Of a stretch of 46,861 nt of DNA, positions 1 to 46,861 are shown in pieces (the first letter of the stretch is position 1; every line of letters begins with the position of its first letter). The translations under genes and the position numbers were made by a program. Under the pieces are notes generated by a model. It was given only the letters and a program-made list of their open reading frames with translations, did no database searches and was not told the DNA's origin. Location: NCBI GenBank assembly GCA_020723435.1, contig DYIV01000005.1, forward strand, positions 1 to 46,861. Reading direction: 5' to 3'. This stretch comes from Slackia heliotrinireducens (GTDB lineage Bacteria > Actinomycetota > Aquicultoria > DYIV01).

Positions 1-110
1 CGGAAGAGCGCGTGCCGGGATTCGCAGACATCGACGAGTATCACACGAAGCCCTTTGAACCTGCCACGCTGGTCAAGCTCGTCCGTAGACTCGCCAGCGA
101 GAAGGGTTGA
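1..110 (+). CDS. 3' end of a response-regulator-like gene (partial, runs off the window start)
   Basis: Open-ended, so absent from the ORF track. Reading from base 3 gives EERVPGFADIDEYHTKPFEPATLVKLVRRLASEKG, ending at TGA 108-110. The D-x-Y-x-TKPF stretch resembles the last strand/helix of CheY-like receiver domains. Confidence 0.4.
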   Translation, partial: EERVPGFADIDEYHTKPFEPATLVKLVRRLASEKG

Positions 111-180
111 GCCTGCGATACGGGCTCATGCGCCTCGCTGATTGGCGCTGGCCTGAAGCCGCGTGATGGAGGGGGTCACG

Positions 181-1011
181 ATGCTGGGGACCCAGCCGCA
201 AGGTCGACCGGGCAACCGTGCTCGGCTGTGGCTCCGGCGCGGAATGCTGCTTCTGCTCGCGTTGATATTTGCCTCCCCGGCACTGCTGTACATCTTCATG
301 AAGATAGACGTCGCGCGCTCCATGCCTTCGGATCCCGCCGCGGCAAGGCGAGGAGACGACCTGACGCGGACCAGAGGCAAGATCGTGGCGGTCGTGGTCG
401 CCCATCCAGACGACGTCGACTATTGGGCGTCGGGCACGATGGCCAAGCTTCACAGAAACGGCAATAGAATCGTCATGATCGTGGCTACCACCGGTGAGCG
501 CGGGGCGAACATCCCCGGAATCGCCAAGATCCGCCGAAGCGAGCAGAAGAAGGCGGGAGCGATCGTCGGCTATGACGACATGATCTTCCTGAACCACCCC
601 GACCAGGGGCTCAAAGCCGACGACCGGTTCGAGGACGAGCTTCGGCGCTTGTTCGTCGCCCACAAGCCCGACGTGTTGTTCACCTTCGACGTGGAGGAGC
701 CGGACTCCACCTACCACCACGTCGACCACGACGCCGCCGGTCGAGCAGCTCATGCGGCGGCAGGCGGGTCACCGTCGATCCAGAGTGTCTATCTATTCCA
801 CACCGGGGCCCCCAACGTGAGCGTCGACATCGCTGACGTTGCGCCGATCAAGAGACGCGCACTCGACGCTCATGACAGCGTTCTCGGCCGAAGCAGCGGT
901 TGGAGGCAACTGGCGGCGATCTTCTTCTGGGTCGAGAAGACCGTGGTCGTGGGCCACCCGGAGCTGTTCCGCGCGACGCACCCCCTCGCCGGCCGACAAC
1001 TGGTACCATAG
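181..1011 (+). CDS. PIG-L/LmbE family N-acetylglucosaminyl deacetylase, membrane-anchored
   Basis: ORF 163..1011. In-frame ATG 181 follows GGAGGGGG. An N-terminal TM helix ([17 protein letters not shown]) is followed by [11 protein letters not shown] ... HHVDH, the PIG-L/LmbE zinc-site signature. Confidence 0.8.
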
Positions 1012-1100
1012 GCGCCAGCCGATCGCCCCAATCTTGGATACTGCGTCCAGCGAGGGCCGTCGGCCGCTGTGAGGGACCGACACGAATCGCGGAGGTCAAT

Positions 1101-1643
1101 GTGAAGAAGCAATCATGCAGATCTGGCGGGAGCGACAAGCGAGCGACTCTTCGCCGCTACAGCACGCCAATCGCGGCTGTCATCGGCGCGGTCATGCTGA
1201 CCGCGCTGGGCTGCTCCGCTCCCCAGGCCGAGCCGCCGAGCGAGACGGCGCCGAGCCGGCCCGAGACTACCCAGCAGGAGGCGACGCCCACCGAGACCGA
1301 CGAGAGCACCGAGACAGCGACGAAGCTTGCGAAGAAAGACCTCGTCGTCGGCAAGGGCGCCGCGGCAAAGACCGGCGACAGAGTCAGCGTTCACTACACC
1401 GGCTGGCTGACCGACGGGACCAAGTTCGATTCGTCGCTCGATCGGGGGCAGCCCTTCGAGTTCGTCTTGGGCCAAGGCCAGGTCATCCCGGGCTGGGACG
1501 AGGGCGTCGTCGGCATGAAGGTCGGAGGCAAGCGTGAGCTCATCATCCCTCCCGACATGGCCTACGGCGATCACGGCGCCGGTGGCGTGATTCCTCCCAA
1601 CGCCACGCTGAAGTTCAACGTTGAGCTACTGGCGATCAAATAG
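1101..1643 (+). CDS. FKBP-type peptidyl-prolyl cis-trans isomerase, predicted lipoprotein
   Basis: In-frame GTG 1101 lies 5 nt after GGAGG. The 900..1100 part of the track ORF overlaps the upstream gene. Signal peptide with lipobox LTALG-C. The C-terminal core [56 protein letters not shown] is canonical FKBP. Confidence 0.9.
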
Positions 1644-1646
1644 GGT

Positions 1647-2408
1647 GTGCGACGCCTCTCAATGAAGACCAAGACCCGACAGAGACTGCGCAAGGGGCTC
1701 ACCCTAGTCTCGTTCTTGCTCTTTCCGATTACCATGTACTACTTCTCGCCCGCCCTCATCATCGAGGGAGCCGCCGCGGGGATAGTCTCGGGGAGCTTCA
1801 TCACCTTCGGACTGCTCTTTGTCAGTTCGCTCTTCGTGGGAAGGGGCTTCTGCGGCTGGGCGTGCCCCGGCGCGGGCCTACAAGAGGCCTGCATGGCCGC
1901 CCGCGACAGGCGGCTCCAGCCGGGCCGGAAGGACCTCATCAAGTACTTCATCTGGGTACCGTGGGTCGGCGGCATCGCGGCGGCCGCGATATCGGCCGGC
2001 GGGCTCACCTCGGTCGACCCTTTCTTGCAGACCAAGTACGGCATCTCGATCTCGGAGCCCGCCGGCTACATCATCTACTACGGGTTCATCGCGCTGATTG
2101 TCGGTCTGGCGCTGTCGGCCGGACGCCGCGCCTTCTGCCATTACGTCTGCTGGATGGCCCCGTTCATGGTGATCGGCCGGCGGATTCGCAATCTCGCCAA
2201 GTGGCCGTCCCTGCGCGTCGTCGCCGACGCCGGCGCCTGCAAGGAGTGCCGGTCGTGCAACGACGCGTGCCCGCAGAGCATCGACGTTCAGAAGCACGTG
2301 GCAAGCAGTTCGATGGAGGACGACGAGTGCATCCTCTGCGGCAGCTGCGTGGACACGTGCCCGCGCGGCGTGGTGCGCTTCAGCTTCAGCCGCGGCGCCC
2401 ACAACTAG
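1647..2408 (+). CDS. Polytopic membrane 4Fe-4S ferredoxin-type protein (NapH/MauN-like)
   Basis: Several TM helices, with CGWACPG and CHYVCW motifs. Two ferredoxin clusters are present: CKECRSCNDACP and CILCGSCVDTCP. The start is uncertain (1647 or ATG 1662). Confidence 0.75.
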   Translation: MRRLSMKTKTRQRLRKGLTLVSFLLFPITMYYFSPALIIEGAAAGIVSGSFITFGLLFVSSLFVGRGFCGWACPGAGLQEACMAARDRRLQPGRKDLIKYFIWVPWVGGIAAAAISAGGLTSVDPFLQTKYGISISEPAGYIIYYGFIALIVGLALSAGRRAFCHYVCWMAPFMVIGRRIRNLAKWPSLRVVADAGACKECRSCNDACPQSIDVQKHVASSSMEDDECILCGSCVDTCPRGVVRFSFSRGAHN

Positions 2409-2426
2409 GTAATCCGGCCCCGGACG

Positions 2427-2435
2427 TGCTACAAT
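2427..2435 (+). promoter_or_regulatory. Candidate extended -10 promoter element (TGcTACAAT) for cspA, implying a ~110-nt leader
   Basis: TG at 2427-2428 and TACAAT at 2430-2435, about 113 nt upstream of the csp ATG. Long 5' UTRs are typical of cold-shock genes. No clear -35 element. Confidence 0.3.
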
Positions 2436-2547
2436 GCCGCGAGACGAGCCGGAAGGGCTCGGAGGACTGCGACGTGACGCACCGCTTCCTTGCGGCGACA
2501 ATCGCGTCGCTCTGTTTTGCCCCGTGGGGGCGAGAGGATGGGTTGGT

Positions 2548-2751
2548 ATGGCGGAAGGCAAAGTCAAGTGGTTCAACGCAAGCAAAGGCTACGGCTTCAT
2601 CGAGCGTGAGGATGGCGACGATCTGTTCGTCCATTTCTCCGAGATCCAGAGCGAGGGCTTCAAATCCCTCGACGAGGGTCAGGCCGTCTCCTTCGAAGAG
2701 ACGACCGGCGAGAACGGCAAGCAGCAGGCGACGAATGTGCGTCCCCTCTAG
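2548..2751 (+). CDS. cspA: Cold-shock protein (CSD fold)
   Basis: [33 protein letters not shown]... contains the RNP1 (KGYGFI) and RNP2 (VFVHF-like) motifs. ATG 2548 lies inside track ORF 2434..2751. Confidence 0.95.
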
Positions 2752-2909
2752 CTAGCCAACGCCCAGCTTGACGAGCACTTCACGGACCGGACGACTCCAC
2801 CCGAGTCGCCCGGTTCTTGGATTTGGCGCCTCATGCCGTGGACTGCGGTCCGCGATCGACAGCCATAGTCCGCGATAGACAACCAGCTCCTCGAAGGTGA
2901 AAGGCTGAT

Positions 2910-3950
2910 ATGAAGATAGGATTGGCGGGATTCGCCGGCTCCGGGAAGACGACGGTATTCAACGCGATGACGGGACTCGACGTGCCGGTGGGATTCGGCG
3001 GAGAGCTCAGGCTGGGAACGGTGCGTGTGCCCGACGCGCGGATCGACGCGCTGTCCAGCATCTTCTCTCCGAAGAAGACGACCTACGCCGAGATGATCTT
3101 CTGCGACATTCCCGGCGAGCATGGCGCCGACAGGAAGGGGCTGTCGACCGAAGCGCTGCAGCAGATTCGCGACCAGGATGCGCTCTGCCTGGTCTTGCGC
3201 GATTTCGCCAACCACTCCGTCGAGGGCGACACCGATCCCGCGCGCGAGCTGGAGGCGTTTCACACCGAGTGCCTCCTCGCCGACCTCGAGCTCGTTGAGC
3301 GCCGTCTCGACCGCGCCCGCAAGGATCACCTCACCGAGCAGGAGACGGCCGCCTTCGCCAGGATGAAGGATGTTCTGGAGGATGGGCGGCCACTGCGCGC
3401 CCTGCCCGGCGCCGAGCTCGACCGTGGCGCGCTGAGGGGTCTCGGCTTCTTGACGGACAAGCCCCTCCTGGTGGCGCTGAATCGCGGTGAAGCACGGGCT
3501 GGAGAGCCGATGCCGGATGACCTCGCGGCGCGGATTGGAGCTCTCGAGGCCGCCGGCCTGGTGCTCTCGGCAAGCGTCGAAGCAGAGATAGCGGAGCTGG
3601 AGGCCCACGAACAGGCGGCGTTCCTCGATGACCTTGGGCTGACCGACTCCGCGCTGGCGCGGTTCATCCGTACCGCCTACGAGCTGCTTGACCTCGTCTC
3701 ATTCTTCACCGTCGGCGACGATGAGGTGCGCGCGTGGACCATCCGTCGCGACACCCGCGCCCGCGAGGCCGCCGGCCGCATCCACTCGGACCTCGAACGC
3801 GGCTTCATCCGAGCCGAGGTGACTCCATACGACATCTTCATGGAGCACGGCTCGGAGCAGGCCGTCAAAGATGCGGGCTGTCTCCAGGTCGAGGGGAAGG
3901 ACTACATAGTCTCGGACGGCGATATCATGAGCGTCCGGTTCAATGTGTAG
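2910..3950 (+). CDS. ychF: YchF/OLA1-type Obg-family ATPase/GTPase
   Basis: P-loop GFAGSGKTTVFNAMTG at the N-terminus. The C-terminal TGS/DUF933-like end reads FFTVGDDEVRAWTI..G..A.EAAGRIHSDLERGFIRAEV...GKDYIVSDGDIMSVRFNV. Confidence 0.85.
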   Translation: MKIGLAGFAGSGKTTVFNAMTGLDVPVGFGGELRLGTVRVPDARIDALSSIFSPKKTTYAEMIFCDIPGEHGADRKGLSTEALQQIRDQDALCLVLRDFANHSVEGDTDPARELEAFHTECLLADLELVERRLDRARKDHLTEQETAAFARMKDVLEDGRPLRALPGAELDRGALRGLGFLTDKPLLVALNRGEARAGEPMPDDLAARIGALEAAGLVLSASVEAEIAELEAHEQAAFLDDLGLTDSALARFIRTAYELLDLVSFFTVGDDEVRAWTIRRDTRAREAAGRIHSDLERGFIRAEVTPYDIFMEHGSEQAVKDAGCLQVEGKDYIVSDGDIMSVRFNV

Positions 3951-4049
3951 CGGACCCCCGCCCCCGGCGCCAATTAGCCTCATTTACCTGGCCATACTCC
4001 TTGACCGCCCAGCTCAGGAGGGCTAGAATCGGCTACACAACCAAATAGC

Positions 4050-4210
4050 TGACCCATCCGTTAGGTGAGGCTACTGTACTGAACAGAGGCCACTGCCCGG
4101 AAATGTCGACAGACGCCAATGGGTAGAACAGCGCTTGCCGGCTTAAGGTTTGCGCTAACGTGGCTGAGCGGTTGACTCTACGTCGTACAGTGTCAAAGCT
4201 CAACGAGGGA
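4050..4210 (+). promoter_or_regulatory. M-box (ykoK-type) Mg2+ riboswitch aptamer upstream of mgtE
   Basis: The conserved M-box core strings are present in order: CCGTTAGGTGAGGCT, ACAG..GCCACTGCCCGGAAATGTCGACAGACGCCAATGGGTAGAACAG, CTTAAGGT, GCTAA and TCAAAGCTCAACGAG. Position directly 5' of mgtE is the classical context. Confidence 0.85.
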
Positions 4211-4241
4211 TCGGGGCGTGCGCGGCTATGCGCATGTCTGG

Positions 4242-4268
4242 ACTCCTCTCGTTGAGAGGGGTTTTCTT
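4242..4268 (+). terminator. Riboswitch expression platform: hairpin plus T-run that also sequesters the mgtE RBS
   Basis: ACTCCTCTC-GTT-GAGAGGGGT hairpin (4242-4262) is followed by TTTTCTT and abuts ATG 4269. The GAGAGGGG arm doubles as the Shine-Dalgarno sequence. Confidence 0.5.
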
Positions 4269-6071
4269 ATGATCTACTTCACCAAGATACTCGGCGAGGA
4301 AGTATACGACAGCGAGGGAGAGCTGGTCGGAACCGTCAACGACCTGGCGATCGAGACGCGCGAGATCTTTCCTCGCGTTACCAGCATCGCCTTCGTCGGC
4401 CCGGACAAGCGTCCCTTCATGCTGTCATGGCGTCGCTTCGTCGAGGACTTCAGCCCCGAGAGGATCACACTCAACGCGCCCCAGAAGAAGCTGCGCTTCT
4501 CCTATCTGCAGCCGGCGGAGGTCTTGCTCGCCCGCGACCTGCTCGACCATCAGATTGTCGACACCCAGGGCATCAAGGTCGTGCGCGTCAACGATGTCAA
4601 GCTCACCGAATCGCGCAAGGACCTGCGGGTGCTCGGCGCCGACGTCGGCGTGCGGGGAATTCTGCGACGGCTCAACTTGGAGCGGCCGCTCGACATCATC
4701 ACGTCGATCGTCAGGTACCGCTATCCCGAGCGGCTGATCGCCTGGAACTACATCGACCTGCTCGAGAAGGACCTCTCGGGGATGAAGCTGTCGGTCACGC
4801 ACAAGCGCCTCTTCGAGCTGCACCCGGCCGACATCGCCGACATCATCGGCCAGATGGAGCCGGAGCACCGCGCTCGCGTCTTCGAGCACCTGGACTTGGA
4901 GCGCGCCTCCGACACGATCTCGGAGTCGGAGCCGGAAGTCCAGGCCGAGCTGGTCGAATCCTTGGGAGACGAGAAGGCGTCCGACCTGCTGGAGATCATG
5001 CCACCGGACGACGCGGCCGACATTATCGGCGGTCTGCCGTATGAGAAGGCTGAGATTCTGCTGAACCTGATGGGCTTCAAGGAGGCTGCTGAGGTCAGGA
5101 AGCTGCTTGGCTATCGCGAGCACTCCGCGGGCGGCATCATGACCACGGACTACATCGCGCTCTCGGAGAACCTGACGGTGGAAGAGACGCTCGCCAGGCT
5201 TCGGGAGGCGGCGCCGGAGGCGGAGTCAATCTACTATGTGTATGTGGTGGATGAGGAGAACCACCTCAAAGGCGTGCTCTCCCTGCGCGACCTGATCGTC
5301 TCCTCGCCCGAGACGCACATCCACGACACGATGCTCACTGACATCATCAGCGTGGACGTCGACGACGACCAGGAAGAGGTGGCCGATGTCATCACCAAGT
5401 ACGATCTGATCGCCGCGCCGGTCATCGATGAGTCGGGACGGCTGGTCGGCATCGTCACCGTCGACGACGTGCTGGAGGTCATGGAGCAGGAGTCGGCCGA
5501 GGATATCGCGATTCTCACGGGCAGCAAGTGGACGCCCCGGTTCGACACGGCATTCTCCTGGTTTGTGCAGCGCTCGGGGTGGCTGACCGTCTGGCTCTTC
5601 GCCGGAGCCGTGGCCGGCAGCATCCTCCACTTCTACTCGGGGATGCTCGAGCGACTGCTGGCCATCGTCTTCTTCGTCCCCCTGATTCTGCGGATCTCCG
5701 ACGACGTGGGGAATCGCTCGGTGGCGACGATCATCCAGTCACTCGAGGGCGGCGAAGAGCAGAAGCGGGAAGGCCTGCTCAAGCGCACCACGCTCGATCT
5801 GCTCACGGCCGCCGGCATCGGCCTTCTCTCCGGCCTGCTGGCGATCGTGCTGCTGCTGGTCTGGAGGCAGCCGCCGAGGGAGGCGATCGGCCTGTCGGTG
5901 TCGGTGGCGGCGACGATTGTGCTCGTGGGTGCGACCGGAACGCTGCTGCCGCTGGCGCTGAAGCGCCTTAGTGTCGATCCAGCCGTGGCGACTCGCCCGA
6001 TTGTCACGACGGGAATGAGCGCCCTTGGGTTGGTGATCTACCTTGGCCTGGCCGGCGCGATAAGGTTCTAG
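4269..6071 (+). CDS. mgtE: Mg2+ transporter MgtE with N-terminal PRC-barrel-like extension
   Basis: Two PRC-barrel-like segments (ILGEEVYDSEGELVGTVNDLAIE...; LLDHQIVDTQGIKVVRVNDVKL). These are followed by the MgtE_N region (ADIADIIGQM..., PPDDAADIIGGLP), a CBS pair (IMTTDYIAL...VVDEENHLKGVLSLRDL; APVIDESGRLVGIVTVDDVLEV) and a 5-TM MgtE channel domain. ATG 4269 is preferred over GTG 4218, which lies inside the riboswitch platform. Confidence 0.9.
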   Translation: MIYFTKILGEEVYDSEGELVGTVNDLAIETREIFPRVTSIAFVGPDKRPFMLSWRRFVEDFSPERITLNAPQKKLRFSYLQPAEVLLARDLLDHQIVDTQGIKVVRVNDVKLTESRKDLRVLGADVGVRGILRRLNLERPLDIITSIVRYRYPERLIAWNYIDLLEKDLSGMKLSVTHKRLFELHPADIADIIGQMEPEHRARVFEHLDLERASDTISESEPEVQAELVESLGDEKASDLLEIMPPDDAADIIGGLPYEKAEILLNLMGFKEAAEVRKLLGYREHSAGGIMTTDYIALSENLTVEETLARLREAAPEAESIYYVYVVDEENHLKGVLSLRDLIVSSPETHIHDTMLTDIISVDVDDDQEEVADVITKYDLIAAPVIDESGRLVGIVTVDDVLEVMEQESAEDIAILTGSKWTPRFDTAFSWFVQRSGWLTVWLFAGAVAGSILHFYSGMLERLLAIVFFVPLILRISDDVGNRSVATIIQSLEGGEEQKREGLLKRTTLDLLTAAGIGLLSGLLAIVLLLVWRQPPREAIGLSVSVAATIVLVGATGTLLPLALKRLSVDPAVATRPIVTTGMSALGLVIYLGLAGAIRF

Positions 6072-6078
6072 GAGCGAG

Positions 6079-6672
6079 GTGACGTCGATGTCGTCCGACA
6101 GCTCGTTTAGGCAGACAAAGCAAGAGCTGCGCGCCGAGGTGCGCGAACGGCGCGCCGGACTCGACCACGCGCTGCGCATGCGCAAGAGCCTCGCCATCGA
6201 GAAGACCGTCGTCGCCACGACAGAGTACGAGCAGGCGGCATGCATAATGCTCTACGCCTCGTCACACGATGAGGTTCACACGTTCAGCCTGATCGAGAAG
6301 GCGTTGGCTGATGGCAAGGTCGTCGTGCTCCCACGCATGGCCGCGGGAGAGAACCTCGAACCGCACGTCGTCGAGGACACGACGGAGTTGCGGCGCAACC
6401 GATACGGGATTCTCGAGCCGCTGGAGACCGCGCCGCGTGCCTCGCTTGGCGACGTGGACGTGGCGATCGTGCCGGGTGTGGCCTTCGACGAGCGCTGCAA
6501 CCGGCTGGGCATGGGCAAGGGCTGCTACGACAAGCTGCTGCCGAGAATCGAGCATGCCACGCGCGTCGGGCTGGCGTTCGAGGAGCAGATGGTCGAGTCG
6601 GTCCCGTGCGAGGAACACGACTCGCGGGTCGATGTGGTTGTGACGGAGAAGCGCGTGCTGCACTGCCGTTGA
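6079..6672 (+). CDS. 5-formyltetrahydrofolate cyclo-ligase
   Basis: KQELRAEVRERR start, ..YGILEP.., and IVPGVAFDERCNRLGMGKGCYDKLL match the MTHFS family signature. The start is GTG 6079 or ATG 6088. Confidence 0.85.
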   Translation: MTSMSSDSSFRQTKQELRAEVRERRAGLDHALRMRKSLAIEKTVVATTEYEQAACIMLYASSHDEVHTFSLIEKALADGKVVVLPRMAAGENLEPHVVEDTTELRRNRYGILEPLETAPRASLGDVDVAIVPGVAFDERCNRLGMGKGCYDKLLPRIEHATRVGLAFEEQMVESVPCEEHDSRVDVVVTEKRVLHCR

Positions 6673-6673
6673 A

Positions 6674-7693
6674 TCACTCGAAGTGAGCCCAGCCGGTCTT
6701 GCCGATCATCATCGGCAGCCCATCCTTGATCACTCTGACCGGCGCCGCCTTGTCGGCCGGCTCGGCCTCGACCACTCCGATCCTCGTCAGCGTCGTGCCC
6801 GTCTCCTCCACCGCGACCGCCGTCTCCTCGAACGCGTTGGACGGCAGGGTGACGGCAAGCTCGAAGTCCTCCCCACCTGTCAGCGCCGTGACGAGTGGAT
6901 CCGGAACAATCCGACCCGCCAGCTCGGCCAGGTCCGGATCGACCGGTATCAGCTCGGCGTCGAGGGTGATGCCTACGCCACTGCGTTCACAGATGTGCCC
7001 CAGGTCTCCCATCAAACCGTCGCTGGTGTCGATCATGGCCGTGACTTCGCCGGCCGCGAGCGCCCGGCCCGCCGCCAGCCTCGGCTCGGGCTTGAGGTGC
7101 CGATCGAGCAGCCGCAGCCCGGCATGGCCGTAGTCACCCTCCGGCTTCTTGAGAACACGCTCGATACCGAGGATGCGCAGTCCCGCCGTTGCGCCTCCAA
7201 GCGAGCCTGTCACGCAGACCAAGTTGCCGGGACGCGCGCCGCTGCGCAAGACCGGAGTGTCACACTCGCCCAACACGGCGGTCGACAGAACGATCGTCGG
7301 CGAGACGCTCATATCGCCACCGAGCACAGGCACATCGAAGCAGCGGGAGGCTTCCGCGACCCCATCGTTGAGCGCGTCGAGCCACTCGACGTCGGTCGTG
7401 CGGGGACAGGCAACTGAGACGACCACGGCCGTCGGCGTGCCGCCCATCGCCGCGATATCGCTGAGGCTGACCGCGACTATCTTGAACCCCGCGCACTCCG
7501 CCGGAACGTCCGCAAGGAAGTCGATGCCCTCGACCATGGTGTCGATGGTGAACAGCAGAGTGCGGCCGTCGGCGGGAATCGCAGCGGTGTCGTCGCCCAT
7601 GCCAATCGCGCCGGCGGGCACGGTAGCGGCGGTGCGCAGCCGCGCCACGGTCCGTGCTATGGCGCCGAACTCCCCCAGCTCACCGAGGTTCAA
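6674..7693 (-). CDS. thiL: Thiamine-monophosphate kinase
   Basis: LGEFGAIARTV..., GMGDDTAAI, DTMVEGIDF, SLSDIAAMGG and DTSDGLMGDLGHI are the AIR-synthase-fold ThiL motifs. TTG start with AGGGGG upstream. Confidence 0.85.
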   Translation of the reverse strand: MNLGELGEFGAIARTVARLRTAATVPAGAIGMGDDTAAIPADGRTLLFTIDTMVEGIDFLADVPAECAGFKIVAVSLSDIAAMGGTPTAVVVSVACPRTTDVEWLDALNDGVAEASRCFDVPVLGGDMSVSPTIVLSTAVLGECDTPVLRSGARPGNLVCVTGSLGGATAGLRILGIERVLKKPEGDYGHAGLRLLDRHLKPEPRLAAGRALAAGEVTAMIDTSDGLMGDLGHICERSGVGITLDAELIPVDPDLAELAGRIVPDPLVTALTGGEDFELAVTLPSNAFEETAVAVEETGTTLTRIGVVEAEPADKAAPVRVIKDGLPMMIGKTGWAHFE

Positions 7694-7712
7694 TCTCGCG
7701 GCCCCCTGGTCC

Positions 7713-8918
7713 CTACCCGTTCTTCGCCACCGACGCCTTCTTCACCGGCAGTCTCGTCTTGGACGGCCTGACGTTGTAGAGCCCGTCGAGAGTCACGAAC
7801 GAGTAGCCCTTGCCTCGCAGCGTCTTGATGATGTAGGGAAGCGCCTGGATCGTCTGGGTCCTATCGCCGCCGCCGTCATGCATCAGCACGACGCAGCCGG
7901 GTGTGGCGCCGCCGACAACGGTCTTGACGATCGACTTGGTCCCGGGCTTGGTCCAATCGCGCGAGTCAAGGTCCCACAGGATTGGCTGCATCTTCAGTCC
8001 CTTGACGATTGCATTCACCTTTTCGTTCGTGTTGCCGCCGGGCGGGCGTACCCAATAGGTCTTTCGCTGCGCGGCGCGCATCACGATCTTCTGCGTCGTC
8101 AGAAGCTGCTCGCGCACGTCGGCGGTGCTGAGGCGCGTCAGGTTGGGATGGGAGTACGTGTGGTTGGCTATGACGTGACCGTCGTCGAGAAGACGCCGAA
8201 GCAGCGACGGATACTTCTTCGCCTGCTGCCCCAGAATGAAGAACGTGGCCGGCACGGCCTTAGCGGCGAGCAGGTCCGCGATCTTCTCCGTCTGCTCGGG
8301 CCAGGGCCCATCGTCGAAGGTGAGCGCGACCATCTTCGGCGGAGCCGTGTCGGTTCGCACCAGGACGGTCGGAATCGGCCGCTTGAGCACCTCCCGCTTC
8401 GTCACGATCTTGGAGAGCCCGCCCATGTAGTCGCGGCGCACCCCCGGGACACCTACCGCGTTTATCGCCAAGTACCGGCCGCTGCCGACAATCTTGGTCT
8501 CGGGCGGGAGGCTCACTCTGCGCGTGATGATGGGCTCCGTCACGTCCTCCCCATCGTGGGGCACGACGACATCCCCGGAGTGGATAATCGTTGAGAACGG
8601 AACCCGTTCGCCGTTGACGACGACGTAGGCCGGCTTGCCCTTGCTCTTCTCGATCACACGCTTTCGCACGTTGAGCAGATCGCCGGGAACCAGCTTGACC
8701 TTCTTCTCGCGAAGGAGGCCGGCCACCGAGATATCTCGAGCGACGCGCATGCGCTCGCCGGCGAGTGTCACGGGAACGTGCAAGTAGAAGTGGGTTATGA
8801 GTACCTGCAGGACAATGAAGATGGCCGCTGCGGCAGCGAGGCTGATGAGGTGCTGCGATTTCCGAGTCGTCGTTCTTCTTCCTTCAACAAATCCAACCGG
8901 CGAACCCCCGCCGGGCAC
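7713..8918 (-). CDS. Membrane-anchored polysaccharide deacetylase (CE4/NodB) with DUF348/G5-like N-terminal region
   Basis: TM helix, then a beta-rich linker. NodB motifs follow: ALTFDDGPWPEQT, HVIANHTYSHPNL, VRPPGGNTN and GCVVLMHD. Confidence 0.85.
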   Translation of the reverse strand: MPGGGSPVGFVEGRRTTTRKSQHLISLAAAAAIFIVLQVLITHFYLHVPVTLAGERMRVARDISVAGLLREKKVKLVPGDLLNVRKRVIEKSKGKPAYVVVNGERVPFSTIIHSGDVVVPHDGEDVTEPIITRRVSLPPETKIVGSGRYLAINAVGVPGVRRDYMGGLSKIVTKREVLKRPIPTVLVRTDTAPPKMVALTFDDGPWPEQTEKIADLLAAKAVPATFFILGQQAKKYPSLLRRLLDDGHVIANHTYSHPNLTRLSTADVREQLLTTQKIVMRAAQRKTYWVRPPGGNTNEKVNAIVKGLKMQPILWDLDSRDWTKPGTKSIVKTVVGGATPGCVVLMHDGGGDRTQTIQALPYIIKTLRGKGYSFVTLDGLYNVRPSKTRLPVKKASVAKNG

Positions 8919-8997
8919 GCCGAGTTGTCCCTACCGATGCGCATCTTATCACACGAAACGTCCAGCAAGAAGCGGACCAACGGCGCTCCCTAGCTGG

Positions 8998-9903
8998 TCA
9001 GGAGATTGGTCCTCCCAGCAGGTCCATCATCTGCTTGGCGTTCATCACCGCGTAGTTGCGGTAGCAGTTGTTCATGAGCAAGTGAGTGGAGCCGGCCTTG
9101 GAAGCCATCTCCCTCACGCGCCGAGCCCAATGAATGAGCTCCGTCTGATTGTAGAGGTAGCGGAATCGCTCGGCCGCGGTGATCCCCTTCGCCTCCCAGG
9201 TCTCGACGTTGCGTCCGTGAAACCTCACCATGGCCAGATCGGCCGTGGCCTCCGCAGTGGGCGGCACCGAGGAGGCGAAGCCCTGCGGCTCGTCAACGTT
9301 GACGTAGGTCAAACCGTTGTCGGCAAGCAGGCCGAGCGTGGCGTCGCGATGCGCCTCGTCCATCCAGTCCCCACGCCGGAACTCCACCGCCAAAGGGATC
9401 GTCGGCATCCGCTCCTTGCACTCGAGGATGTAGTCCCGGCTGCGGCGACCCGGCACGAACCAGGGAGGAAACTGGAGCAGGACGGCCCCGAGTTTGCCCG
9501 CCGAATCGAGAGGGAGCAGTGCGGTGCGGAATTCATCCCAGACGATGTCGACGGCCTCCGGCGGAAGATCGGAGATGTATACTCCGCCCTTGGTGAGCAA
9601 CGCCGGATCGACCATCTCCTTGACCTGCGGCGGAAGCGAATCAGGCCTTGTCGGATGCTGGGTCAGCAGCGAATAGGCCTTGATGTTGAAGACGAAGTCC
9701 GGCGGCGTGCGCGTCACCCACAGGGCAGCGTTTCGCTGTGTCGGGAGGTAGTAGTATGAGCTGTCCACCTCGACTAGGGGGAAGTTCGAAGCGTAGAAGG
9801 CCAGGCGCTTCTCGGCCGTATTGACCCCGGGAGGATAGAACGCGCCTGACTTGATGAGTGTCGCGTCCGTCCAAGACGAGGTGCCTACGAGAATGCCGGC
9901 CAA
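8998..9903 (-). CDS. DUF72 (YecE/UPF0759) family protein
   Basis: GTSSWTDATLIKSGAFYPPG...RLAFYASNFPLVEVDSSYYYLP, LLQFPPWF and VEFRRGDW are characteristic DUF72 blocks. TTG start lies 5 nt after the upstream stop. Confidence 0.8.
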   Translation of the reverse strand: MAGILVGTSSWTDATLIKSGAFYPPGVNTAEKRLAFYASNFPLVEVDSSYYYLPTQRNAALWVTRTPPDFVFNIKAYSLLTQHPTRPDSLPPQVKEMVDPALLTKGGVYISDLPPEAVDIVWDEFRTALLPLDSAGKLGAVLLQFPPWFVPGRRSRDYILECKERMPTIPLAVEFRRGDWMDEAHRDATLGLLADNGLTYVNVDEPQGFASSVPPTAEATADLAMVRFHGRNVETWEAKGITAAERFRYLYNQTELIHWARRVREMASKAGSTHLLMNNCYRNYAVMNAKQMMDLLGGPIS

Positions 9904-9908
9904 TTGAC

Positions 9909-10337
9909 CTATCCCCCCGAAGTCACGACCCGCGCCACGCGTGAGAGCGGGTGGCCCTTCGCATTCATCTCAAACGTGTTGAACCAGCCGAAGGGCGTCT
10001 TCGACACGTCCATACCCCGCTCGCGCAGGTCTTCGACGACCTCGCCCAGCGAATACACGGCAATCTCCGCTCTCGCGAGCTCAGTGAAGAGATGCGCGAA
10101 TGAGCAGACAACCACCGAGTTCACTTTGAGTTGCGCGCAATGGTCCGCGATCGTGGTCGCGGCGGCGGCGGCCACCTGGTCGGGCCGAGCCTCGTCGTCC
10201 TTCTCGACGGCGGCCAGCACAACGACGGCCTCGCCCGTCGAGAGCGTCTTGGACTCCGGCTCCTCGATCACCGGACTGCGACCCTTCGAAGTGACCGTGC
10301 AGCTGAAGCTATTGACGTGGATCATCAGTATTCGCAT
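9909..10337 (-). CDS. Free-standing archaeal-type threonyl-tRNA synthetase editing domain (tRNA-Thr-ED, DTD-like fold) homologue
   Basis: MRILMIHVNSF..., VVLAAVEKDDE, VVVCSFAHLFTELA, LRERGMDVSKTPFGWFNTFEMNAKGHPLS line up block for block with the N-terminal editing domain of archaeal ThrRS as I recall it for Pyrococcus (MRVLLIHSDY.., PFAHLSSELA, LKERGFNV.KAPFGYYK.F...CKGHPLS). The ATG lies 2 nt after the PEPC stop. Confidence 0.85.
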   Translation of the reverse strand: MRILMIHVNSFSCTVTSKGRSPVIEEPESKTLSTGEAVVVLAAVEKDDEARPDQVAAAAATTIADHCAQLKVNSVVVCSFAHLFTELARAEIAVYSLGEVVEDLRERGMDVSKTPFGWFNTFEMNAKGHPLSRVARVVTSGG

Positions 10338-10339
10338 CG

Positions 10340-11947
10340 CTACCCCAGACTTCCCCGAATCCGCCCCATCTTAAGAATCCAATCCCTGACCAGCTCAGAC
10401 TCAAGATCGTGATCGGAAAGGGGCTCGCCGCCGATTCCCGCGAGCTGCTTGAGCATGGCCCGGCTCGTCTCCATTAGCGTGACGTGGAACTGGTCGTCCT
10501 TGCCGCGCGGTCCCGGCTCGATTCCCAGCCGTCGGGATGCCGCCTCGACGTCGGCCTTGGCCAGCTCCATCGCCTCCGCCGAGAGGAACTCGGCGGCGTT
10601 GCCCGGCTGGACGAAGCGCGCCGCGAATTCCAGATCGTCGCGGAGGCTGGGATAGGTGGCAAGCAGCCACTGCAGTGCGTCCTCCCCGTAGCGTGACGCC
10701 AGCTCGTCGAGCCCGCGCCCGACGCCGATGAACTCCGGTGGCAGACCGATCGAGTACAGCGCCGCGGTATAGGTGATCGCGCGCGGCAGTTGAACCTCAC
10801 CCCTAAAGGAGATGCCGGCAAGCTCGGCGGCGAGATCATCGTCGTCACCGTCGTGTAGCAGCTCGGCGGGCTTCGGCAGATCGCGCGCGTAGCCGACGGC
10901 GCTGATGCGCGCGAGGCGGTCGCGGCGGCGGGGGACAAGGTCGGCGATGCGGCAGACAGGGTCGATGATGAGCCTGAACGTCTCCAGGTAGTTCTTGGTG
11001 AAGACGCCGATGGCGCGGCGCAGGTTTGCCGCCTCGTCCTCGTCAAAGCGGCGCGGGCGGCCCTTCGCGAGGCGCTGGCGAAGAATCGACGCCAGTTGGC
11101 GCGTGGCGTCGGGCCCGATATCGTAACGCATCCCGGACTGCACGGTGACCGTTCGAACACCGGCGAATTCGTGCAACGTGTTCTCGATATTCTCCAGTCT
11201 AATGTGACCGCGGAACGGAAGCGCGCCGGCGCCGAGGATGGGATTGACCTGCATGGAGTGCTTCTCGGCCACCGCGGCGCAACCTGAGATGGCGAGCTTC
11301 GCCGCGAGGACCGCGGAGACGAGACCGTAGCCCAGCGCCGGGTCGGAGCGCCCCAGAAGGACGCGCATCGACTCAGCCGGATGGCCTTTGGCAACGTAGG
11401 CATCGATGAACGCGTCGAGCATGTCGGCGGAGCCAAGCAGCTCGGGCACCTCTTCAATGAGAGGGATGACGTGGATGGCGCTGGGGTCGTCTTCGAATCC
11501 GAACTCGACGTGGGCCAGGTGCGTCACGTCCTCGATGCGCCGGCGCACGGCCATCAACTCCTCGGCCGTCTCGACCATCGGCACGACTACCTCCACGACG
11601 GCGAGATCCCCGATCTCCTCCCGGGCTTTGTAGTTCGTCTCGATGACCGACAGCAGTGCCATCAGCTGCCGGAAGGGCGTCTCCTTGGCGGCGCTGGGCA
11701 GGCGCGGCGTCAGGCGCACGTCGCGCCCCGGCACGATGCCTTTTTCCAGCAAACCCGTCGCGATCTGCGCCGTCTGATGGTACGGTGTCAGCTTGCCCTC
11801 GAAGTCGATCATGATCTCCTCGAGGCCGAGACCGTCCGGCGCCGGCGTGAGTCCGTTGACCGCTTCCTCCGGCTCGTCCTGGATGGGTACGTAGCGCGAG
11901 GCGCTGTCCGGATGCTGAGTCATCATCGATGTGGGAATGCGGTTCAT
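10340..11947 (-). CDS. ppcA: Archaeal-type phosphoenolpyruvate carboxylase (PepcA family)
   Basis: N-terminus IPTSMMTQHPD, then LGLEEIMIDFEGKLTPYHQT, RLTPRLPSA.KE..FRQLM, SDPALGYGL, LPFRGH and C-terminal RIRGSLG are hallmark atPEPC blocks. Internal ATG 11947 (MNRIPTSMMTQHPD) is preferred to 12013. Confidence 0.9.
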   Translation of the reverse strand: MNRIPTSMMTQHPDSASRYVPIQDEPEEAVNGLTPAPDGLGLEEIMIDFEGKLTPYHQTAQIATGLLEKGIVPGRDVRLTPRLPSAAKETPFRQLMALLSVIETNYKAREEIGDLAVVEVVVPMVETAEELMAVRRRIEDVTHLAHVEFGFEDDPSAIHVIPLIEEVPELLGSADMLDAFIDAYVAKGHPAESMRVLLGRSDPALGYGLVSAVLAAKLAISGCAAVAEKHSMQVNPILGAGALPFRGHIRLENIENTLHEFAGVRTVTVQSGMRYDIGPDATRQLASILRQRLAKGRPRRFDEDEAANLRRAIGVFTKNYLETFRLIIDPVCRIADLVPRRRDRLARISAVGYARDLPKPAELLHDGDDDDLAAELAGISFRGEVQLPRAITYTAALYSIGLPPEFIGVGRGLDELASRYGEDALQWLLATYPSLRDDLEFAARFVQPGNAAEFLSAEAMELAKADVEAASRRLGIEPGPRGKDDQFHVTLMETSRAMLKQLAGIGGEPLSDHDLESELVRDWILKMGRIRGSLG

Positions 11948-12095
11948 GCCATGCTCCCCGGCCGTAGCGGTCCGTGTGGGAGACATAGTATCAATCAGCG
12001 GCAGGGTGTGCACTACGGATGAGGCGCATTGAGGATGTAGCTGCCTGCTGCCCGGCCGAGCGTGCCGGCGCGCGGCATCAGCCGGGATGCGGTCC

Positions 12096-15000
12096 CTATC
12101 TCACCCTGAGCGTTCTGGAGGAACTGACGCCGCTGGTGTGGTAGGTGTCGGAGGCGAGCACCACTCGCAGCGTGTATGTGGCGCGCGTCCACGGCCGCCA
12201 GAGACCCGTGTAGCGATTGTAGCGGTTCACCGTCGCGTAGGCGACCGTCACCCATGAGCCGCTCGAGGTGCGCCGCTGCAGCGCGACGCGTCGGCGGTAG
12301 TGACCGGGTTTGACCCAGCCCTTGAAGTAGTACCTCCCACCGCGCCGCACGCTCGACACGGCGGGCGCGAAGTAAACGCGGTGGGAGATGTATGTCGTGA
12401 TGGAGACCGATGACGCGTCGTGGTCGGCATCGCCCAGGAAGCGGACCTGGAGAGTCCCTCTCGTGCCCGGCCGAGCGCTCATGGAGAACGAACCCATCGC
12501 CGACGTGAGCGTGGACGCCACCAGATACCAGCGGCTCGACCGAACGGGACGCCAGTAGAGCCGCACCGTACTGCCGGCGTGGCGCGGCACGACCTCGCCG
12601 GCCACGGTCACGTAGTAGCCGTACGTCGCGCTGGCCGCGGCGCCGGGAGTAAGGTTCGTGACGCGAATCTCCGAGGCGGCCTTTTCGACGATGAAATCCT
12701 TCTGCATGATGGCGTCGGTCGTCTGCGACTCCGGCGTGCTCTCCCACGTCTGGTGTGCATCCCAGAACTCCTCGGACGTCACGGTAGCCACGGCGGAAGA
12801 GGTCACGTCATCGGTGTTCTTCACGCGCACGCTCACCGTCGCCGGCGTGCTCGTCGCTGGCATCGACAGATACAGCATCGGCGTGGTCGTGGTCTCAAGA
12901 GGCTGCTCGTAGCCATAGTCGCGCAGGGAGTCATCCTCATACTCGACGTCGACGACAGCGACGGCGTCGCGAACGACGCCTCCGGCCGCGGTCTGCAGAT
13001 TCAGCCGAATGCCGGTCCCGGCTGCCGGAGGTTTCGCCTGGCGCAGCGGCCTGGACGCGTCGGCGAGCTGTCCGATCGGCTCACCGTCGTCGTGCCTGCC
13101 GTTGCCGTCGACGTCGTAGTAGGCGCCCTGCAGCAGGAAGACCTGGTTGACCTGCGCGTCGGTTATTACGCCGTCATCGAGTGCGATGAACGCATCGTAG
13201 ACATCCTTCACGTTGCCCCGGTACTGTCCAAGCACCGCGTCCAGGGAGGCGAACGGCACGGTGATCGCCTCGTCGTCGGGCCCGCTCGGGTACGTGTCGT
13301 CGCTGTCGGTGAAGTCCCACATGATCCGCGCGACTACGTCCTCTTCCGTCATCGCGCCCCGGTTCGCGACGTAGTCTTGGTTCAACTCCAGATCGACGGC
13401 GCCGCCGTTGAACGCATACACCCACGGGCTGCTCGAACCGGCGGCCGGGTCGATGACGAACACGTGACTCGCCTTCATCACCGACGGGAAGTACATGGCC
13501 CAGCCCTCGACGAAACTGTCGGCGCTGCACTCGTTGGCCCAACCGGCATGGTTGGCGTCGCCCGGATGGAACGGCCACGGGCTGGCGGCAGGCGGCGTGT
13601 ACATGTCGAACTGCGCGTGATGCGCGAACTCGTGCCATTCGCGATTGACCGGGCGATCGGCGCTGCCGTAGCCGGCCGTATTGGCCCGGATGTAGATATC
13701 GTGATTGGCCGCCCAAGGATTCTCGTGATAGGCGCCGGTGCCGGCGGTCCCGACGACTATGTCCTCCGGCAGGGCCTCGTCGAGTGTGACTCCGAATAGC
13801 AGCGTCCAGCAGTCGACCGCCTGCTTGGTGTGGAAGTAGATCGCGGCGATGTCGTTCATGTCGGCGGAAGCCACGCCGGGCGACAGCGTCATACCCGCGG
13901 TGTTGGAGAAGTCGAAGTCTCGCGTGACGGCGCCGTTGGCGTCGGCGCTGGCCTTGGTGAAGAACCGTTTGGCGTAGATGGCGTCACCACCGGCTACCGC
14001 CCACAGCACGCGGAAGTTGGACGGATCGGCGTCGCCGTCTTGCAGGCTCACCTTGACGCAGTACTGCGTGGTGGCATCCATCACGAACGGGGTGAACGCG
14101 TAGGCGCCGCCGTAGCCTGTGGTGACGGTCTCGCGCGGGACGGTGTCGGTTCCTTCGAACAGCTCGACCCGAGTTTCCGCCAGCGCGTGGCCGTTGCCGT
14201 CGACCACCGTGCCCTTTACCTGGTTTGCCGGCGTGACCTCAATGGTGGCCTCGACGGATTCATCATCCTGCTCGCCGGTCACCGTCACCGTTCCCGCTCT
14301 GTACTTGGGCGTGAAGAGGCTTCGCGCGACGCCGCTCGCGTCGGTAGTCGGCGCCGCGTCTGACAGCGTTCCGTAGGTGAGGTCCGACAGCGACAGCCTG
14401 ACTGTCTCGCCTGGAATGGCGTCGCCGTTGTCGTCGGTGAGCGTCGCGGTGACGGCCGAGGTGGTCTCCCCGTCACCGGGCACCCGAGACGGCGTTGCGG
14501 TCACGGCAAGGTGTGTGTCCCCGCTGAGGATCGCGATGTAGTCGGATGCCGTGCTGCCCCAATGGAGGTAGCCGATGTTGCCCTTGAAGTAGGCGCGCAC
14601 CCTGATCCACTGGTTCGTCGCCGTGCGCGAGACATCGTAGGTGGCGCCGAAAGTCCTCCCTGACGCATATCTGTTCGTCCCCGGCACGTCGGGCTGTCCG
14701 TGCCATCCCTCGTAGGGCACGGGGCAGGTTTCGCTTTCAATCGCGGTCCACTGCCAGCCGTAATAGGAGTCATATCCAACACTCATGATCCCGGTCGCCG
14801 CCGGCGAGTAGCTCACGGTCGAGCCCGGACCCCAGATCGCGGCCTGGTACATGCCGGACGCCGCCCATCCGCTGTCGGTCCACACCCAACGCGGCTCGCC
14901 CACTCCGCCGTTGAGAACGGTGCCGGTTATGGTGAGCCTGTCGTTGCCCGGGCGCGTGAAGACGTGCTGGGAGACCCCTATGACACCCATGTCCGCGCCC

Positions 15001-15170
15001 CACCACGTTGCGCGCTCCTTCTCCGGCGGCGGTCCCAGCGCCGCATGCGCGTGGACCGGGATTGCACCGATGATAATGAAGATGGCGACCAGCGCCAGCG
15101 CGACGACTCCCGCCGTTCTGAGGCGCGCGTCAACGGTTCCCCATTGAGAACGCCCGCTCGCCACGCGCAT
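12096..15170 (-). CDS. Large secreted multidomain zinc metalloprotease (MA clan-like HEFAH...EGWAMY) with Big_1, CarboxypepD_reg-like and basic C-terminal modules
   Basis: Signal/anchor sequence VVALALVAIFIIIGAIPVHAHA. Invasin-type Ig domain (VPGDGETTSAVTATLTDDNGDAIPGETVRLSL...TTDASGVA). VKGTVVDGNGHALAETRVELFEG is carboxypeptidase-regulatory-like. HEFAHH is encoded at 13617-13634, with FVEGWAMYF downstream. Two Arg/Tyr-rich C-terminal modules. Start ATG 15170 (GAGGTGG upstream) is preferred to 15245. Confidence 0.75.
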   Translation of the reverse strand: MRVASGRSQWGTVDARLRTAGVVALALVAIFIIIGAIPVHAHAALGPPPEKERATWWGADMGVIGVSQHVFTRPGNDRLTITGTVLNGGVGEPRWVWTDSGWAASGMYQAAIWGPGSTVSYSPAATGIMSVGYDSYYGWQWTAIESETCPVPYEGWHGQPDVPGTNRYASGRTFGATYDVSRTATNQWIRVRAYFKGNIGYLHWGSTASDYIAILSGDTHLAVTATPSRVPGDGETTSAVTATLTDDNGDAIPGETVRLSLSDLTYGTLSDAAPTTDASGVARSLFTPKYRAGTVTVTGEQDDESVEATIEVTPANQVKGTVVDGNGHALAETRVELFEGTDTVPRETVTTGYGGAYAFTPFVMDATTQYCVKVSLQDGDADPSNFRVLWAVAGGDAIYAKRFFTKASADANGAVTRDFDFSNTAGMTLSPGVASADMNDIAAIYFHTKQAVDCWTLLFGVTLDEALPEDIVVGTAGTGAYHENPWAANHDIYIRANTAGYGSADRPVNREWHEFAHHAQFDMYTPPAASPWPFHPGDANHAGWANECSADSFVEGWAMYFPSVMKASHVFVIDPAAGSSSPWVYAFNGGAVDLELNQDYVANRGAMTEEDVVARIMWDFTDSDDTYPSGPDDEAITVPFASLDAVLGQYRGNVKDVYDAFIALDDGVITDAQVNQVFLLQGAYYDVDGNGRHDDGEPIGQLADASRPLRQAKPPAAGTGIRLNLQTAAGGVVRDAVAVVDVEYEDDSLRDYGYEQPLETTTTPMLYLSMPATSTPATVSVRVKNTDDVTSSAVATVTSEEFWDAHQTWESTPESQTTDAIMQKDFIVEKAASEIRVTNLTPGAAASATYGYYVTVAGEVVPRHAGSTVRLYWRPVRSSRWYLVASTLTSAMGSFSMSARPGTRGTLQVRFLGDADHDASSVSITTYISHRVYFAPAVSSVRRGGRYYFKGWVKPGHYRRRVALQRRTSSGSWVTVAYATVNRYNRYTGLWRPWTRATYTLRVVLASDTYHTSGVSSSRTLRVR

Positions 15171-15324
15171 GCCACAACCACCTCGAATAGACACGCCTAG
15201 CGCCATCCTTAACGGTTTCATCGGCAGGGTCGACGGTGGCCTCAAGGTGCGAGCGGCGCCTCACGCCGATGAATGGTCGCGCGGATTTTACATCATCCGG
15301 CCCGACACGTTACCATTGGCCTCA

Positions 15325-15714
15325 ATGTCCGATGGACCAATGAAGCATGCCACTCGCATAGCGCTGCTCATCTGCGGATGGGTCTTCCTCGCCGTCGGCG
15401 CGATCGGCGTCGTCGTCCCGATCCTGCCGACGGTCCCGTTCCTGATCGTCGCCGCCGCCTGTTTTCTGCGCAGCTCGGAGAGGCTGCACCGGTGGCTGGT
15501 GGACCACCCGATCTTCGGCAGAGACCTCAACAACTATCTCGACGGGAAGGGTATCCGCGCACGCTCGAAGATCATCGGCATGCTGGCGATGTGGATCAGC
15601 GTCACGATCTCGACGGTGTTCTTCGTGCCGTGGCTCGCCGCCGACGTCGTCATCATCGTCATCACGATTCTTGTGACGGCGCACATCTTGCGGCTGCCGA
15701 CGGCGCCGGACTAG
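15325..15714 (+). CDS. DUF454 (YbaN) family inner-membrane protein
   Basis: GWVFLAVGAIGVVVPILPTVPFLIVAAACFLRSSERLHRWL..HP.FG is the YbaN signature. The start is ATG 15325 or 15340. The 15169 start would overlap the divergent gene. Confidence 0.8.
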   Translation: MSDGPMKHATRIALLICGWVFLAVGAIGVVVPILPTVPFLIVAAACFLRSSERLHRWLVDHPIFGRDLNNYLDGKGIRARSKIIGMLAMWISVTISTVFFVPWLAADVVIIVITILVTAHILRLPTAPD

Positions 15715-15760
15715 CGTTGTCATTCGAAGGCGAACTGCCTAGTATCTAGCCCTGAAGACC

Positions 15761-15845
15761 GGAGAGGTGGCAGAGTGGTTGAATGCGGCGGTCTTGAAAA
15801 CCGTTGAGCCGCGAGGCTCCGGGGGTTCGAATCCCTCCCTCTCCG
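15761..15845 (+). tRNA. tRNA-Ser (anticodon UGA)
   Basis: Acceptor GGAGAGG/CCTCTCC, anticodon loop CTTGAAA, long variable arm, T-arm GGGGG-TTCGAAT-CCCTC, discriminator G. CCA is not encoded. Confidence 0.95.
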
Positions 15846-15996
15846 CAAGTGTGTTAGAATCCACGGCGAACAAGACGTGGGGTCTCGTTTTCGAAACTCT
15901 GTACGCTGCGGTGGGGCTACAGTGGGACGAGCTATGGTACCAGGCACTGCAGATGCACACAGCCCTCACAGACCCTTTCCGAATCCTGCCGACCGA

Positions 15997-16317
15997 ATGA
16001 GCGGACGCCAGACGCCTCCTTCATCATCCATCCGTCGCGCTTGCGGACGAAGACATGTGCTGTCGGCCGCGCTCGCCCTCGCCTTGGCGGGTTGCATCCT
16101 CGTGCCCTCGGCGCCTGCGGCACAGGAGACGCGTCCATTCTCGCCGTTCGGCGTCGCCGCGCACCTTCTGTGGTCGGATAGGAGCAACCCGGAGGTGGAG
16201 CTCGAGCTGGACCGAATGGCCGCGGCCGGTGTCCGATGGGTCCGCTTCGACGTGGGGTGGGTGAGCTTCGAGCCCAACAAGGGTGACTTCAGTACCCACT
16301 TCGCCAACCGCCTTTGA
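15997..16317 (+). CDS. Clan GH-A (TIM-barrel) glycoside hydrolase, N-terminal segment (frame 1), ending at the CUU UGA C frame-change site
   Basis: ATG 15997. Signal peptide with lipobox-like [15 protein letters not shown]...[29 protein letters not shown] is the usual strand1-3 region of GH5/GH39-like enzymes. The reading frame stops at TGA 16315-16317 in mid-domain. Confidence 0.75.
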
Positions 16318-17638
16318 CTGGATAACGGCCGAGGCTCTCAATCGGGGGATCGAACCGCAGCTCAACATCATCAGCACACCCGGCTGGGCGAATAGCAATC
16401 GCGGCTGGCGGTACCCGCCTACCAACCCATCCGACATATCGGGCTTCGTCAACAAGCTGGTCTCGCGCTACAAGGGGCGCATTAGATACTTCGAGATATG
16501 GAACGAGCCGGACGCTTCGAGCTTCTGGCGCCCGGCCCCCGACGCCGCCGCCTACGTCCAGATGCTTCGGGCCGCCTACGTGGCGGCCAAGCAGGCAAAC
16601 CCGGACGCTCAGATCATCTCCGGCGGCCTGATGGGCAACGACACCGAGTATCTCCAGCAGATGTACGACGCCGGTGCCGGAGGCTACTTCGACTTGCTCG
16701 GGCTTCATCCATACACCGGCGCGCAGAGCCCGAACGAGCCGCCGGCGGAGTACAACACGCGCTGGAACTTCTACGGCATACCGTTGATGCGGGCGGTGAT
16801 GGACGCAAACGGAGACGCGGGCAAGAAGATCTGGGTCAGCGAGTTTGGCTGGCAGACGTCCGGGCACGGAGACGCCACCGTGAGTCTGGCTACTCAGGCG
16901 CGCTACGTCGGCGAAGCCTATGACCGCCTCTTCAGGGACTTCCCGTACATAGAGGCGATGTGTGTCTATGACTTCAGAAACGACGGCACCGATACGCGGA
17001 ACCCCGAGCACCACTTCGGTCTGCTCTACCACGGCTTCACGGCAAAACCCTCCTACTACACCTACGGCGGCTCATCTCTGGCGCTCTGGCCGAGAGGGCG
17101 CGTCTCGCTGACCCGGCCCGTTGTCCCCTACACATCGCGCAAGACACTTCTTCGACTGCGGCTTCCGGCCTCATGGGGAGAGTGCACCGTCACGATTCAA
17201 CGCCTGGTGGCCGGGAGCAGGTCATGGGAGACACTGCTCACGAGACGATCGCACGATGGGTACGTCAGCATGTATCGCTGGCCCACGTCCCGAAGGCTTT
17301 ACCGAGCATTGATTGACGGACATGACCCAACGCCGGCGACCAGAGTCCAGGTCCGCTCTGTGGCCACCATCGCCGCGTCGCGGAGCTGGGGGCGGCGGGT
17401 GCGATATGCGCGGGTGTCCGGCAGCGTGATCCACGCGCCGCGCACGACGGTCTGCCTGCGTCAAAGAGTCTCCGGCCGCTGGAAGACGGTACGACGGATA
17501 ACGACCGACGCCGGCGGCAGGTTCACCGCGCTTCTGCGCTTCTCGAGAAGCGGCAGATACTACTATCACGTTTGGTATCCGGGAAGCAGCAGGCTGATAG
17601 GCACGCGAAGCCGCAGCGTCCGCATCCTGGTCCGCTGA
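16316..17638 (+). CDS. Same glycoside hydrolase, C-terminal segment (frame +1) with catalytic NEP and SEFGW motifs plus two basic C-terminal modules
   Basis: In the +1 frame the domain continues seamlessly: (L)[18 protein letters not shown]..., YFEIWNEPD (acid/base), KIWVSEFGW (nucleophile). The GTG 16283 start in the track is not credible, because it would begin in mid-barrel with no signal peptide. Confidence 0.75.
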   Translation, partial: DWITAEALNRGIEPQLNIISTPGWANSNRGWRYPPTNPSDISGFVNKLVSRYKGRIRYFEIWNEPDASSFWRPAPDAAAYVQMLRAAYVAAKQANPDAQIISGGLMGNDTEYLQQMYDAGAGGYFDLLGLHPYTGAQSPNEPPAEYNTRWNFYGIPLMRAVMDANGDAGKKIWVSEFGWQTSGHGDATVSLATQARYVGEAYDRLFRDFPYIEAMCVYDFRNDGTDTRNPEHHFGLLYHGFTAKPSYYTYGGSSLALWPRGRVSLTRPVVPYTSRKTLLRLRLPASWGECTVTIQRLVAGSRSWETLLTRRSHDGYVSMYRWPTSRRLYRALIDGHDPTPATRVQVRSVATIAASRSWGRRVRYARVSGSVIHAPRTTVCLRQRVSGRWKTVRRITTDAGGRFTALLRFSRSGRYYYHVWYPGSSRLIGTRSRSVRILVR

Positions 17639-17667
17639 TCGCCTGGTCACAAAGGAGCCGTAGGAGC

Positions 17668-19002
17668 ATGGACTATCGAATGTCATGTCGCCTGCACGCA
17701 ATCGTCGCGGCGCTGCTCGCCGCCATCGTCGCGGCTTCACTGGTGGGCTGCTCTGGGACGGGTGGCGGCGGTGACTCCGGCACCGGCGGTGACGAAGGCG
17801 GTCGAGCCGTCGTGCCCGCCACGGACCTGTGGCTAATGCCCGGACACGACGCCGGTTGGACATTCCAGACGGCTGTCAAGCTGAGCCCCCCTCTGACTCA
17901 GGCGTGGACGAGCAAGCTCGGCGCCGGCTACGCCGATTCCCTCATCGTCGGGAACGGGACGCTCTACGCGCTCGTCGGCGAGCACGTGGCGGAGAGCGCA
18001 AGGCTCTTTGCGGTCGAGACGGCGACGCGCAAGATCCGTTGGCAGCGCAAGCTCCCCGTCGGCGAGATGTATACCTCCCTTACCGACAAGCACGTGCTCT
18101 TCTCCGTCGACCGCTTCAATGAAGCCACCAATCAATCACGTTCGACGCTGAGCGCCTTCGCGACCAGCAACGGCAAGGATGCCTGGACCTACTCCGCCAA
18201 CGGAAGCATCCGCAACCTGCTCGTCAACAACAACATCGCCTACATACAGGTCGACGCGGAGTCGGAGAGCTTCCTGGCCGGCATCGATATCGCGACGGGC
18301 AAGGAGCGGTGGCGGGCGCGAACCGACGCGAACGACCGCCTGGTTGCCGTGGCCGGTGACGTGCTGTACTCGATGGCATCCACCGCCGAGAACGACAGCA
18401 CGACGATCACCGCGCAGAGCCTTGGGAAAGACGGCGGGAAGCCCCAGAGGCGGCTGTGGAGCAAGAAGGCGCCGGGCGCGGGACTGCTCGCTTGCGACGG
18501 GCGCGTTGCCGTGGCCGCGATGGTGAGCCTGGAGGGCGCGGGCGAGAAGACGGACGTGTTCGCCTACGAGCCGCAATCCGGCAGGCTGCTATGGAAGACG
18601 GATATCCCGCTCCCGGCGTGGCAGCTGGCGATCGGCTCCGAGCGTGTCGTCGTCGGGGGAATCGCCGCCAACGGCGGCAGCCTGATCCATGCGTTCGACG
18701 AGCTCACCGGCAAGAAGACCTGGACCTACGCGGGCCCGGCCAAGCTGCCTGTCTTCGAGATGATCGTGGCTCCCAATGTGGTCTACGGCCTGGCCGGCAC
18801 CGAGGAAGAGTTCAATCACTTCAACGGCGTCCTCCTGGCCGTCGATGTCAAGACCGGCAAAGAGGTCTGGACGAAGAAGTTGGGCACGCTTGTCTCGCAC
18901 ATGGCGCCAGCCGAGGGCGCCTTGTACGTCACCGATTCTCCGGACGCGAAGGCCGCGGCGCAGGAGCCCGGAGGCGGCGTCAGGGTGCTCGCGTTCAAGT
19001 AG
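17668..19002 (+). CDS. PQQ-like (BamB/YxaL-type) beta-propeller lipoprotein
   Basis: ATG 17668 follows AGGAG. Lipobox ASLVG-C. There are repeated W-x-motif blades (RKIRWQRKLP, GKDAWTY, GKERWRAR, GRLLWKTDIP, GKKTWTY, GKEVWTKKL). Confidence 0.8.
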   Translation: MDYRMSCRLHAIVAALLAAIVAASLVGCSGTGGGGDSGTGGDEGGRAVVPATDLWLMPGHDAGWTFQTAVKLSPPLTQAWTSKLGAGYADSLIVGNGTLYALVGEHVAESARLFAVETATRKIRWQRKLPVGEMYTSLTDKHVLFSVDRFNEATNQSRSTLSAFATSNGKDAWTYSANGSIRNLLVNNNIAYIQVDAESESFLAGIDIATGKERWRARTDANDRLVAVAGDVLYSMASTAENDSTTITAQSLGKDGGKPQRRLWSKKAPGAGLLACDGRVAVAAMVSLEGAGEKTDVFAYEPQSGRLLWKTDIPLPAWQLAIGSERVVVGGIAANGGSLIHAFDELTGKKTWTYAGPAKLPVFEMIVAPNVVYGLAGTEEEFNHFNGVLLAVDVKTGKEVWTKKLGTLVSHMAPAEGALYVTDSPDAKAAAQEPGGGVRVLAFK

Positions 19003-19089
19003 CCGGCGCGTCTCCCGCGGACAGCACGGCTCGGTCCGTCCTTCACTGCGGAGACAGCCGGTTCGCGCCGAATCGACTACTATGGCCCC

Positions 19090-19629
19090 ATGCGAGAGTC
19101 CGTCGATACGCATATGATCCGACGACGACCGAGTGCGGCCGTCGCCAGCCAGGTAGGCAAGACCCTCACCTACGATCCCTCCTACGTCAGACTTCGCTAC
19201 CCAGGAGGCGACGTGCCTATCGATCGCGGGGTCTGCACCGACGTCCTCATCAGAGCCTTTCGCACTCTCGACATCGACCTTCAAGTGTTGGTTCACGAAG
19301 ATATGGATGCATCATTCAACAGCTATCCCAACCAGTGGGGCCTGTCCCGTCCCGATCCCAATATCGATCACCGCCGGGTACCGAATCTCGCCACGTTCTT
19401 TCGCCGGCGAGGCAAGACCGTGGCGATCACGCTCCGAGGCGCCGACTATCTGCCGGGCGACATCGTGACGTGGAAGCTGAGTAACGGGCGGCCGCACATA
19501 GGCATCGTCTCAAGGATTCGCGCCGAGAGCTCAGACCGGTTTCAGATCGTCCACAACATCGGAGTCGGCGCGCGGCTGGAGGACGCCTTGTTCGACTTTG
19601 AGATCACAGGCCACTATCGGTGCTTCTGA
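19090..19629 (+). CDS. DUF1287 domain protein
   Basis: YDPSYVRLRYPGGDVPIDRGVCTDVLIRAFR..DIDLQ.LVHEDM...PNIDHRRVPNL.TFF...GDIVTW......PHIGIV...VHNIG matches the DUF1287 consensus throughout. Confidence 0.85.
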   Translation: MRESVDTHMIRRRPSAAVASQVGKTLTYDPSYVRLRYPGGDVPIDRGVCTDVLIRAFRTLDIDLQVLVHEDMDASFNSYPNQWGLSRPDPNIDHRRVPNLATFFRRRGKTVAITLRGADYLPGDIVTWKLSNGRPHIGIVSRIRAESSDRFQIVHNIGVGARLEDALFDFEITGHYRCF

Positions 19630-20432
19630 TGGATGGAGACGTGGATCTGCGGGAGTATGGCAGCGGTGGTCCGCTTGTCATCGTCCTGCACGGCGGTCCC
19701 GGCGCGGCTGGTGAAGCCGCCGGATTGGCGAAGGGCCTCGCCGGCTCATTCCATGTGGTGGAGCCGTGGCAGCGGGGCAGCGGGGACGAGCCGCTGACGG
19801 TCGCGACACACGTGGCCGACCTGCATCGGCTGGTCCAGTCGAGCACCCAGGCTCGCCCGGCTCTTGTCGGCGAATCGTGGGGCGCAATGCTCGCACTCGC
19901 CTACGCCGCGGAGCACCCCGACAGCGCCGGCCCAATCGTTCTCGTCGGCAGCGGCACGTTCGACAAGGCGTCGCGCACGCGGATGGAGGCGACGCTGGAG
20001 GAGCGGACCGATGAGGAGACGCGTCGGGGCATCGAGTGCCTGGCTGACCGCTATCCCGATCCCGGCGAGCGGTTCGTCAAGATGCACGAGATGATGGAGC
20101 CGCTCTATGGGTTCGATCCGATCCCGAGCCGGGACCAACCGCCGTTCTTCGACTTCCGAGCCTACGAAGAGACCTGGTCGGACATGCTTCGGCTGCAGGA
20201 TGAGGGCGTCTGCCCGGCGGCGTTCTCAGCCATCACCTCGCCCGTTCTCATGCTTCACGGGACCTACGATCCTCACCCCGGGCGGATGATCCGCGACAGC
20301 CTTCTTTCGTATCTGCCCCAACTTCAGTATCGAGAGTTCGAGCGGTGCGGACATCAACCGTGGATGGAGAGAGCCGTGCGCGAGGAGTTCTTCGCGGCGC
20401 TAAAGGATTGGCTCAAGGATCACACAACGTAG
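19629..20432 (+). CDS. Alpha/beta-fold hydrolase (proline iminopeptidase-like)
   Basis: LVIVLHGGPG oxyanion region, nucleophile elbow GESWG and C-terminal CGH. ATG 19629 overlaps the upstream TGA (TGATG), suggesting translational coupling. Confidence 0.8.
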   Translation: MDGDVDLREYGSGGPLVIVLHGGPGAAGEAAGLAKGLAGSFHVVEPWQRGSGDEPLTVATHVADLHRLVQSSTQARPALVGESWGAMLALAYAAEHPDSAGPIVLVGSGTFDKASRTRMEATLEERTDEETRRGIECLADRYPDPGERFVKMHEMMEPLYGFDPIPSRDQPPFFDFRAYEETWSDMLRLQDEGVCPAAFSAITSPVLMLHGTYDPHPGRMIRDSLLSYLPQLQYREFERCGHQPWMERAVREEFFAALKDWLKDHTT

Positions 20433-20495
20433 CCCTCGGTCGCTTGGTCGAGGACTCGCCGCACGGACGTGGCGGCGTCGACCGTGCGTGCATGC

Positions 20496-22238
20496 CTACT
20501 TCGTCGAGACGGTGATCGTCACCGTCGAGCCCGCCGGGGCGCTCACGCCGACGTCGGGGTCCTGCTCGATCACACGACCGGGCGTGACCGTGCTCTTGAT
20601 GTAGACCCGCCGCACCGTGAATCCGGCTTTCCCCAGCGTGTTCGCCGCACTCGTCTGGTTCAGTCCGATGACGTTGGGCACGGCGACGTTGCCCGTGCCT
20701 CGGGAGATCACGATGCTCACACTGCTTCCCCGCGTGACGCTCACGCCGGGAGCGGGCCCCTGGCTGACAACGTGGCCCGACTGAACACTACTGCTGAATG
20801 CCCTGGTGATGACGGTCGACAGACCCGCGCCGCCAAGACTGGCGATGGCGTCCGCCTCCGCGGTGGCCAAGACGTTGGGAACGGTTACGTTGCCCGGGAC
20901 CGCCGGAGCCTCCGGACCACGAGAGACCACGATCTGCACCGGCGTATCGACGGGAACCTGGGTGCCCGCCGCCGGAGTCTGCTGCGCCACAAGCCCCGCC
21001 GAGACCCTGGCGTTGAATTGCTGCTGCACCCCGCCGAGAACCAGCTGCGCGGAGGTGATCGCCCTCATCGCGGCGGTCTGAGTCTGGCCGAGTAGATTGG
21101 GAACGCTGGCGCGCGCTACACCGGCAACGACGATATCCACCGTCGTGCCGCTACGCGCTCTCGCGCCCGGCGCGGGTGACTGGCTGATGATTGTCCCCTC
21201 GGTAACGCCGGCGGGCACCGGTTGCTGATACGAGAGCGTCCCAAGCCTGAGATCGGCGGCCAGCCGCTGCTGCGCCTGGGCCGGAGTCGCGTTGGCCAAG
21301 TCTGGAACGGGCGAGGTAGCCATGATCCACGACGTGAGCGCGACGGCGACTGCCAGGATCAGCGCGGCGCCCAGCCCTCCCAGTATCCACGGCCAGGTCC
21401 GTCCCTGGGGCTCCCGCGACGGCATCGCTGCCACAACGATCTCCGGTGCCAGAGCTCGCTGCAGGTCATCGCGCATCTCCAGGGCCGAAGCGTACCGCCG
21501 CTCCGGGTTCTTCGACATGGCTCGCGTGATCACGGCTTCCAGCGCCGGTGAGATCTGGGGATTCCTGCGCCTGGGCGCCAGCGCCTGGGTGTTGACGTGC
21601 TCGCGGGCGACTTCCCGCGCGGTCGCCGCGTCAAAGGGCGCGCGGCCGGTCGTCAGATAGTAGAGGACAACGCCGAGGGAGTAGGTGTCGGAGGCCGGGC
21701 CCACCTCCTGACCGCTCGCCTGCTCGGGACTGATGAATTGCGCCGCGTGGGGCGGCGCGGCATCCTCGGGCACGACGGCTCCGGGACGCGGGATGCCCAC
21801 GTCGATCAACTTGATCGTGCCTTCGCTGTTGAGTACGAGCGTCTCAGGGCGAACGTCCTTGTGCACGATGCCACGCGCGTGGAGCGCGGCCAGGGCCGAG
21901 CACGCGTCGACCGCGTAATGCGCCGCCTTTGCCGGAGGAATCGCCCCCTGCTGCCGCAGCGTCGAGAGGTTCATGCCGGGCACCCATTCCCTGACGACGT
22001 AGTAGTCGTCCTTGTGGGGCCCCCAGCCGAAGGTGCGCGCGACATTGCTGTGGACGATGCCTATCGCGGTCTCAACGTCTTGCTTGAATTGCTCCTCGAT
22101 GGCCTCGTCGGCGATGTGAACGATCTTGATCGCCACGTCGGCGCCGGCCTCGCCGATGCCCTCGTAGGTCTCGACGGGCCCTTCCACGTGAATGTCGTGC
22201 GTAGCCTGATATCTGTCGACGATGATCGGTTCTCTCAC
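20496..22238 (-). CDS. pknB: Ser/Thr protein kinase with four extracellular PASTA domains
   Basis: Hanks kinase motifs (VAIKIV, HKDVRPETLV, DVGI, SPEQA). One TM helix (WILGGLGAALILAVAVALTSWI). Then four ~65-aa PASTA repeats (VPNL.G......A...L....L). GTG start with GAGGTGA upstream. Confidence 0.9.
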   Translation of the reverse strand: MREPIIVDRYQATHDIHVEGPVETYEGIGEAGADVAIKIVHIADEAIEEQFKQDVETAIGIVHSNVARTFGWGPHKDDYYVVREWVPGMNLSTLRQQGAIPPAKAAHYAVDACSALAALHARGIVHKDVRPETLVLNSEGTIKLIDVGIPRPGAVVPEDAAPPHAAQFISPEQASGQEVGPASDTYSLGVVLYYLTTGRAPFDAATAREVAREHVNTQALAPRRRNPQISPALEAVITRAMSKNPERRYASALEMRDDLQRALAPEIVVAAMPSREPQGRTWPWILGGLGAALILAVAVALTSWIMATSPVPDLANATPAQAQQRLAADLRLGTLSYQQPVPAGVTEGTIISQSPAPGARARSGTTVDIVVAGVARASVPNLLGQTQTAAMRAITSAQLVLGGVQQQFNARVSAGLVAQQTPAAGTQVPVDTPVQIVVSRGPEAPAVPGNVTVPNVLATAEADAIASLGGAGLSTVITRAFSSSVQSGHVVSQGPAPGVSVTRGSSVSIVISRGTGNVAVPNVIGLNQTSAANTLGKAGFTVRRVYIKSTVTPGRVIEQDPDVGVSAPAGSTVTITVSTK

Positions 22239-22374
22239 TCCATATCACCTCGGTGAACCAGGAGTCGTCGGGCTACGTATACCCACCGGCCGTCGGGGCC
22301 ATGCGTGCGGGCGGTGAACGCCCAGCGTGGGCGCCGTATGACGGACTCGCTATGCCGCTCGGTTCCAGATTATC

Positions 22375-22800
22375 TCAGGCACGCCTGCGCGTCGAGCGCA
22401 CCTTCCAATTGAGGTACTCAACCAGGTGGCCGACGCCATAGGCGATGAGCATGTAGACGACGATCGCGAAGAGGGCCGAGATGTCCAAATACCCCGTCTC
22501 GCCGATCGCATGTGGCGGGAAGAGCCCGCGGAAGGGCGCGAGCGCGTCGCTCGTCGTCCGGAAGACAAACTGGGAGAACCCCACGGTCGGATTGGCCCCG
22601 AATGCCAGGAGCAGAATGCGGAAGAGGAGCATGACATCGATGAATATCACGTATGCGTACATCGCGTACGCCACAACCTTGCCGACGACCAGAAGCGAGA
22701 GCTCGGTTCGAGTGGCAAGCTGGTCCTGCGACGGCATCCGCTGGGGGACCGGCTGAGGTCCCGTCCTCTTCTGCGGTTCAGATTGCACTGGCTCGCTCAT
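22375..22800 (-). CDS. YggT-family small membrane protein
   Basis: Two TM helices flank FRILLLAFGANP...FSQFVFRTTSDALAPFRGLFP...G.LDISALFAIVVY, matching the YGGT repeat pattern. Strong RBS GGGAGGGA. Confidence 0.6.
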   Translation of the reverse strand: MSEPVQSEPQKRTGPQPVPQRMPSQDQLATRTELSLLVVGKVVAYAMYAYVIFIDVMLLFRILLLAFGANPTVGFSQFVFRTTSDALAPFRGLFPPHAIGETGYLDISALFAIVVYMLIAYGVGHLVEYLNWKVRSTRRRA

Positions 22801-23037
22801 GTGCGACTCCCTCCCTCTGATACGCCTGAACGCCTCCTACCCGTTTGCGCCCCGGGCGAAGCACCACTCGCCGGCCGGGCGCGGTGTCGCGCGCGTCATC
22901 CATCCGCACACATCTTCCCAGGCAGGCTGCGAAAAGTGGATGTTATCCGGCGTCGATGCGTGGGAAATAAAGGGCAACCGCCGCCAAGCCTGGGGCGGGT
23001 ACGACACACGTCGGTTCGAGAGAGGAGGTGACGTGAG

Positions 23038-23625
23038 ATGGCAGACATGGCCGTAGACATGCCCACGACGCACTATCTCGGTGTCCCATGGTGGGCGGTC
23101 CTGATCGAAGGCATTGCGGCAGTGATCATCGGCCTCCTGTTGTTCGCATCCCCGGGAGCCACCATGACCGTTCTGGTGCAGATCCTCGGATGGTATTGGC
23201 TGATCACCGGGATCATGGGGCTGGTGATGATGTTCGTTGACACGACTATGTGGGGATTGAAGCTCTTCGGCGGTCTTCTGGGCGTCTTCGCGGGCATTCT
23301 GATCATTCAGAATCCGCTATGGGCGACGATCCTGGCTCCGACGGTCTTCGTCTTCATTCTAGGCTTCGACGGAGTTCTCATCGGAGGCGTCGATCTCATC
23401 AAGGCCTTTCAGGGCGCGGGCTGGGGCATGGGCATCCTCGGCATCATGAGTATCCTCATCGGCCTGTACCTGATGTTCAATCCGTTTGGAGCCGCCATAG
23501 CCCTGCCGTGGGTCCTCGCGGTGCTGGCTCTGATCGGTGGGATTGCCGCCATCGCTATGTCCTTCCAGATGAAGAGTGCGGGCGAAGAGGCCATTAGTGG
23601 GCGCATGACGCCTCGGGCAGCCTAG
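23038..23625 (+). CDS. HdeD/DUF308 family membrane protein
   Basis: Six TM helices with the repeated DUF308 pattern (WWAVLIEGIAAVIIGLLLFASP.....LVQILGWYWLITGIMGLV). RBS AGAGGAGG. Confidence 0.8.
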   Translation: MADMAVDMPTTHYLGVPWWAVLIEGIAAVIIGLLLFASPGATMTVLVQILGWYWLITGIMGLVMMFVDTTMWGLKLFGGLLGVFAGILIIQNPLWATILAPTVFVFILGFDGVLIGGVDLIKAFQGAGWGMGILGIMSILIGLYLMFNPFGAAIALPWVLAVLALIGGIAAIAMSFQMKSAGEEAISGRMTPRAA

Positions 23626-23660
23626 CGCGGCGCGACAATCGGTTGAGAGTATCAAGCAGA

Positions 23661-23689
23661 TGAAAGCCCGCCGCAACGGCGGGCTTTCA
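23661..23689. terminator. Bidirectional hairpin terminator between convergent genes
   Basis: Perfect 12-bp stem TGAAAGCCCGCC / GGCGGGCTTTCA with a 5-nt loop, between the stop codons at 23625 (+) and 23706 (-). Confidence 0.6.
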
Positions 23690-23705
23690 TCATCCGCGGC
23701 AAGCC

Positions 23706-25031
23706 CTAGCGGCGATTGCGCGCCCGAGACCACCAGACGGCGCCGACGACCGCTCCAAGAACACCAAGCACGACGATGGCCAGAAGAGTCTTAGACAGCC
23801 CACCGCCGGCCGAATCCGCCGCGGCCTCCCCGTCACCGCCGATCGTCTTGGCCACGCTCGCCATGCTCGTGACCGGCACGGCGACCCCGGCTTTCTCCGC
23901 GAGTTCCTCAGGCGCCGAGCGATACTTCAGCGCCGCCTCGACCGTCACCGGCCCGCCGTCCGGGACCGCCAGTTCGTACTCCTGCGTCACCGACTCCTGC
24001 GGCGGGATCCTGTCGTCTTTGTAGATCGCCACAGCGTCCCACAGCTCAGCCGGGTAATTCCCCTTCTTGTCCTTCAGCACCGTCCCGAAGTCGCGACGCT
24101 CGGAGAGGATCTCTCGTCCACCGCTGTCGAGCGCCTTGACCTCGAGCCACATCTGACGGACCTCGGTCAAGCCGGTCGGCAGGTAGTGACCCGCCCCGAC
24201 GTTCGTGACTCTGACTTCGATCTTCGCCTTCTTGCCCACCTCAGCCGACCTCGGCACGTCGAGCTCGAGCTTGGCGGCCGCCTTCAGGTTCGCCTGAGCC
24301 GCCTTAGGATTGCCGAGGGCAACGTTGCCTCCGACGAAGGACATATCGTAGATATCCTCTCGCTTCGGCCCGCCCATCGCCGCCTGGCCCGGCCTTGGCT
24401 TCGACGGCCCCGGTCCGGGCGTCATGTGGCAATCCTGGCATACGATTCCTGCCTTGGCGTACGGACTGGCCTTCCACTCGGTGTAGGTGGCCTCCAAGTG
24501 CATCCCGTTGACCGGATGATCCACATTGTGGCACATACCGCAGAACTCCGCCCTGGTGTGATGCCGCGAGTACTCCGCCAGATGTATGAACGCCTCAGGG
24601 TCCTTGATCTGCGCCCGCTTCGTGCCGTCGGGGTTCACCACATACGACGCGTTGCCCAGCGGCACGCGCGTCCCCTGCACCTGATGGCAGAAGTCGCAGA
24701 AGACCCCCTGACGGGAAGCGGCGCTGATTTGCTCCAGCGCGCCGGGGTCCTCACCGCCCATCGTGGCGACAGGACCATGGCAGGAATCGCAGAATGGAGC
24801 GAGAGCGCCCTTCGTGGCGGCAATCGCGTCGGCTCGCTTCGCTCGGTAGATCGGGTCGCTCAGCGCCTTCGCATGCATCGTCGGCGTCCACTCGTCAATC
24901 ATCTCTTGATGGCACAGGCAGGCCATCGACGGCTTAAACTCGTTGGCCTGGATCTTTTGCAGTCCAAGCACGGGAGCGGCGGTGGCAAGAATCGTCCCGA
25001 GCACGGCAATGGCGACAAGTGGCTTCTTCAC
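23706..25031 (-). CDS. Exported multihaem c-type cytochrome with C-terminal TM anchor
   Basis: GTG 25031 follows AGGGGGA. Signal peptide KKPLVAIAVLGTILATAAPVLG. Four canonical CXXCH sites (CDSCH, CDFCH, CGMCH, CQDCH) plus an N-terminal ACLCH. C-terminal helix LLAIVVLGVLGAVVGAVWW followed by RARNRR. Confidence 0.85.
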   Translation of the reverse strand: MKKPLVAIAVLGTILATAAPVLGLQKIQANEFKPSMACLCHQEMIDEWTPTMHAKALSDPIYRAKRADAIAATKGALAPFCDSCHGPVATMGGEDPGALEQISAASRQGVFCDFCHQVQGTRVPLGNASYVVNPDGTKRAQIKDPEAFIHLAEYSRHHTRAEFCGMCHNVDHPVNGMHLEATYTEWKASPYAKAGIVCQDCHMTPGPGPSKPRPGQAAMGGPKREDIYDMSFVGGNVALGNPKAAQANLKAAAKLELDVPRSAEVGKKAKIEVRVTNVGAGHYLPTGLTEVRQMWLEVKALDSGGREILSERRDFGTVLKDKKGNYPAELWDAVAIYKDDRIPPQESVTQEYELAVPDGGPVTVEAALKYRSAPEELAEKAGVAVPVTSMASVAKTIGGDGEAAADSAGGGLSKTLLAIVVLGVLGAVVGAVWWSRARNRR

Positions 25032-25256
25032 GATGCTGGTCCCCCTTTGAAAGCACCTAGCTTGCTGAGGTCGGTACCCGCAACGCGGAACGTTCAAACG
25101 GTCTAGGCCAGGACGCATGCGCAAGGTGGGAGGCGGTCGGCCCGTTGCGGAGTCGCTTCGCGGTGGGCCGGGCCGACGGGAGGAGGCCGGGGGGACGCCC
25201 AGCGAACCCTATTGTATAATGTTCGCCGTGCGTGACCGGCACGAACCACATATGCC

Positions 25257-25346
25257 GGAGAGATGGCCGAGCGGCTGAAGGCACTCGCCTGCTAAGCGAG
25301 TAAGGGGTTAATCACTCCTTCGAGGGTTCGAATCCCTCTCTCTCCG
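25257..25346 (+). tRNA. tRNA-Ser (anticodon GCU)
   Basis: Acceptor GGAGAGA/TCTCTCC, anticodon arm CTCGC-CTGCTAA-GCGAG, long variable arm, T-arm GAGGG-TTCGAAT-CCCTC. A TATAAT hexamer lies at 25215-25220 upstream. Confidence 0.95.
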
Positions 25347-25368
25347 CCCGTGACCGCAGGGGGCTGCC

Positions 25369-26103
25369 TTGAAAGAACGCTGGCGCTCATTCTTGCCCTA
25401 CTTGGAGATCGTGGCGATTCTGGTTGCCAGCATCGCGGCGATAGCCCTTGTGCATCTGGAAATTCTGCCGGAAAACATCGAGATCTCCTTCATCCTCCTC
25501 CTGCTGGCCGTTCACACGCTCCATGAGATCACCAACGGCGAAGAGGTACGTCGTGACGTGGAGACGCTCAAGGAGCGCGCCACTGTGCCTGCGTCCGACC
25601 TTGTCCTCGTCAAGCCGGCCGACATCGCCAGGCGCACGAAGGAGTTCGGGCTGCGCAACACCGGCGAGGACTGGTGGTTCAATGCCTGCCCAACCATGTT
25701 TCGCTCCCAGGAAGTCTTCGACACCCTGGTGAAGTCGTCGATGCTCAATCCGAAGACGACCCGTATCTTCTTCGTTCTGAGCCCCTCGATGAAGGACGCG
25801 TGGCAGCGCGACGTGGCGCCGAAGATCGAGCGGAGCAAGGGCCGCGAGAAGGTCCAACCGGTGCTGTGGCGCGAGATAGACGAGGGTATCGCCTTTCGCA
25901 CGATCGACGTCGATGCGCTCACGAGCGCCAAGGAGGCGCTACTGACGGTGTGGGGCGAGCCGTTCATGATGGAACAGGCCGGTGAACGCGGTACCGCGCG
26001 CATGCCTCGCTATGTGATTCACGTTCGCAGTGATTCCGAGCTGCTCGTTCGCCTCAGCGACTTACTCGATAGACACCGGCTCGACGCCGCCCTCCAGCGG
26101 TAG
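25369..26103 (+). CDS. Hypothetical membrane-anchored protein (no recognisable domain)
   Basis: TTG start 5 nt after AGGGGG, 23 nt downstream of the tRNA. Two N-terminal hydrophobic helices are followed by a ~180-aa soluble region. High third-position GC is consistent with coding. I recognise no motif. Confidence 0.5.
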   Translation: MKERWRSFLPYLEIVAILVASIAAIALVHLEILPENIEISFILLLLAVHTLHEITNGEEVRRDVETLKERATVPASDLVLVKPADIARRTKEFGLRNTGEDWWFNACPTMFRSQEVFDTLVKSSMLNPKTTRIFFVLSPSMKDAWQRDVAPKIERSKGREKVQPVLWREIDEGIAFRTIDVDALTSAKEALLTVWGEPFMMEQAGERGTARMPRYVIHVRSDSELLVRLSDLLDRHRLDAALQR

Positions 26104-26565
26104 GTCGGCACCAGCTCGACGCCGCCATCCGGCGGCAGGGATGCTCGCCGATACACCATGGTTCTCACCCGGCCCGACTGGGTATACTTGCCAGAACTAT
26201 CCCGCTCCGGCAGCCGCGGGCAGACCGATTCCCGATGCTGGAGGGGCAGGTGCGATTCCCCGCAAGGAACAGACACAACTGGTGGGCCACAACGATCAAA
26301 GCTCTCATCGCCGTGTCAATCGTGCTCGATGCAATCGTCGCCGTGCTTCGCGTCCTGACCCGGCCGCTGTGGTGGTTGAGGAGCCGTCCACGCGTTTCAC
26401 AAGTGCACAAGCGGCCTCCGCTCGCCGAGACCTAGCCGCCGCCAACCCGCCCCGCTCGCCCGCCCGCCCGACGCGACTCTCGCCACGCGGGGCGGACGAC
26501 TAGACTACCCTTGTCGGTCGCGCTTGCGTCCGATATAGAGCCAAACATCTCGGGGGAGGGTACAT

Positions 26566-27897
26566 ATGGCTTCTGCTTCTTCACGCATGTCCGCAAGAGG
26601 GTGGGCCGTCACACTGGCCGGGACCGGCATCAACCTTGCGCTGGGTGTCCTCTACACCTGGAGCGTCATCGCGAAGATCCTCACGGATCCGGCCAAGGGC
26701 TGGGGCATGAGCGCCGAGGCTGCATCGATACCGTATGCCGTGGCCTGCGGAGTCTTTGCGCTGATGATGGTCTTCGCCGGGCGCGCTCAGGATCGGCTCG
26801 GACCCAGAATCGTCGCAACAATCGGGGGCGCGCTGATCGGCGCGGGCATGATCCTATCCAGCTTCGCGAGCAAGGGCGACGCCGCGCTGATGATCGCCGG
26901 CTTCGGGATTCTCGGCGGTACCGGCATCGGCCTGGGCTACGCCGCGGCGACACCTGCGGCGGTCAAGTGGTTTCCGGCATCCAAGAAGGGGCTTATCACT
27001 GGGATCGTCGTCGCGGGATTCGGTCTGGCGTCGGTCTACACGGCGCCGCTGACGAAGACGCTGCTTGGCGCGTTCGGCATCAACTCGACCTTTCTCTACT
27101 TGGGCGTTGGCTTCTTCGTCGTTACCGTTCTGCTTGCGCAGCTACTGAACAATCCACCGGTGGGCTATCAGCCCGAGGAGAGCGCCCGCAAGAACCAGGC
27201 CGACACGGCAGTCATCCCCAAGCGGCAGTACGACTGGCACGAGATGCTCAAGACTCCGCAGTTCTACCTGCTCTGGATCATGTACGCCTTCGTTGCCTTC
27301 GCCGGTCTGATGATCATCGGCCATATGGCTAGGATCGCTGCGGCGCAATTGCCGCCGGTGCTGGAAGGCGGCAGGCCCGTCATCGACGCGGCCACCGGGC
27401 TCCCCAAGAAGGCCGACCTAGGCTTCCTGCTCGTGGCGGTGCTGGCGATCGGCAATGCGATCGGCCGCGTTGCCGCTGGCGTGATCTCGGACCGGCTGGG
27501 CCGACCGCGCACCATGCTCTTCGTCTTCCTGCTCCAAGCTGCGATGATGGGTGTGCTCGCGATATCGGATTCGATCGTGCTGCTGCTCGTCGCTTCGGCG
27601 TTCGTCGGTTTCAACTATGGTGCGAACCTGACGCTGTTTCCCGCGGCCACAAACGACTACTACGGCACGAAGAACTTCGGGGTCAATTACGGCCTGGTCT
27701 TCACTGCGTGGGGCGTCGGAGGCGTCTTCGGGTCGATCGTCGCCGGAAGGATAGTGGACGCGACGGGAAGCTACGCCGGCGCATACGGCGCGGCCGCCGT
27801 GCTCTGCATCTTGGCGGCGGCGATGTCGTTCATCGCCAAGGCGCCGGCTGAGGCGACGGTCGAGGAGCCGAGACTGGCACAGCGAGCGACCACGTAG
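26566..27897 (+). CDS. MFS transporter, oxalate/formate antiporter (OFA)-like
   Basis: RBS GGGGGAGGG. About 12 TM helices. The N-terminal GTGINLALGVLYTWSVI and mid-protein G.A...P.AVKWFP.KKGLITG are typical of OFA-family MFS proteins. Confidence 0.8.
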   Translation: MASASSRMSARGWAVTLAGTGINLALGVLYTWSVIAKILTDPAKGWGMSAEAASIPYAVACGVFALMMVFAGRAQDRLGPRIVATIGGALIGAGMILSSFASKGDAALMIAGFGILGGTGIGLGYAAATPAAVKWFPASKKGLITGIVVAGFGLASVYTAPLTKTLLGAFGINSTFLYLGVGFFVVTVLLAQLLNNPPVGYQPEESARKNQADTAVIPKRQYDWHEMLKTPQFYLLWIMYAFVAFAGLMIIGHMARIAAAQLPPVLEGGRPVIDAATGLPKKADLGFLLVAVLAIGNAIGRVAAGVISDRLGRPRTMLFVFLLQAAMMGVLAISDSIVLLLVASAFVGFNYGANLTLFPAATNDYYGTKNFGVNYGLVFTAWGVGGVFGSIVAGRIVDATGSYAGAYGAAAVLCILAAAMSFIAKAPAEATVEEPRLAQRATT

Positions 27898-27911
27898 TAT
27901 CGTCCCGAAGC

Positions 27912-28763
27912 ATGGAGGACAACACTTCCCAGCTCTGGGACGAGTTCTGGCGCACCGAGACCTCGCCCGAGCAGGACGCGTTCGACCTCGCCAAGGAAGA
28001 GCGCGACATCAGATGGCAGCGAATCGAGCGAATCGTGCGCGAGCGGTTCGCTGCGGCCGGCAATCTCGAATCGCGCGATGAGCCTAGCTCCGCGCACGAT
28101 CGCGACGCGCCCAGCACCCCCGGCTCCTTCGCCGACCTCAAGGTTATCGAGATCGGCGCCGGCGCCGGCACGAACGCCGCCTTGATGGCGAGGCGCGGCG
28201 CGAAGGTCACCGTGCTTGACTACTCCAACTCCGCGCTCGCACGATCGCGACGCTTCTTCGAGCGGAACGGCGGCGTCGCCGAGTTCGTGAAGGCGGATGC
28301 TCTCGCGCTCCCCGCCGAGCTCTGCGGACGGTTCGATATCGCCATGTCCTTCGGTCTGACCGAGCACTTCACGGGCGAGGACCGGCCGGCCATCAACCTG
28401 GCCCACCTCGACCTGCTGCGACCAGGCGGCATCGCCTTCATCGCCGTGCCTAACAAGTGGAACCCACCCTATCGCCTGTACAAGTTCATCTCCCAGGCGA
28501 TCGGTCGTTGGGCCGTCGGGGAGGAACACCCGTACTCCCGTGCCGAGTTTCGTCGCATTCTCGTCAAGCACCCCGACATCGACCACGTCTTCTTCGGCGA
28601 CTCGTTCGCCGCCTCGTTCCACTTCGTCAATCCCTTCAAGGCCTATCGCAAGCTGCGCGGGCTGCCCGAGCCAACGGACATCTCGCGTCTTAGGCGGCAG
28701 CGCGGCACCCTCCTCGACCCCTACTGCAGCTACTCGCTCGTCTTGGCCGCCTGGCGCAAGTGA
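27912..28763 (+). CDS. Class I SAM-dependent methyltransferase
   Basis: Motif I VIEIGAGAGTNAALMARRG, the acidic post-I residue VLDYS, and motif II-like FDIAMSFGLTEH. Confidence 0.8.
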   Translation: MEDNTSQLWDEFWRTETSPEQDAFDLAKEERDIRWQRIERIVRERFAAAGNLESRDEPSSAHDRDAPSTPGSFADLKVIEIGAGAGTNAALMARRGAKVTVLDYSNSALARSRRFFERNGGVAEFVKADALALPAELCGRFDIAMSFGLTEHFTGEDRPAINLAHLDLLRPGGIAFIAVPNKWNPPYRLYKFISQAIGRWAVGEEHPYSRAEFRRILVKHPDIDHVFFGDSFAASFHFVNPFKAYRKLRGLPEPTDISRLRRQRGTLLDPYCSYSLVLAAWRK

Positions 28764-28883
28764 CGACCTCGCTCCCTGCTTGGCAGGACTGTCACGCGCG
28801 GGGCGGAATACGGTTGGCTAGACCCGCGAAAACGAGATCGCGCGATTGCAGCCGTTCGCATGCCGACCGTCAGGAGGCCGTCC

Positions 28884-29681
28884 GTGGAAGAGTCCCTCGC
28901 CTTCATCTTCATGCTCGCCCTGTTCGGAGCAGGATTCGTTCTCTTTGTCGCCATCATCTCCATCAAACAGGTCAACGAGTACGACCGCGGCGTGAAGTTC
29001 ATGTTCGGCAAGTACCACGGCATCATGGAACCGGGCTGGCGCATCATCATCCCCGTCATCCAGAGCTGGCGTCGCGTCGACATGCGCGTGAGGGCCGTCG
29101 ACGTACCCCACCAAGAGGCGATCACCGGTGACAACGTCTCCGTCGGCGTTAACGCGGTTCTGTACTATCGCGTCGCCGACGCCAAGCTGGCGGTGATCCG
29201 CGTGGAAGACTTCTACTACGCCATCTCGCAGCTCGCCCAGACGACGATGCGCAACGCCGTTGGCGAGGTCGACCTCGACGAGTTGCTCATCGAGCGCGAG
29301 AGGGTCTCGGAGCGAATCAAGGAGATCGTCGACAAGGCGTCGGATCCGTGGGGAATCAAGGTCGAGGCCGTCGAGCTGAAGGACATCATCTTGCCCGAGG
29401 AGATGAAGCGAGTCATCGCCAAGCAGGCCGAGGCGGAACGCGAGAAGCGCGCGGTGATCATCAAGGCGGAAGGCGAGGTTGCCGCGGCGGATAACATGGC
29501 CAAGGCCGCGGCGATTCTCTCAGCCGTCGACGGCGCGCTGCATCTTCGGACGCTGCAGTCGGTCAACGACTTGGGCGCCGATCAATCGAACACGGTGATT
29601 CTCGCCCTGCCGATCGAGGTGCTGAGGGCAATAGAGGGACTGAGCGGTGTCGCGGCGCGGTTCCGCGGGGGGACTGGGTAG
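28884..29681 (+). CDS. SPFH/band-7 (stomatin/slipin-like) membrane protein
   Basis: GTG 28884 lies 6 nt after AGGAGG (alternative ATG 28860). TM anchor, then VNEYDRGV.F.FGKY.....PGW..IIPVI......D.R.......QE.IT.DN..V.V.AV.YYRV and a coiled-coil AEAEREKRA..IKAEGE tail. Confidence 0.85.
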   Translation: MEESLAFIFMLALFGAGFVLFVAIISIKQVNEYDRGVKFMFGKYHGIMEPGWRIIIPVIQSWRRVDMRVRAVDVPHQEAITGDNVSVGVNAVLYYRVADAKLAVIRVEDFYYAISQLAQTTMRNAVGEVDLDELLIERERVSERIKEIVDKASDPWGIKVEAVELKDIILPEEMKRVIAKQAEAEREKRAVIIKAEGEVAAADNMAKAAAILSAVDGALHLRTLQSVNDLGADQSNTVILALPIEVLRAIEGLSGVAARFRGGTG

Positions 29682-30407
29682 GTGGTCATGAGCGAAGGGT
29701 ATCCCCACACCGTGCGGCAAAGCTCCCGCGCCAAGCGAGCGCGACTCACCGTATCTCCGCGTCAGGGACTCGTCGTGGTGATCCCGACGGGATACGACCG
29801 CAGCCGGGTGCCGGCCCTCATCGAAGGGAAGAGAGCCTGGCTGGACAAGACTTTTCGCACGATCGAGGCGCAACGCGACTCGATCGAAGACGAATGCTGC
29901 GGGGGTCTGCCGCGCATCCTTCGGCTGCGCAGCATTGGCGAGGAGTGGTCCGTCGACCACGAGCCGGGGGATTCGGACCGGCTGACCCTGCGCGAGACGG
30001 ACGGCGCCAGGCTCGTCATCACCGGAGACACCTCGGACGTCACGGTCTCCCACGAGGTCCTGGCCCGGTGGCTGAAGCGCAAGGCGCGACATCACCTCGG
30101 GCCGTGGCTACGAGACGTCGCGGACGAATGTGGCTTTGCCGTGCGCGACATCTCCGTGCGGCTGCAGCGCACCAGGTGGGCCAGCTGCTCCAAGCACGGG
30201 CGCATCAACCTGAACGTCAAGCTGCTCTTCCTGCCCAGGGAGCTGACCGACCACGTCCTGCTCCACGAGTTGTGCCACACCGTGCACCTGAATCACTCCA
30301 AGGCCTTCTGGCGGCTTGTGAGCAAACATCAGCCGGACCACAAACAGAAGGACACGGAGTTGCGGGCGGCGTGGCGCTATGTGCCGGCTTGGCTCGACAC
30401 ACGATAG
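29682..30407 (+). CDS. YgjP/DUF45 (M48/WLM-like) zinc metallopeptidase-fold protein
   Basis: VLLHELCHTVHLNHSKAFW (HExxH...H) near the C-terminus and RWASCS..G.I.LN..L are the DUF45 hallmarks. GTG 29682 directly abuts the SPFH stop codon (TAGGTG). Alternative ATG 29688. Confidence 0.85.
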   Translation: MVMSEGYPHTVRQSSRAKRARLTVSPRQGLVVVIPTGYDRSRVPALIEGKRAWLDKTFRTIEAQRDSIEDECCGGLPRILRLRSIGEEWSVDHEPGDSDRLTLRETDGARLVITGDTSDVTVSHEVLARWLKRKARHHLGPWLRDVADECGFAVRDISVRLQRTRWASCSKHGRINLNVKLLFLPRELTDHVLLHELCHTVHLNHSKAFWRLVSKHQPDHKQKDTELRAAWRYVPAWLDTR

Positions 30408-30546
30408 TCTAGCGGCCACCTGGTGCGTGCCGCTGGACGCCTGATTGCACGGCCGGGGCCTGCGCGCGAGGCCGCAGGCTGGACAAACCAGCACTGACGA
30501 GGTAATTTACCTTGGCGGCGGATGAGCTGAAGCCGCCGAGAACCGA

Positions 30547-30620
30547 GCGCCAGTAGCTCAGCAGGATAGAGCGTCCGGCTACGAACCGGGAGGTCGGGGG
30601 TTCGAATCCCTCCTGGCGCG
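30547..30620 (+). tRNA. tRNA-Arg (anticodon ACG)
   Basis: Acceptor GCGCCAG/CTGGCGC, D-arm GCTC-AGCAGGATA-GAGC, anticodon loop CTACGAA, T-arm GGGGG-TTCGAAT-CCCTC. CCA is not encoded. Confidence 0.95.
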
Positions 30621-30688
30621 CTAGGTCAACAGGGGTGTCGAGTCAATCGGCGCTGTTCCACTCAGGGTCGCGGGGGATCTGAGTCGGC

Positions 30689-31981
30689 ATGGTTGCGTGT
30701 GAGAGATCGCATTGCTTTCCGCGGCGGTCACCAGCCTATCCGCTGCTTGTTCGAAGTGATCAGGCGGTTCGCCTGCTCGCCCGCCTTGTTGGCACGTCAG
30801 CCGTTCTATCCGCTCTCATTCTCTGCGCGACTCCGGCGACCTCCCTCGCCTACACCCAGATCCTGGCCACCGGGTACAACGGCTACGGCGAGAGCAACGT
30901 GTCAAGTTGGCGATACATCGTGGAGGTGAGCGCGGGCAGTCTTCATACCGTGGGCCTCAAGGCGGACGGTACCGTCAGAGCGACGGGATACAACGGCGAC
31001 GGCCAGTGCAATGTCTCCGCGTGGAGAAACATCAAGCAGGTTTCCGCCGGATACAGCCACACCGTGGGCCTGCGACGTGACGGTACGGTCGCGGCGACAG
31101 GTGACAACGCTTTCGGACAGTGCGACGTCTCCACCTGGCGGAACATCAAGCAGGTGGCCGGCGGCGGCGCCCACACCGTGGGCCTGAAGTCAGATGGCAC
31201 CGCAGTAGCGACCGGAAGGCACTTCGAGAAACAGTGCGCCGTCGACGCCTGGACGCACATCACTCAGGTTGACGCGGACAACTACCACACCGTGGGTCTG
31301 GAATCGAGCGGAACCGTTGTGGCTGTGGGAGACGGCACGTACGGTCAGTGCAGCGTCTCGGGATGGCGAGGCATCTTGCAGGTGGACGCGGGCGCCGACT
31401 ACACGGTGGGCCTCGAATCGACGGGGACTGCTGCGGCTGTGGGAGACGCGAGATACGACCGATGCAACCTCTCCGGATGGCGAAACATCAAACAGGTGGC
31501 CGCTGGCGGCTCCCACACGGTGGGCTTGAAGTCAGGCGGCACTGTGGTGGCCGTCGGCTCGAACAACACCGGGCAGTGCAACGTCTCCGCATGGAGAGGT
31601 ATCCAACAGGTTGCCGCTGGGCCTGAGCGAACCCTGGGGATGAAGAAGCCCCAGGTGTACTTGTCGCGTCCCTGGACCTATCCGGCCTCGATAGGGCACG
31701 GCCGCGGCTTCTATATCTACGGCTTTCTGCGACCCTACCACTCCGGTTCGACGAGGATCTACTTCTACCGGCTCACTACTAGAAGGTGGCGTGGCCGGGT
31801 CTATCGAGGGTGGCGCTTGGTCGGGCGGCGCTACGCGCCCAACTACTGGCACAAAGGGAACACTCTGTACCGCCTGCCGTGCGCCCTGGCCTACGCCGGC
31901 TACTACCGCGTTCGAGCATATCATTCCGATGCCGGCCACTACCCGACTTGGAGCACCATGAGAACACTCCACGTGGAGTAG
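30689..31981 (+). CDS. Secreted RCC1-like seven-bladed beta-propeller protein with basic C-terminal module
   Basis: Hydrophobic signal region (TSAVLSALILCATPATSLA). Seven tandem 38-aa repeats of the form G.N..GQC.VS.WRNIKQV.AG..HTVGL..DGTV.A. The C-terminal ~110 aa are Arg/Tyr-rich. Confidence 0.85.
   Translation: MVACERSHCFPRRSPAYPLLVRSDQAVRLLARLVGTSAVLSALILCATPATSLAYTQILATGYNGYGESNVSSWRYIVEVSAGSLHTVGLKADGTVRATGYNGDGQCNVSAWRNIKQVSAGYSHTVGLRRDGTVAATGDNAFGQCDVSTWRNIKQVAGGGAHTVGLKSDGTAVATGRHFEKQCAVDAWTHITQVDADNYHTVGLESSGTVVAVGDGTYGQCSVSGWRGILQVDAGADYTVGLESTGTAAAVGDARYDRCNLSGWRNIKQVAAGGSHTVGLKSGGTVVAVGSNNTGQCNVSAWRGIQQVAAGPERTLGMKKPQVYLSRPWTYPASIGHGRGFYIYGFLRPYHSGSTRIYFYRLTTRRWRGRVYRGWRLVGRRYAPNYWHKGNTLYRLPCALAYAGYYRVRAYHSDAGHYPTWSTMRTLHVE
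30866..31648 (+). repeat. Seven tandem 114-nt coding repeats (RCC1-like blades)
   Basis: The period is 38 codons. Strings such as TGGCGnAACATCAAGCAGGT and CACACCGTGGGCCT recur at this period. Confidence 0.85.
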
Positions 31982-32205
31982 GCGGCATCCCACCAATCCG
32001 ACCAGGCACCACGGGCCGACCGGCTGCCCGCCGAGAACGCCGGTCAGGACTACGACTGGACCCTCAGAGGCTGCCCGAAGGAGATCTCCACGCTCCTTTC
32101 AACGCGAATACCGTAAGAATCCGTCCCTTCCCCCGACCTACCTATCGTAAGACCGTCACCAAGCATACCGCCGCATTGGCGGCGGAACAGAGGGGAGGAG
32201 GGGTG

Positions 32206-32475
32206 ATGATGTCGAGGACTCCAAACGCGATGAAGCTCATCGCAACGTGGACTGTCGTGCTCGCAATGGGTGCGTCCGCGCTCGCAACCTGCGCGGGGAT
32301 CATGCTCCAGACACGAGACCGCGACCGCGATCAGCTCAAAGACGGCAGCTGTCAGACTGCGAAGCTGCAGATTCGCGATCGAGATCGGCTGCGCGACGGC
32401 AGTTGTCAGACAGCGAAACTGCAGACTCGCGACCGTGACCGCGATCAGCTCAAGGACGGCAGCTGCAACGTCTAG
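32206..32475 (+). CDS. Small exported peptide with three Cys-containing charged repeats (function unknown)
   Basis: ATG 32206 follows AGGGGAGGAGGGG. Signal peptide MKLIATWTVVLAMGASALATCAG. Then LQTRDRDRDQLKDGSCQTAK / LQIRDRDRLRDGSCQTAK / LQTRDRDRDQLKDGSCNV. The repeats differ mostly by synonymous changes, which argues for a translated product. Confidence 0.6.
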   Translation: MMSRTPNAMKLIATWTVVLAMGASALATCAGIMLQTRDRDRDQLKDGSCQTAKLQIRDRDRLRDGSCQTAKLQTRDRDRDQLKDGSCNV

Positions 32476-32702
32476 CCACGCGAACGACATCCGCTTTCGC
32501 GGGCGCAACGCTGGACCGCTCAGGGCGGGACCCGGTCGCTGAGCCACTCGGCGATCGAGCCCCGCCCCGCGCCCGCGACCTCAACGGCTTCCTCCGCCTC
32601 CGTCCATGTCCCCACCCGCTCGACACCACACCTGCCACAGCGATTCCTACGAATCGAGTACGCCCGAATGTAGACTATTCGGGTCTGGCCAAAAGGACTA
32701 TC

Positions 32703-35225
32703 ATGATCTCTGAGCAGCGTACGCGCGACGGGGGAGTTGTGCAGGGCACACAGCACAAGGAGTCGCCGAGGCGTCCCGCGTGGGATCGCTACTTCGACCA
32801 GGTTGTTGGCGGCGTCGCCGACGGTATCATCATCGTCGACGAAAGCTGTCACATCCTGCACGCCAATGAGGCAGCCGAGCGACTGTTCGGCATGTCAAAG
32901 GCCCAGCTGATCGGAAGATGCTGTGACGACCCCGGCTGGAAGCTCTCCTCTCCCGATGGAACACCCCTCGCGGGCGAGCAGCTTTGTTGCTACCGAGCGC
33001 TGAAGATCGGCGAGACCTCGCGACACCTCGAGCAGACCATCACTCGACCGGACGGCAGCACGGTCACCGTGTTGGTCAGCGCATCGCCGTTGCGCGACGA
33101 TGAGCGCCGCATCACCGGAGCGATCAACTCCTACACCGACATCACCGAGCTCAAGCAAGCGGAGCAGGCCCTGCGACAAAAGGACGAGCACAACCGGTCT
33201 CTGCTGCGATTGTACGCGCTGCTTGGGCAGGCGAATTCTTACACGGCGATCGTCGAAGCGCTGCTGTCGGAGATACCGTCAGCGCTCGGGTATGAGAGCG
33301 TCTGGCTCCAGCTGGTCAGAGAGGACAGCGACGACCTGCTCCTGCTGGATGCGGGCGGCCCCGCCGAAGAGGCCGTGAAGAAGCTGCTCCAGATGGATGA
33401 GCGGCTTCGGCTGAGGGTGGGTGACGATGAGTTCCTCATCCTGCCGATGACCGACGATCCCTATCTCAAGACGGCCGTCGCGACTAAGGGCATCCACGTC
33501 GTGGAGGACGCACGCACCCATCCGCTGACCGACAAGAAGATTGTCGAGGCCATCGGCAACCGCACGATTGTCGCGGTCCCATTGGTGCTGGCGGATAGGA
33601 GGCTAGGCGTCTTCTCGGTGGGCACGTTCGGCGATGAAGGCGTCCGTCCGCCGAGCGAAACGCAGCTTGACTACCTCACCGCGCTCTCCAACCACGTGGC
33701 TGTGGCCGTTGACCGCGTCCGCTTCCTCGGTGAACGCCGCGCGGCCGAAGAGGCGTTGCGCGAGAGCGAAGCGTACAGCCACTCGCTGCTGCGACTGTAC
33801 GAGACGCTCGGACAGGCCAACTCCTATAGCGCGATCCTCCAAGCGCTCTTGGGCGAGCTGCCGAGAACGCTCGGCTATGGGAGCGCCGGTCTGCTGGTGC
33901 TGGACGAGGGCGGCACCAGGGCGCGGCTACTGGAGGCCAAGGGCTCGATTGAGAAGGCGGCCGATAGCATCTTGAAGCTGGGCGAGGAGTTCCGAGCACG
34001 GACGGAGGACGAACAGTTCTTGGTCCTTCCGATAGGCGATGATCCGTTTCTGAAAGAGATCGTCGAAGCGGCGCACATCGTTGTGGTCGAGGACGCACGG
34101 ACCGACCCTCGCACGAACAAGGAAATCGTGGCCGCCACCGAAAACCGCACGATCATCAACGTCCCCCTGATGCTGGCGGGCAAGAAGTTGGGCATCCTCA
34201 ACACAGGGACCTACGGCGACGATGAAGGGGTCAAGCCGCCGACCGAGCGTCAGCTCGAGTACCTGGCCGCCATGGCGAATCACGTCGCCGTCGCCATGGA
34301 CCGCGTCCGCTTCCTCGCCGAGCGGCGCAAGGCGGAAGCCGCCTTGCGCGAGAGCGAGAGCAGGCTCCGAGACATCATCGGCAATACGAACGCCATCATC
34401 TACTTGAAGGATCTGGACGGCCGCTTCCTTCTGGCAAACGACCAGTTCGCAAGGTTGTTCGGGACGAACGAACACGAGATTGTCGGCAAGACCGGCTACG
34501 ACGTCTTCCCCTCGACGGACATGGCGCTCGAGCTCGACGAACGCGAGCGGCACGTTCGGGAGACCGGGAAATGGTTTGGGAGGGACGAGACTATGCGAAC
34601 GCCGCTGGGCGAGCGCACCTACTCGTCCGTCATGTTCCCGCTCCGGGACTCATCGGGGGCGGTATACGCGGTCTGTGGAGTCTCGACCGACATCACCGAA
34701 GCCAGGCGCGCCCAGGAGGAGCTGCGCAAGAAGGATCGCGCGATCCGCCAGGCCTACGTCGACGTTATCGCGGCCGTTACCGGCAACAAGCTCATCTTGA
34801 TGACGTCCGAGGAGATCAAGGAGGCGCTGGGCGTGCTCGTGACGAAGCCCCGGCGCATCGGCTCTTACCGATCGCTGGCGCGGGCCAGGGCGGAGATCCG
34901 CACCGCCATCGCCTATCACTTCCCCGAGATCAGAGGGACGATGGACTTCATCGTCGGCGTCTGCGAAGGACTGACAAACGCCGTCAAGCACGGGGGAAGC
35001 GGGCGATACGAAGTGCGTCGCCGTAACTCCACGGCGCAGGTGGTCATCAGCGACAGGGGACCGGGAGTCGACTTCACCACGGTGCCCAAGGCCACGCTCG
35101 AGGCCGGATTCTCAACGCAGGGCACGTTGGGTGTAGGCTTCACAATCATGCTTGAGATGAGCGACCGCGTTCTGCTTTCAACCGAGCCCGGAGGGACGAC
35201 GCTTGTGTTGGAGTTGAGCAGCTAG
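32703..35225 (+). CDS. Cytoplasmic PAS-GAF-GAF-PAS sensor fused to an RsbW/SpoIIAB-type (HATPase_c_2) serine-kinase-like ATPase
   Basis: Two PAS domains (VADGIIIVDESCHILHANEAAERLFG...; NAIIYLKDLDGRFLLANDQFARLFG...). Two paralogous GAF domains, each introduced by LLRLY..LGQANSY.AI..ALL.E.P..LGY. The C-terminal GLTNAVKHGG..(N-box)...DRGPG..(G1)...GVGF (G2) has no preceding H-box/DHp. Confidence 0.85.
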   Translation: MISEQRTRDGGVVQGTQHKESPRRPAWDRYFDQVVGGVADGIIIVDESCHILHANEAAERLFGMSKAQLIGRCCDDPGWKLSSPDGTPLAGEQLCCYRALKIGETSRHLEQTITRPDGSTVTVLVSASPLRDDERRITGAINSYTDITELKQAEQALRQKDEHNRSLLRLYALLGQANSYTAIVEALLSEIPSALGYESVWLQLVREDSDDLLLLDAGGPAEEAVKKLLQMDERLRLRVGDDEFLILPMTDDPYLKTAVATKGIHVVEDARTHPLTDKKIVEAIGNRTIVAVPLVLADRRLGVFSVGTFGDEGVRPPSETQLDYLTALSNHVAVAVDRVRFLGERRAAEEALRESEAYSHSLLRLYETLGQANSYSAILQALLGELPRTLGYGSAGLLVLDEGGTRARLLEAKGSIEKAADSILKLGEEFRARTEDEQFLVLPIGDDPFLKEIVEAAHIVVVEDARTDPRTNKEIVAATENRTIINVPLMLAGKKLGILNTGTYGDDEGVKPPTERQLEYLAAMANHVAVAMDRVRFLAERRKAEAALRESESRLRDIIGNTNAIIYLKDLDGRFLLANDQFARLFGTNEHEIVGKTGYDVFPSTDMALELDERERHVRETGKWFGRDETMRTPLGERTYSSVMFPLRDSSGAVYAVCGVSTDITEARRAQEELRKKDRAIRQAYVDVIAAVTGNKLILMTSEEIKEALGVLVTKPRRIGSYRSLARARAEIRTAIAYHFPEIRGTMDFIVGVCEGLTNAVKHGGSGRYEVRRRNSTAQVVISDRGPGVDFTTVPKATLEAGFSTQGTLGVGFTIMLEMSDRVLLSTEPGGTTLVLELSS

Positions 35226-35486
35226 AAGCGTGCGGTTTCAGCGCACTCAGGCACAGACAGCAGAGCTCGGCGCTGTACACGTTGGTCGTCTTGCACCTTG
35301 GGCACGTCCTCATTTCCACACCTTCCTCACGTGAATAGCTGCCGACCTTAGGTGTATCGGCTTCGCGTCCTGGGAAATAAAGGAAAGACCGCGCCGCCTC
35401 AGGCTCGAGTCCTCCGGTGCAGGAGTTCGGCGTCCCCGGCGGAGAAGATAGTCGCCACCGGAATGGCGCACGATAGGAGGGCGGCC

Positions 35487-36227
35487 ATGAGACAACGGCG
35501 CTGGCAGATACTGCTCGGATCGGCTTTGGTTTTGCTGTCGGTCATGCTCTACGCGCTGCACTACGCCATCTTTCACGACGCCCATCACATCTTCATCTAT
35601 ATGCTCGGCGACCTCGCCTTCCTGCCGCTCGAGGTTCTGTTGGTGACCATGGTCATCCACGAGCTGCTCAATCAGCGTGAGAAGCGGGCGATGCTGGACA
35701 AGCTGAATATGATCATTGGCGCGTTCTACAGCGAGGTCGGCACGTCGCTGCTGGCGAGGGTCTCCAACGCCGACCCGGGACTCGATGCGATCAGGAAGGA
35801 TCTGCTGATCGCCACCGATTGGCCCGACACGGAGTTCTTGCGTGTTCGCGGCGAGCTCGGAGCCTATGACTACCGGATAGACTCCTCCAAGGTCGACCTC
35901 GTCTTTCTGCGCGACATGCTCGTGTCGAAGCGCGACTTCATGCTCCGCCTGCTGGAGAACCCGAACCTTCTGGAGCATGAATCATTCACCGAGCTGCTGT
36001 GGGCCGTCTTCCATCTGACCGAGGAGCTGGAGGCCCGCGACGACCTGACCGGGGTCGACGGGGTCGACAGAGAGCACCTGAGGGGCGACATCGAGCGGGC
36101 CTACGGGCTTCTGTCCCGCGAGTGGTTCTCATACATGAGGCATCTCAAGAACAGCTACCCTTACCTCTTCTCGCTCGCGCTGAGAACGAATCCATTCGAT
36201 CGCGAAGCCTCCGCGGTGGTTGTGTAG
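35487..36227 (+). CDS. Hypothetical 2-TM membrane protein with ~180-aa cytoplasmic helical domain
   Basis: ATG 35487 lies 8 nt after AGGAGG. The earlier part of track ORF 35352.. lacks a RBS. TM helices ILLGSALVLLSVMLYALHYAIF and LGDLAFLPLEVLLVTMVIH. I recognise no family. Confidence 0.55.
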   Translation: MRQRRWQILLGSALVLLSVMLYALHYAIFHDAHHIFIYMLGDLAFLPLEVLLVTMVIHELLNQREKRAMLDKLNMIIGAFYSEVGTSLLARVSNADPGLDAIRKDLLIATDWPDTEFLRVRGELGAYDYRIDSSKVDLVFLRDMLVSKRDFMLRLLENPNLLEHESFTELLWAVFHLTEELEARDDLTGVDGVDREHLRGDIERAYGLLSREWFSYMRHLKNSYPYLFSLALRTNPFDREASAVVV

Positions 36228-36266
36228 GGGTACAACTAGACCCAGCATCCGGCGGAAGGGACAGCT

Positions 36267-36665
36267 ATGCAGGAGTCGTTGAAGCTCGTGATTGACCGGC
36301 TCTCGCTCCTTTTTGAAGTGGCCGGCAGCGGGATCATCCTGGGTGGCTTCATCGTCGCGATCTGGTCGGCAGCGAAGATGGCCATGGCCCGGGGGGACGG
36401 GCGAGGCATCTATGACAAGGTCCGCAGCGTCTTCGGCAGAAGCGTGCTGCTCGGGTTGGAGGTGTTTGTCGCGGCCGACATCATTCGAACCGTGGCGGTG
36501 GAGCTGACGCTTCAGAACCTCTACGTGCTGGCCTTGCTCGTTCTGATCCGAACGTTCCTGTCATGGTCGCTCGACGTCGAGCTCGACGGCGTGCTTCCCT
36601 GGCAGAAGCGCCGGCTGGAAGATGAAGAACGACTGCGCGGCGTGGCCACGCGGTCGCGCGACTAG
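36267..36665 (+). CDS. DUF1622 family membrane protein
   Basis: FGRSVLLGLEVFVAADIIRTV......L..L..LVLIRTFLSWSLDVELDG..PW is the DUF1622 core. Confidence 0.8.
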   Translation: MQESLKLVIDRLSLLFEVAGSGIILGGFIVAIWSAAKMAMARGDGRGIYDKVRSVFGRSVLLGLEVFVAADIIRTVAVELTLQNLYVLALLVLIRTFLSWSLDVELDGVLPWQKRRLEDEERLRGVATRSRD

Positions 36666-36672
36666 TCCCGGC

Positions 36673-36696
36673 CGGCGGCAGACCCCTGTCTGCCGC
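36673..36696. terminator. Hairpin terminator between convergent genes
   Basis: Perfect 10-bp GC-rich stem GGCGGCAGAC / GTCTGCCGCC with loop CCCT, between the stops at 36665 (+) and 36723 (-). Confidence 0.6.
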
Positions 36697-36722
36697 CGAT
36701 TCATGCCCGAGACACGGTAGAC

Positions 36723-37229
36723 CTAGGCTGCCCGCGCCGCCTTGTTGGCCTCCTCCTTGAGAACCTTGGCGTCAGCCTTGATCTCCTTCTTCATGGTCTT
36801 GGCCGCCCTGGACGTCAGCCGCTCCATGCCCCGCTCAATCGTGGGCTCGCCCACGAAGATGATGCCGGCCTCACCCTCATCGAGCATCTCGCCCAGCTCT
36901 CTGATGTCCCGGCGCGGCAGACCCACCGCAACGTGCGCCACGAGCGCGCCCAGACCCGCGCCGACGCCGGCCAGCAGCAGCATCGGGGGCCACAGCAGAC
37001 CAAAGAGCGCGCCGACGATGGCTCCCGCGGTCGCGTTGCGAGCGCGGATCGTCTCGTCTGTGTCGAGAATCTTGACCCTGCCCCCCTCCTCTTTCTCAAA
37101 CAGAGCCGCTTCGTAATGGCCGATGAACTTCTCCTTATGTAGAGTCTTGATGTCGTGGAAGTCCTCCTGCGCCGTCTCGAGATTCGCGTACTGAGCTCCC
37201 AAGACGACAAAACCCTCTCCTTCTGCCAT
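36723..37229 (-). CDS. DUF1269-like membrane protein
   Basis: ATG 37229 follows AGGAGG. The layout is a soluble beta-alpha N-domain (FVVLGAQYANLETAQEDF..IK.L), a Gly-rich TM pair (GAIVGALFGLLWPPMLLLAGVGAGLGALVAHV) and a second soluble domain. This matches the DUF1269 layout. Confidence 0.65.
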   Translation of the reverse strand: MAEGEGFVVLGAQYANLETAQEDFHDIKTLHKEKFIGHYEAALFEKEEGGRVKILDTDETIRARNATAGAIVGALFGLLWPPMLLLAGVGAGLGALVAHVAVGLPRRDIRELGEMLDEGEAGIIFVGEPTIERGMERLTSRAAKTMKKEIKADAKVLKEEANKAARAA

Positions 37230-37418
37230 GCTTCTTCTCCTCCTTCGCGTAGAACCACTCGTCCATCCGTGCCTCACGTGTGCCCCACAGCGTTCATGCC
37301 TAATCGGAGGGAGCAGAGATGGCGCCCCTTGAATCGACAAGCAACCTGCGCGGGTGCTAGCATCGAAGCATTCCTGTTGCGTGTCCGGTCGGAATCCGTC
37401 TCAGCGGGGAGGGATATC

Positions 37419-40400
37419 GTGGCGCGAGCGTTTGGGAAGTCCCCGGGGCGCTGGCTAGTCGTCATGGTCGCGTCTCTGTCGGCGATGGCCATGGTTGCCG
37501 GGTATGCGTGGGCCTACAAGCAGCCCGAACCCGGCCGCGGCACACGCGTTGCGCCGCGACTCGCCGCCGCGCCGAAGGCCCAGAAGCCGGCCGGCCGCCT
37601 CAACACCACGCTCGACCGGCTCGTCCGCCGCCGCGCCGCGGGCGGAACGGAATCCGCGCGTCTCTTCGCCCGAGAGCACGCGCTGGATGTCTCCGGCGAC
37701 ACCGTCGTCGTAGTCGTCGAGGCGGCCAAGGGAAAGAGCCCCGCAGCTCGCACGGCGATCAAGCACTCGGGCGCCGCCATCCTGCGCAGCTACGGCAATC
37801 TGATCAAGGCGCGCGCGCCAATCTCGAAGCTGGCGGCGCTTTCGGTCTCCGACGGCGTCAGCGCCGTCCGTCCTCCCATAAGGCCGGCGCCTGATATCAC
37901 CAGCGAAGGCGTGACCGAGACAGGGGCCGATCGGTGGCATGCCGTGGGAAACAACGGCGCCGGCGTCAAGGTGGGTATCATCGACGCCGGCTTCATCGGC
38001 TACCCGGCCATGCTCGGGACGGAGCTGCCCCCCAGCGTCACGACTTGGGGCGGAAGCGCCGGTGGAGATGAGAACGGGGGCTCCGAGCACGGCGCCGCCG
38101 TGGCCGAGGTCATACACGACGTTGCCCCCGGCGCGAGTCTCTATCTGGCTCGTATCGAAGACGACGTCGAACTCGGGTTGGCGAAGGATTGGATGAAAGC
38201 GCAGGGCGTCCAGGTCATCAATCACTCGATGGGCTGGTTCGGTACCGAAGGCGGCAACGGCTCGGGTCCCATCAACACAATCGTCAACGACGCGGTGGCA
38301 AACGGCATCTTCTGGGCCAACTCCGCCGGCAACGACCGGAGGCGCCACTGGATGGGCGACTTCACCGATACCGACATGAACAACTACATCAACTGGGACG
38401 GAACGGGCTGGGAGCTCAATACGTTCGGGGCCTACGAGGGCTGGCCGATAGTCGGGCACCTGTGGTGGAACGACTCTTGGACGAATGCTTCACAAGACTA
38501 CGATCTGTACCTGTATTGGTGGAACAGCGGCACCGAGGAGTGGGAAGAAGTCGATGGCTCTGCGAACGTTCAGGACGGATCGGCCGGCCGCACGCCTCAC
38601 GAGGCGATAGGCGTCTACGCCCCGGCGACGGGCATCTACGGCTGGGTAATCCACAGGTGGTCGGCCACCCAGACCAACGTCGACTTCGACCTCCACTCTT
38701 GGTATCAGGACCTCGACGAGCCGCTCAATCCAAACGGCCACTTCTTCGACCACGCGCGCAGCATCTCGGTGCCCGCCGACAACAACTCCAACGGATTCAT
38801 GGCCGCGGCGGCCATCGGCCGCGCAACCGGATACGCGCAAGAGGACTACAGCTCGGAGGGGCCGACCCGAGACGGCAGGACCGCTCCGGAGATCGCCGCT
38901 CCTTCGGACGTGCTCAATTCGGTGTACGGCACATTCCCCGGGACATCCTCATCGAGCCCTCATCTCGCCGGCGCGGTCGCCGTCATCAAGAGCGCGGCGA
39001 CCACCTGGACGGCGCAGGACATGGAGGCCCACTTCGAGGCCAACGCCGGCGATCTGGGCACGCCCGGCGCCGACAACCAGTTCGGCAGCGGCCGGTTGTA
39101 CATGTCTCCCACACCATTCACCCCGTCCGGCTCCATGGTCATCAACGGAGATGCGCCGTACGCAACCAGCGCCAACGTGACGGTGAATTCAGCGATAAGC
39201 GGGGCCAACTGGTTGCGTCTTCGCAACCTAGGCGGCGTCTGGAGCGGGTGGATGGGCTTCGCGTCGAGCAGCCCTTGGATGCTCAGCGCACAGGACGGCA
39301 CAAAGACCGTCGAAGCGGAGTATCGCAGCATCTTCGGTTTCTCGGCGACCTACCAGGACACGATCGTGCTCGATGCCACGCCGCCTTCGGGCACGATGTC
39401 TCTGAATGGCGGCGCCACGCATACGAACACGGCGGCCGTTGCCGTCAACTCCGCGGTGACCGGTGCGAGCGAGATGCGCTTCAGAGACTCCGGCGGCGCG
39501 TGGGACGGATGGGAGAGCTACAGCGCCGCCAAGTCGTGGGTGCTGCCGGGCGGCGACGGCACTAAGACGGTCGAGGCCGAATACCGGGACGCGGCGGGCA
39601 ATACGTCGCCGCTCTCCGACGACATCGTCCTCGATACCGCGGCCCCGATCGGAACGATGACGATCAACGACGATGAAGGCCACACGACAAGTCACGACGT
39701 GACGATCACGTCCTCGGTCGCGGGCGCCGATGAGATGCGGCTGAGGAACCCGGGGGGCGCCTGGAGCAGTTGGGGCTCCTACGCCGACGCGAAACCCTGG
39801 ACGCTGCCCGCTCCCGACGACACCAAGACGGTGGAGGCCCAGTATCGCGATCTCGCGGACAATACGCTGCCGCTCTCCGACACCATCCTGCTCGATTCGA
39901 CTTCGCCTTCCCCGCCGGGCGGTTTCAGCGCCACGCCCGGTGACGGCAGAGTCGACCTGGCCTGGACGCGGCCGCCCGAGCCCGACTTCGACGTTCTGAG
40001 GGTTCTGCGCTCCGACACGAGCTGGGCGACAAGCCCCACCGACACCGTCGGTCAGACGCTCGTCGTCGACGACACGTCCACGGTCGAGTCCTTCTTCGAC
40101 ATATCCGTCTCCAACGGAACGACCTACTTCTACAGCGCGTACTCACGCGATCAGCGGGGCAACTGGAGTGGTGGCGCGCATGCGTCCGCGCTGCCGCGTG
40201 CGCCCACGACAACCACCGCGACGACGTCGCGGGCGCTCGTGCTCTACGGCGACCCGGTCATCGTCTCGGCGACGCTCACCGACCCCGGCGGGCCGCTGGT
40301 CCTGATGCCGGGCATGGAGGTATGGGGTAGACCGCTGACGGGAGGAGCCTGGACCAAGCGGGCCGACGCGCCCTACGATCTTGTCACGTCGAGCTACCGG

Positions 40401-40805
40401 GCAGCGGTGCCCTGCACCCGCAACACGTACCTGAAGGCCAGATTCACCGGAAGCGCGCTGCATACGCCGAGCGAGTCCGCCGAGATGCTCGTTCGGTCTC
40501 GCGCCTGGCTCGGCCGTCCGTGGACGTACCCGCGCACGATCACCCACCAGCGCGCATTCTATATCTTCGGCTACGTCAAGCCACGCCACTCCGGCTATTC
40601 GAGGTTGTACTTCTACAGGAAAGTGGGCGGACAATGGCGCTTCTTGACGCAGCGACCGGCGAAGAACTACAACTACAAGACCTACAGTCGCTATCGGCTC
40701 AGGTATTGGGTACTCCGGCGGGGCTACTACTACGTGCGGGCCCTTCACTTCGATACGGACCACTACGGGACCTACGGCCCTGCGAGGGTCTTCTTCGTAA
40801 GATAG
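37419..40805 (+). CDS. Secreted subtilisin-like serine protease (S8) with three 87-aa repeats, FN3-like domain and two basic C-terminal modules
   Basis: GTG 37419 follows GGGGAGGGA (the 37155 start would overlap the divergent gene). Signal anchor WLVVMVASLSAMAMVAGYAWA. Catalytic triad GVKVGIIDAGF (D), SEHGAAVAEVI (H), GTSSSSPHLAGAVAV (S), and the oxyanion residue in NSAGND. A large insert lies between N and S. Confidence 0.85.
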   Translation: MARAFGKSPGRWLVVMVASLSAMAMVAGYAWAYKQPEPGRGTRVAPRLAAAPKAQKPAGRLNTTLDRLVRRRAAGGTESARLFAREHALDVSGDTVVVVVEAAKGKSPAARTAIKHSGAAILRSYGNLIKARAPISKLAALSVSDGVSAVRPPIRPAPDITSEGVTETGADRWHAVGNNGAGVKVGIIDAGFIGYPAMLGTELPPSVTTWGGSAGGDENGGSEHGAAVAEVIHDVAPGASLYLARIEDDVELGLAKDWMKAQGVQVINHSMGWFGTEGGNGSGPINTIVNDAVANGIFWANSAGNDRRRHWMGDFTDTDMNNYINWDGTGWELNTFGAYEGWPIVGHLWWNDSWTNASQDYDLYLYWWNSGTEEWEEVDGSANVQDGSAGRTPHEAIGVYAPATGIYGWVIHRWSATQTNVDFDLHSWYQDLDEPLNPNGHFFDHARSISVPADNNSNGFMAAAAIGRATGYAQEDYSSEGPTRDGRTAPEIAAPSDVLNSVYGTFPGTSSSSPHLAGAVAVIKSAATTWTAQDMEAHFEANAGDLGTPGADNQFGSGRLYMSPTPFTPSGSMVINGDAPYATSANVTVNSAISGANWLRLRNLGGVWSGWMGFASSSPWMLSAQDGTKTVEAEYRSIFGFSATYQDTIVLDATPPSGTMSLNGGATHTNTAAVAVNSAVTGASEMRFRDSGGAWDGWESYSAAKSWVLPGGDGTKTVEAEYRDAAGNTSPLSDDIVLDTAAPIGTMTINDDEGHTTSHDVTITSSVAGADEMRLRNPGGAWSSWGSYADAKPWTLPAPDDTKTVEAQYRDLADNTLPLSDTILLDSTSPSPPGGFSATPGDGRVDLAWTRPPEPDFDVLRVLRSDTSWATSPTDTVGQTLVVDDTSTVESFFDISVSNGTTYFYSAYSRDQRGNWSGGAHASALPRAPTTTTATTSRALVLYGDPVIVSATLTDPGGPLVLMPGMEVWGRPLTGGAWTKRADAPYDLVTSSYRAAVPCTRNTYLKARFTGSALHTPSESAEMLVRSRAWLGRPWTYPRTITHQRAFYIFGYVKPRHSGYSRLYFYRKVGGQWRFLTQRPAKNYNYKTYSRYRLRYWVLRRGYYYVRALHFDTDHYGTYGPARVFFVR
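39123..39905 (+). repeat. Three tandem 261-nt coding repeats (87-aa beta-sandwich-like domains) inside the S8 gene
   Basis: The Met codons of SGSMVINGD / SGTMSLNGG / IGTMTINDD lie at 39135, 39396 and 39657, exactly 261 nt apart. Each unit ends DGTKTVEAEYRD..GN.S.LSD.I.LD...P. Confidence 0.85.
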
Positions 40806-40823
40806 CCCGATCTAGGCGCATGC

Positions 40824-41993
40824 CTACTGCCGGCCGTCGCTCTTCCCTTCGCGCTTCAGCGCCTTCTGCTCGTACATGGCCGCATCCGCGACGCGCAGCA
40901 ACTCGTCTAGCGAGACTGGATCGTCGGGATCGAAGGCTGCGACCCCCACGCTCGTGGCTAGATCGTAGGCACCGCCGCCCTTTTGCGAGCGCGATCGAAG
41001 CGCATCTTGAAGTCGGTGGGTGAACACTTCGGCGTTGTCCGGCAGAGCGTTGACTTCGAGGACGACGAACTCATCGCCACCAATCCTGCCGAGCAGATCG
41101 GCCTCGCGAAACGTATCCCTCAAGACCTGCGCCAGCTCAACGAGGGCCTCGTCGCCGGCGCCATGCCCACGCGTGTCGTTGATCTGCTTCATGTTGTCCA
41201 GGTCGAGATAGAAGAGTAGCAGCGGGGTCTTCGTGCGCCGGGCAACCTTCAGCTCGTGTTTCGCGAGCGTGACGAAGCCGCGCCGGTTGCACAGCCCCGT
41301 CAGCTCGTCGCGCAGCGACAGACTGCGTAGGGCCTCCGCCTGTTCGGCCAACCTCTTCTGAGCGAGAACCAGATCGCGGTTCGCCTCCTCCAGCTCGGCG
41401 TTCTTCTGCACCGCGGTCTCATACGTCGACAGCAAGAGGTTGATGATCTGTAGTCGCCGGGCCGTGATGTAGTATTCGTGCCCGGCGAAATCGATCATCA
41501 CGCCGCCCATCACGCCCTCCTCCTCGCGACTTGCCGCTTCGAGGCTGAGGCGAATCCTCGAGACGAGGTAGTCCCGCTTGAACGGCTTCGGGATCAGGTT
41601 GTCCGCCCCGCACTCAAGCCCTCTGAGAATGTCCTCGGTCTCGGTCAGAGACGTCACGAGGACGACTGGGATTTGCTGCATCTTCGGGTCACGCTTGACT
41701 CGGCGACACAGCTCGTAGCCGTCCATTTCCGGCATGACGATGTCGCTGATGATGATGTCCGGATGTCTCTGCAGGATGAGCTCGAGCGCCTCGACGCCGT
41801 TGCCGCCGAGGCGAACGGTGCATCCCTCGTCCTCGAGAATGCTGGTGAGCTGCGCGGCGTGCAGACGCATGTCCTCGACGACGAGCACGTCCGCGTTGAG
41901 ACCGCGATCGCCGGTTCTCGGAGCGACCGAGCCCCCGTGCTCGACCGTACTACGCTCGGCCTGTCCCCTCTGTTCCTCGTGCGACCGTCCCAT
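40824..41993 (-). CDS. Response regulator receiver - GGDEF diguanylate cyclase
   Basis: REC domain: VLVVEDMRLHAAQL..., DIIISDIVMPEMDGYELC, and the conserved Lys in PKPF. Coiled-coil linker. GGDEF domain with an intact A-site (RIGGDEFVV) and an RxxD I-site (READ) 5 residues upstream. ATG 41993 is preferred (GGGGGA RBS). Confidence 0.85.
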   Translation of the reverse strand: MGRSHEEQRGQAERSTVEHGGSVAPRTGDRGLNADVLVVEDMRLHAAQLTSILEDEGCTVRLGGNGVEALELILQRHPDIIISDIVMPEMDGYELCRRVKRDPKMQQIPVVLVTSLTETEDILRGLECGADNLIPKPFKRDYLVSRIRLSLEAASREEEGVMGGVMIDFAGHEYYITARRLQIINLLLSTYETAVQKNAELEEANRDLVLAQKRLAEQAEALRSLSLRDELTGLCNRRGFVTLAKHELKVARRTKTPLLLFYLDLDNMKQINDTRGHGAGDEALVELAQVLRDTFREADLLGRIGGDEFVVLEVNALPDNAEVFTHRLQDALRSRSQKGGGAYDLATSVGVAAFDPDDPVSLDELLRVADAAMYEQKALKREGKSDGRQ

Positions 41994-42182
41994 GATGATC
42001 GTCCCCCGAAGCTCCCTCACGGCTGGGCGCGCGAATGTAGAGTCGCAGCCCGCCCGCATGACCGGTAGTTGCATCGACCGGGCGGCCACAATACTGAAGT
42101 CCATTGGTCCACAAATCCGATTGCCGGTCGACGGTGAGGGAGGCAACGGGCGACTTTGGCGCCGGACGGTAGGTCTCGCGTT

Positions 42183-43394
42183 CTATGTGACCGGCCAGAA
42201 CTCGACTCTGTTGCGGCCCTTACGCTTGGCGTCGCGCATTGCCTTCTCGGCCATGTCGAGGACGTGCATCCCGCCTTCGGAGCCCCGGCCGCAGGCCGCC
42301 ACTCCAGGGCTGACGGTAATGCGTGCGGGGGACATAGCCGCGTCGTGAGAGAAATCCGTCTCCATCACGCTGGTGCGTATGCGTTCAGCGACGCGTACCG
42401 CGTCGTCAAGTCCGGTCTCCGGCAGAAGGATCAGGAACTCCTCCCCGCCGTAGCGAACCGCCAAGTCCATCTCGCGAATCTGCTTCATGATCAGCGTGGC
42501 GACATCGACCAGAAGCTTGTCGCCGGCGGCTCTTCCGTGGCTGTCGTTGTACTTCCTGAAGTGGTCGAGGTCGAGCATGACTACGGAAAACGGGCACTTT
42601 CGCCGCCGGGCTCTGGCGGCGTTCTCTTCCAGCGCGATGCGCATGAGACGCCGGTTGGCGAGGCCGGTGAGTGGGTCGTAGAGGGAGAGATCCCTGGTCT
42701 CTTCGGAGAGGCGAGCCATCTCCAGCGCCGCGCCGATCCGCTCCCCCACCGAGGAGAGCAGCTTCAGACGTCGCGCTTCCGGCTCGGCGCCGGGCGGCTG
42801 GTGGAGATGGAGCACTCCGAGAGTCCGGTGCATCGCTTTGAGCGGGACGATCAGGTGAGCACTCGGCTTCGATGCCCCCGCCGGCGCCGTGTAACGTGGA
42901 TCGGTCGATGAGTCGTGTGACGTCACGATTTCCGCCGTCTCGACAGCCAGGCCACACAGACACTCGCCCAGGCGCACTCCGGGACGGTCCGGGCGGATCG
43001 CGGGACAGGCGAACCGGTCTCGGGGCGAGGCGACGCGCAGGAAGTCACCGTCGACAGCGAGTATTGCCTGGTCCGTGTACTCGCGGAGGCCCTCAACGTC
43101 TGAGATGACCTCGAGTATGTTGCGCAGCAACTCGTCTCGATCAATGGCTTGCCCGGCCGAGCCGGAAACCGCGTAGATCGCTTCAAGCTCGGACTTGGTC
43201 AGCTCGAGCTCGCTGTGCTGACGGGAGAGTTGCTCCTTGACCTGGTCGTCGATGAGGGCATCCAGGCGATCCTCGCTACACGCCTGGGCCGCCCTTTCGG
43301 CGGCGGCCACGGCAAGCCAAAACCCCGCGTCCGGGCTCTGTCTGCCGGCGCCGTCAGAGCGAGAGCCAGCCTCTCGAGCCGATTGCCGCACCAT
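42183..43394 (-). CDS. Coiled-coil - GAF - GGDEF diguanylate cyclase
   Basis: ATG 43394 follows AGGAGG. A GAF-like region (ILEVISDVEGL...LIVPLKAMHRTLGVLHL) precedes the GGDEF domain, which has RYGGEEFLILL and the I-site REMD. Confidence 0.85.
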   Translation of the reverse strand: MVRQSAREAGSRSDGAGRQSPDAGFWLAVAAAERAAQACSEDRLDALIDDQVKEQLSRQHSELELTKSELEAIYAVSGSAGQAIDRDELLRNILEVISDVEGLREYTDQAILAVDGDFLRVASPRDRFACPAIRPDRPGVRLGECLCGLAVETAEIVTSHDSSTDPRYTAPAGASKPSAHLIVPLKAMHRTLGVLHLHQPPGAEPEARRLKLLSSVGERIGAALEMARLSEETRDLSLYDPLTGLANRRLMRIALEENAARARRRKCPFSVVMLDLDHFRKYNDSHGRAAGDKLLVDVATLIMKQIREMDLAVRYGGEEFLILLPETGLDDAVRVAERIRTSVMETDFSHDAAMSPARITVSPGVAACGRGSEGGMHVLDMAEKAMRDAKRKGRNRVEFWPVT

Positions 43395-43525
43395 GGGTGC
43401 CTCCTGGTCTACGTTCCCTGTCGTCCATTCCCAACTTCGACAACGACAAACCGCTTCGGCCGCGCGACCACTCAGGTCCAATGGGGTACACTGAAACAAC
43501 TGCATGCGAGGCGGAAGGGAAGACC

Positions 43526-43954
43526 ATGACACAGGCCAAGAAGGGTGACACCGTAAAGGTGCACTACACGGGCAAGCTGGACAGCGGCGAGGTCTTCGAC
43601 ACGTCGTCCGGCCGCGACCCACTGGAGTTCACGGTGGGCGCGAACCAGGTGATCCCCGGTTTCGAGGAGGCCGTCGTCGGCATGGCTCCGGGTCAGTCGG
43701 CAAGCACGACCATACCGGTCGACTCGGCCTACGGGCCTCGCCGCGACGATATGGTGCTCATGCTGGGCCGGGAGATGTTCCCCGCCGACATGGAGCTGGA
43801 GGTCGGCCATGTCCTACAGCTCCGCACGGAGTCGGGCGAGCAGTTCCAGGCCATGGTGATCGAGCTCGGGGAAGAGAAGGTTACGCTCGACGCGAACCAT
43901 CCCCTGGCCGGCAAGGACCTGACGTTCGACATAGAGCTCGTTGAGATCAAGTAG
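43526..43954 (+). CDS. slyD: SlyD-type FKBP peptidyl-prolyl isomerase with IF chaperone insert (no His-rich tail)
   Basis: GDTVKVHYTGKLDSGEVFDTS....PLEF.VG..QVIPGFEEAVVGM, an insert-in-flap segment, then LDANHPLAGKDLTFDIELVEI, the SlyD/FkpB pattern. ATG 43526. Confidence 0.9.
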   Translation: MTQAKKGDTVKVHYTGKLDSGEVFDTSSGRDPLEFTVGANQVIPGFEEAVVGMAPGQSASTTIPVDSAYGPRRDDMVLMLGREMFPADMELEVGHVLQLRTESGEQFQAMVIELGEEKVTLDANHPLAGKDLTFDIELVEIK

Positions 43955-44004
43955 CGACCGCGCCCGGTTGTGCTACCATATCGCCACTGCAGGCAGGGCA
44001 AGAG

Positions 44005-44571
44005 GTGTCATCAGTGGCAAACGATGATGGTCTCGCTAGGCTACGGCAACTCATCCTCGATCGCGCGGTCTCCTTCGGAGACGTTCAACTTTCCTCCGGG
44101 CAGGCAAGCAGATTCTACATCGACGGAAAGCAAGTGACGTTGTCCGCCGAGGGGGCGCTCCTGTTTGCCGAGTGTTTCCTGGCGACCAATCCCCCGGAAA
44201 GCTACGACGCCGTGGGCGGACCGACGCTCGGCGCCGATCCGATGGCCGCCGCCGTCAGCATGCTGTCGCAACAGCGCGGAACCCCGAAGCCCGCCTTCAT
44301 CGTGCGCAAGGCGGCGAAAGAGCACGGGAAGATGCGGAGGATCGAGGGCCCGCTGGCCGACGGCGCGCGTGTCGTAGTCGTCGAGGATGTGATTACCAGC
44401 GGCAAGTCGGTACTGGAGGCAATCGACGCGCTCGAGGCGGAGAAGGGCTGCCGGATCGTGAAGATAGTCTGCCTCGTCGACCGGCAGCAGGGAGCCGAAG
44501 AGGCGTTCGCCAGGCGGGGATACAACTTCGAGCCGCTGTTTACTGCGGCCGAACTGGGGATACAGCGCTAG
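44005..44571 (+). CDS. pyrE: Orotate phosphoribosyltransferase
   Basis: F.LSSGQ.S.FYID, GGPTLGADPMA and the PRPP-binding loop VVVVEDVITSGKSVLEAI. GTG start, exact start uncertain. Confidence 0.9.
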   Translation: MSSVANDDGLARLRQLILDRAVSFGDVQLSSGQASRFYIDGKQVTLSAEGALLFAECFLATNPPESYDAVGGPTLGADPMAAAVSMLSQQRGTPKPAFIVRKAAKEHGKMRRIEGPLADGARVVVVEDVITSGKSVLEAIDALEAEKGCRIVKIVCLVDRQQGAEEAFARRGYNFEPLFTAAELGIQR

Positions 44572-44693
44572 TCCGCCGGCAGGACCTCTTTGCCGCCACG
44601 CCGGCCTCCCCTCTCCCATGTCGGGGTTATCACATCAACCTGTTCGGCTATACTTCCACCTAGCAGTTTCTTCCTTACGATTGAGGAGGCGCC

Positions 44694-46861
44694 GTGGCCA
44701 CGCAACCTGCTCCAAAGAAGGCAAACATCTTCGTCATCATTGTCGTCGCCGCGATCTTCATGTTCTTCACCGCGCTCGGCGCGATCGTCTCCTTCTACAC
44801 GAACTACCTTTGGTTTCAGGAGGTCGGGTTCGTCTCCGTCTTCTGGAGAGAGCTCGGCGCCAGGTGGGCGATCGGCGCGATCTTCGGCGTCGTCTTCTTC
44901 ATACTGCTCTATGTGAACATATGGCTGGCGCGGCACTTCGCGCCGATGTATCCGCCGCTGCAGATAGTCGAGGGCGCCGCGACGCCGTTCGGCAAGGGCG
45001 GGCAGGCTGTCTCGATCGAGGACCTGGTCCAGCGCGTGCGCGCTTCCATCGATCCCTACGTCAAGTGGCTCCTTCTCGGCATCGCCCTACTGCTGGCGAT
45101 CGGACAGGCATCGGCGGCCTCGGAGAACTGGCTCGACTGGCTGCGCTTCGCCTACCAGGTACCCTTCGGCAAGACAGACCCTCTATTCAACCGCGATCTG
45201 GCCTTCTACTTCTTCACTCTGCCTGTCTATGAGTGGATCTATCAATGGCTGCTGTCGGCGCTCATCCTGACCACGATCGTCACGGCGATCGTCCACGTCT
45301 ACGGTGGCGCTATCCGTTTCGCGACGGGCGTCGAGCGGTTCGCTCCGCACGTCAAAGGTCACTTGTCCGTACTGCTCGGCTTCATCGCGCTCGTCAAGGC
45401 GTGGGGCTACAACCTCGACATGTACCGGCTGCTCTACTCGCCGCGGGGAACGGTGACCGGCGCCAGCTACACCGACGTCAACGCGCAGCTGCCCGCGCTC
45501 AAGCTGCTCGTCGTCATCTCCGTGATCACGGCGGCCCTGCTCATCATCAACATCCGGTCCAAAGGGTTTCGCCTGCCCGTGACGGCGGTCGGGCTGTGGA
45601 TCGCGGCTTCGGTGCTGGTGGGCGGCGTCTATCCGGCGCTCGTGCAGCAGTACCGCGTCGAGCCCAATGAGCTGCAGGCGGAGAAGCCCTACATCAAACT
45701 GAACATCGCGGCGACACAAGACGCCTACAACGTGGGCGACGTGAAGACGAGCCAATTCCCGGCCTCAACGAATCTGACCGCGGCCGACTTGGTCGAAGAC
45801 AGCGCCACGATCAATAACATCAGGTTGTGGGATCCGTCCACGCTGAAGAAGACCTACAGCCAGCTCCAGGAAATCCGCTTGTACTATACATTCAACGATG
45901 TCGACGTCGATCGCTACAGGCTCGACGGCGAGCTGCGCGAGGTGATGATCTCCACTCGCGAGCTCGACGTGAACCAGCTCCCCTCGACCGCTCAGACCTG
46001 GGTCAACTCGCACGTCATCTACACCCACGGCTTCGGCGCCGTCGTGTCGCCGGTCAATCGGGTCACGGGAGACGGCCTGCCCGACTTCGTCATCAGAGAT
46101 ATCCCACCCGAGTCGACGACGGGCCTGAAGATCGCCCAGCCGCGCATATACTACGGCGAACAGCCGGACAACTACGTCATCGTCGGTACGGGCCGGGCCA
46201 GCGAGTTCGACTATCCACTCGGCTCGACCAATCGCTACACGCAGTACAGGGGCAAGGGCGGCGTGCGGCTCTCCGGCTTCCTGCGCAAGGCCGCGTTCGC
46301 CGTCAAGTACTCGAGCCTGCAGATGTTTCTGAGCCCCTACGCGACGCCCGAGAGCAAGATCATGTTCCGGCGAAACATCCGCGAGCGGGTCAGCGAGATC
46401 GCGCCGTTCTTGGCCTACGACAGCGATCCGTACGCCGTAATAGTCGACGGGCGGATCGTCTTCGTGCAGGACGCCTACACTGTCTCGAACCGATATCCCT
46501 ACTCGCAGATGACCGCCGACATCAACTACATCCGCAACTCGGTGAAGGTCGCGATCGATGCCTACGACGGCACGGTCACTTTCTATCTGGTAGATGAGAC
46601 CGATCCCGTGGCGCGCGCCTACGCCAAGGTCTTCCCGGGCCTGATGAAACCTGCCGACGCGGTACCGGACGAGCTGCGAAGGCACTTCCGCTATCCGGAG
46701 GAGCTCTTCCTCGTCCAGGCGGAGATCTTCCGCGCCTACCACATGGAGAATCCGGAGGTCTTCTACAACCGGGAGGATTTGTGGGCCATCCCGACCTTCG
46801 GCACCACCGAGAGCGGCTCTCAGCAGCAGATGGAACCGTACTACGTTCTCATGCGCCCGCC
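44694..46861 (+). CDS. UPF0182 family polytopic membrane protein (5' part; runs off the window end)
   Basis: Not in the ORF track because it is open-ended. GTG 44694 follows GAGGAGG. I checked the frame at three points: VATQPAPKKANIFVIIVVAAIFMFFTALGAIVSFYTNYLWFQEVGF..., PLFNRDLAFYFFTLPVYEWI, NIRLWDPSTLKKTYSQLQEIRLYYTFNDVDVDRY, and at the end YHMENPEVFYNREDLWAIP. All are characteristic UPF0182 blocks. Confidence 0.85.
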   Translation, partial: MATQPAPKKANIFVIIVVAAIFMFFTALGAIVSFYTNYLWFQEVGFVSVFWRELGARWAIGAIFGVVFFILLYVNIWLARHFAPMYPPLQIVEGAATPFGKGGQAVSIEDLVQRVRASIDPYVKWLLLGIALLLAIGQASAASENWLDWLRFAYQVPFGKTDPLFNRDLAFYFFTLPVYEWIYQWLLSALILTTIVTAIVHVYGGAIRFATGVERFAPHVKGHLSVLLGFIALVKAWGYNLDMYRLLYSPRGTVTGASYTDVNAQLPALKLLVVISVITAALLIINIRSKGFRLPVTAVGLWIAASVLVGGVYPALVQQYRVEPNELQAEKPYIKLNIAATQDAYNVGDVKTSQFPASTNLTAADLVEDSATINNIRLWDPSTLKKTYSQLQEIRLYYTFNDVDVDRYRLDGELREVMISTRELDVNQLPSTAQTWVNSHVIYTHGFGAVVSPVNRVTGDGLPDFVIRDIPPESTTGLKIAQPRIYYGEQPDNYVIVGTGRASEFDYPLGSTNRYTQYRGKGGVRLSGFLRKAAFAVKYSSLQMFLSPYATPESKIMFRRNIRERVSEIAPFLAYDSDPYAVIVDGRIVFVQDAYTVSNRYPYSQMTADINYIRNSVKVAIDAYDGTVTFYLVDETDPVARAYAKVFPGLMKPADAVPDELRRHFRYPEELFLVQAEIFRAYHMENPEVFYNREDLWAIPTFGTTESGSQQQMEPYYVLMRP

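Follow-up and report, generated by a model that had tools for sequence, protein, structure and literature searches.

The window analysed here, a stretch of 46,861 nucleotides, contains genes for two exported proteins, an RCC1-repeat beta-propeller and a multidomain S8 protease, which end in the same strongly basic, tyrosine-rich module (Table 1). The remainder of the two proteins is unrelated, as the initial annotation had held, with RCC1_2 and WD40_RLD matches in one and Peptidase_S8 in the other (Pfam). Both had also been credited with signal peptides, and by eye plausible Sec-type peptides are indeed present (...LVGTSAVLSALILCATPATSLA before YTQ and ...GRWLVVMVASLSAMAMVAGYAWA before YKQ), at about residues 98–120 of the S8 protease and, in the propeller, probably ending at about residue 54, the true start of this gene probably lying near position 30767. 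In the protease the module follows an Ig-like pre-domain, and the two together form the usual two-domain C-terminal cassette of the family, a homologous pre-domain being recovered by jackhmmer in 99 of 119 carriers; in the RCC1 protein the module directly adjoins the propeller, with no Ig pre-domain between. Pairwise similarity between the S8 module and its pre-domain is weak (E about 0.02), and hhalign finds no relationship between module and pre-domain. The ~87-residue repeat of the S8 protease recurs in other carriers of the module (P0005 and P0009). In the small repeat gene, scanning the DNA for tandem repeats found none. Judging from the ORF translations, both window copies run up to the stop codon, the S8 copy terminating in ...FFVR.

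Table 1 Features of the window that bear on the C-terminal module
Feature	Position	Strand	Details
Two tandem divergent module copies, C-terminus of 1049-aa Big_1 protein (12096..15245)	12099..12677	-	Family HMM
C-terminal pair of very basic Ig-like domains, frameshifted glycosidase (16283..17638)	17093..17635	+	Net +12 and +20
Secreted RCC1-repeat beta-propeller gene	30689..31981	+	Longest ORF 430 aa; Pfam RCC1_2 9.6e-45 and WD40_RLD
Basic Tyr-rich C-terminal module, copy 1 (RCC1 protein)	31652..31978	+	109 aa, net +16, pI 10.6; family HMM E=3e-31
Secreted multidomain S8 protease gene	37155..40805	+	Longest ORF 1216 aa; Pfam Peptidase_S8 aa 268-646, E=1.7e-20
Three tandem ~87-aa repeats in S8 protease	39126..39902	+	...GGxWSxW...DGTKTVEAEYRD...; without Pfam match
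Near-neutral Ig-like pre-domain of S8 protease	40206..40496	+	Net +3; immediately 5' of module
Basic Tyr-rich C-terminal module, copy 2 (S8 protease)	40497..40802	+	102 aa, net +19, pI 10.8; family HMM E=1.7e-34

That the two tails are one module, as first proposed, is borne out by BLASTP (47/109 identities, 43%, E=4e-25). The RCC1 tail originally quoted is the exact translation of 31652-31978 on the forward strand, at the end of ORF 30689..31981; the quoted S8 sequence is likewise correct, but the coordinates given with it (40498-40802) are one base out of frame and translate to nonsense; the sequence is obtained from 40497-40802, which is in frame with ORF 37155..40805. At the DNA level the tails share only about 57% identity, which marks them as old paralogues and rules out a recent duplication or an assembly artefact as their origin. 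The hand counts for the S8 copy (17 Arg, 4 Lys and 16 Tyr against 2 Asp and no Glu; pI 10.8) proved accurate, and the RCC1 copy has a similar composition, with 17 Arg, 1 Lys and 16 Tyr (pI 10.6). Compared with 20 other genes of the window, the modules are enriched in Tyr (~15% versus 2.2%) and Arg (16% versus 7.7%) and depleted in acidic residues (2% versus 12%). The positions that are near-invariant in the family (P-R-H and A-Y-H-x-D-x-x-H) are kept in both tails.

The initial annotation counted four carriers in the window, of which the two described above are clear, a third is divergent and the fourth could not be upheld. With the family HMM, a profile of 138 terminal modules, the Big_1 protein scored E=6.9e-8 over the whole protein and about 3e-4 for each of its two domains, and hhalign placed the last copy in the family with a probability of 88% (E=3e-6). 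This copy keeps KPGH and SDxxH motifs and a terminal RVR, and net charge rises from +6 in the internal to +17 in the terminal copy; judging from their sequences, the tail domains of this protein are divergent members of the module family. The glycosidase tail gave no match with the family HMM, an hhalign probability of only 19% and a sub-threshold Pfam match to CarboxypepD_reg (E=0.13), so that it appears similar to the module in position and charge while homology was not demonstrable.

The initial suggestion that the module is a beta-sandwich agrees with an AlphaFold2 prediction for copy 1, which gave eight strands at pLDDT 97 and pTM 0.86. Foldseek returned generic Ig/arrestin-like sandwiches only (best E 2.6e-4, TM ≤ 0.65); the VDUP-1 N-domain, TapA, a GH5 accessory domain and antibody V domains were rejected as meaningful homologues, being generic sandwiches of this kind. 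Sequence searches of the PDB with 2-sequence and 72-sequence profiles found no match. The module is also unnamed: the two window modules and 72 family members had no match in Pfam-A (2025) or NCBIfam 20.0, the T9SS models PF18962 (Por_Secre_tail) and TIGR04183 giving none at E ≤ 1, and none of the Pfam Ig models (Big_1, Big_13, CarboxypepD_reg and others) reached E=1 on the module. The reported lack of known wall-binding motifs likewise stands, as Pfam models for LPXTG, SLH, LysM, GW, CWB2 and choline-binding domains gave no match at E ≤ 1 on the RCC1 or S8 proteins, and models for LysM, WxL, SH3b/GW, SPOR, CWB1, CWB2, SLH and SLAP gave none at that threshold on the four window proteins and the 72 modules. 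There was no Pfam match to the sortase-dependent LPXTG anchor (PF00746) in the window proteins, and an LPxTG-like string is absent near the C-terminus of the RCC1 and S8 proteins, which is occupied by the globular module. A literature search, with most subscription journals outside its scope, found no description of such a domain or of its motif strings. The module is a new, unnamed domain family, of a familiar functional kind. Its conserved PRH...AYHxDxxH motif suggests a candidate ligand or metal site, and the His and Asp positions, which in RCC1-tail numbering include H30, H91, D93 and H96, probably cluster, as placed by strand order and Ig topology, at one pole of the sandwich.

To delineate the family, a two-sequence profile was run in an exhaustive HMM search with a cut-off of E ≤ 1e-3, which yielded 376 clusters at 50% identity. 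Near-restriction to the C-terminus, which an HMM scan had been proposed to check, is evident: 145 of the 150 best matches have no more than 10 residues beyond the module, and in the 29 genomic loci most copies end 0–1 residues from the stop codon. The last residue is Arg or Lys in 121 of 138 terminal modules, 100 of which end in V[RK]. Conservation reaches 0.85-0.94 at R40, R64, R80 and the terminal R/K, alongside the near-invariant His/Asp motif. One copy per protein is the rule (144 of the 150), with occasional duplicated or internal copies (P0021, P0037, P0048 and P0106) and two proteins, P0044 and P0081, made up of 6–7 tandem neutral or acidic copies of the module fold. The 29 related loci, of 12–20 kb each, come from 15 genomes of uncultured Actinomycetota (the label of these MAGs), in which several carrier genes occur per genome, often in tandem; because the loci were found through the central motif YGYLKPRH, this taxonomic picture is biased towards that motif. 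OY969691.1, CAVOYK01 and CAWDNM01 are examples of host genomes that are complete or nearly so. When 185,579 species genomes were scanned with the motifs closer to the window copies, GYY[RYL]VRAYH and FY[VI][FY]G[YF]L[KRW]P, no locus was confirmed. Queried with just the S8 tail, a word-index search for homologues returned no candidate, and a later word-index profile search returned short fragments only, which were labelled 'hypothetical protein' except for one 'Tol biopolymer transport system component'.

The terminal modules have a median net charge of +17 and a median pI of 10.5, and 96% of the 138 terminal modules carry a net charge of at least +8, whereas the passenger bodies have a median pI of 4.9 and the 105 residues upstream of the module a net charge of +3. 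In carriers with several copies the internal ones are mostly neutral and the last usually strongly basic, a gradient also seen in the Big_1 protein of the window. Thus, the internal copies of P0044 and P0080 lie between -5 and +2, neutral or acidic, as against +17 and +20 for their last copies, and in P0073 the charge goes from +2 to +9; in all three proteins the internal copies retain the His/Asp motif. P0037 combines copies of +14 and then +28, and P0021 is an exception in that its last copy reaches just +2.

The carriers are diverse. In 68 of them, 75 Pfam families are represented, each of a kind typical of proteins outside the cytoplasm, including FG-GAP, BNR/Sortilin, PPC, S8, RCC1, beta-helix, caspase, PKD and Big domains; many are non-enzymatic (propellers, FG-GAP and beta-helix proteins), most are not glycosidases, and an N-terminal hydrophobic segment is present in 83 of 108 complete-looking carriers. 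Of the two computational results that were to count against the initial reading, the database searches yielded neither: no match to a characterised family, and no random placement or cytoplasmic carriers. No conserved non-carrier neighbour that might represent a dedicated machinery was found in the 29 loci or near the window genes; recurrent non-carrier clusters consisted solely of alternative-frame ORFs and generic ABC ATPase similarity, and were rejected as machinery. The closest homologues of the RCC1 propeller have neither the module nor a known wall anchor, and P0186, the one examined over its full length, carries an N-terminal lipobox and InlB-B-repeat spacer domains in place of the module; this lipobox may represent an alternative tether for the same passenger, which is suggestive only. 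In one host genome the gene for a surface protein with CWB2 lies beside those of three carriers, which points to a host wall with secondary polymers and indicates that the CWB2 and module systems can coexist.

Most plausibly, the module would provide electrostatic wall anchoring, the best of the readings considered. We propose, tentatively and short of calling it probable, that it is a self-folding, Ig-like sandwich of ~100 residues acting as a putative C-terminal surface-retention domain, which we infer to bind envelope polymers. Following Sec-dependent export of the carrier via its N-terminal signal peptide, the cationic, Tyr/Arg-studded terminal domain would bind the anionic envelope polymers of the producer non-covalently, candidates being teichoic-acid-like or other acidic wall glycopolymers. 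The acidic passenger, be it a protease, propeller, beta-helix or other protein, would thereby be held on the cell surface, and the P-R-H of the B-C loop together with A-Y-H-x-D-x-x-H at the F-G hairpin might bind a specific ligand or a metal and so make the bulk electrostatic attraction more selective. Support for anchoring comes from the breadth of the family, its terminal position and charge, the contrast between internal and terminal copies, the extracytoplasmic carriers, the alternative tether, the host wall type and precedent. As to the latter, the high-pI wall-binding regions of Lactobacillus S-layer proteins have been proposed to bind teichoic acids electrostatically (PMC3666127), and CWB2 binds an anionic polymer (PMC4973711). 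The duplicated and internal copies are also easier to reconcile with a binding domain than with a terminal signal. What counts against anchoring is partly copy number: LysM, SLH, CWB2 and GW usually work as multiple tandem copies, unlike the single copy that prevails here. The high Arg and Tyr content, moreover, could equally serve protein–protein docking or attachment to polyanions outside the cell, for example eDNA, humics or minerals.

[quoted passage not shown] The module might instead be a sorting tag, read by an attachment or secretion machinery of its own, perhaps to be removed or covalently processed afterwards, which we consider unlikely without dismissing it. Its extreme C-terminal position, conserved V-[RK]-COOH end, presence as one copy in 144/150 proteins, fusion to 75 unrelated Pfam families and several to many paralogous carriers per genome within one lineage would all be as expected of such a tag, and the beta-sandwich falls in the size class of the T9SS CTD (PMC4560394). 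However, no conserved non-carrier neighbour accompanies the carriers in the 29 loci from 15 genomes or near the window genes, there is no match to Por_Secre_tail or an NCBIfam sorting domain, the hosts are apparently Actinomycetota, and Sec signal peptides are already present on the carriers; internal and tandem copies occur, and recognition would need no strong conservation of net charge beyond a short motif. A bolder version, to which we accord a similarly small chance, has the module serve as address tag in a hitherto undescribed system of surface assembly in uncultured Actinomycetota, either as a signal processed by its own attachment machinery, a monoderm analogue of T9SS CTD and PorU, or as a dockerin-like plug. 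Were it true, the His3/Asp site would be a recognition element or a metal-dependent latch and, in the dockerin-like version, dozens of exoproteins would be docked on a scaffold or S-layer of acidic same-fold copies.

Somewhat harder to credit is a CBM-like role, in which the module would bind external anionic material (for instance eDNA, acidic polysaccharides, mineral surfaces or humic matter) and concentrate the enzyme on its substrate or within a biofilm matrix instead of on the wall of the producer. A beta-sandwich of CBM size with many exposed-type Tyr and Arg at the C-terminus of enzymes would suit it, as would the weak Foldseek match to an accessory domain at the C-terminus of a GH5 mannanase (E about 5e-4); yet most carriers are not glycosidases and many are non-enzymatic, a common module on varied passengers suggests a common destination rather than a common substrate, and no Pfam CBM family matches the module. 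We give little credence to cohesin–dockerin-like docking on a specific acidic partner protein, such as an acidic same-fold scaffold or an S-layer, that would assemble the exoproteins into a surface complex. Dockerins are terminal, single-copy and found on many passengers, a pattern that the module shares; the carrier genes are clustered, and P0044 and P0081, with their tandem neutral or acidic copies, could supply the scaffold. These tandem-repeat proteins are nonetheless rare (2/150) and absent from the 29 loci, and generic high charge favours a polyanion over a specific protein partner. Equally improbable in our view is that the module has no special role, being an ordinary Ig-like stalk or spacer that comes last by chance, its composition reflecting lineage-specific drift. 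The generic Ig/arrestin-like fold without a distinctive structural neighbour and the weak kinship to the neutral pre-domain, detected pairwise but not by hhalign, would allow this, but a spacer has no reason for a strict terminal position, and drift accords poorly with the high charge retained in diverged terminal copies next to neutral internal ones, or with the conserved basic positions and near-invariant His/Asp motif.

Surface display of exoproteins is essentially unexplored in the uncultured actinobacterial lineages that are common in soils, sediments and the subsurface. Should anchoring be confirmed, the module would add to a short catalogue of wall-anchoring domains, about a dozen in number (PMC5817068). 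As it occurs on proteases, propellers and beta-helix, FG-GAP and BNR proteins, it offers a possible sequence handle for predicting the surface proteome. Being compact (~100 aa), confidently folding and highly cationic, it might also be used as a tag to display proteins on surfaces or to bind polyanions. As its members are at present annotated only as 'hypothetical protein', the family merits a Pfam/NCBIfam model.

Among known systems, the T9SS CTD (Por_Secre_tail, PF18962/TIGR04183) is likewise a terminal beta-sandwich of ~80-100 aa on unrelated secreted proteins with many paralogues per genome; it differs in that there is no sequence match, no CTD structure appears among the top 50 Foldseek matches, the module hosts are not Bacteroidota and no machinery was identified in the loci examined. 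To our knowledge, strong positive charge is not a feature of the T9SS CTD. Bacterial Ig-like domains (Big_1, Big_13, CarboxypepD_reg) share the all-beta sandwich of ~100 aa, and the neutral Ig domain usually found in front of the module is a distant relative of it, but the module is set apart by its distinctive motif, extreme charge and terminal position and by the lack of a Pfam Ig match. CWB2 (PF04122) and SLH (PF00395) domains keep a variety of exoproteins attached to secondary wall polymers that are anionic or pyruvylated (PMC4973711, PMC5817068); these domains work in threes and have another fold, alpha/beta or helical, and the module has no match to them. WxL domains (PF13731; Lactobacillales/Bacillales) are C-terminal, span ~120-190 aa, bind the wall non-covalently and are often encoded in clusters (PMC5817068), whereas the module lacks WxL motifs and a match to the WxL Pfam model and differs in composition, predicted fold and host lineage. 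The SLAP-type S-layer regions of Lactobacillus, finally, also place a basic region on a differently charged exported protein, with a proposed non-covalent, charge-driven attachment (PMC3666127). Sequence relationship is absent (no Pfam match) and the module hosts are uncultured Actinomycetota; and while the SLAP-type region is part of one S-layer protein, the module is a compact Ig-like sandwich that terminates many unrelated passengers.

The initial annotation had described the basic, Tyr-rich ends of an RCC1-repeat protein and an S8 protease as copies of one C-terminal module, and this description holds: the quoted RCC1 tail is the translation of its interval, the two tails align over their full length (43% identity, E = 4e-25), and the counts by hand for the S8 copy (17 Arg, 4 Lys, 16 Tyr, 2 acidic residues) are exact. 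The quoted S8 sequence is likewise correct, and only its start, placed at 40498, is out of frame by one base. Nucleotide identity between the tails is only ~57%, indicating old paralogues. Compared with 20 other window genes, the tails are enriched in Tyr (15% versus 2.2%, ~7-fold) and Arg (~2-fold) and depleted in acidic residues (~6-fold); their pI is 10.6–10.8, that of the S8 body 5.2 and that of the RCC1 body 8.8. Both proteins carry a Sec-type signal peptide, convincing when judged by eye, and neither matches a classical anchoring model in Pfam or has an LPxTG-like string near its C-terminus, as had been reported.

Features of the window discussed in the text, with position, strand and basis of the call
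Feature	Position	Strand	Basis
Big_1 protein, 1049 aa, ending in two basic Ig-like domains	12096..15245	-	
tRNA Ser-TGA	15761-15846		
Glycosidase gene, apparently split	15877-17638	+	
ORF: signal peptide, N-terminal part of glycosidase catalytic domain	15877..16317	+	
Apparent frameshift (approximate)	16283-16317		
ORF: remainder of catalytic domain, basic tail of two Ig-like domains	16283..17638	+	
Multihaem cytochrome c, Cytochrome_C554-like, several CxxCH motifs	23706-25124	-	
tRNA Ser-GCT	25256-25349		
tRNA Arg-ACG	30547-30621		
RCC1-repeat protein gene, 430 aa	30689..31981	+	ORF, Pfam
Module copy in RCC1 protein	31652-31978	+	translation
89-aa protein	32206-32475	+	
S8 protease (subtilase) gene, 1216 aa	37155..40805	+	ORF, Pfam
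Repeats in S8 protease (aa 658-916)	39126-39902	+	
Module copy in S8 protease	40497-40802	+	translation in frame of ORF 37155..40805

Searching 1.84 billion representative proteins exhaustively with HMMER and a profile of these two copies recovered 376 clusters at E ≤ 1e-3 and 59 at E ≤ 1e-10, which, where named by their sources, are called 'hypothetical protein'. The two tails and 72 family members scanned singly gave no Pfam-A or NCBIfam match, the module matched none of the named anchoring and sorting domains tested in these databases, profile searches of PDB sequences found nothing, and literature searches by motif strings and by description found no account of such a domain. By these comparisons the family is large and unnamed, and it makes a solid case for a new domain entry.

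The proposed C-terminal placement extends to the family, with the match ending ≤10 residues from the C-terminus in 145 of the 150 best proteins and most copies at 29 related genomic loci stopping 0–1 residues before the stop codon. In a 101-position profile of 138 terminal modules, P8, G24, P28, H30, G32, A54, G75, A81, D85, H88 and V100 are near-invariant and H83, S93, W46, Y65 and R40 reach 85–88%, the signature being P-R-H ... A-Y-H-x-D-x-x-H. Basic residues recur at alternate positions along the strands, conserved at 0.85–0.94 for each of R40, R64, R80 and the terminal R/K. Of the 138 modules, 121 finish with R or K, and 100 end in V-[R/K]. Median net charge is +17 (≥ +8 in 96%; pI 10.5), and the bodies of the carriers have a median pI of 4.9. 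A near-neutral Ig-like domain, homologous to that of the S8 protease, precedes the module in 99/119 carriers; the RCC1 protein lacks it. Many carriers (database proteins P0005, P0009, P0010, P0011, P0013, P0017, P0022, P0029 and P0045) have one Cys just 1–2 residues ahead of the module (C-R-A-Y-L...) and a second within the Ig domain upstream, a pair that suggests an inter-strand or inter-domain disulfide where the two domains meet.

AlphaFold2, given a 72-sequence alignment, very confidently predicted the all-beta fold anticipated by the initial annotation, with eight strands (pLDDT 97, pTM 0.86). Foldseek against the PDB returned only generic Ig/arrestin-like sandwiches (best E 2.6e-4, TM ≤ 0.65) and no informative structural relative, and as modelled the module fits the broad Ig-like fold class only. 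In RCC1-tail numbering, strand 20–27 is followed by the loop that contains H30, strand 83–93 has H91 and D93 at its end, and strand 96–100 opens with H96. Because the B-C and F-G loops of Ig-type sandwiches share one pole, we infer that these four residues cluster into a putative His/Asp site.

More than one copy occurs in 6 of the 150 proteins. Five of these have a copy at their C-terminus, and in four of the five this last copy is clearly the most basic. From N to C, net charges are −4, +20 in P0080, +2, +9 in P0073 and +14, +28 in P0037, and P0044 has eight matches, seven of −5 to +2 and a last of +17; P0021 (−3, +6, +2) is the exception. The seven copies of P0081 carry 0 to −4, none being C-terminal, and in P0048 and P0106 an internal module is followed by a polysaccharide deacetylase-like or other domain. 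Internal copies, most of them neutral or acidic, keep the His/Asp motif, so fold and motif are separable from charge. P0044 (775 aa) and P0081 (1073 aa), with 6–7 such tandem copies, closed in P0044 by one strongly basic copy, could be scaffold or stalk proteins and bear on the docking hypothesis considered below.

The 68 full-length carriers match 75 different Pfam families, most commonly FG-GAP, PSII_BNR/BNR/Sortilin, PPC, Peptidase_S8, Big_13, RCC1 and CarboxypepD_reg, with two carriers each for Beta_helix/NosD, PKD and Peptidase_C14; all are typical of extracytoplasmic proteins. A hydrophobic N-terminal segment is present in 83 of 108 complete-looking carriers, and most of the others are truncated gene calls, since they visibly start inside extracellular repeats. 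Those without the segment include P0111, whose N-terminal HTH would fit a RodZ-like membrane topology, and P0122, whose PurL-like N-terminus may result from an artefactual fusion. Scanning one genome per GTDB species by motif gave 28 loci, all in uncultured MAGs, mostly labelled Actinomycetes, Coriobacteriia, Thermoleophilia UBA2241 or Actinobacteria HGW-7, with some in 'Eubacteriales' co-assembly bins and one partial match in a 'Deltaproteobacteria' bin. At least six loci fall in one MAG, and carrier genes often form tandem runs of three to five.

The initial annotation had counted four carriers in the window. Pairwise BLAST of the Big_1 tail against the clear copies was marginal (0.006 to 3.2) and that of the glycosidase tail negative (6 to 15, or no match), and the two-copy profile found neither. 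With the 138-member profile, the Big_1 protein matches (whole-protein E = 6.9e-8) and the glycosidase tail does not; by hhalign, their last copies score 88% probability (E = 3e-6; KPGH, SDxxH and terminal RVR kept) and 19%, respectively. Two clear members and a divergent third are thus present in the window; the glycosidase tail is analogous in charge and position, its homology being unproven. The glycosidase gene seems split by a frameshift, owing either to pseudogenization or to an error in the assembly. It lies just downstream of tRNA-Ser-TGA and the RCC1 gene 67 bp downstream of tRNA-Arg, placing two basic-tail genes directly after tRNA genes.

Three tandem ~87-aa repeats in the S8 protease (...GGxWSxW...W.L...DGTKTVEAEYRD.AGN...D.I.LDT..P) have no Pfam or NCBIfam match, recur many times in other carriers (e.g. 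P0009, P0005) and look like another unnamed family, this one of extracellular repeats. The 89-aa protein, predicted to be secreted or lipoprotein-like (signal ...ALATCAG), contains three imperfect repeats of Q(T/I)RDRDR(DQ)L(K/R)DGSC, with no Pfam match and no tandem repeat at the DNA level. The cytochrome, which has a signal at its N-terminus and a transmembrane anchor at its C-terminus, apparently shows a different tethering of an exoprotein in the same organism.

A self-folding unit that is strictly last in its protein, extremely cationic only when last, present as many paralogues per genome, confined to one lineage and borne by varied acidic passengers with Sec signals would be expected to carry many kinds of passenger to a shared anionic target beyond the membrane, most economically the producing cell's own wall polymers. 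We tentatively regard the module as a surface anchor on these polymers, at somewhat below an even chance. There are precedents in Lactobacillus S-layer proteins, with their high-pI wall-binding regions (PMC3666127), in WxL C-terminal domains (PMC5817068) and in CWB2 binding to an anionic polymer (PMC4973711). On L031, a host MAG contig, a 777-aa PKD/Cadherin/Big_9 protein with a precomputed CW_binding_2 (PF04122) match (1016-3349, +) lies beside three module genes, so a known wall-polymer-binding system coexists with the module. The closest RCC1-propeller homologues (54–60% identity) lack the module, and one of them, the lipoprotein P0186, carries spacer domains at its N-terminus; the same passenger is thus tethered differently, which weakly supports anchoring.

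The main rival, a sorting tag for a dedicated machinery, would agree with the single-copy, exactly terminal pattern but is unlikely, given that internal or tandem copies exist and no machinery gene is linked: no non-carrier gene recurs beside carriers at the 29 loci, and the neighbours of the window carriers are signalling proteins, none of them envelope machinery. Targeting of external polyanions seems quite improbable, and docking onto an acidic partner protein, or a role as 'just a spacer', very unlikely.

The family is a reasonable experimental target. Its function is one that we infer, with nothing mechanistically unprecedented, and functionally the module looks like a new family of a known kind, the C-terminal surface-retention domains of monoderm bacteria, among which it is marked out by its one compact sandwich, its extreme richness in Arg and Tyr and its His3/Asp signature.

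Follow-up and report, generated by a model that had tools for sequence, protein, structure and literature searches.

A small gene at 32206-32475 on the forward strand of the window, by which we mean the whole 46,861-nucleotide stretch of DNA analyzed here, is very probably real: its product, P0001, appears to be exported, belongs to an unnamed family of L[KR]DGSC-repeat proteins and is under selection as a peptide. Control of this gene by a sigma factor fused to a zinc-finger anti-sigma domain and a hydrophobic segment (sigma-ZAS), through a predicted promoter at 32112-32137, is likely. As to function, thiol or metal chemistry is our best guess and is unproven; the form of it that we tentatively put forward is a sigma-induced buffer of free thiols that would act on metals or oxidants outside the cytoplasm.

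The gene and its exported product

The coding region and its parts are as follows.

32206 to 32475, forward strand: coding sequence for P0001, the exported 89-aa protein with cysteine repeats, including the stop (ORF translation; family profile, E 4.7e-23)
32190 to 32203, forward strand: purine-rich Shine-Dalgarno region, core GGAGG at 32194-32198 (read from the sequence)
32206 to 32286, forward strand: predicted signal peptide, residues 1-27, predicted cleavage after ASALA (sequence; conservation in P0002-P0004)
32305 to 32364, forward strand: repeat unit 1, 20 aa, ending in LKDGSCQTAK (repeat search and codon comparison)
32365 to 32418, forward strand: repeat unit 2, 18 aa, ending in LRDGSCQTAK (repeat search and codon comparison)
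32419 to 32472, forward strand: repeat unit 3, 18 aa, C-terminal, ending in LKDGSCNV (repeat search and codon comparison)

The frame translates into 89 aa without an internal stop, and the GGAGG core ends 7 nt ahead of the ATG, so that the 89-codon ORF with a ribosome-binding site described in an earlier, sequence-only reading of this DNA is intact. That reading had also noticed three tandem near-identical units, which are found at 32305-32472 as LQTRDRDRDQLKDGSCQTAK, LQIRDRDRLRDGSCQTAK and LQTRDRDRDQLKDGSCNV and follow the pattern LQxRDRDR(DQ)L[KR]DGSC. At the DNA level, the units make up a single 54-nt repeat family in which copies two and three share 80% and 63% identity with copy one (repeat search); Tandem Repeats Finder reported zero arrays at the units, because the copies are too diverged in DNA. 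Between units, pS is 0.60-0.88 vs a pN of 0.09-0.21, and units 1 and 3 differ over their 16-codon shared core by six synonymous and no non-synonymous changes (P ~1e-4 under neutrality). The high pS and low pN imply that the frame is coding and that the peptide is under selection, which is what the earlier reading had concluded from differences lying mainly at synonymous sites.

The N-terminus of P0001 (residues 1-27) consists of positive residues followed by a hydrophobic stretch, in agreement with the signal peptide proposed before. The possible lipobox (LAT-C) proposed along with it is doubtful. In bacterial lipoproteins the signal peptide ends in the consensus [LVI][ASTVI][GAS]C, which is fitted by one of the four sequences made up of P0001 and its three closest homologues: the residue before the Cys is T in P0001 (LATC) and A, M, and I in the others (LAAC, LAMC, and LAIC). 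Distant relatives have no Cys at the putative lipobox position. The ASALA stretch is kept in the close homologues P0002-P0004, and the residue after it varies. Since the residue preceding the Cys is variable and the Cys is gone in distant relatives, signal peptidase I cleavage after ASALA is the likelier event, and mature P0001 would more likely be a chain of 62 aa with 4 Cys, beginning behind Ala27.

An unnamed family of L[KR]DGSC-repeat proteins

P0001 gave only chance-level matches in Pfam and NCBIfam, neither of which holds a model for the family, and the earlier reading had likewise not recognized it. Of 99 candidates from a word-seeded search, 26 proteins scored E<=0.01. The family is defined here by a profile of alignment A2, which P0001 matches at E 4.7e-23 with 3 units. 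A profile search for homologues had been suggested on the strength of the repeats; run in full against 1.84 billion representatives, it retrieved 467 representative clusters at E<=1e-3, 119 of them at E<=1e-10. The ESM Atlas added unnamed clusters with scores of 0.79-0.81, which are leads only. No description of the family was found in open-access full texts, subscription journals and supplements lying outside that search.

Family proteins are short (median length of 110 aa in 163 proteins), with an N-terminal hydrophobic stretch in 154/163 and two or three DG[ST]C motifs in 133/163. The family unit consists of four or five alternating [D/T][R/Q/K] pairs, then L-[K/R]-D-G-S-C. The Cys stands two residues past the [LIVM][KRQH]DG anchor in 302 of 324 sites, and the last motif lies at most 3 residues from the chain end in 88 of 161 proteins. 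Spacers between motifs range from 17 to 71 residues, and there is one Cys per ~18-28 residues. The composition is highly charged (D 12%, R 10%, Q 8.5%) and enriched in neither His nor Met, the median His fraction being 0 and exceeding 5% in only 4/161 proteins. An AKLQ linker recurs in the closest relatives of P0001, and some relatives have acidic loops of the DGTGDGxPD type. A likeness to LTXXQ was seen by eye in the C-terminal extension of the Bacteroidota proteins (L015, L017, and L018) and was rejected, as it gave no Pfam match.

The family was located at 34 loci in genomes and 61 in metagenome collections, 77 of them unique when the window is included. By record title, bacterial carriers belong to Actinomycetes, Thermoleophilia, Chloroflexota, Desulfobacterota, Bacteroidota, Planctomycetota, Kiritimatiellia, Omnitrophota, Krumholzibacteria, and Desulfosporosinus, and archaeal ones to Methanosarcina, Methanolobus, and Bathyarchaeia; isolate genomes among these records include those titled Methanosarcina sp. 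and Carboxylicivirga linearis. Actinomycetota, Desulfobacterota, Bacteroidota, Methanosarcina, and Bathyarchaeia all share one core motif. The spread is patchy: the family occurs in 0/40 class-level relatives of the genome that holds the window (G000), in 2/300 other genomes sampled from its phylum, and in 6/31 genomes of the genus of L014 (record title Methanosarcina sp.).

Predicted promoter and signaling neighborhood

Around the gene, the following features were noted.

32112 to 32137, forward strand: candidate bipartite ECF-type promoter, -35 CGTAAGA at 32112-32118, 15-nt spacer, -10 CGAC at 32134-32137 (shared motif)
32146 to 32157, forward strand: second CGTAAGA-CCGTC copy, 8 nt past the -10, at or near the transcription start predicted around 32144 (sequence)
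32168 to 32185, forward strand: 7-bp GC hairpin with a 4-nt loop, predicted 5' UTR (folding, z -1.6 vs shuffles)
32497 to 32578, forward strand: long GC-rich stem-loop in the gap separating the small and sensor genes, possible terminator with no T-run (folding, inverted repeat)

At six actinobacterial loci, the closest to the window and all in related MAGs (L004, L007, L026, L039, L041, and L042), the family gene comes first, 56-244 nt ahead of a fused sigma-ZAS gene, whose product combines Sigma70_r2, r4_2, zf-HC2, and a hydrophobic segment in a single chain. An orthologue of the sigma-ZAS protein (38% identity; Sigma70_r2, r4_2, and zf-HC2) is encoded in G000 at the end of contig C40, preceded by the gene for a 235-aa secreted paralogue of P0001 with degenerate motifs. 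The upstream regions of these six loci, of the C40 genes, and of the gene in the window were compared, and a bipartite motif, YGTAAG[AGT]-N15-CGAC, was present in all eight of these actinobacterial regions. There are three matches on both strands of the 2.32-Mb genome G000: one at C40:2117(-), 91 nt ahead of the paralogue; one in the window, 90 nt ahead of a GTG one codon 5' of the ATG of this gene; and one on contig C62 that no gene follows. Spacers of other lengths between 12 and 18 nt gave 0-4 matches each. As the genome-wide frequency of the motif is not above that of a reversed control, the evidence is the position of the matches and not their number. The genome holding L026 (G043) contains two further sites on one contig, one directly upstream of a second sigma-ZAS gene and the other 89 nt before the gene for a small secreted protein with a degenerate RDRDRDQYHDGS stretch at its C-terminus.

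A two-block motif at such spacing before the sigma gene itself has the look of an autoregulated ECF promoter. From this spacing and placement, the first CGTAAGA is read as a -35 element and the P0001 gene as a satellite in a regulon with very few members. The earlier reading had reported two CGTAAGA(N)CCGTC direct repeats, both of which are present (32112-32125 and 32146-32157, the second ending at 32157), and had taken them as a hint of dedicated regulation. What is new is that the first copy is, by sequence comparison, the putative -35 of a conserved ECF-type motif common to this gene, its paralogue, and the related operons, which strengthens that hint. We infer that the C40 sigma factor recognizes the promoter. 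The second copy has no CGAC at 15-nt spacing and is consequently not a full promoter; in L039, too, the -10 is followed by a second, similar GTAAG. A scan for sigma-70 promoters gave no match.

The hairpin in the predicted 5' UTR exists as the earlier reading described it, except that it lies two bases to the left of the 32170-32187 given there and is unexceptional by its z-score. Of the 8 promoter-bearing loci, 5 have a hairpin of comparable size in the predicted UTR, none significant vs shuffles. Two other candidates were set aside: pairing of CCCTTCCCCC with the ribosome-binding site in one fold (z -1.3), since CCCTTCCCCC lies within the spacer of the proposed promoter, which would not transcribe it, and a sub-threshold Rfam snoRNA match (E 0.53).

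On the 3' side, the region 32470-32600 folds at -63.6 kcal/mol (z -3.3) and holds an inverted pair whose 10-nt arms are 100% complementary; a consensus scan for intrinsic terminators found none. Contigs from run X2, which come from a relative ~92-94% identical, join the end of the small gene to the sensor gene. This next gene encodes a cytoplasmic PAS-GAF-GAF-PAS protein with a HATPase_c_2 domain (Pfam) and no evident link to the small gene. The question raised earlier of whether RCC1 or S8 genes always accompany the family has a negative answer, as homologues of both were found at 0/95 loci.

Signaling genes are frequent next to the family gene. In a BLAST clustering of 292 neighbor ORFs from 35 loci, the three leading groups, named by Pfam, were histidine kinases (12 loci), response regulators (8), and ECF sigma factors (7). 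From the Pfam matches, a small HMM was made for each kind of domain and run on every ORF of all loci. Within 500 bp of the family gene, the density of hits is 0.34 per kb; it drops to 0.11-0.13 per kb up to 2 kb and to 0.006-0.04 per kb farther out, and because it falls with distance, the flanks serve as an internal control. An ECF sigma, kinase, or regulator gene lies within 2 kb in 30/59 of the unique loci that have 4 kb or more of flank, and the nearest signaling gene is on the same strand in 24/31 cases. The window is counted among the 29/59 without such a gene, since its adjacent PAS-GAF/HATPase_c_2 protein is not scored by the kinase HMM. The sensors vary among phyla, comprising fused sigma-ZAS proteins, FecR, RsgI, and HAMP or sCache kinases, and the sigma-ZAS proteins have outer tails of low complexity, rich in Ser, Gly, and Thr. 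No RiPP maturase, protease, or exporter recurs among 327 neighbor ORFs (Pfam), and MNIO is encoded by none of the neighbor ORFs scanned; for the metagenome loci, this covers 145/170 ORFs, the other 25 being short and lying in several cases on short contigs. A radical-SAM gene is near the family gene in L020 and L039 only.

Possible functions and comparison with known systems

AlphaFold2 gave P0001 a mean pLDDT of 52.5, with only a low-confidence helix in the signal peptide. In its model of P0034, a fusion to a DUF2202 domain, the repeat part scores below 50, the ferritin-like domain above 90, and the repeats are undocked. These low values suggest that the repeat region is probably disordered. 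A search among longer proteins returned 16 matches in which the repeats are used as a module. They precede a DUF2202 domain in P0027 and P0034 (and, by alignment, in P0047), follow a DUF4382 domain in P0031, and form the outer C-terminus of the DUF5667 membrane proteins P0033 and P0035; in L019 the DUF5667 gene comes after an ECF sigma gene, the usual position of an anti-sigma gene. DUF2202 matches PDB 3q4o (MJ0754) at E 2.5e-36 and is called a ferritin-like protein in an excerpted preprint. The family gene has as its neighbor a stand-alone DUF2202 gene in two loci (L040 and L047), a gene of the Metal_resist (ZraP/Spy) type in L055, and one for a thioredoxin-like protein in L065; CDF or RND efflux genes are near it in L016, L018, and L027. 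These neighbors may hint at metal or thiol chemistry, but anaerobes commonly have metal-related genes of this sort.

Searches of G000 (94% complete) for COX1, VKOR, and DSBA returned nothing, the controls being positive in aerobes including an actinobacterium; for this reason, exported cysteines are expected to be reduced, and it is plausible that the thiols of exported P0001 are free. The disulfide-linked multimers envisaged in the earlier reading are unsupported in their enzyme-made form, as G000 has neither DsbA nor VKOR.

The free-thiol buffer would work as follows. P0001 would be exported by Sec as an intrinsically disordered mature protein of 62 aa carrying three family units, its gene being read from the ECF-type promoter GTAAGA-N15-CGAC at 32113-32137. 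The same promoter would drive the divergent paralogue and the ECF52-like sigma/zinc-finger anti-sigma membrane protein on C40, and this shared promoter would make the gene a satellite output of that stress switch. The four Cys would stay reduced outside the cytoplasm, since the organism has no sign of aerobic respiration or of disulfide-forming enzymes. The Asp-flanked Cys could then act as an envelope buffer, either binding thiophilic metal ions or being consumed by oxidants or electrophiles; the ligand, a metal or an oxidant, is inferred. Such a function would be akin to that of bufferins/oxazolins, SilE/PcoE, and ZraP, but with unmodified cysteines. Several observations sit poorly with this buffer. 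A simple sponge does not explain the invariant Leu and the alternating charge pattern, the Cys are sparse at one per ~18-28 residues with no enrichment of His or Met, and no DUF2202 gene was found in G000 itself. Moreover, the sensors beside the family gene differ widely between phyla, and the signaling gene adjacent in the window encodes a cytoplasmic PAS-GAF protein with no evident link. It is offered as a tentative reading that may well be wrong.

The signaling neighbors could also be explained if a P0001-type protein bound the outer part of a sigma-ZAS protein, an anti-sigma factor, or a kinase and tuned its signaling, with the Cys as a redox- or metal-sensing element; CpxP, RseB, and CseA are models for such accessory proteins. 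Such a role, which overlaps with buffering, is somewhat unlikely. It would account for the 30/59 loci with a signaling neighbor and for the shared strand in 24/31, for the place of the family gene as the first in the sigma-ZAS operons of L004, L007, L026, L039, L041, L042, and G000:C40, and for the repeats that form the extracytoplasmic C-terminus of the DUF5667 anti-sigma-like proteins P0033 and P0035. One conserved interface is, however, hard to picture with partner sensors of unrelated types, of which the sigma-ZAS proteins expose low-complexity Ser/Gly/Thr-rich tails, and the copy in the window is unlinked to a membrane sensor.

Improbable, to our mind, is the multi-core precursor suggested in the earlier reading, in which the chain is cut into three 18-20-mers that serve as signaling peptides or RiPP-like products. 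Peptide-pheromone genes often adjoin two-component systems, and signaling neighbors are present at half of the loci; the tandem near-identical units and the recurring AKLQ linker of the closest relatives also fit. Sec-exported RiPP precursors exist in the form of the bufferins (PMC11626156). Against this, no maturase, protease, or exporter recurs in the 327 neighbor ORFs, S8 protease homologues occur at 0/95 loci, MNIO gave 0 matches in 11/11 family-bearing genomes, and DUF2063 gave 0 in G000. The core motif is constant from Actinomycetota to archaea, unlike that of fast-diverging pheromones, the spacers range from 17 to 71 residues, and some larger proteins carry the repeats as one of their domains. 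We hold it to be quite improbable that the protein is a structural part of the envelope, that is, a charged polyampholyte, Ca-binding or cross-linked by disulfides, whose role is to coat or stiffen the cell surface and which lacks any specific ligand chemistry. The charged composition (D 12%, R 10%, Q 8.5%), the DGTGDGxPD-type loops of some relatives, and an EF-hand gene adjoining the family gene in L093 agree with a structural part, but G000 has no DsbA or VKOR for disulfides, calcium binding leaves the near-invariant single Cys (302/324 sites) unexplained, and the tight coupling to stress regulators better fits an inducible effector.

Taken further, the free-thiol buffer leads to a bolder proposal, which is conceivable but doubtful: that bufferins have, in the L[KR]DGSC proteins of bacteria and archaea, an ancient counterpart that needs no maturase and is suited to anoxic life. 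These disordered repeat peptides with plain Cys would be exported to capture soft metals, sulfur species, or oxidants, and in Actinomycetota would be the near-sole output of a one-component, membrane-tethered ECF sigma/zinc-finger switch. If so, aerobes would have had to convert such Cys into thiooxazoles in order for them to function in an oxidizing envelope. Should the free-thiol buffer itself hold, the unnamed family of 467 representative clusters, from Actinomycetota to Methanosarcina, would gain a function and a regulator, there would be a very small ECF regulon with a secreted thiol peptide as its main product, and buffering of metals or oxidants by exported Cys peptides would seem possible without the O2-dependent MNIO chemistry of bufferins.

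Among known exported proteins, ZraP/Spy/CpxP (Metal_resist) and SilE/PcoE are small, stress-regulated, non-catalytic binders, and SilE/PcoE are disordered, with repeated short metal-binding motifs. The Pfam models Metal_resist and LTXXQ gave no match to P0001 at E<=10. Unlike in SilE/PcoE and ZraP/Spy/CpxP, the proposed ligand atoms are those of Cys and Asp, not of Met and His, and in L055 the Metal_resist gene stands beside the family gene and does not replace it. A closely similar RLRDG[E/S]C stretch is found in the repeats of DUF6799 (PF20606) proteins of Bacteroidota, which are weak matches of the family profile (E 6.5e-5 to 7.7e-4). In contrast to the family units, those of DUF6799 span ~60 aa, have further conserved positions, and look folded, and the DUF6799 Pfam model does not match P0001 even at E<=10.

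On the regulatory side, the nearest likeness is to the ECF52 sigma factors, in which an ECF domain, a zinc finger, and a transmembrane region are joined in one chain, e.g., SCO4117 (excerpts of PMC5826349). The sigma factors of G000:C40, L004, L007, and L026, all Actinomycetota records, share this plan of Sigma70_r2, r4_2, zf-HC2, and a fused hydrophobic segment. They differ from ECF52 as portrayed in those excerpts in that their C-terminal tails are of low complexity, with no carbohydrate-binding module found in them. The promoter here is YGTAAG[AGT]-N15-CGAC vs CSGYN-17-SRHA proposed for SCO4117, and a small Cys-repeat first gene is absent from the excerpted description of SCO4117 (PMC5826349).

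The closest functional parallel is offered by the bufferins/oxazolins, which are described in excerpts of PMC11626156 and PMC12452194 as Sec-exported Cys peptides, some with EGKCG repeats, that bind copper after modification by MNIO and a DUF2063 partner. According to the same excerpts, some of their clusters include sigma/anti-sigma genes, and many precursor genes lie away from those for the enzymes. As far as those accounts go, P0001 and its relatives resemble them in being small proteins with a Sec signal and repeated one-Cys motifs, in having parts predicted to be unstructured, in their link to stress regulators, and in their fusions to metal-related domains. The family motif is, however, L[KR]DGSC and not EGKCG, DUF2282, or Buf_6/12Cys, and the DUF2282 model of Pfam has no match to P0001 at E<=10. 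MNIO (PF05114) gave 0 matches in G000 and 10 other family-bearing genomes, the control being positive in Caulobacter, and DUF2063 gave 0 in G000 (94% complete). Unlike bufferins, the family is present in archaea too, and its hosts come mostly from anoxic settings, in which an O2-dependent maturase presumably could not work. Given the different motif, the absence of MNIO in 11/11 genomes, and the lack of DUF2063 in G000, the P0001 family is not a bufferin, but it may work like one.

Promoter motif and secreted paralogue

Beyond the window, the genome from which it derives has a family locus on contig C40 (L003, C40:1-2117), where a divergent secreted paralogue of the small gene is followed by a sigma factor gene.

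C40:1318-2025, - strand: secreted paralogue, 235 aa
C40:1-990: fused ECF sigma/zf-HC2 gene, truncated by the contig end

The motifs of the paralogue are degenerate (e.g., RLRDGTC and ARDGHC), and the promoter motif of the small gene is also present upstream of it. An extra GTAAG element lies 7-8 nt 3' of the -10 CGAC both in the window (32146-32152) and in the upstream region of another family locus, L039.

Window genes around the small gene

The small gene is separated from the sensor gene by a long GC-rich stem-loop at 32497-32578, and folding of the region containing it (32470-32600) gave a z of -3.3. No T-run is present in the stem-loop, which may represent a terminator of the type usual in GC-rich genomes.

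32703-35225, + strand: sensor gene, next after the small ORF; PAS-GAF-GAF-PAS plus an HATPase_c_2 (RsbW-type) domain

The sensor protein has no membrane segment, and no HisKA domain was detected in it by Pfam; it resembles a cytoplasmic sensor of the partner-switching type more than a classical histidine kinase. A connection between this gene and the small gene was not found. The sequence-only reading asked whether RCC1 or S8 genes are constant companions of the small gene; homologues of them occurred in 0 of 95 loci elsewhere. The RCC1-repeat protein (30689-31981) and the S8 protease (37155-40805) have in common a basic, Tyr-rich C-terminal module.

One Thermoleophilia locus, L009, contains a family gene and also has counterparts by homology of two window genes, the YgjP-like gene and the unannotated 291-aa gene, the latter with 44% identity.

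Window genes with L009 homologues: 29682-30407 and 35352-36227
Their homologues: L009:9238-9978 and L009:160-2127

This gene content is a trace of synteny shared by two Actinomycetota.

Recurrent contexts in other loci

Family genes in L008, L052, L071, and L098 are adjoined by an ECF sigma gene and a gene for a protein with a CBM48/AMPK1_CBM-type domain, probably an anti-sigma factor, which constitutes a second recurrent context. Desulfobulbaceae-type loci (L025, L030, L033, and L063) have a conserved cassette next to the family gene, in which an sCache_3_2/HAMP histidine kinase is paired in all four with a LuxR-type response regulator, and there is a phosphonate-bd-type binding protein immediately upstream in L025, L030, and L033.

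Related repeat proteins

A large secreted protein of 1168 aa (P0044) contains about 30 tandem HEKERSHLKDGS[T/I] units, each corresponding to the LKDGS core of the family without the cysteine. The repeats of Bacteroidota DUF6799 (PF20606; P0037, P0039, and P0042) hold RLRDG[E/S]C, which closely resembles the family motif, and the DUF6799 repeat may be a folded relative of the family or the origin of the short unit.
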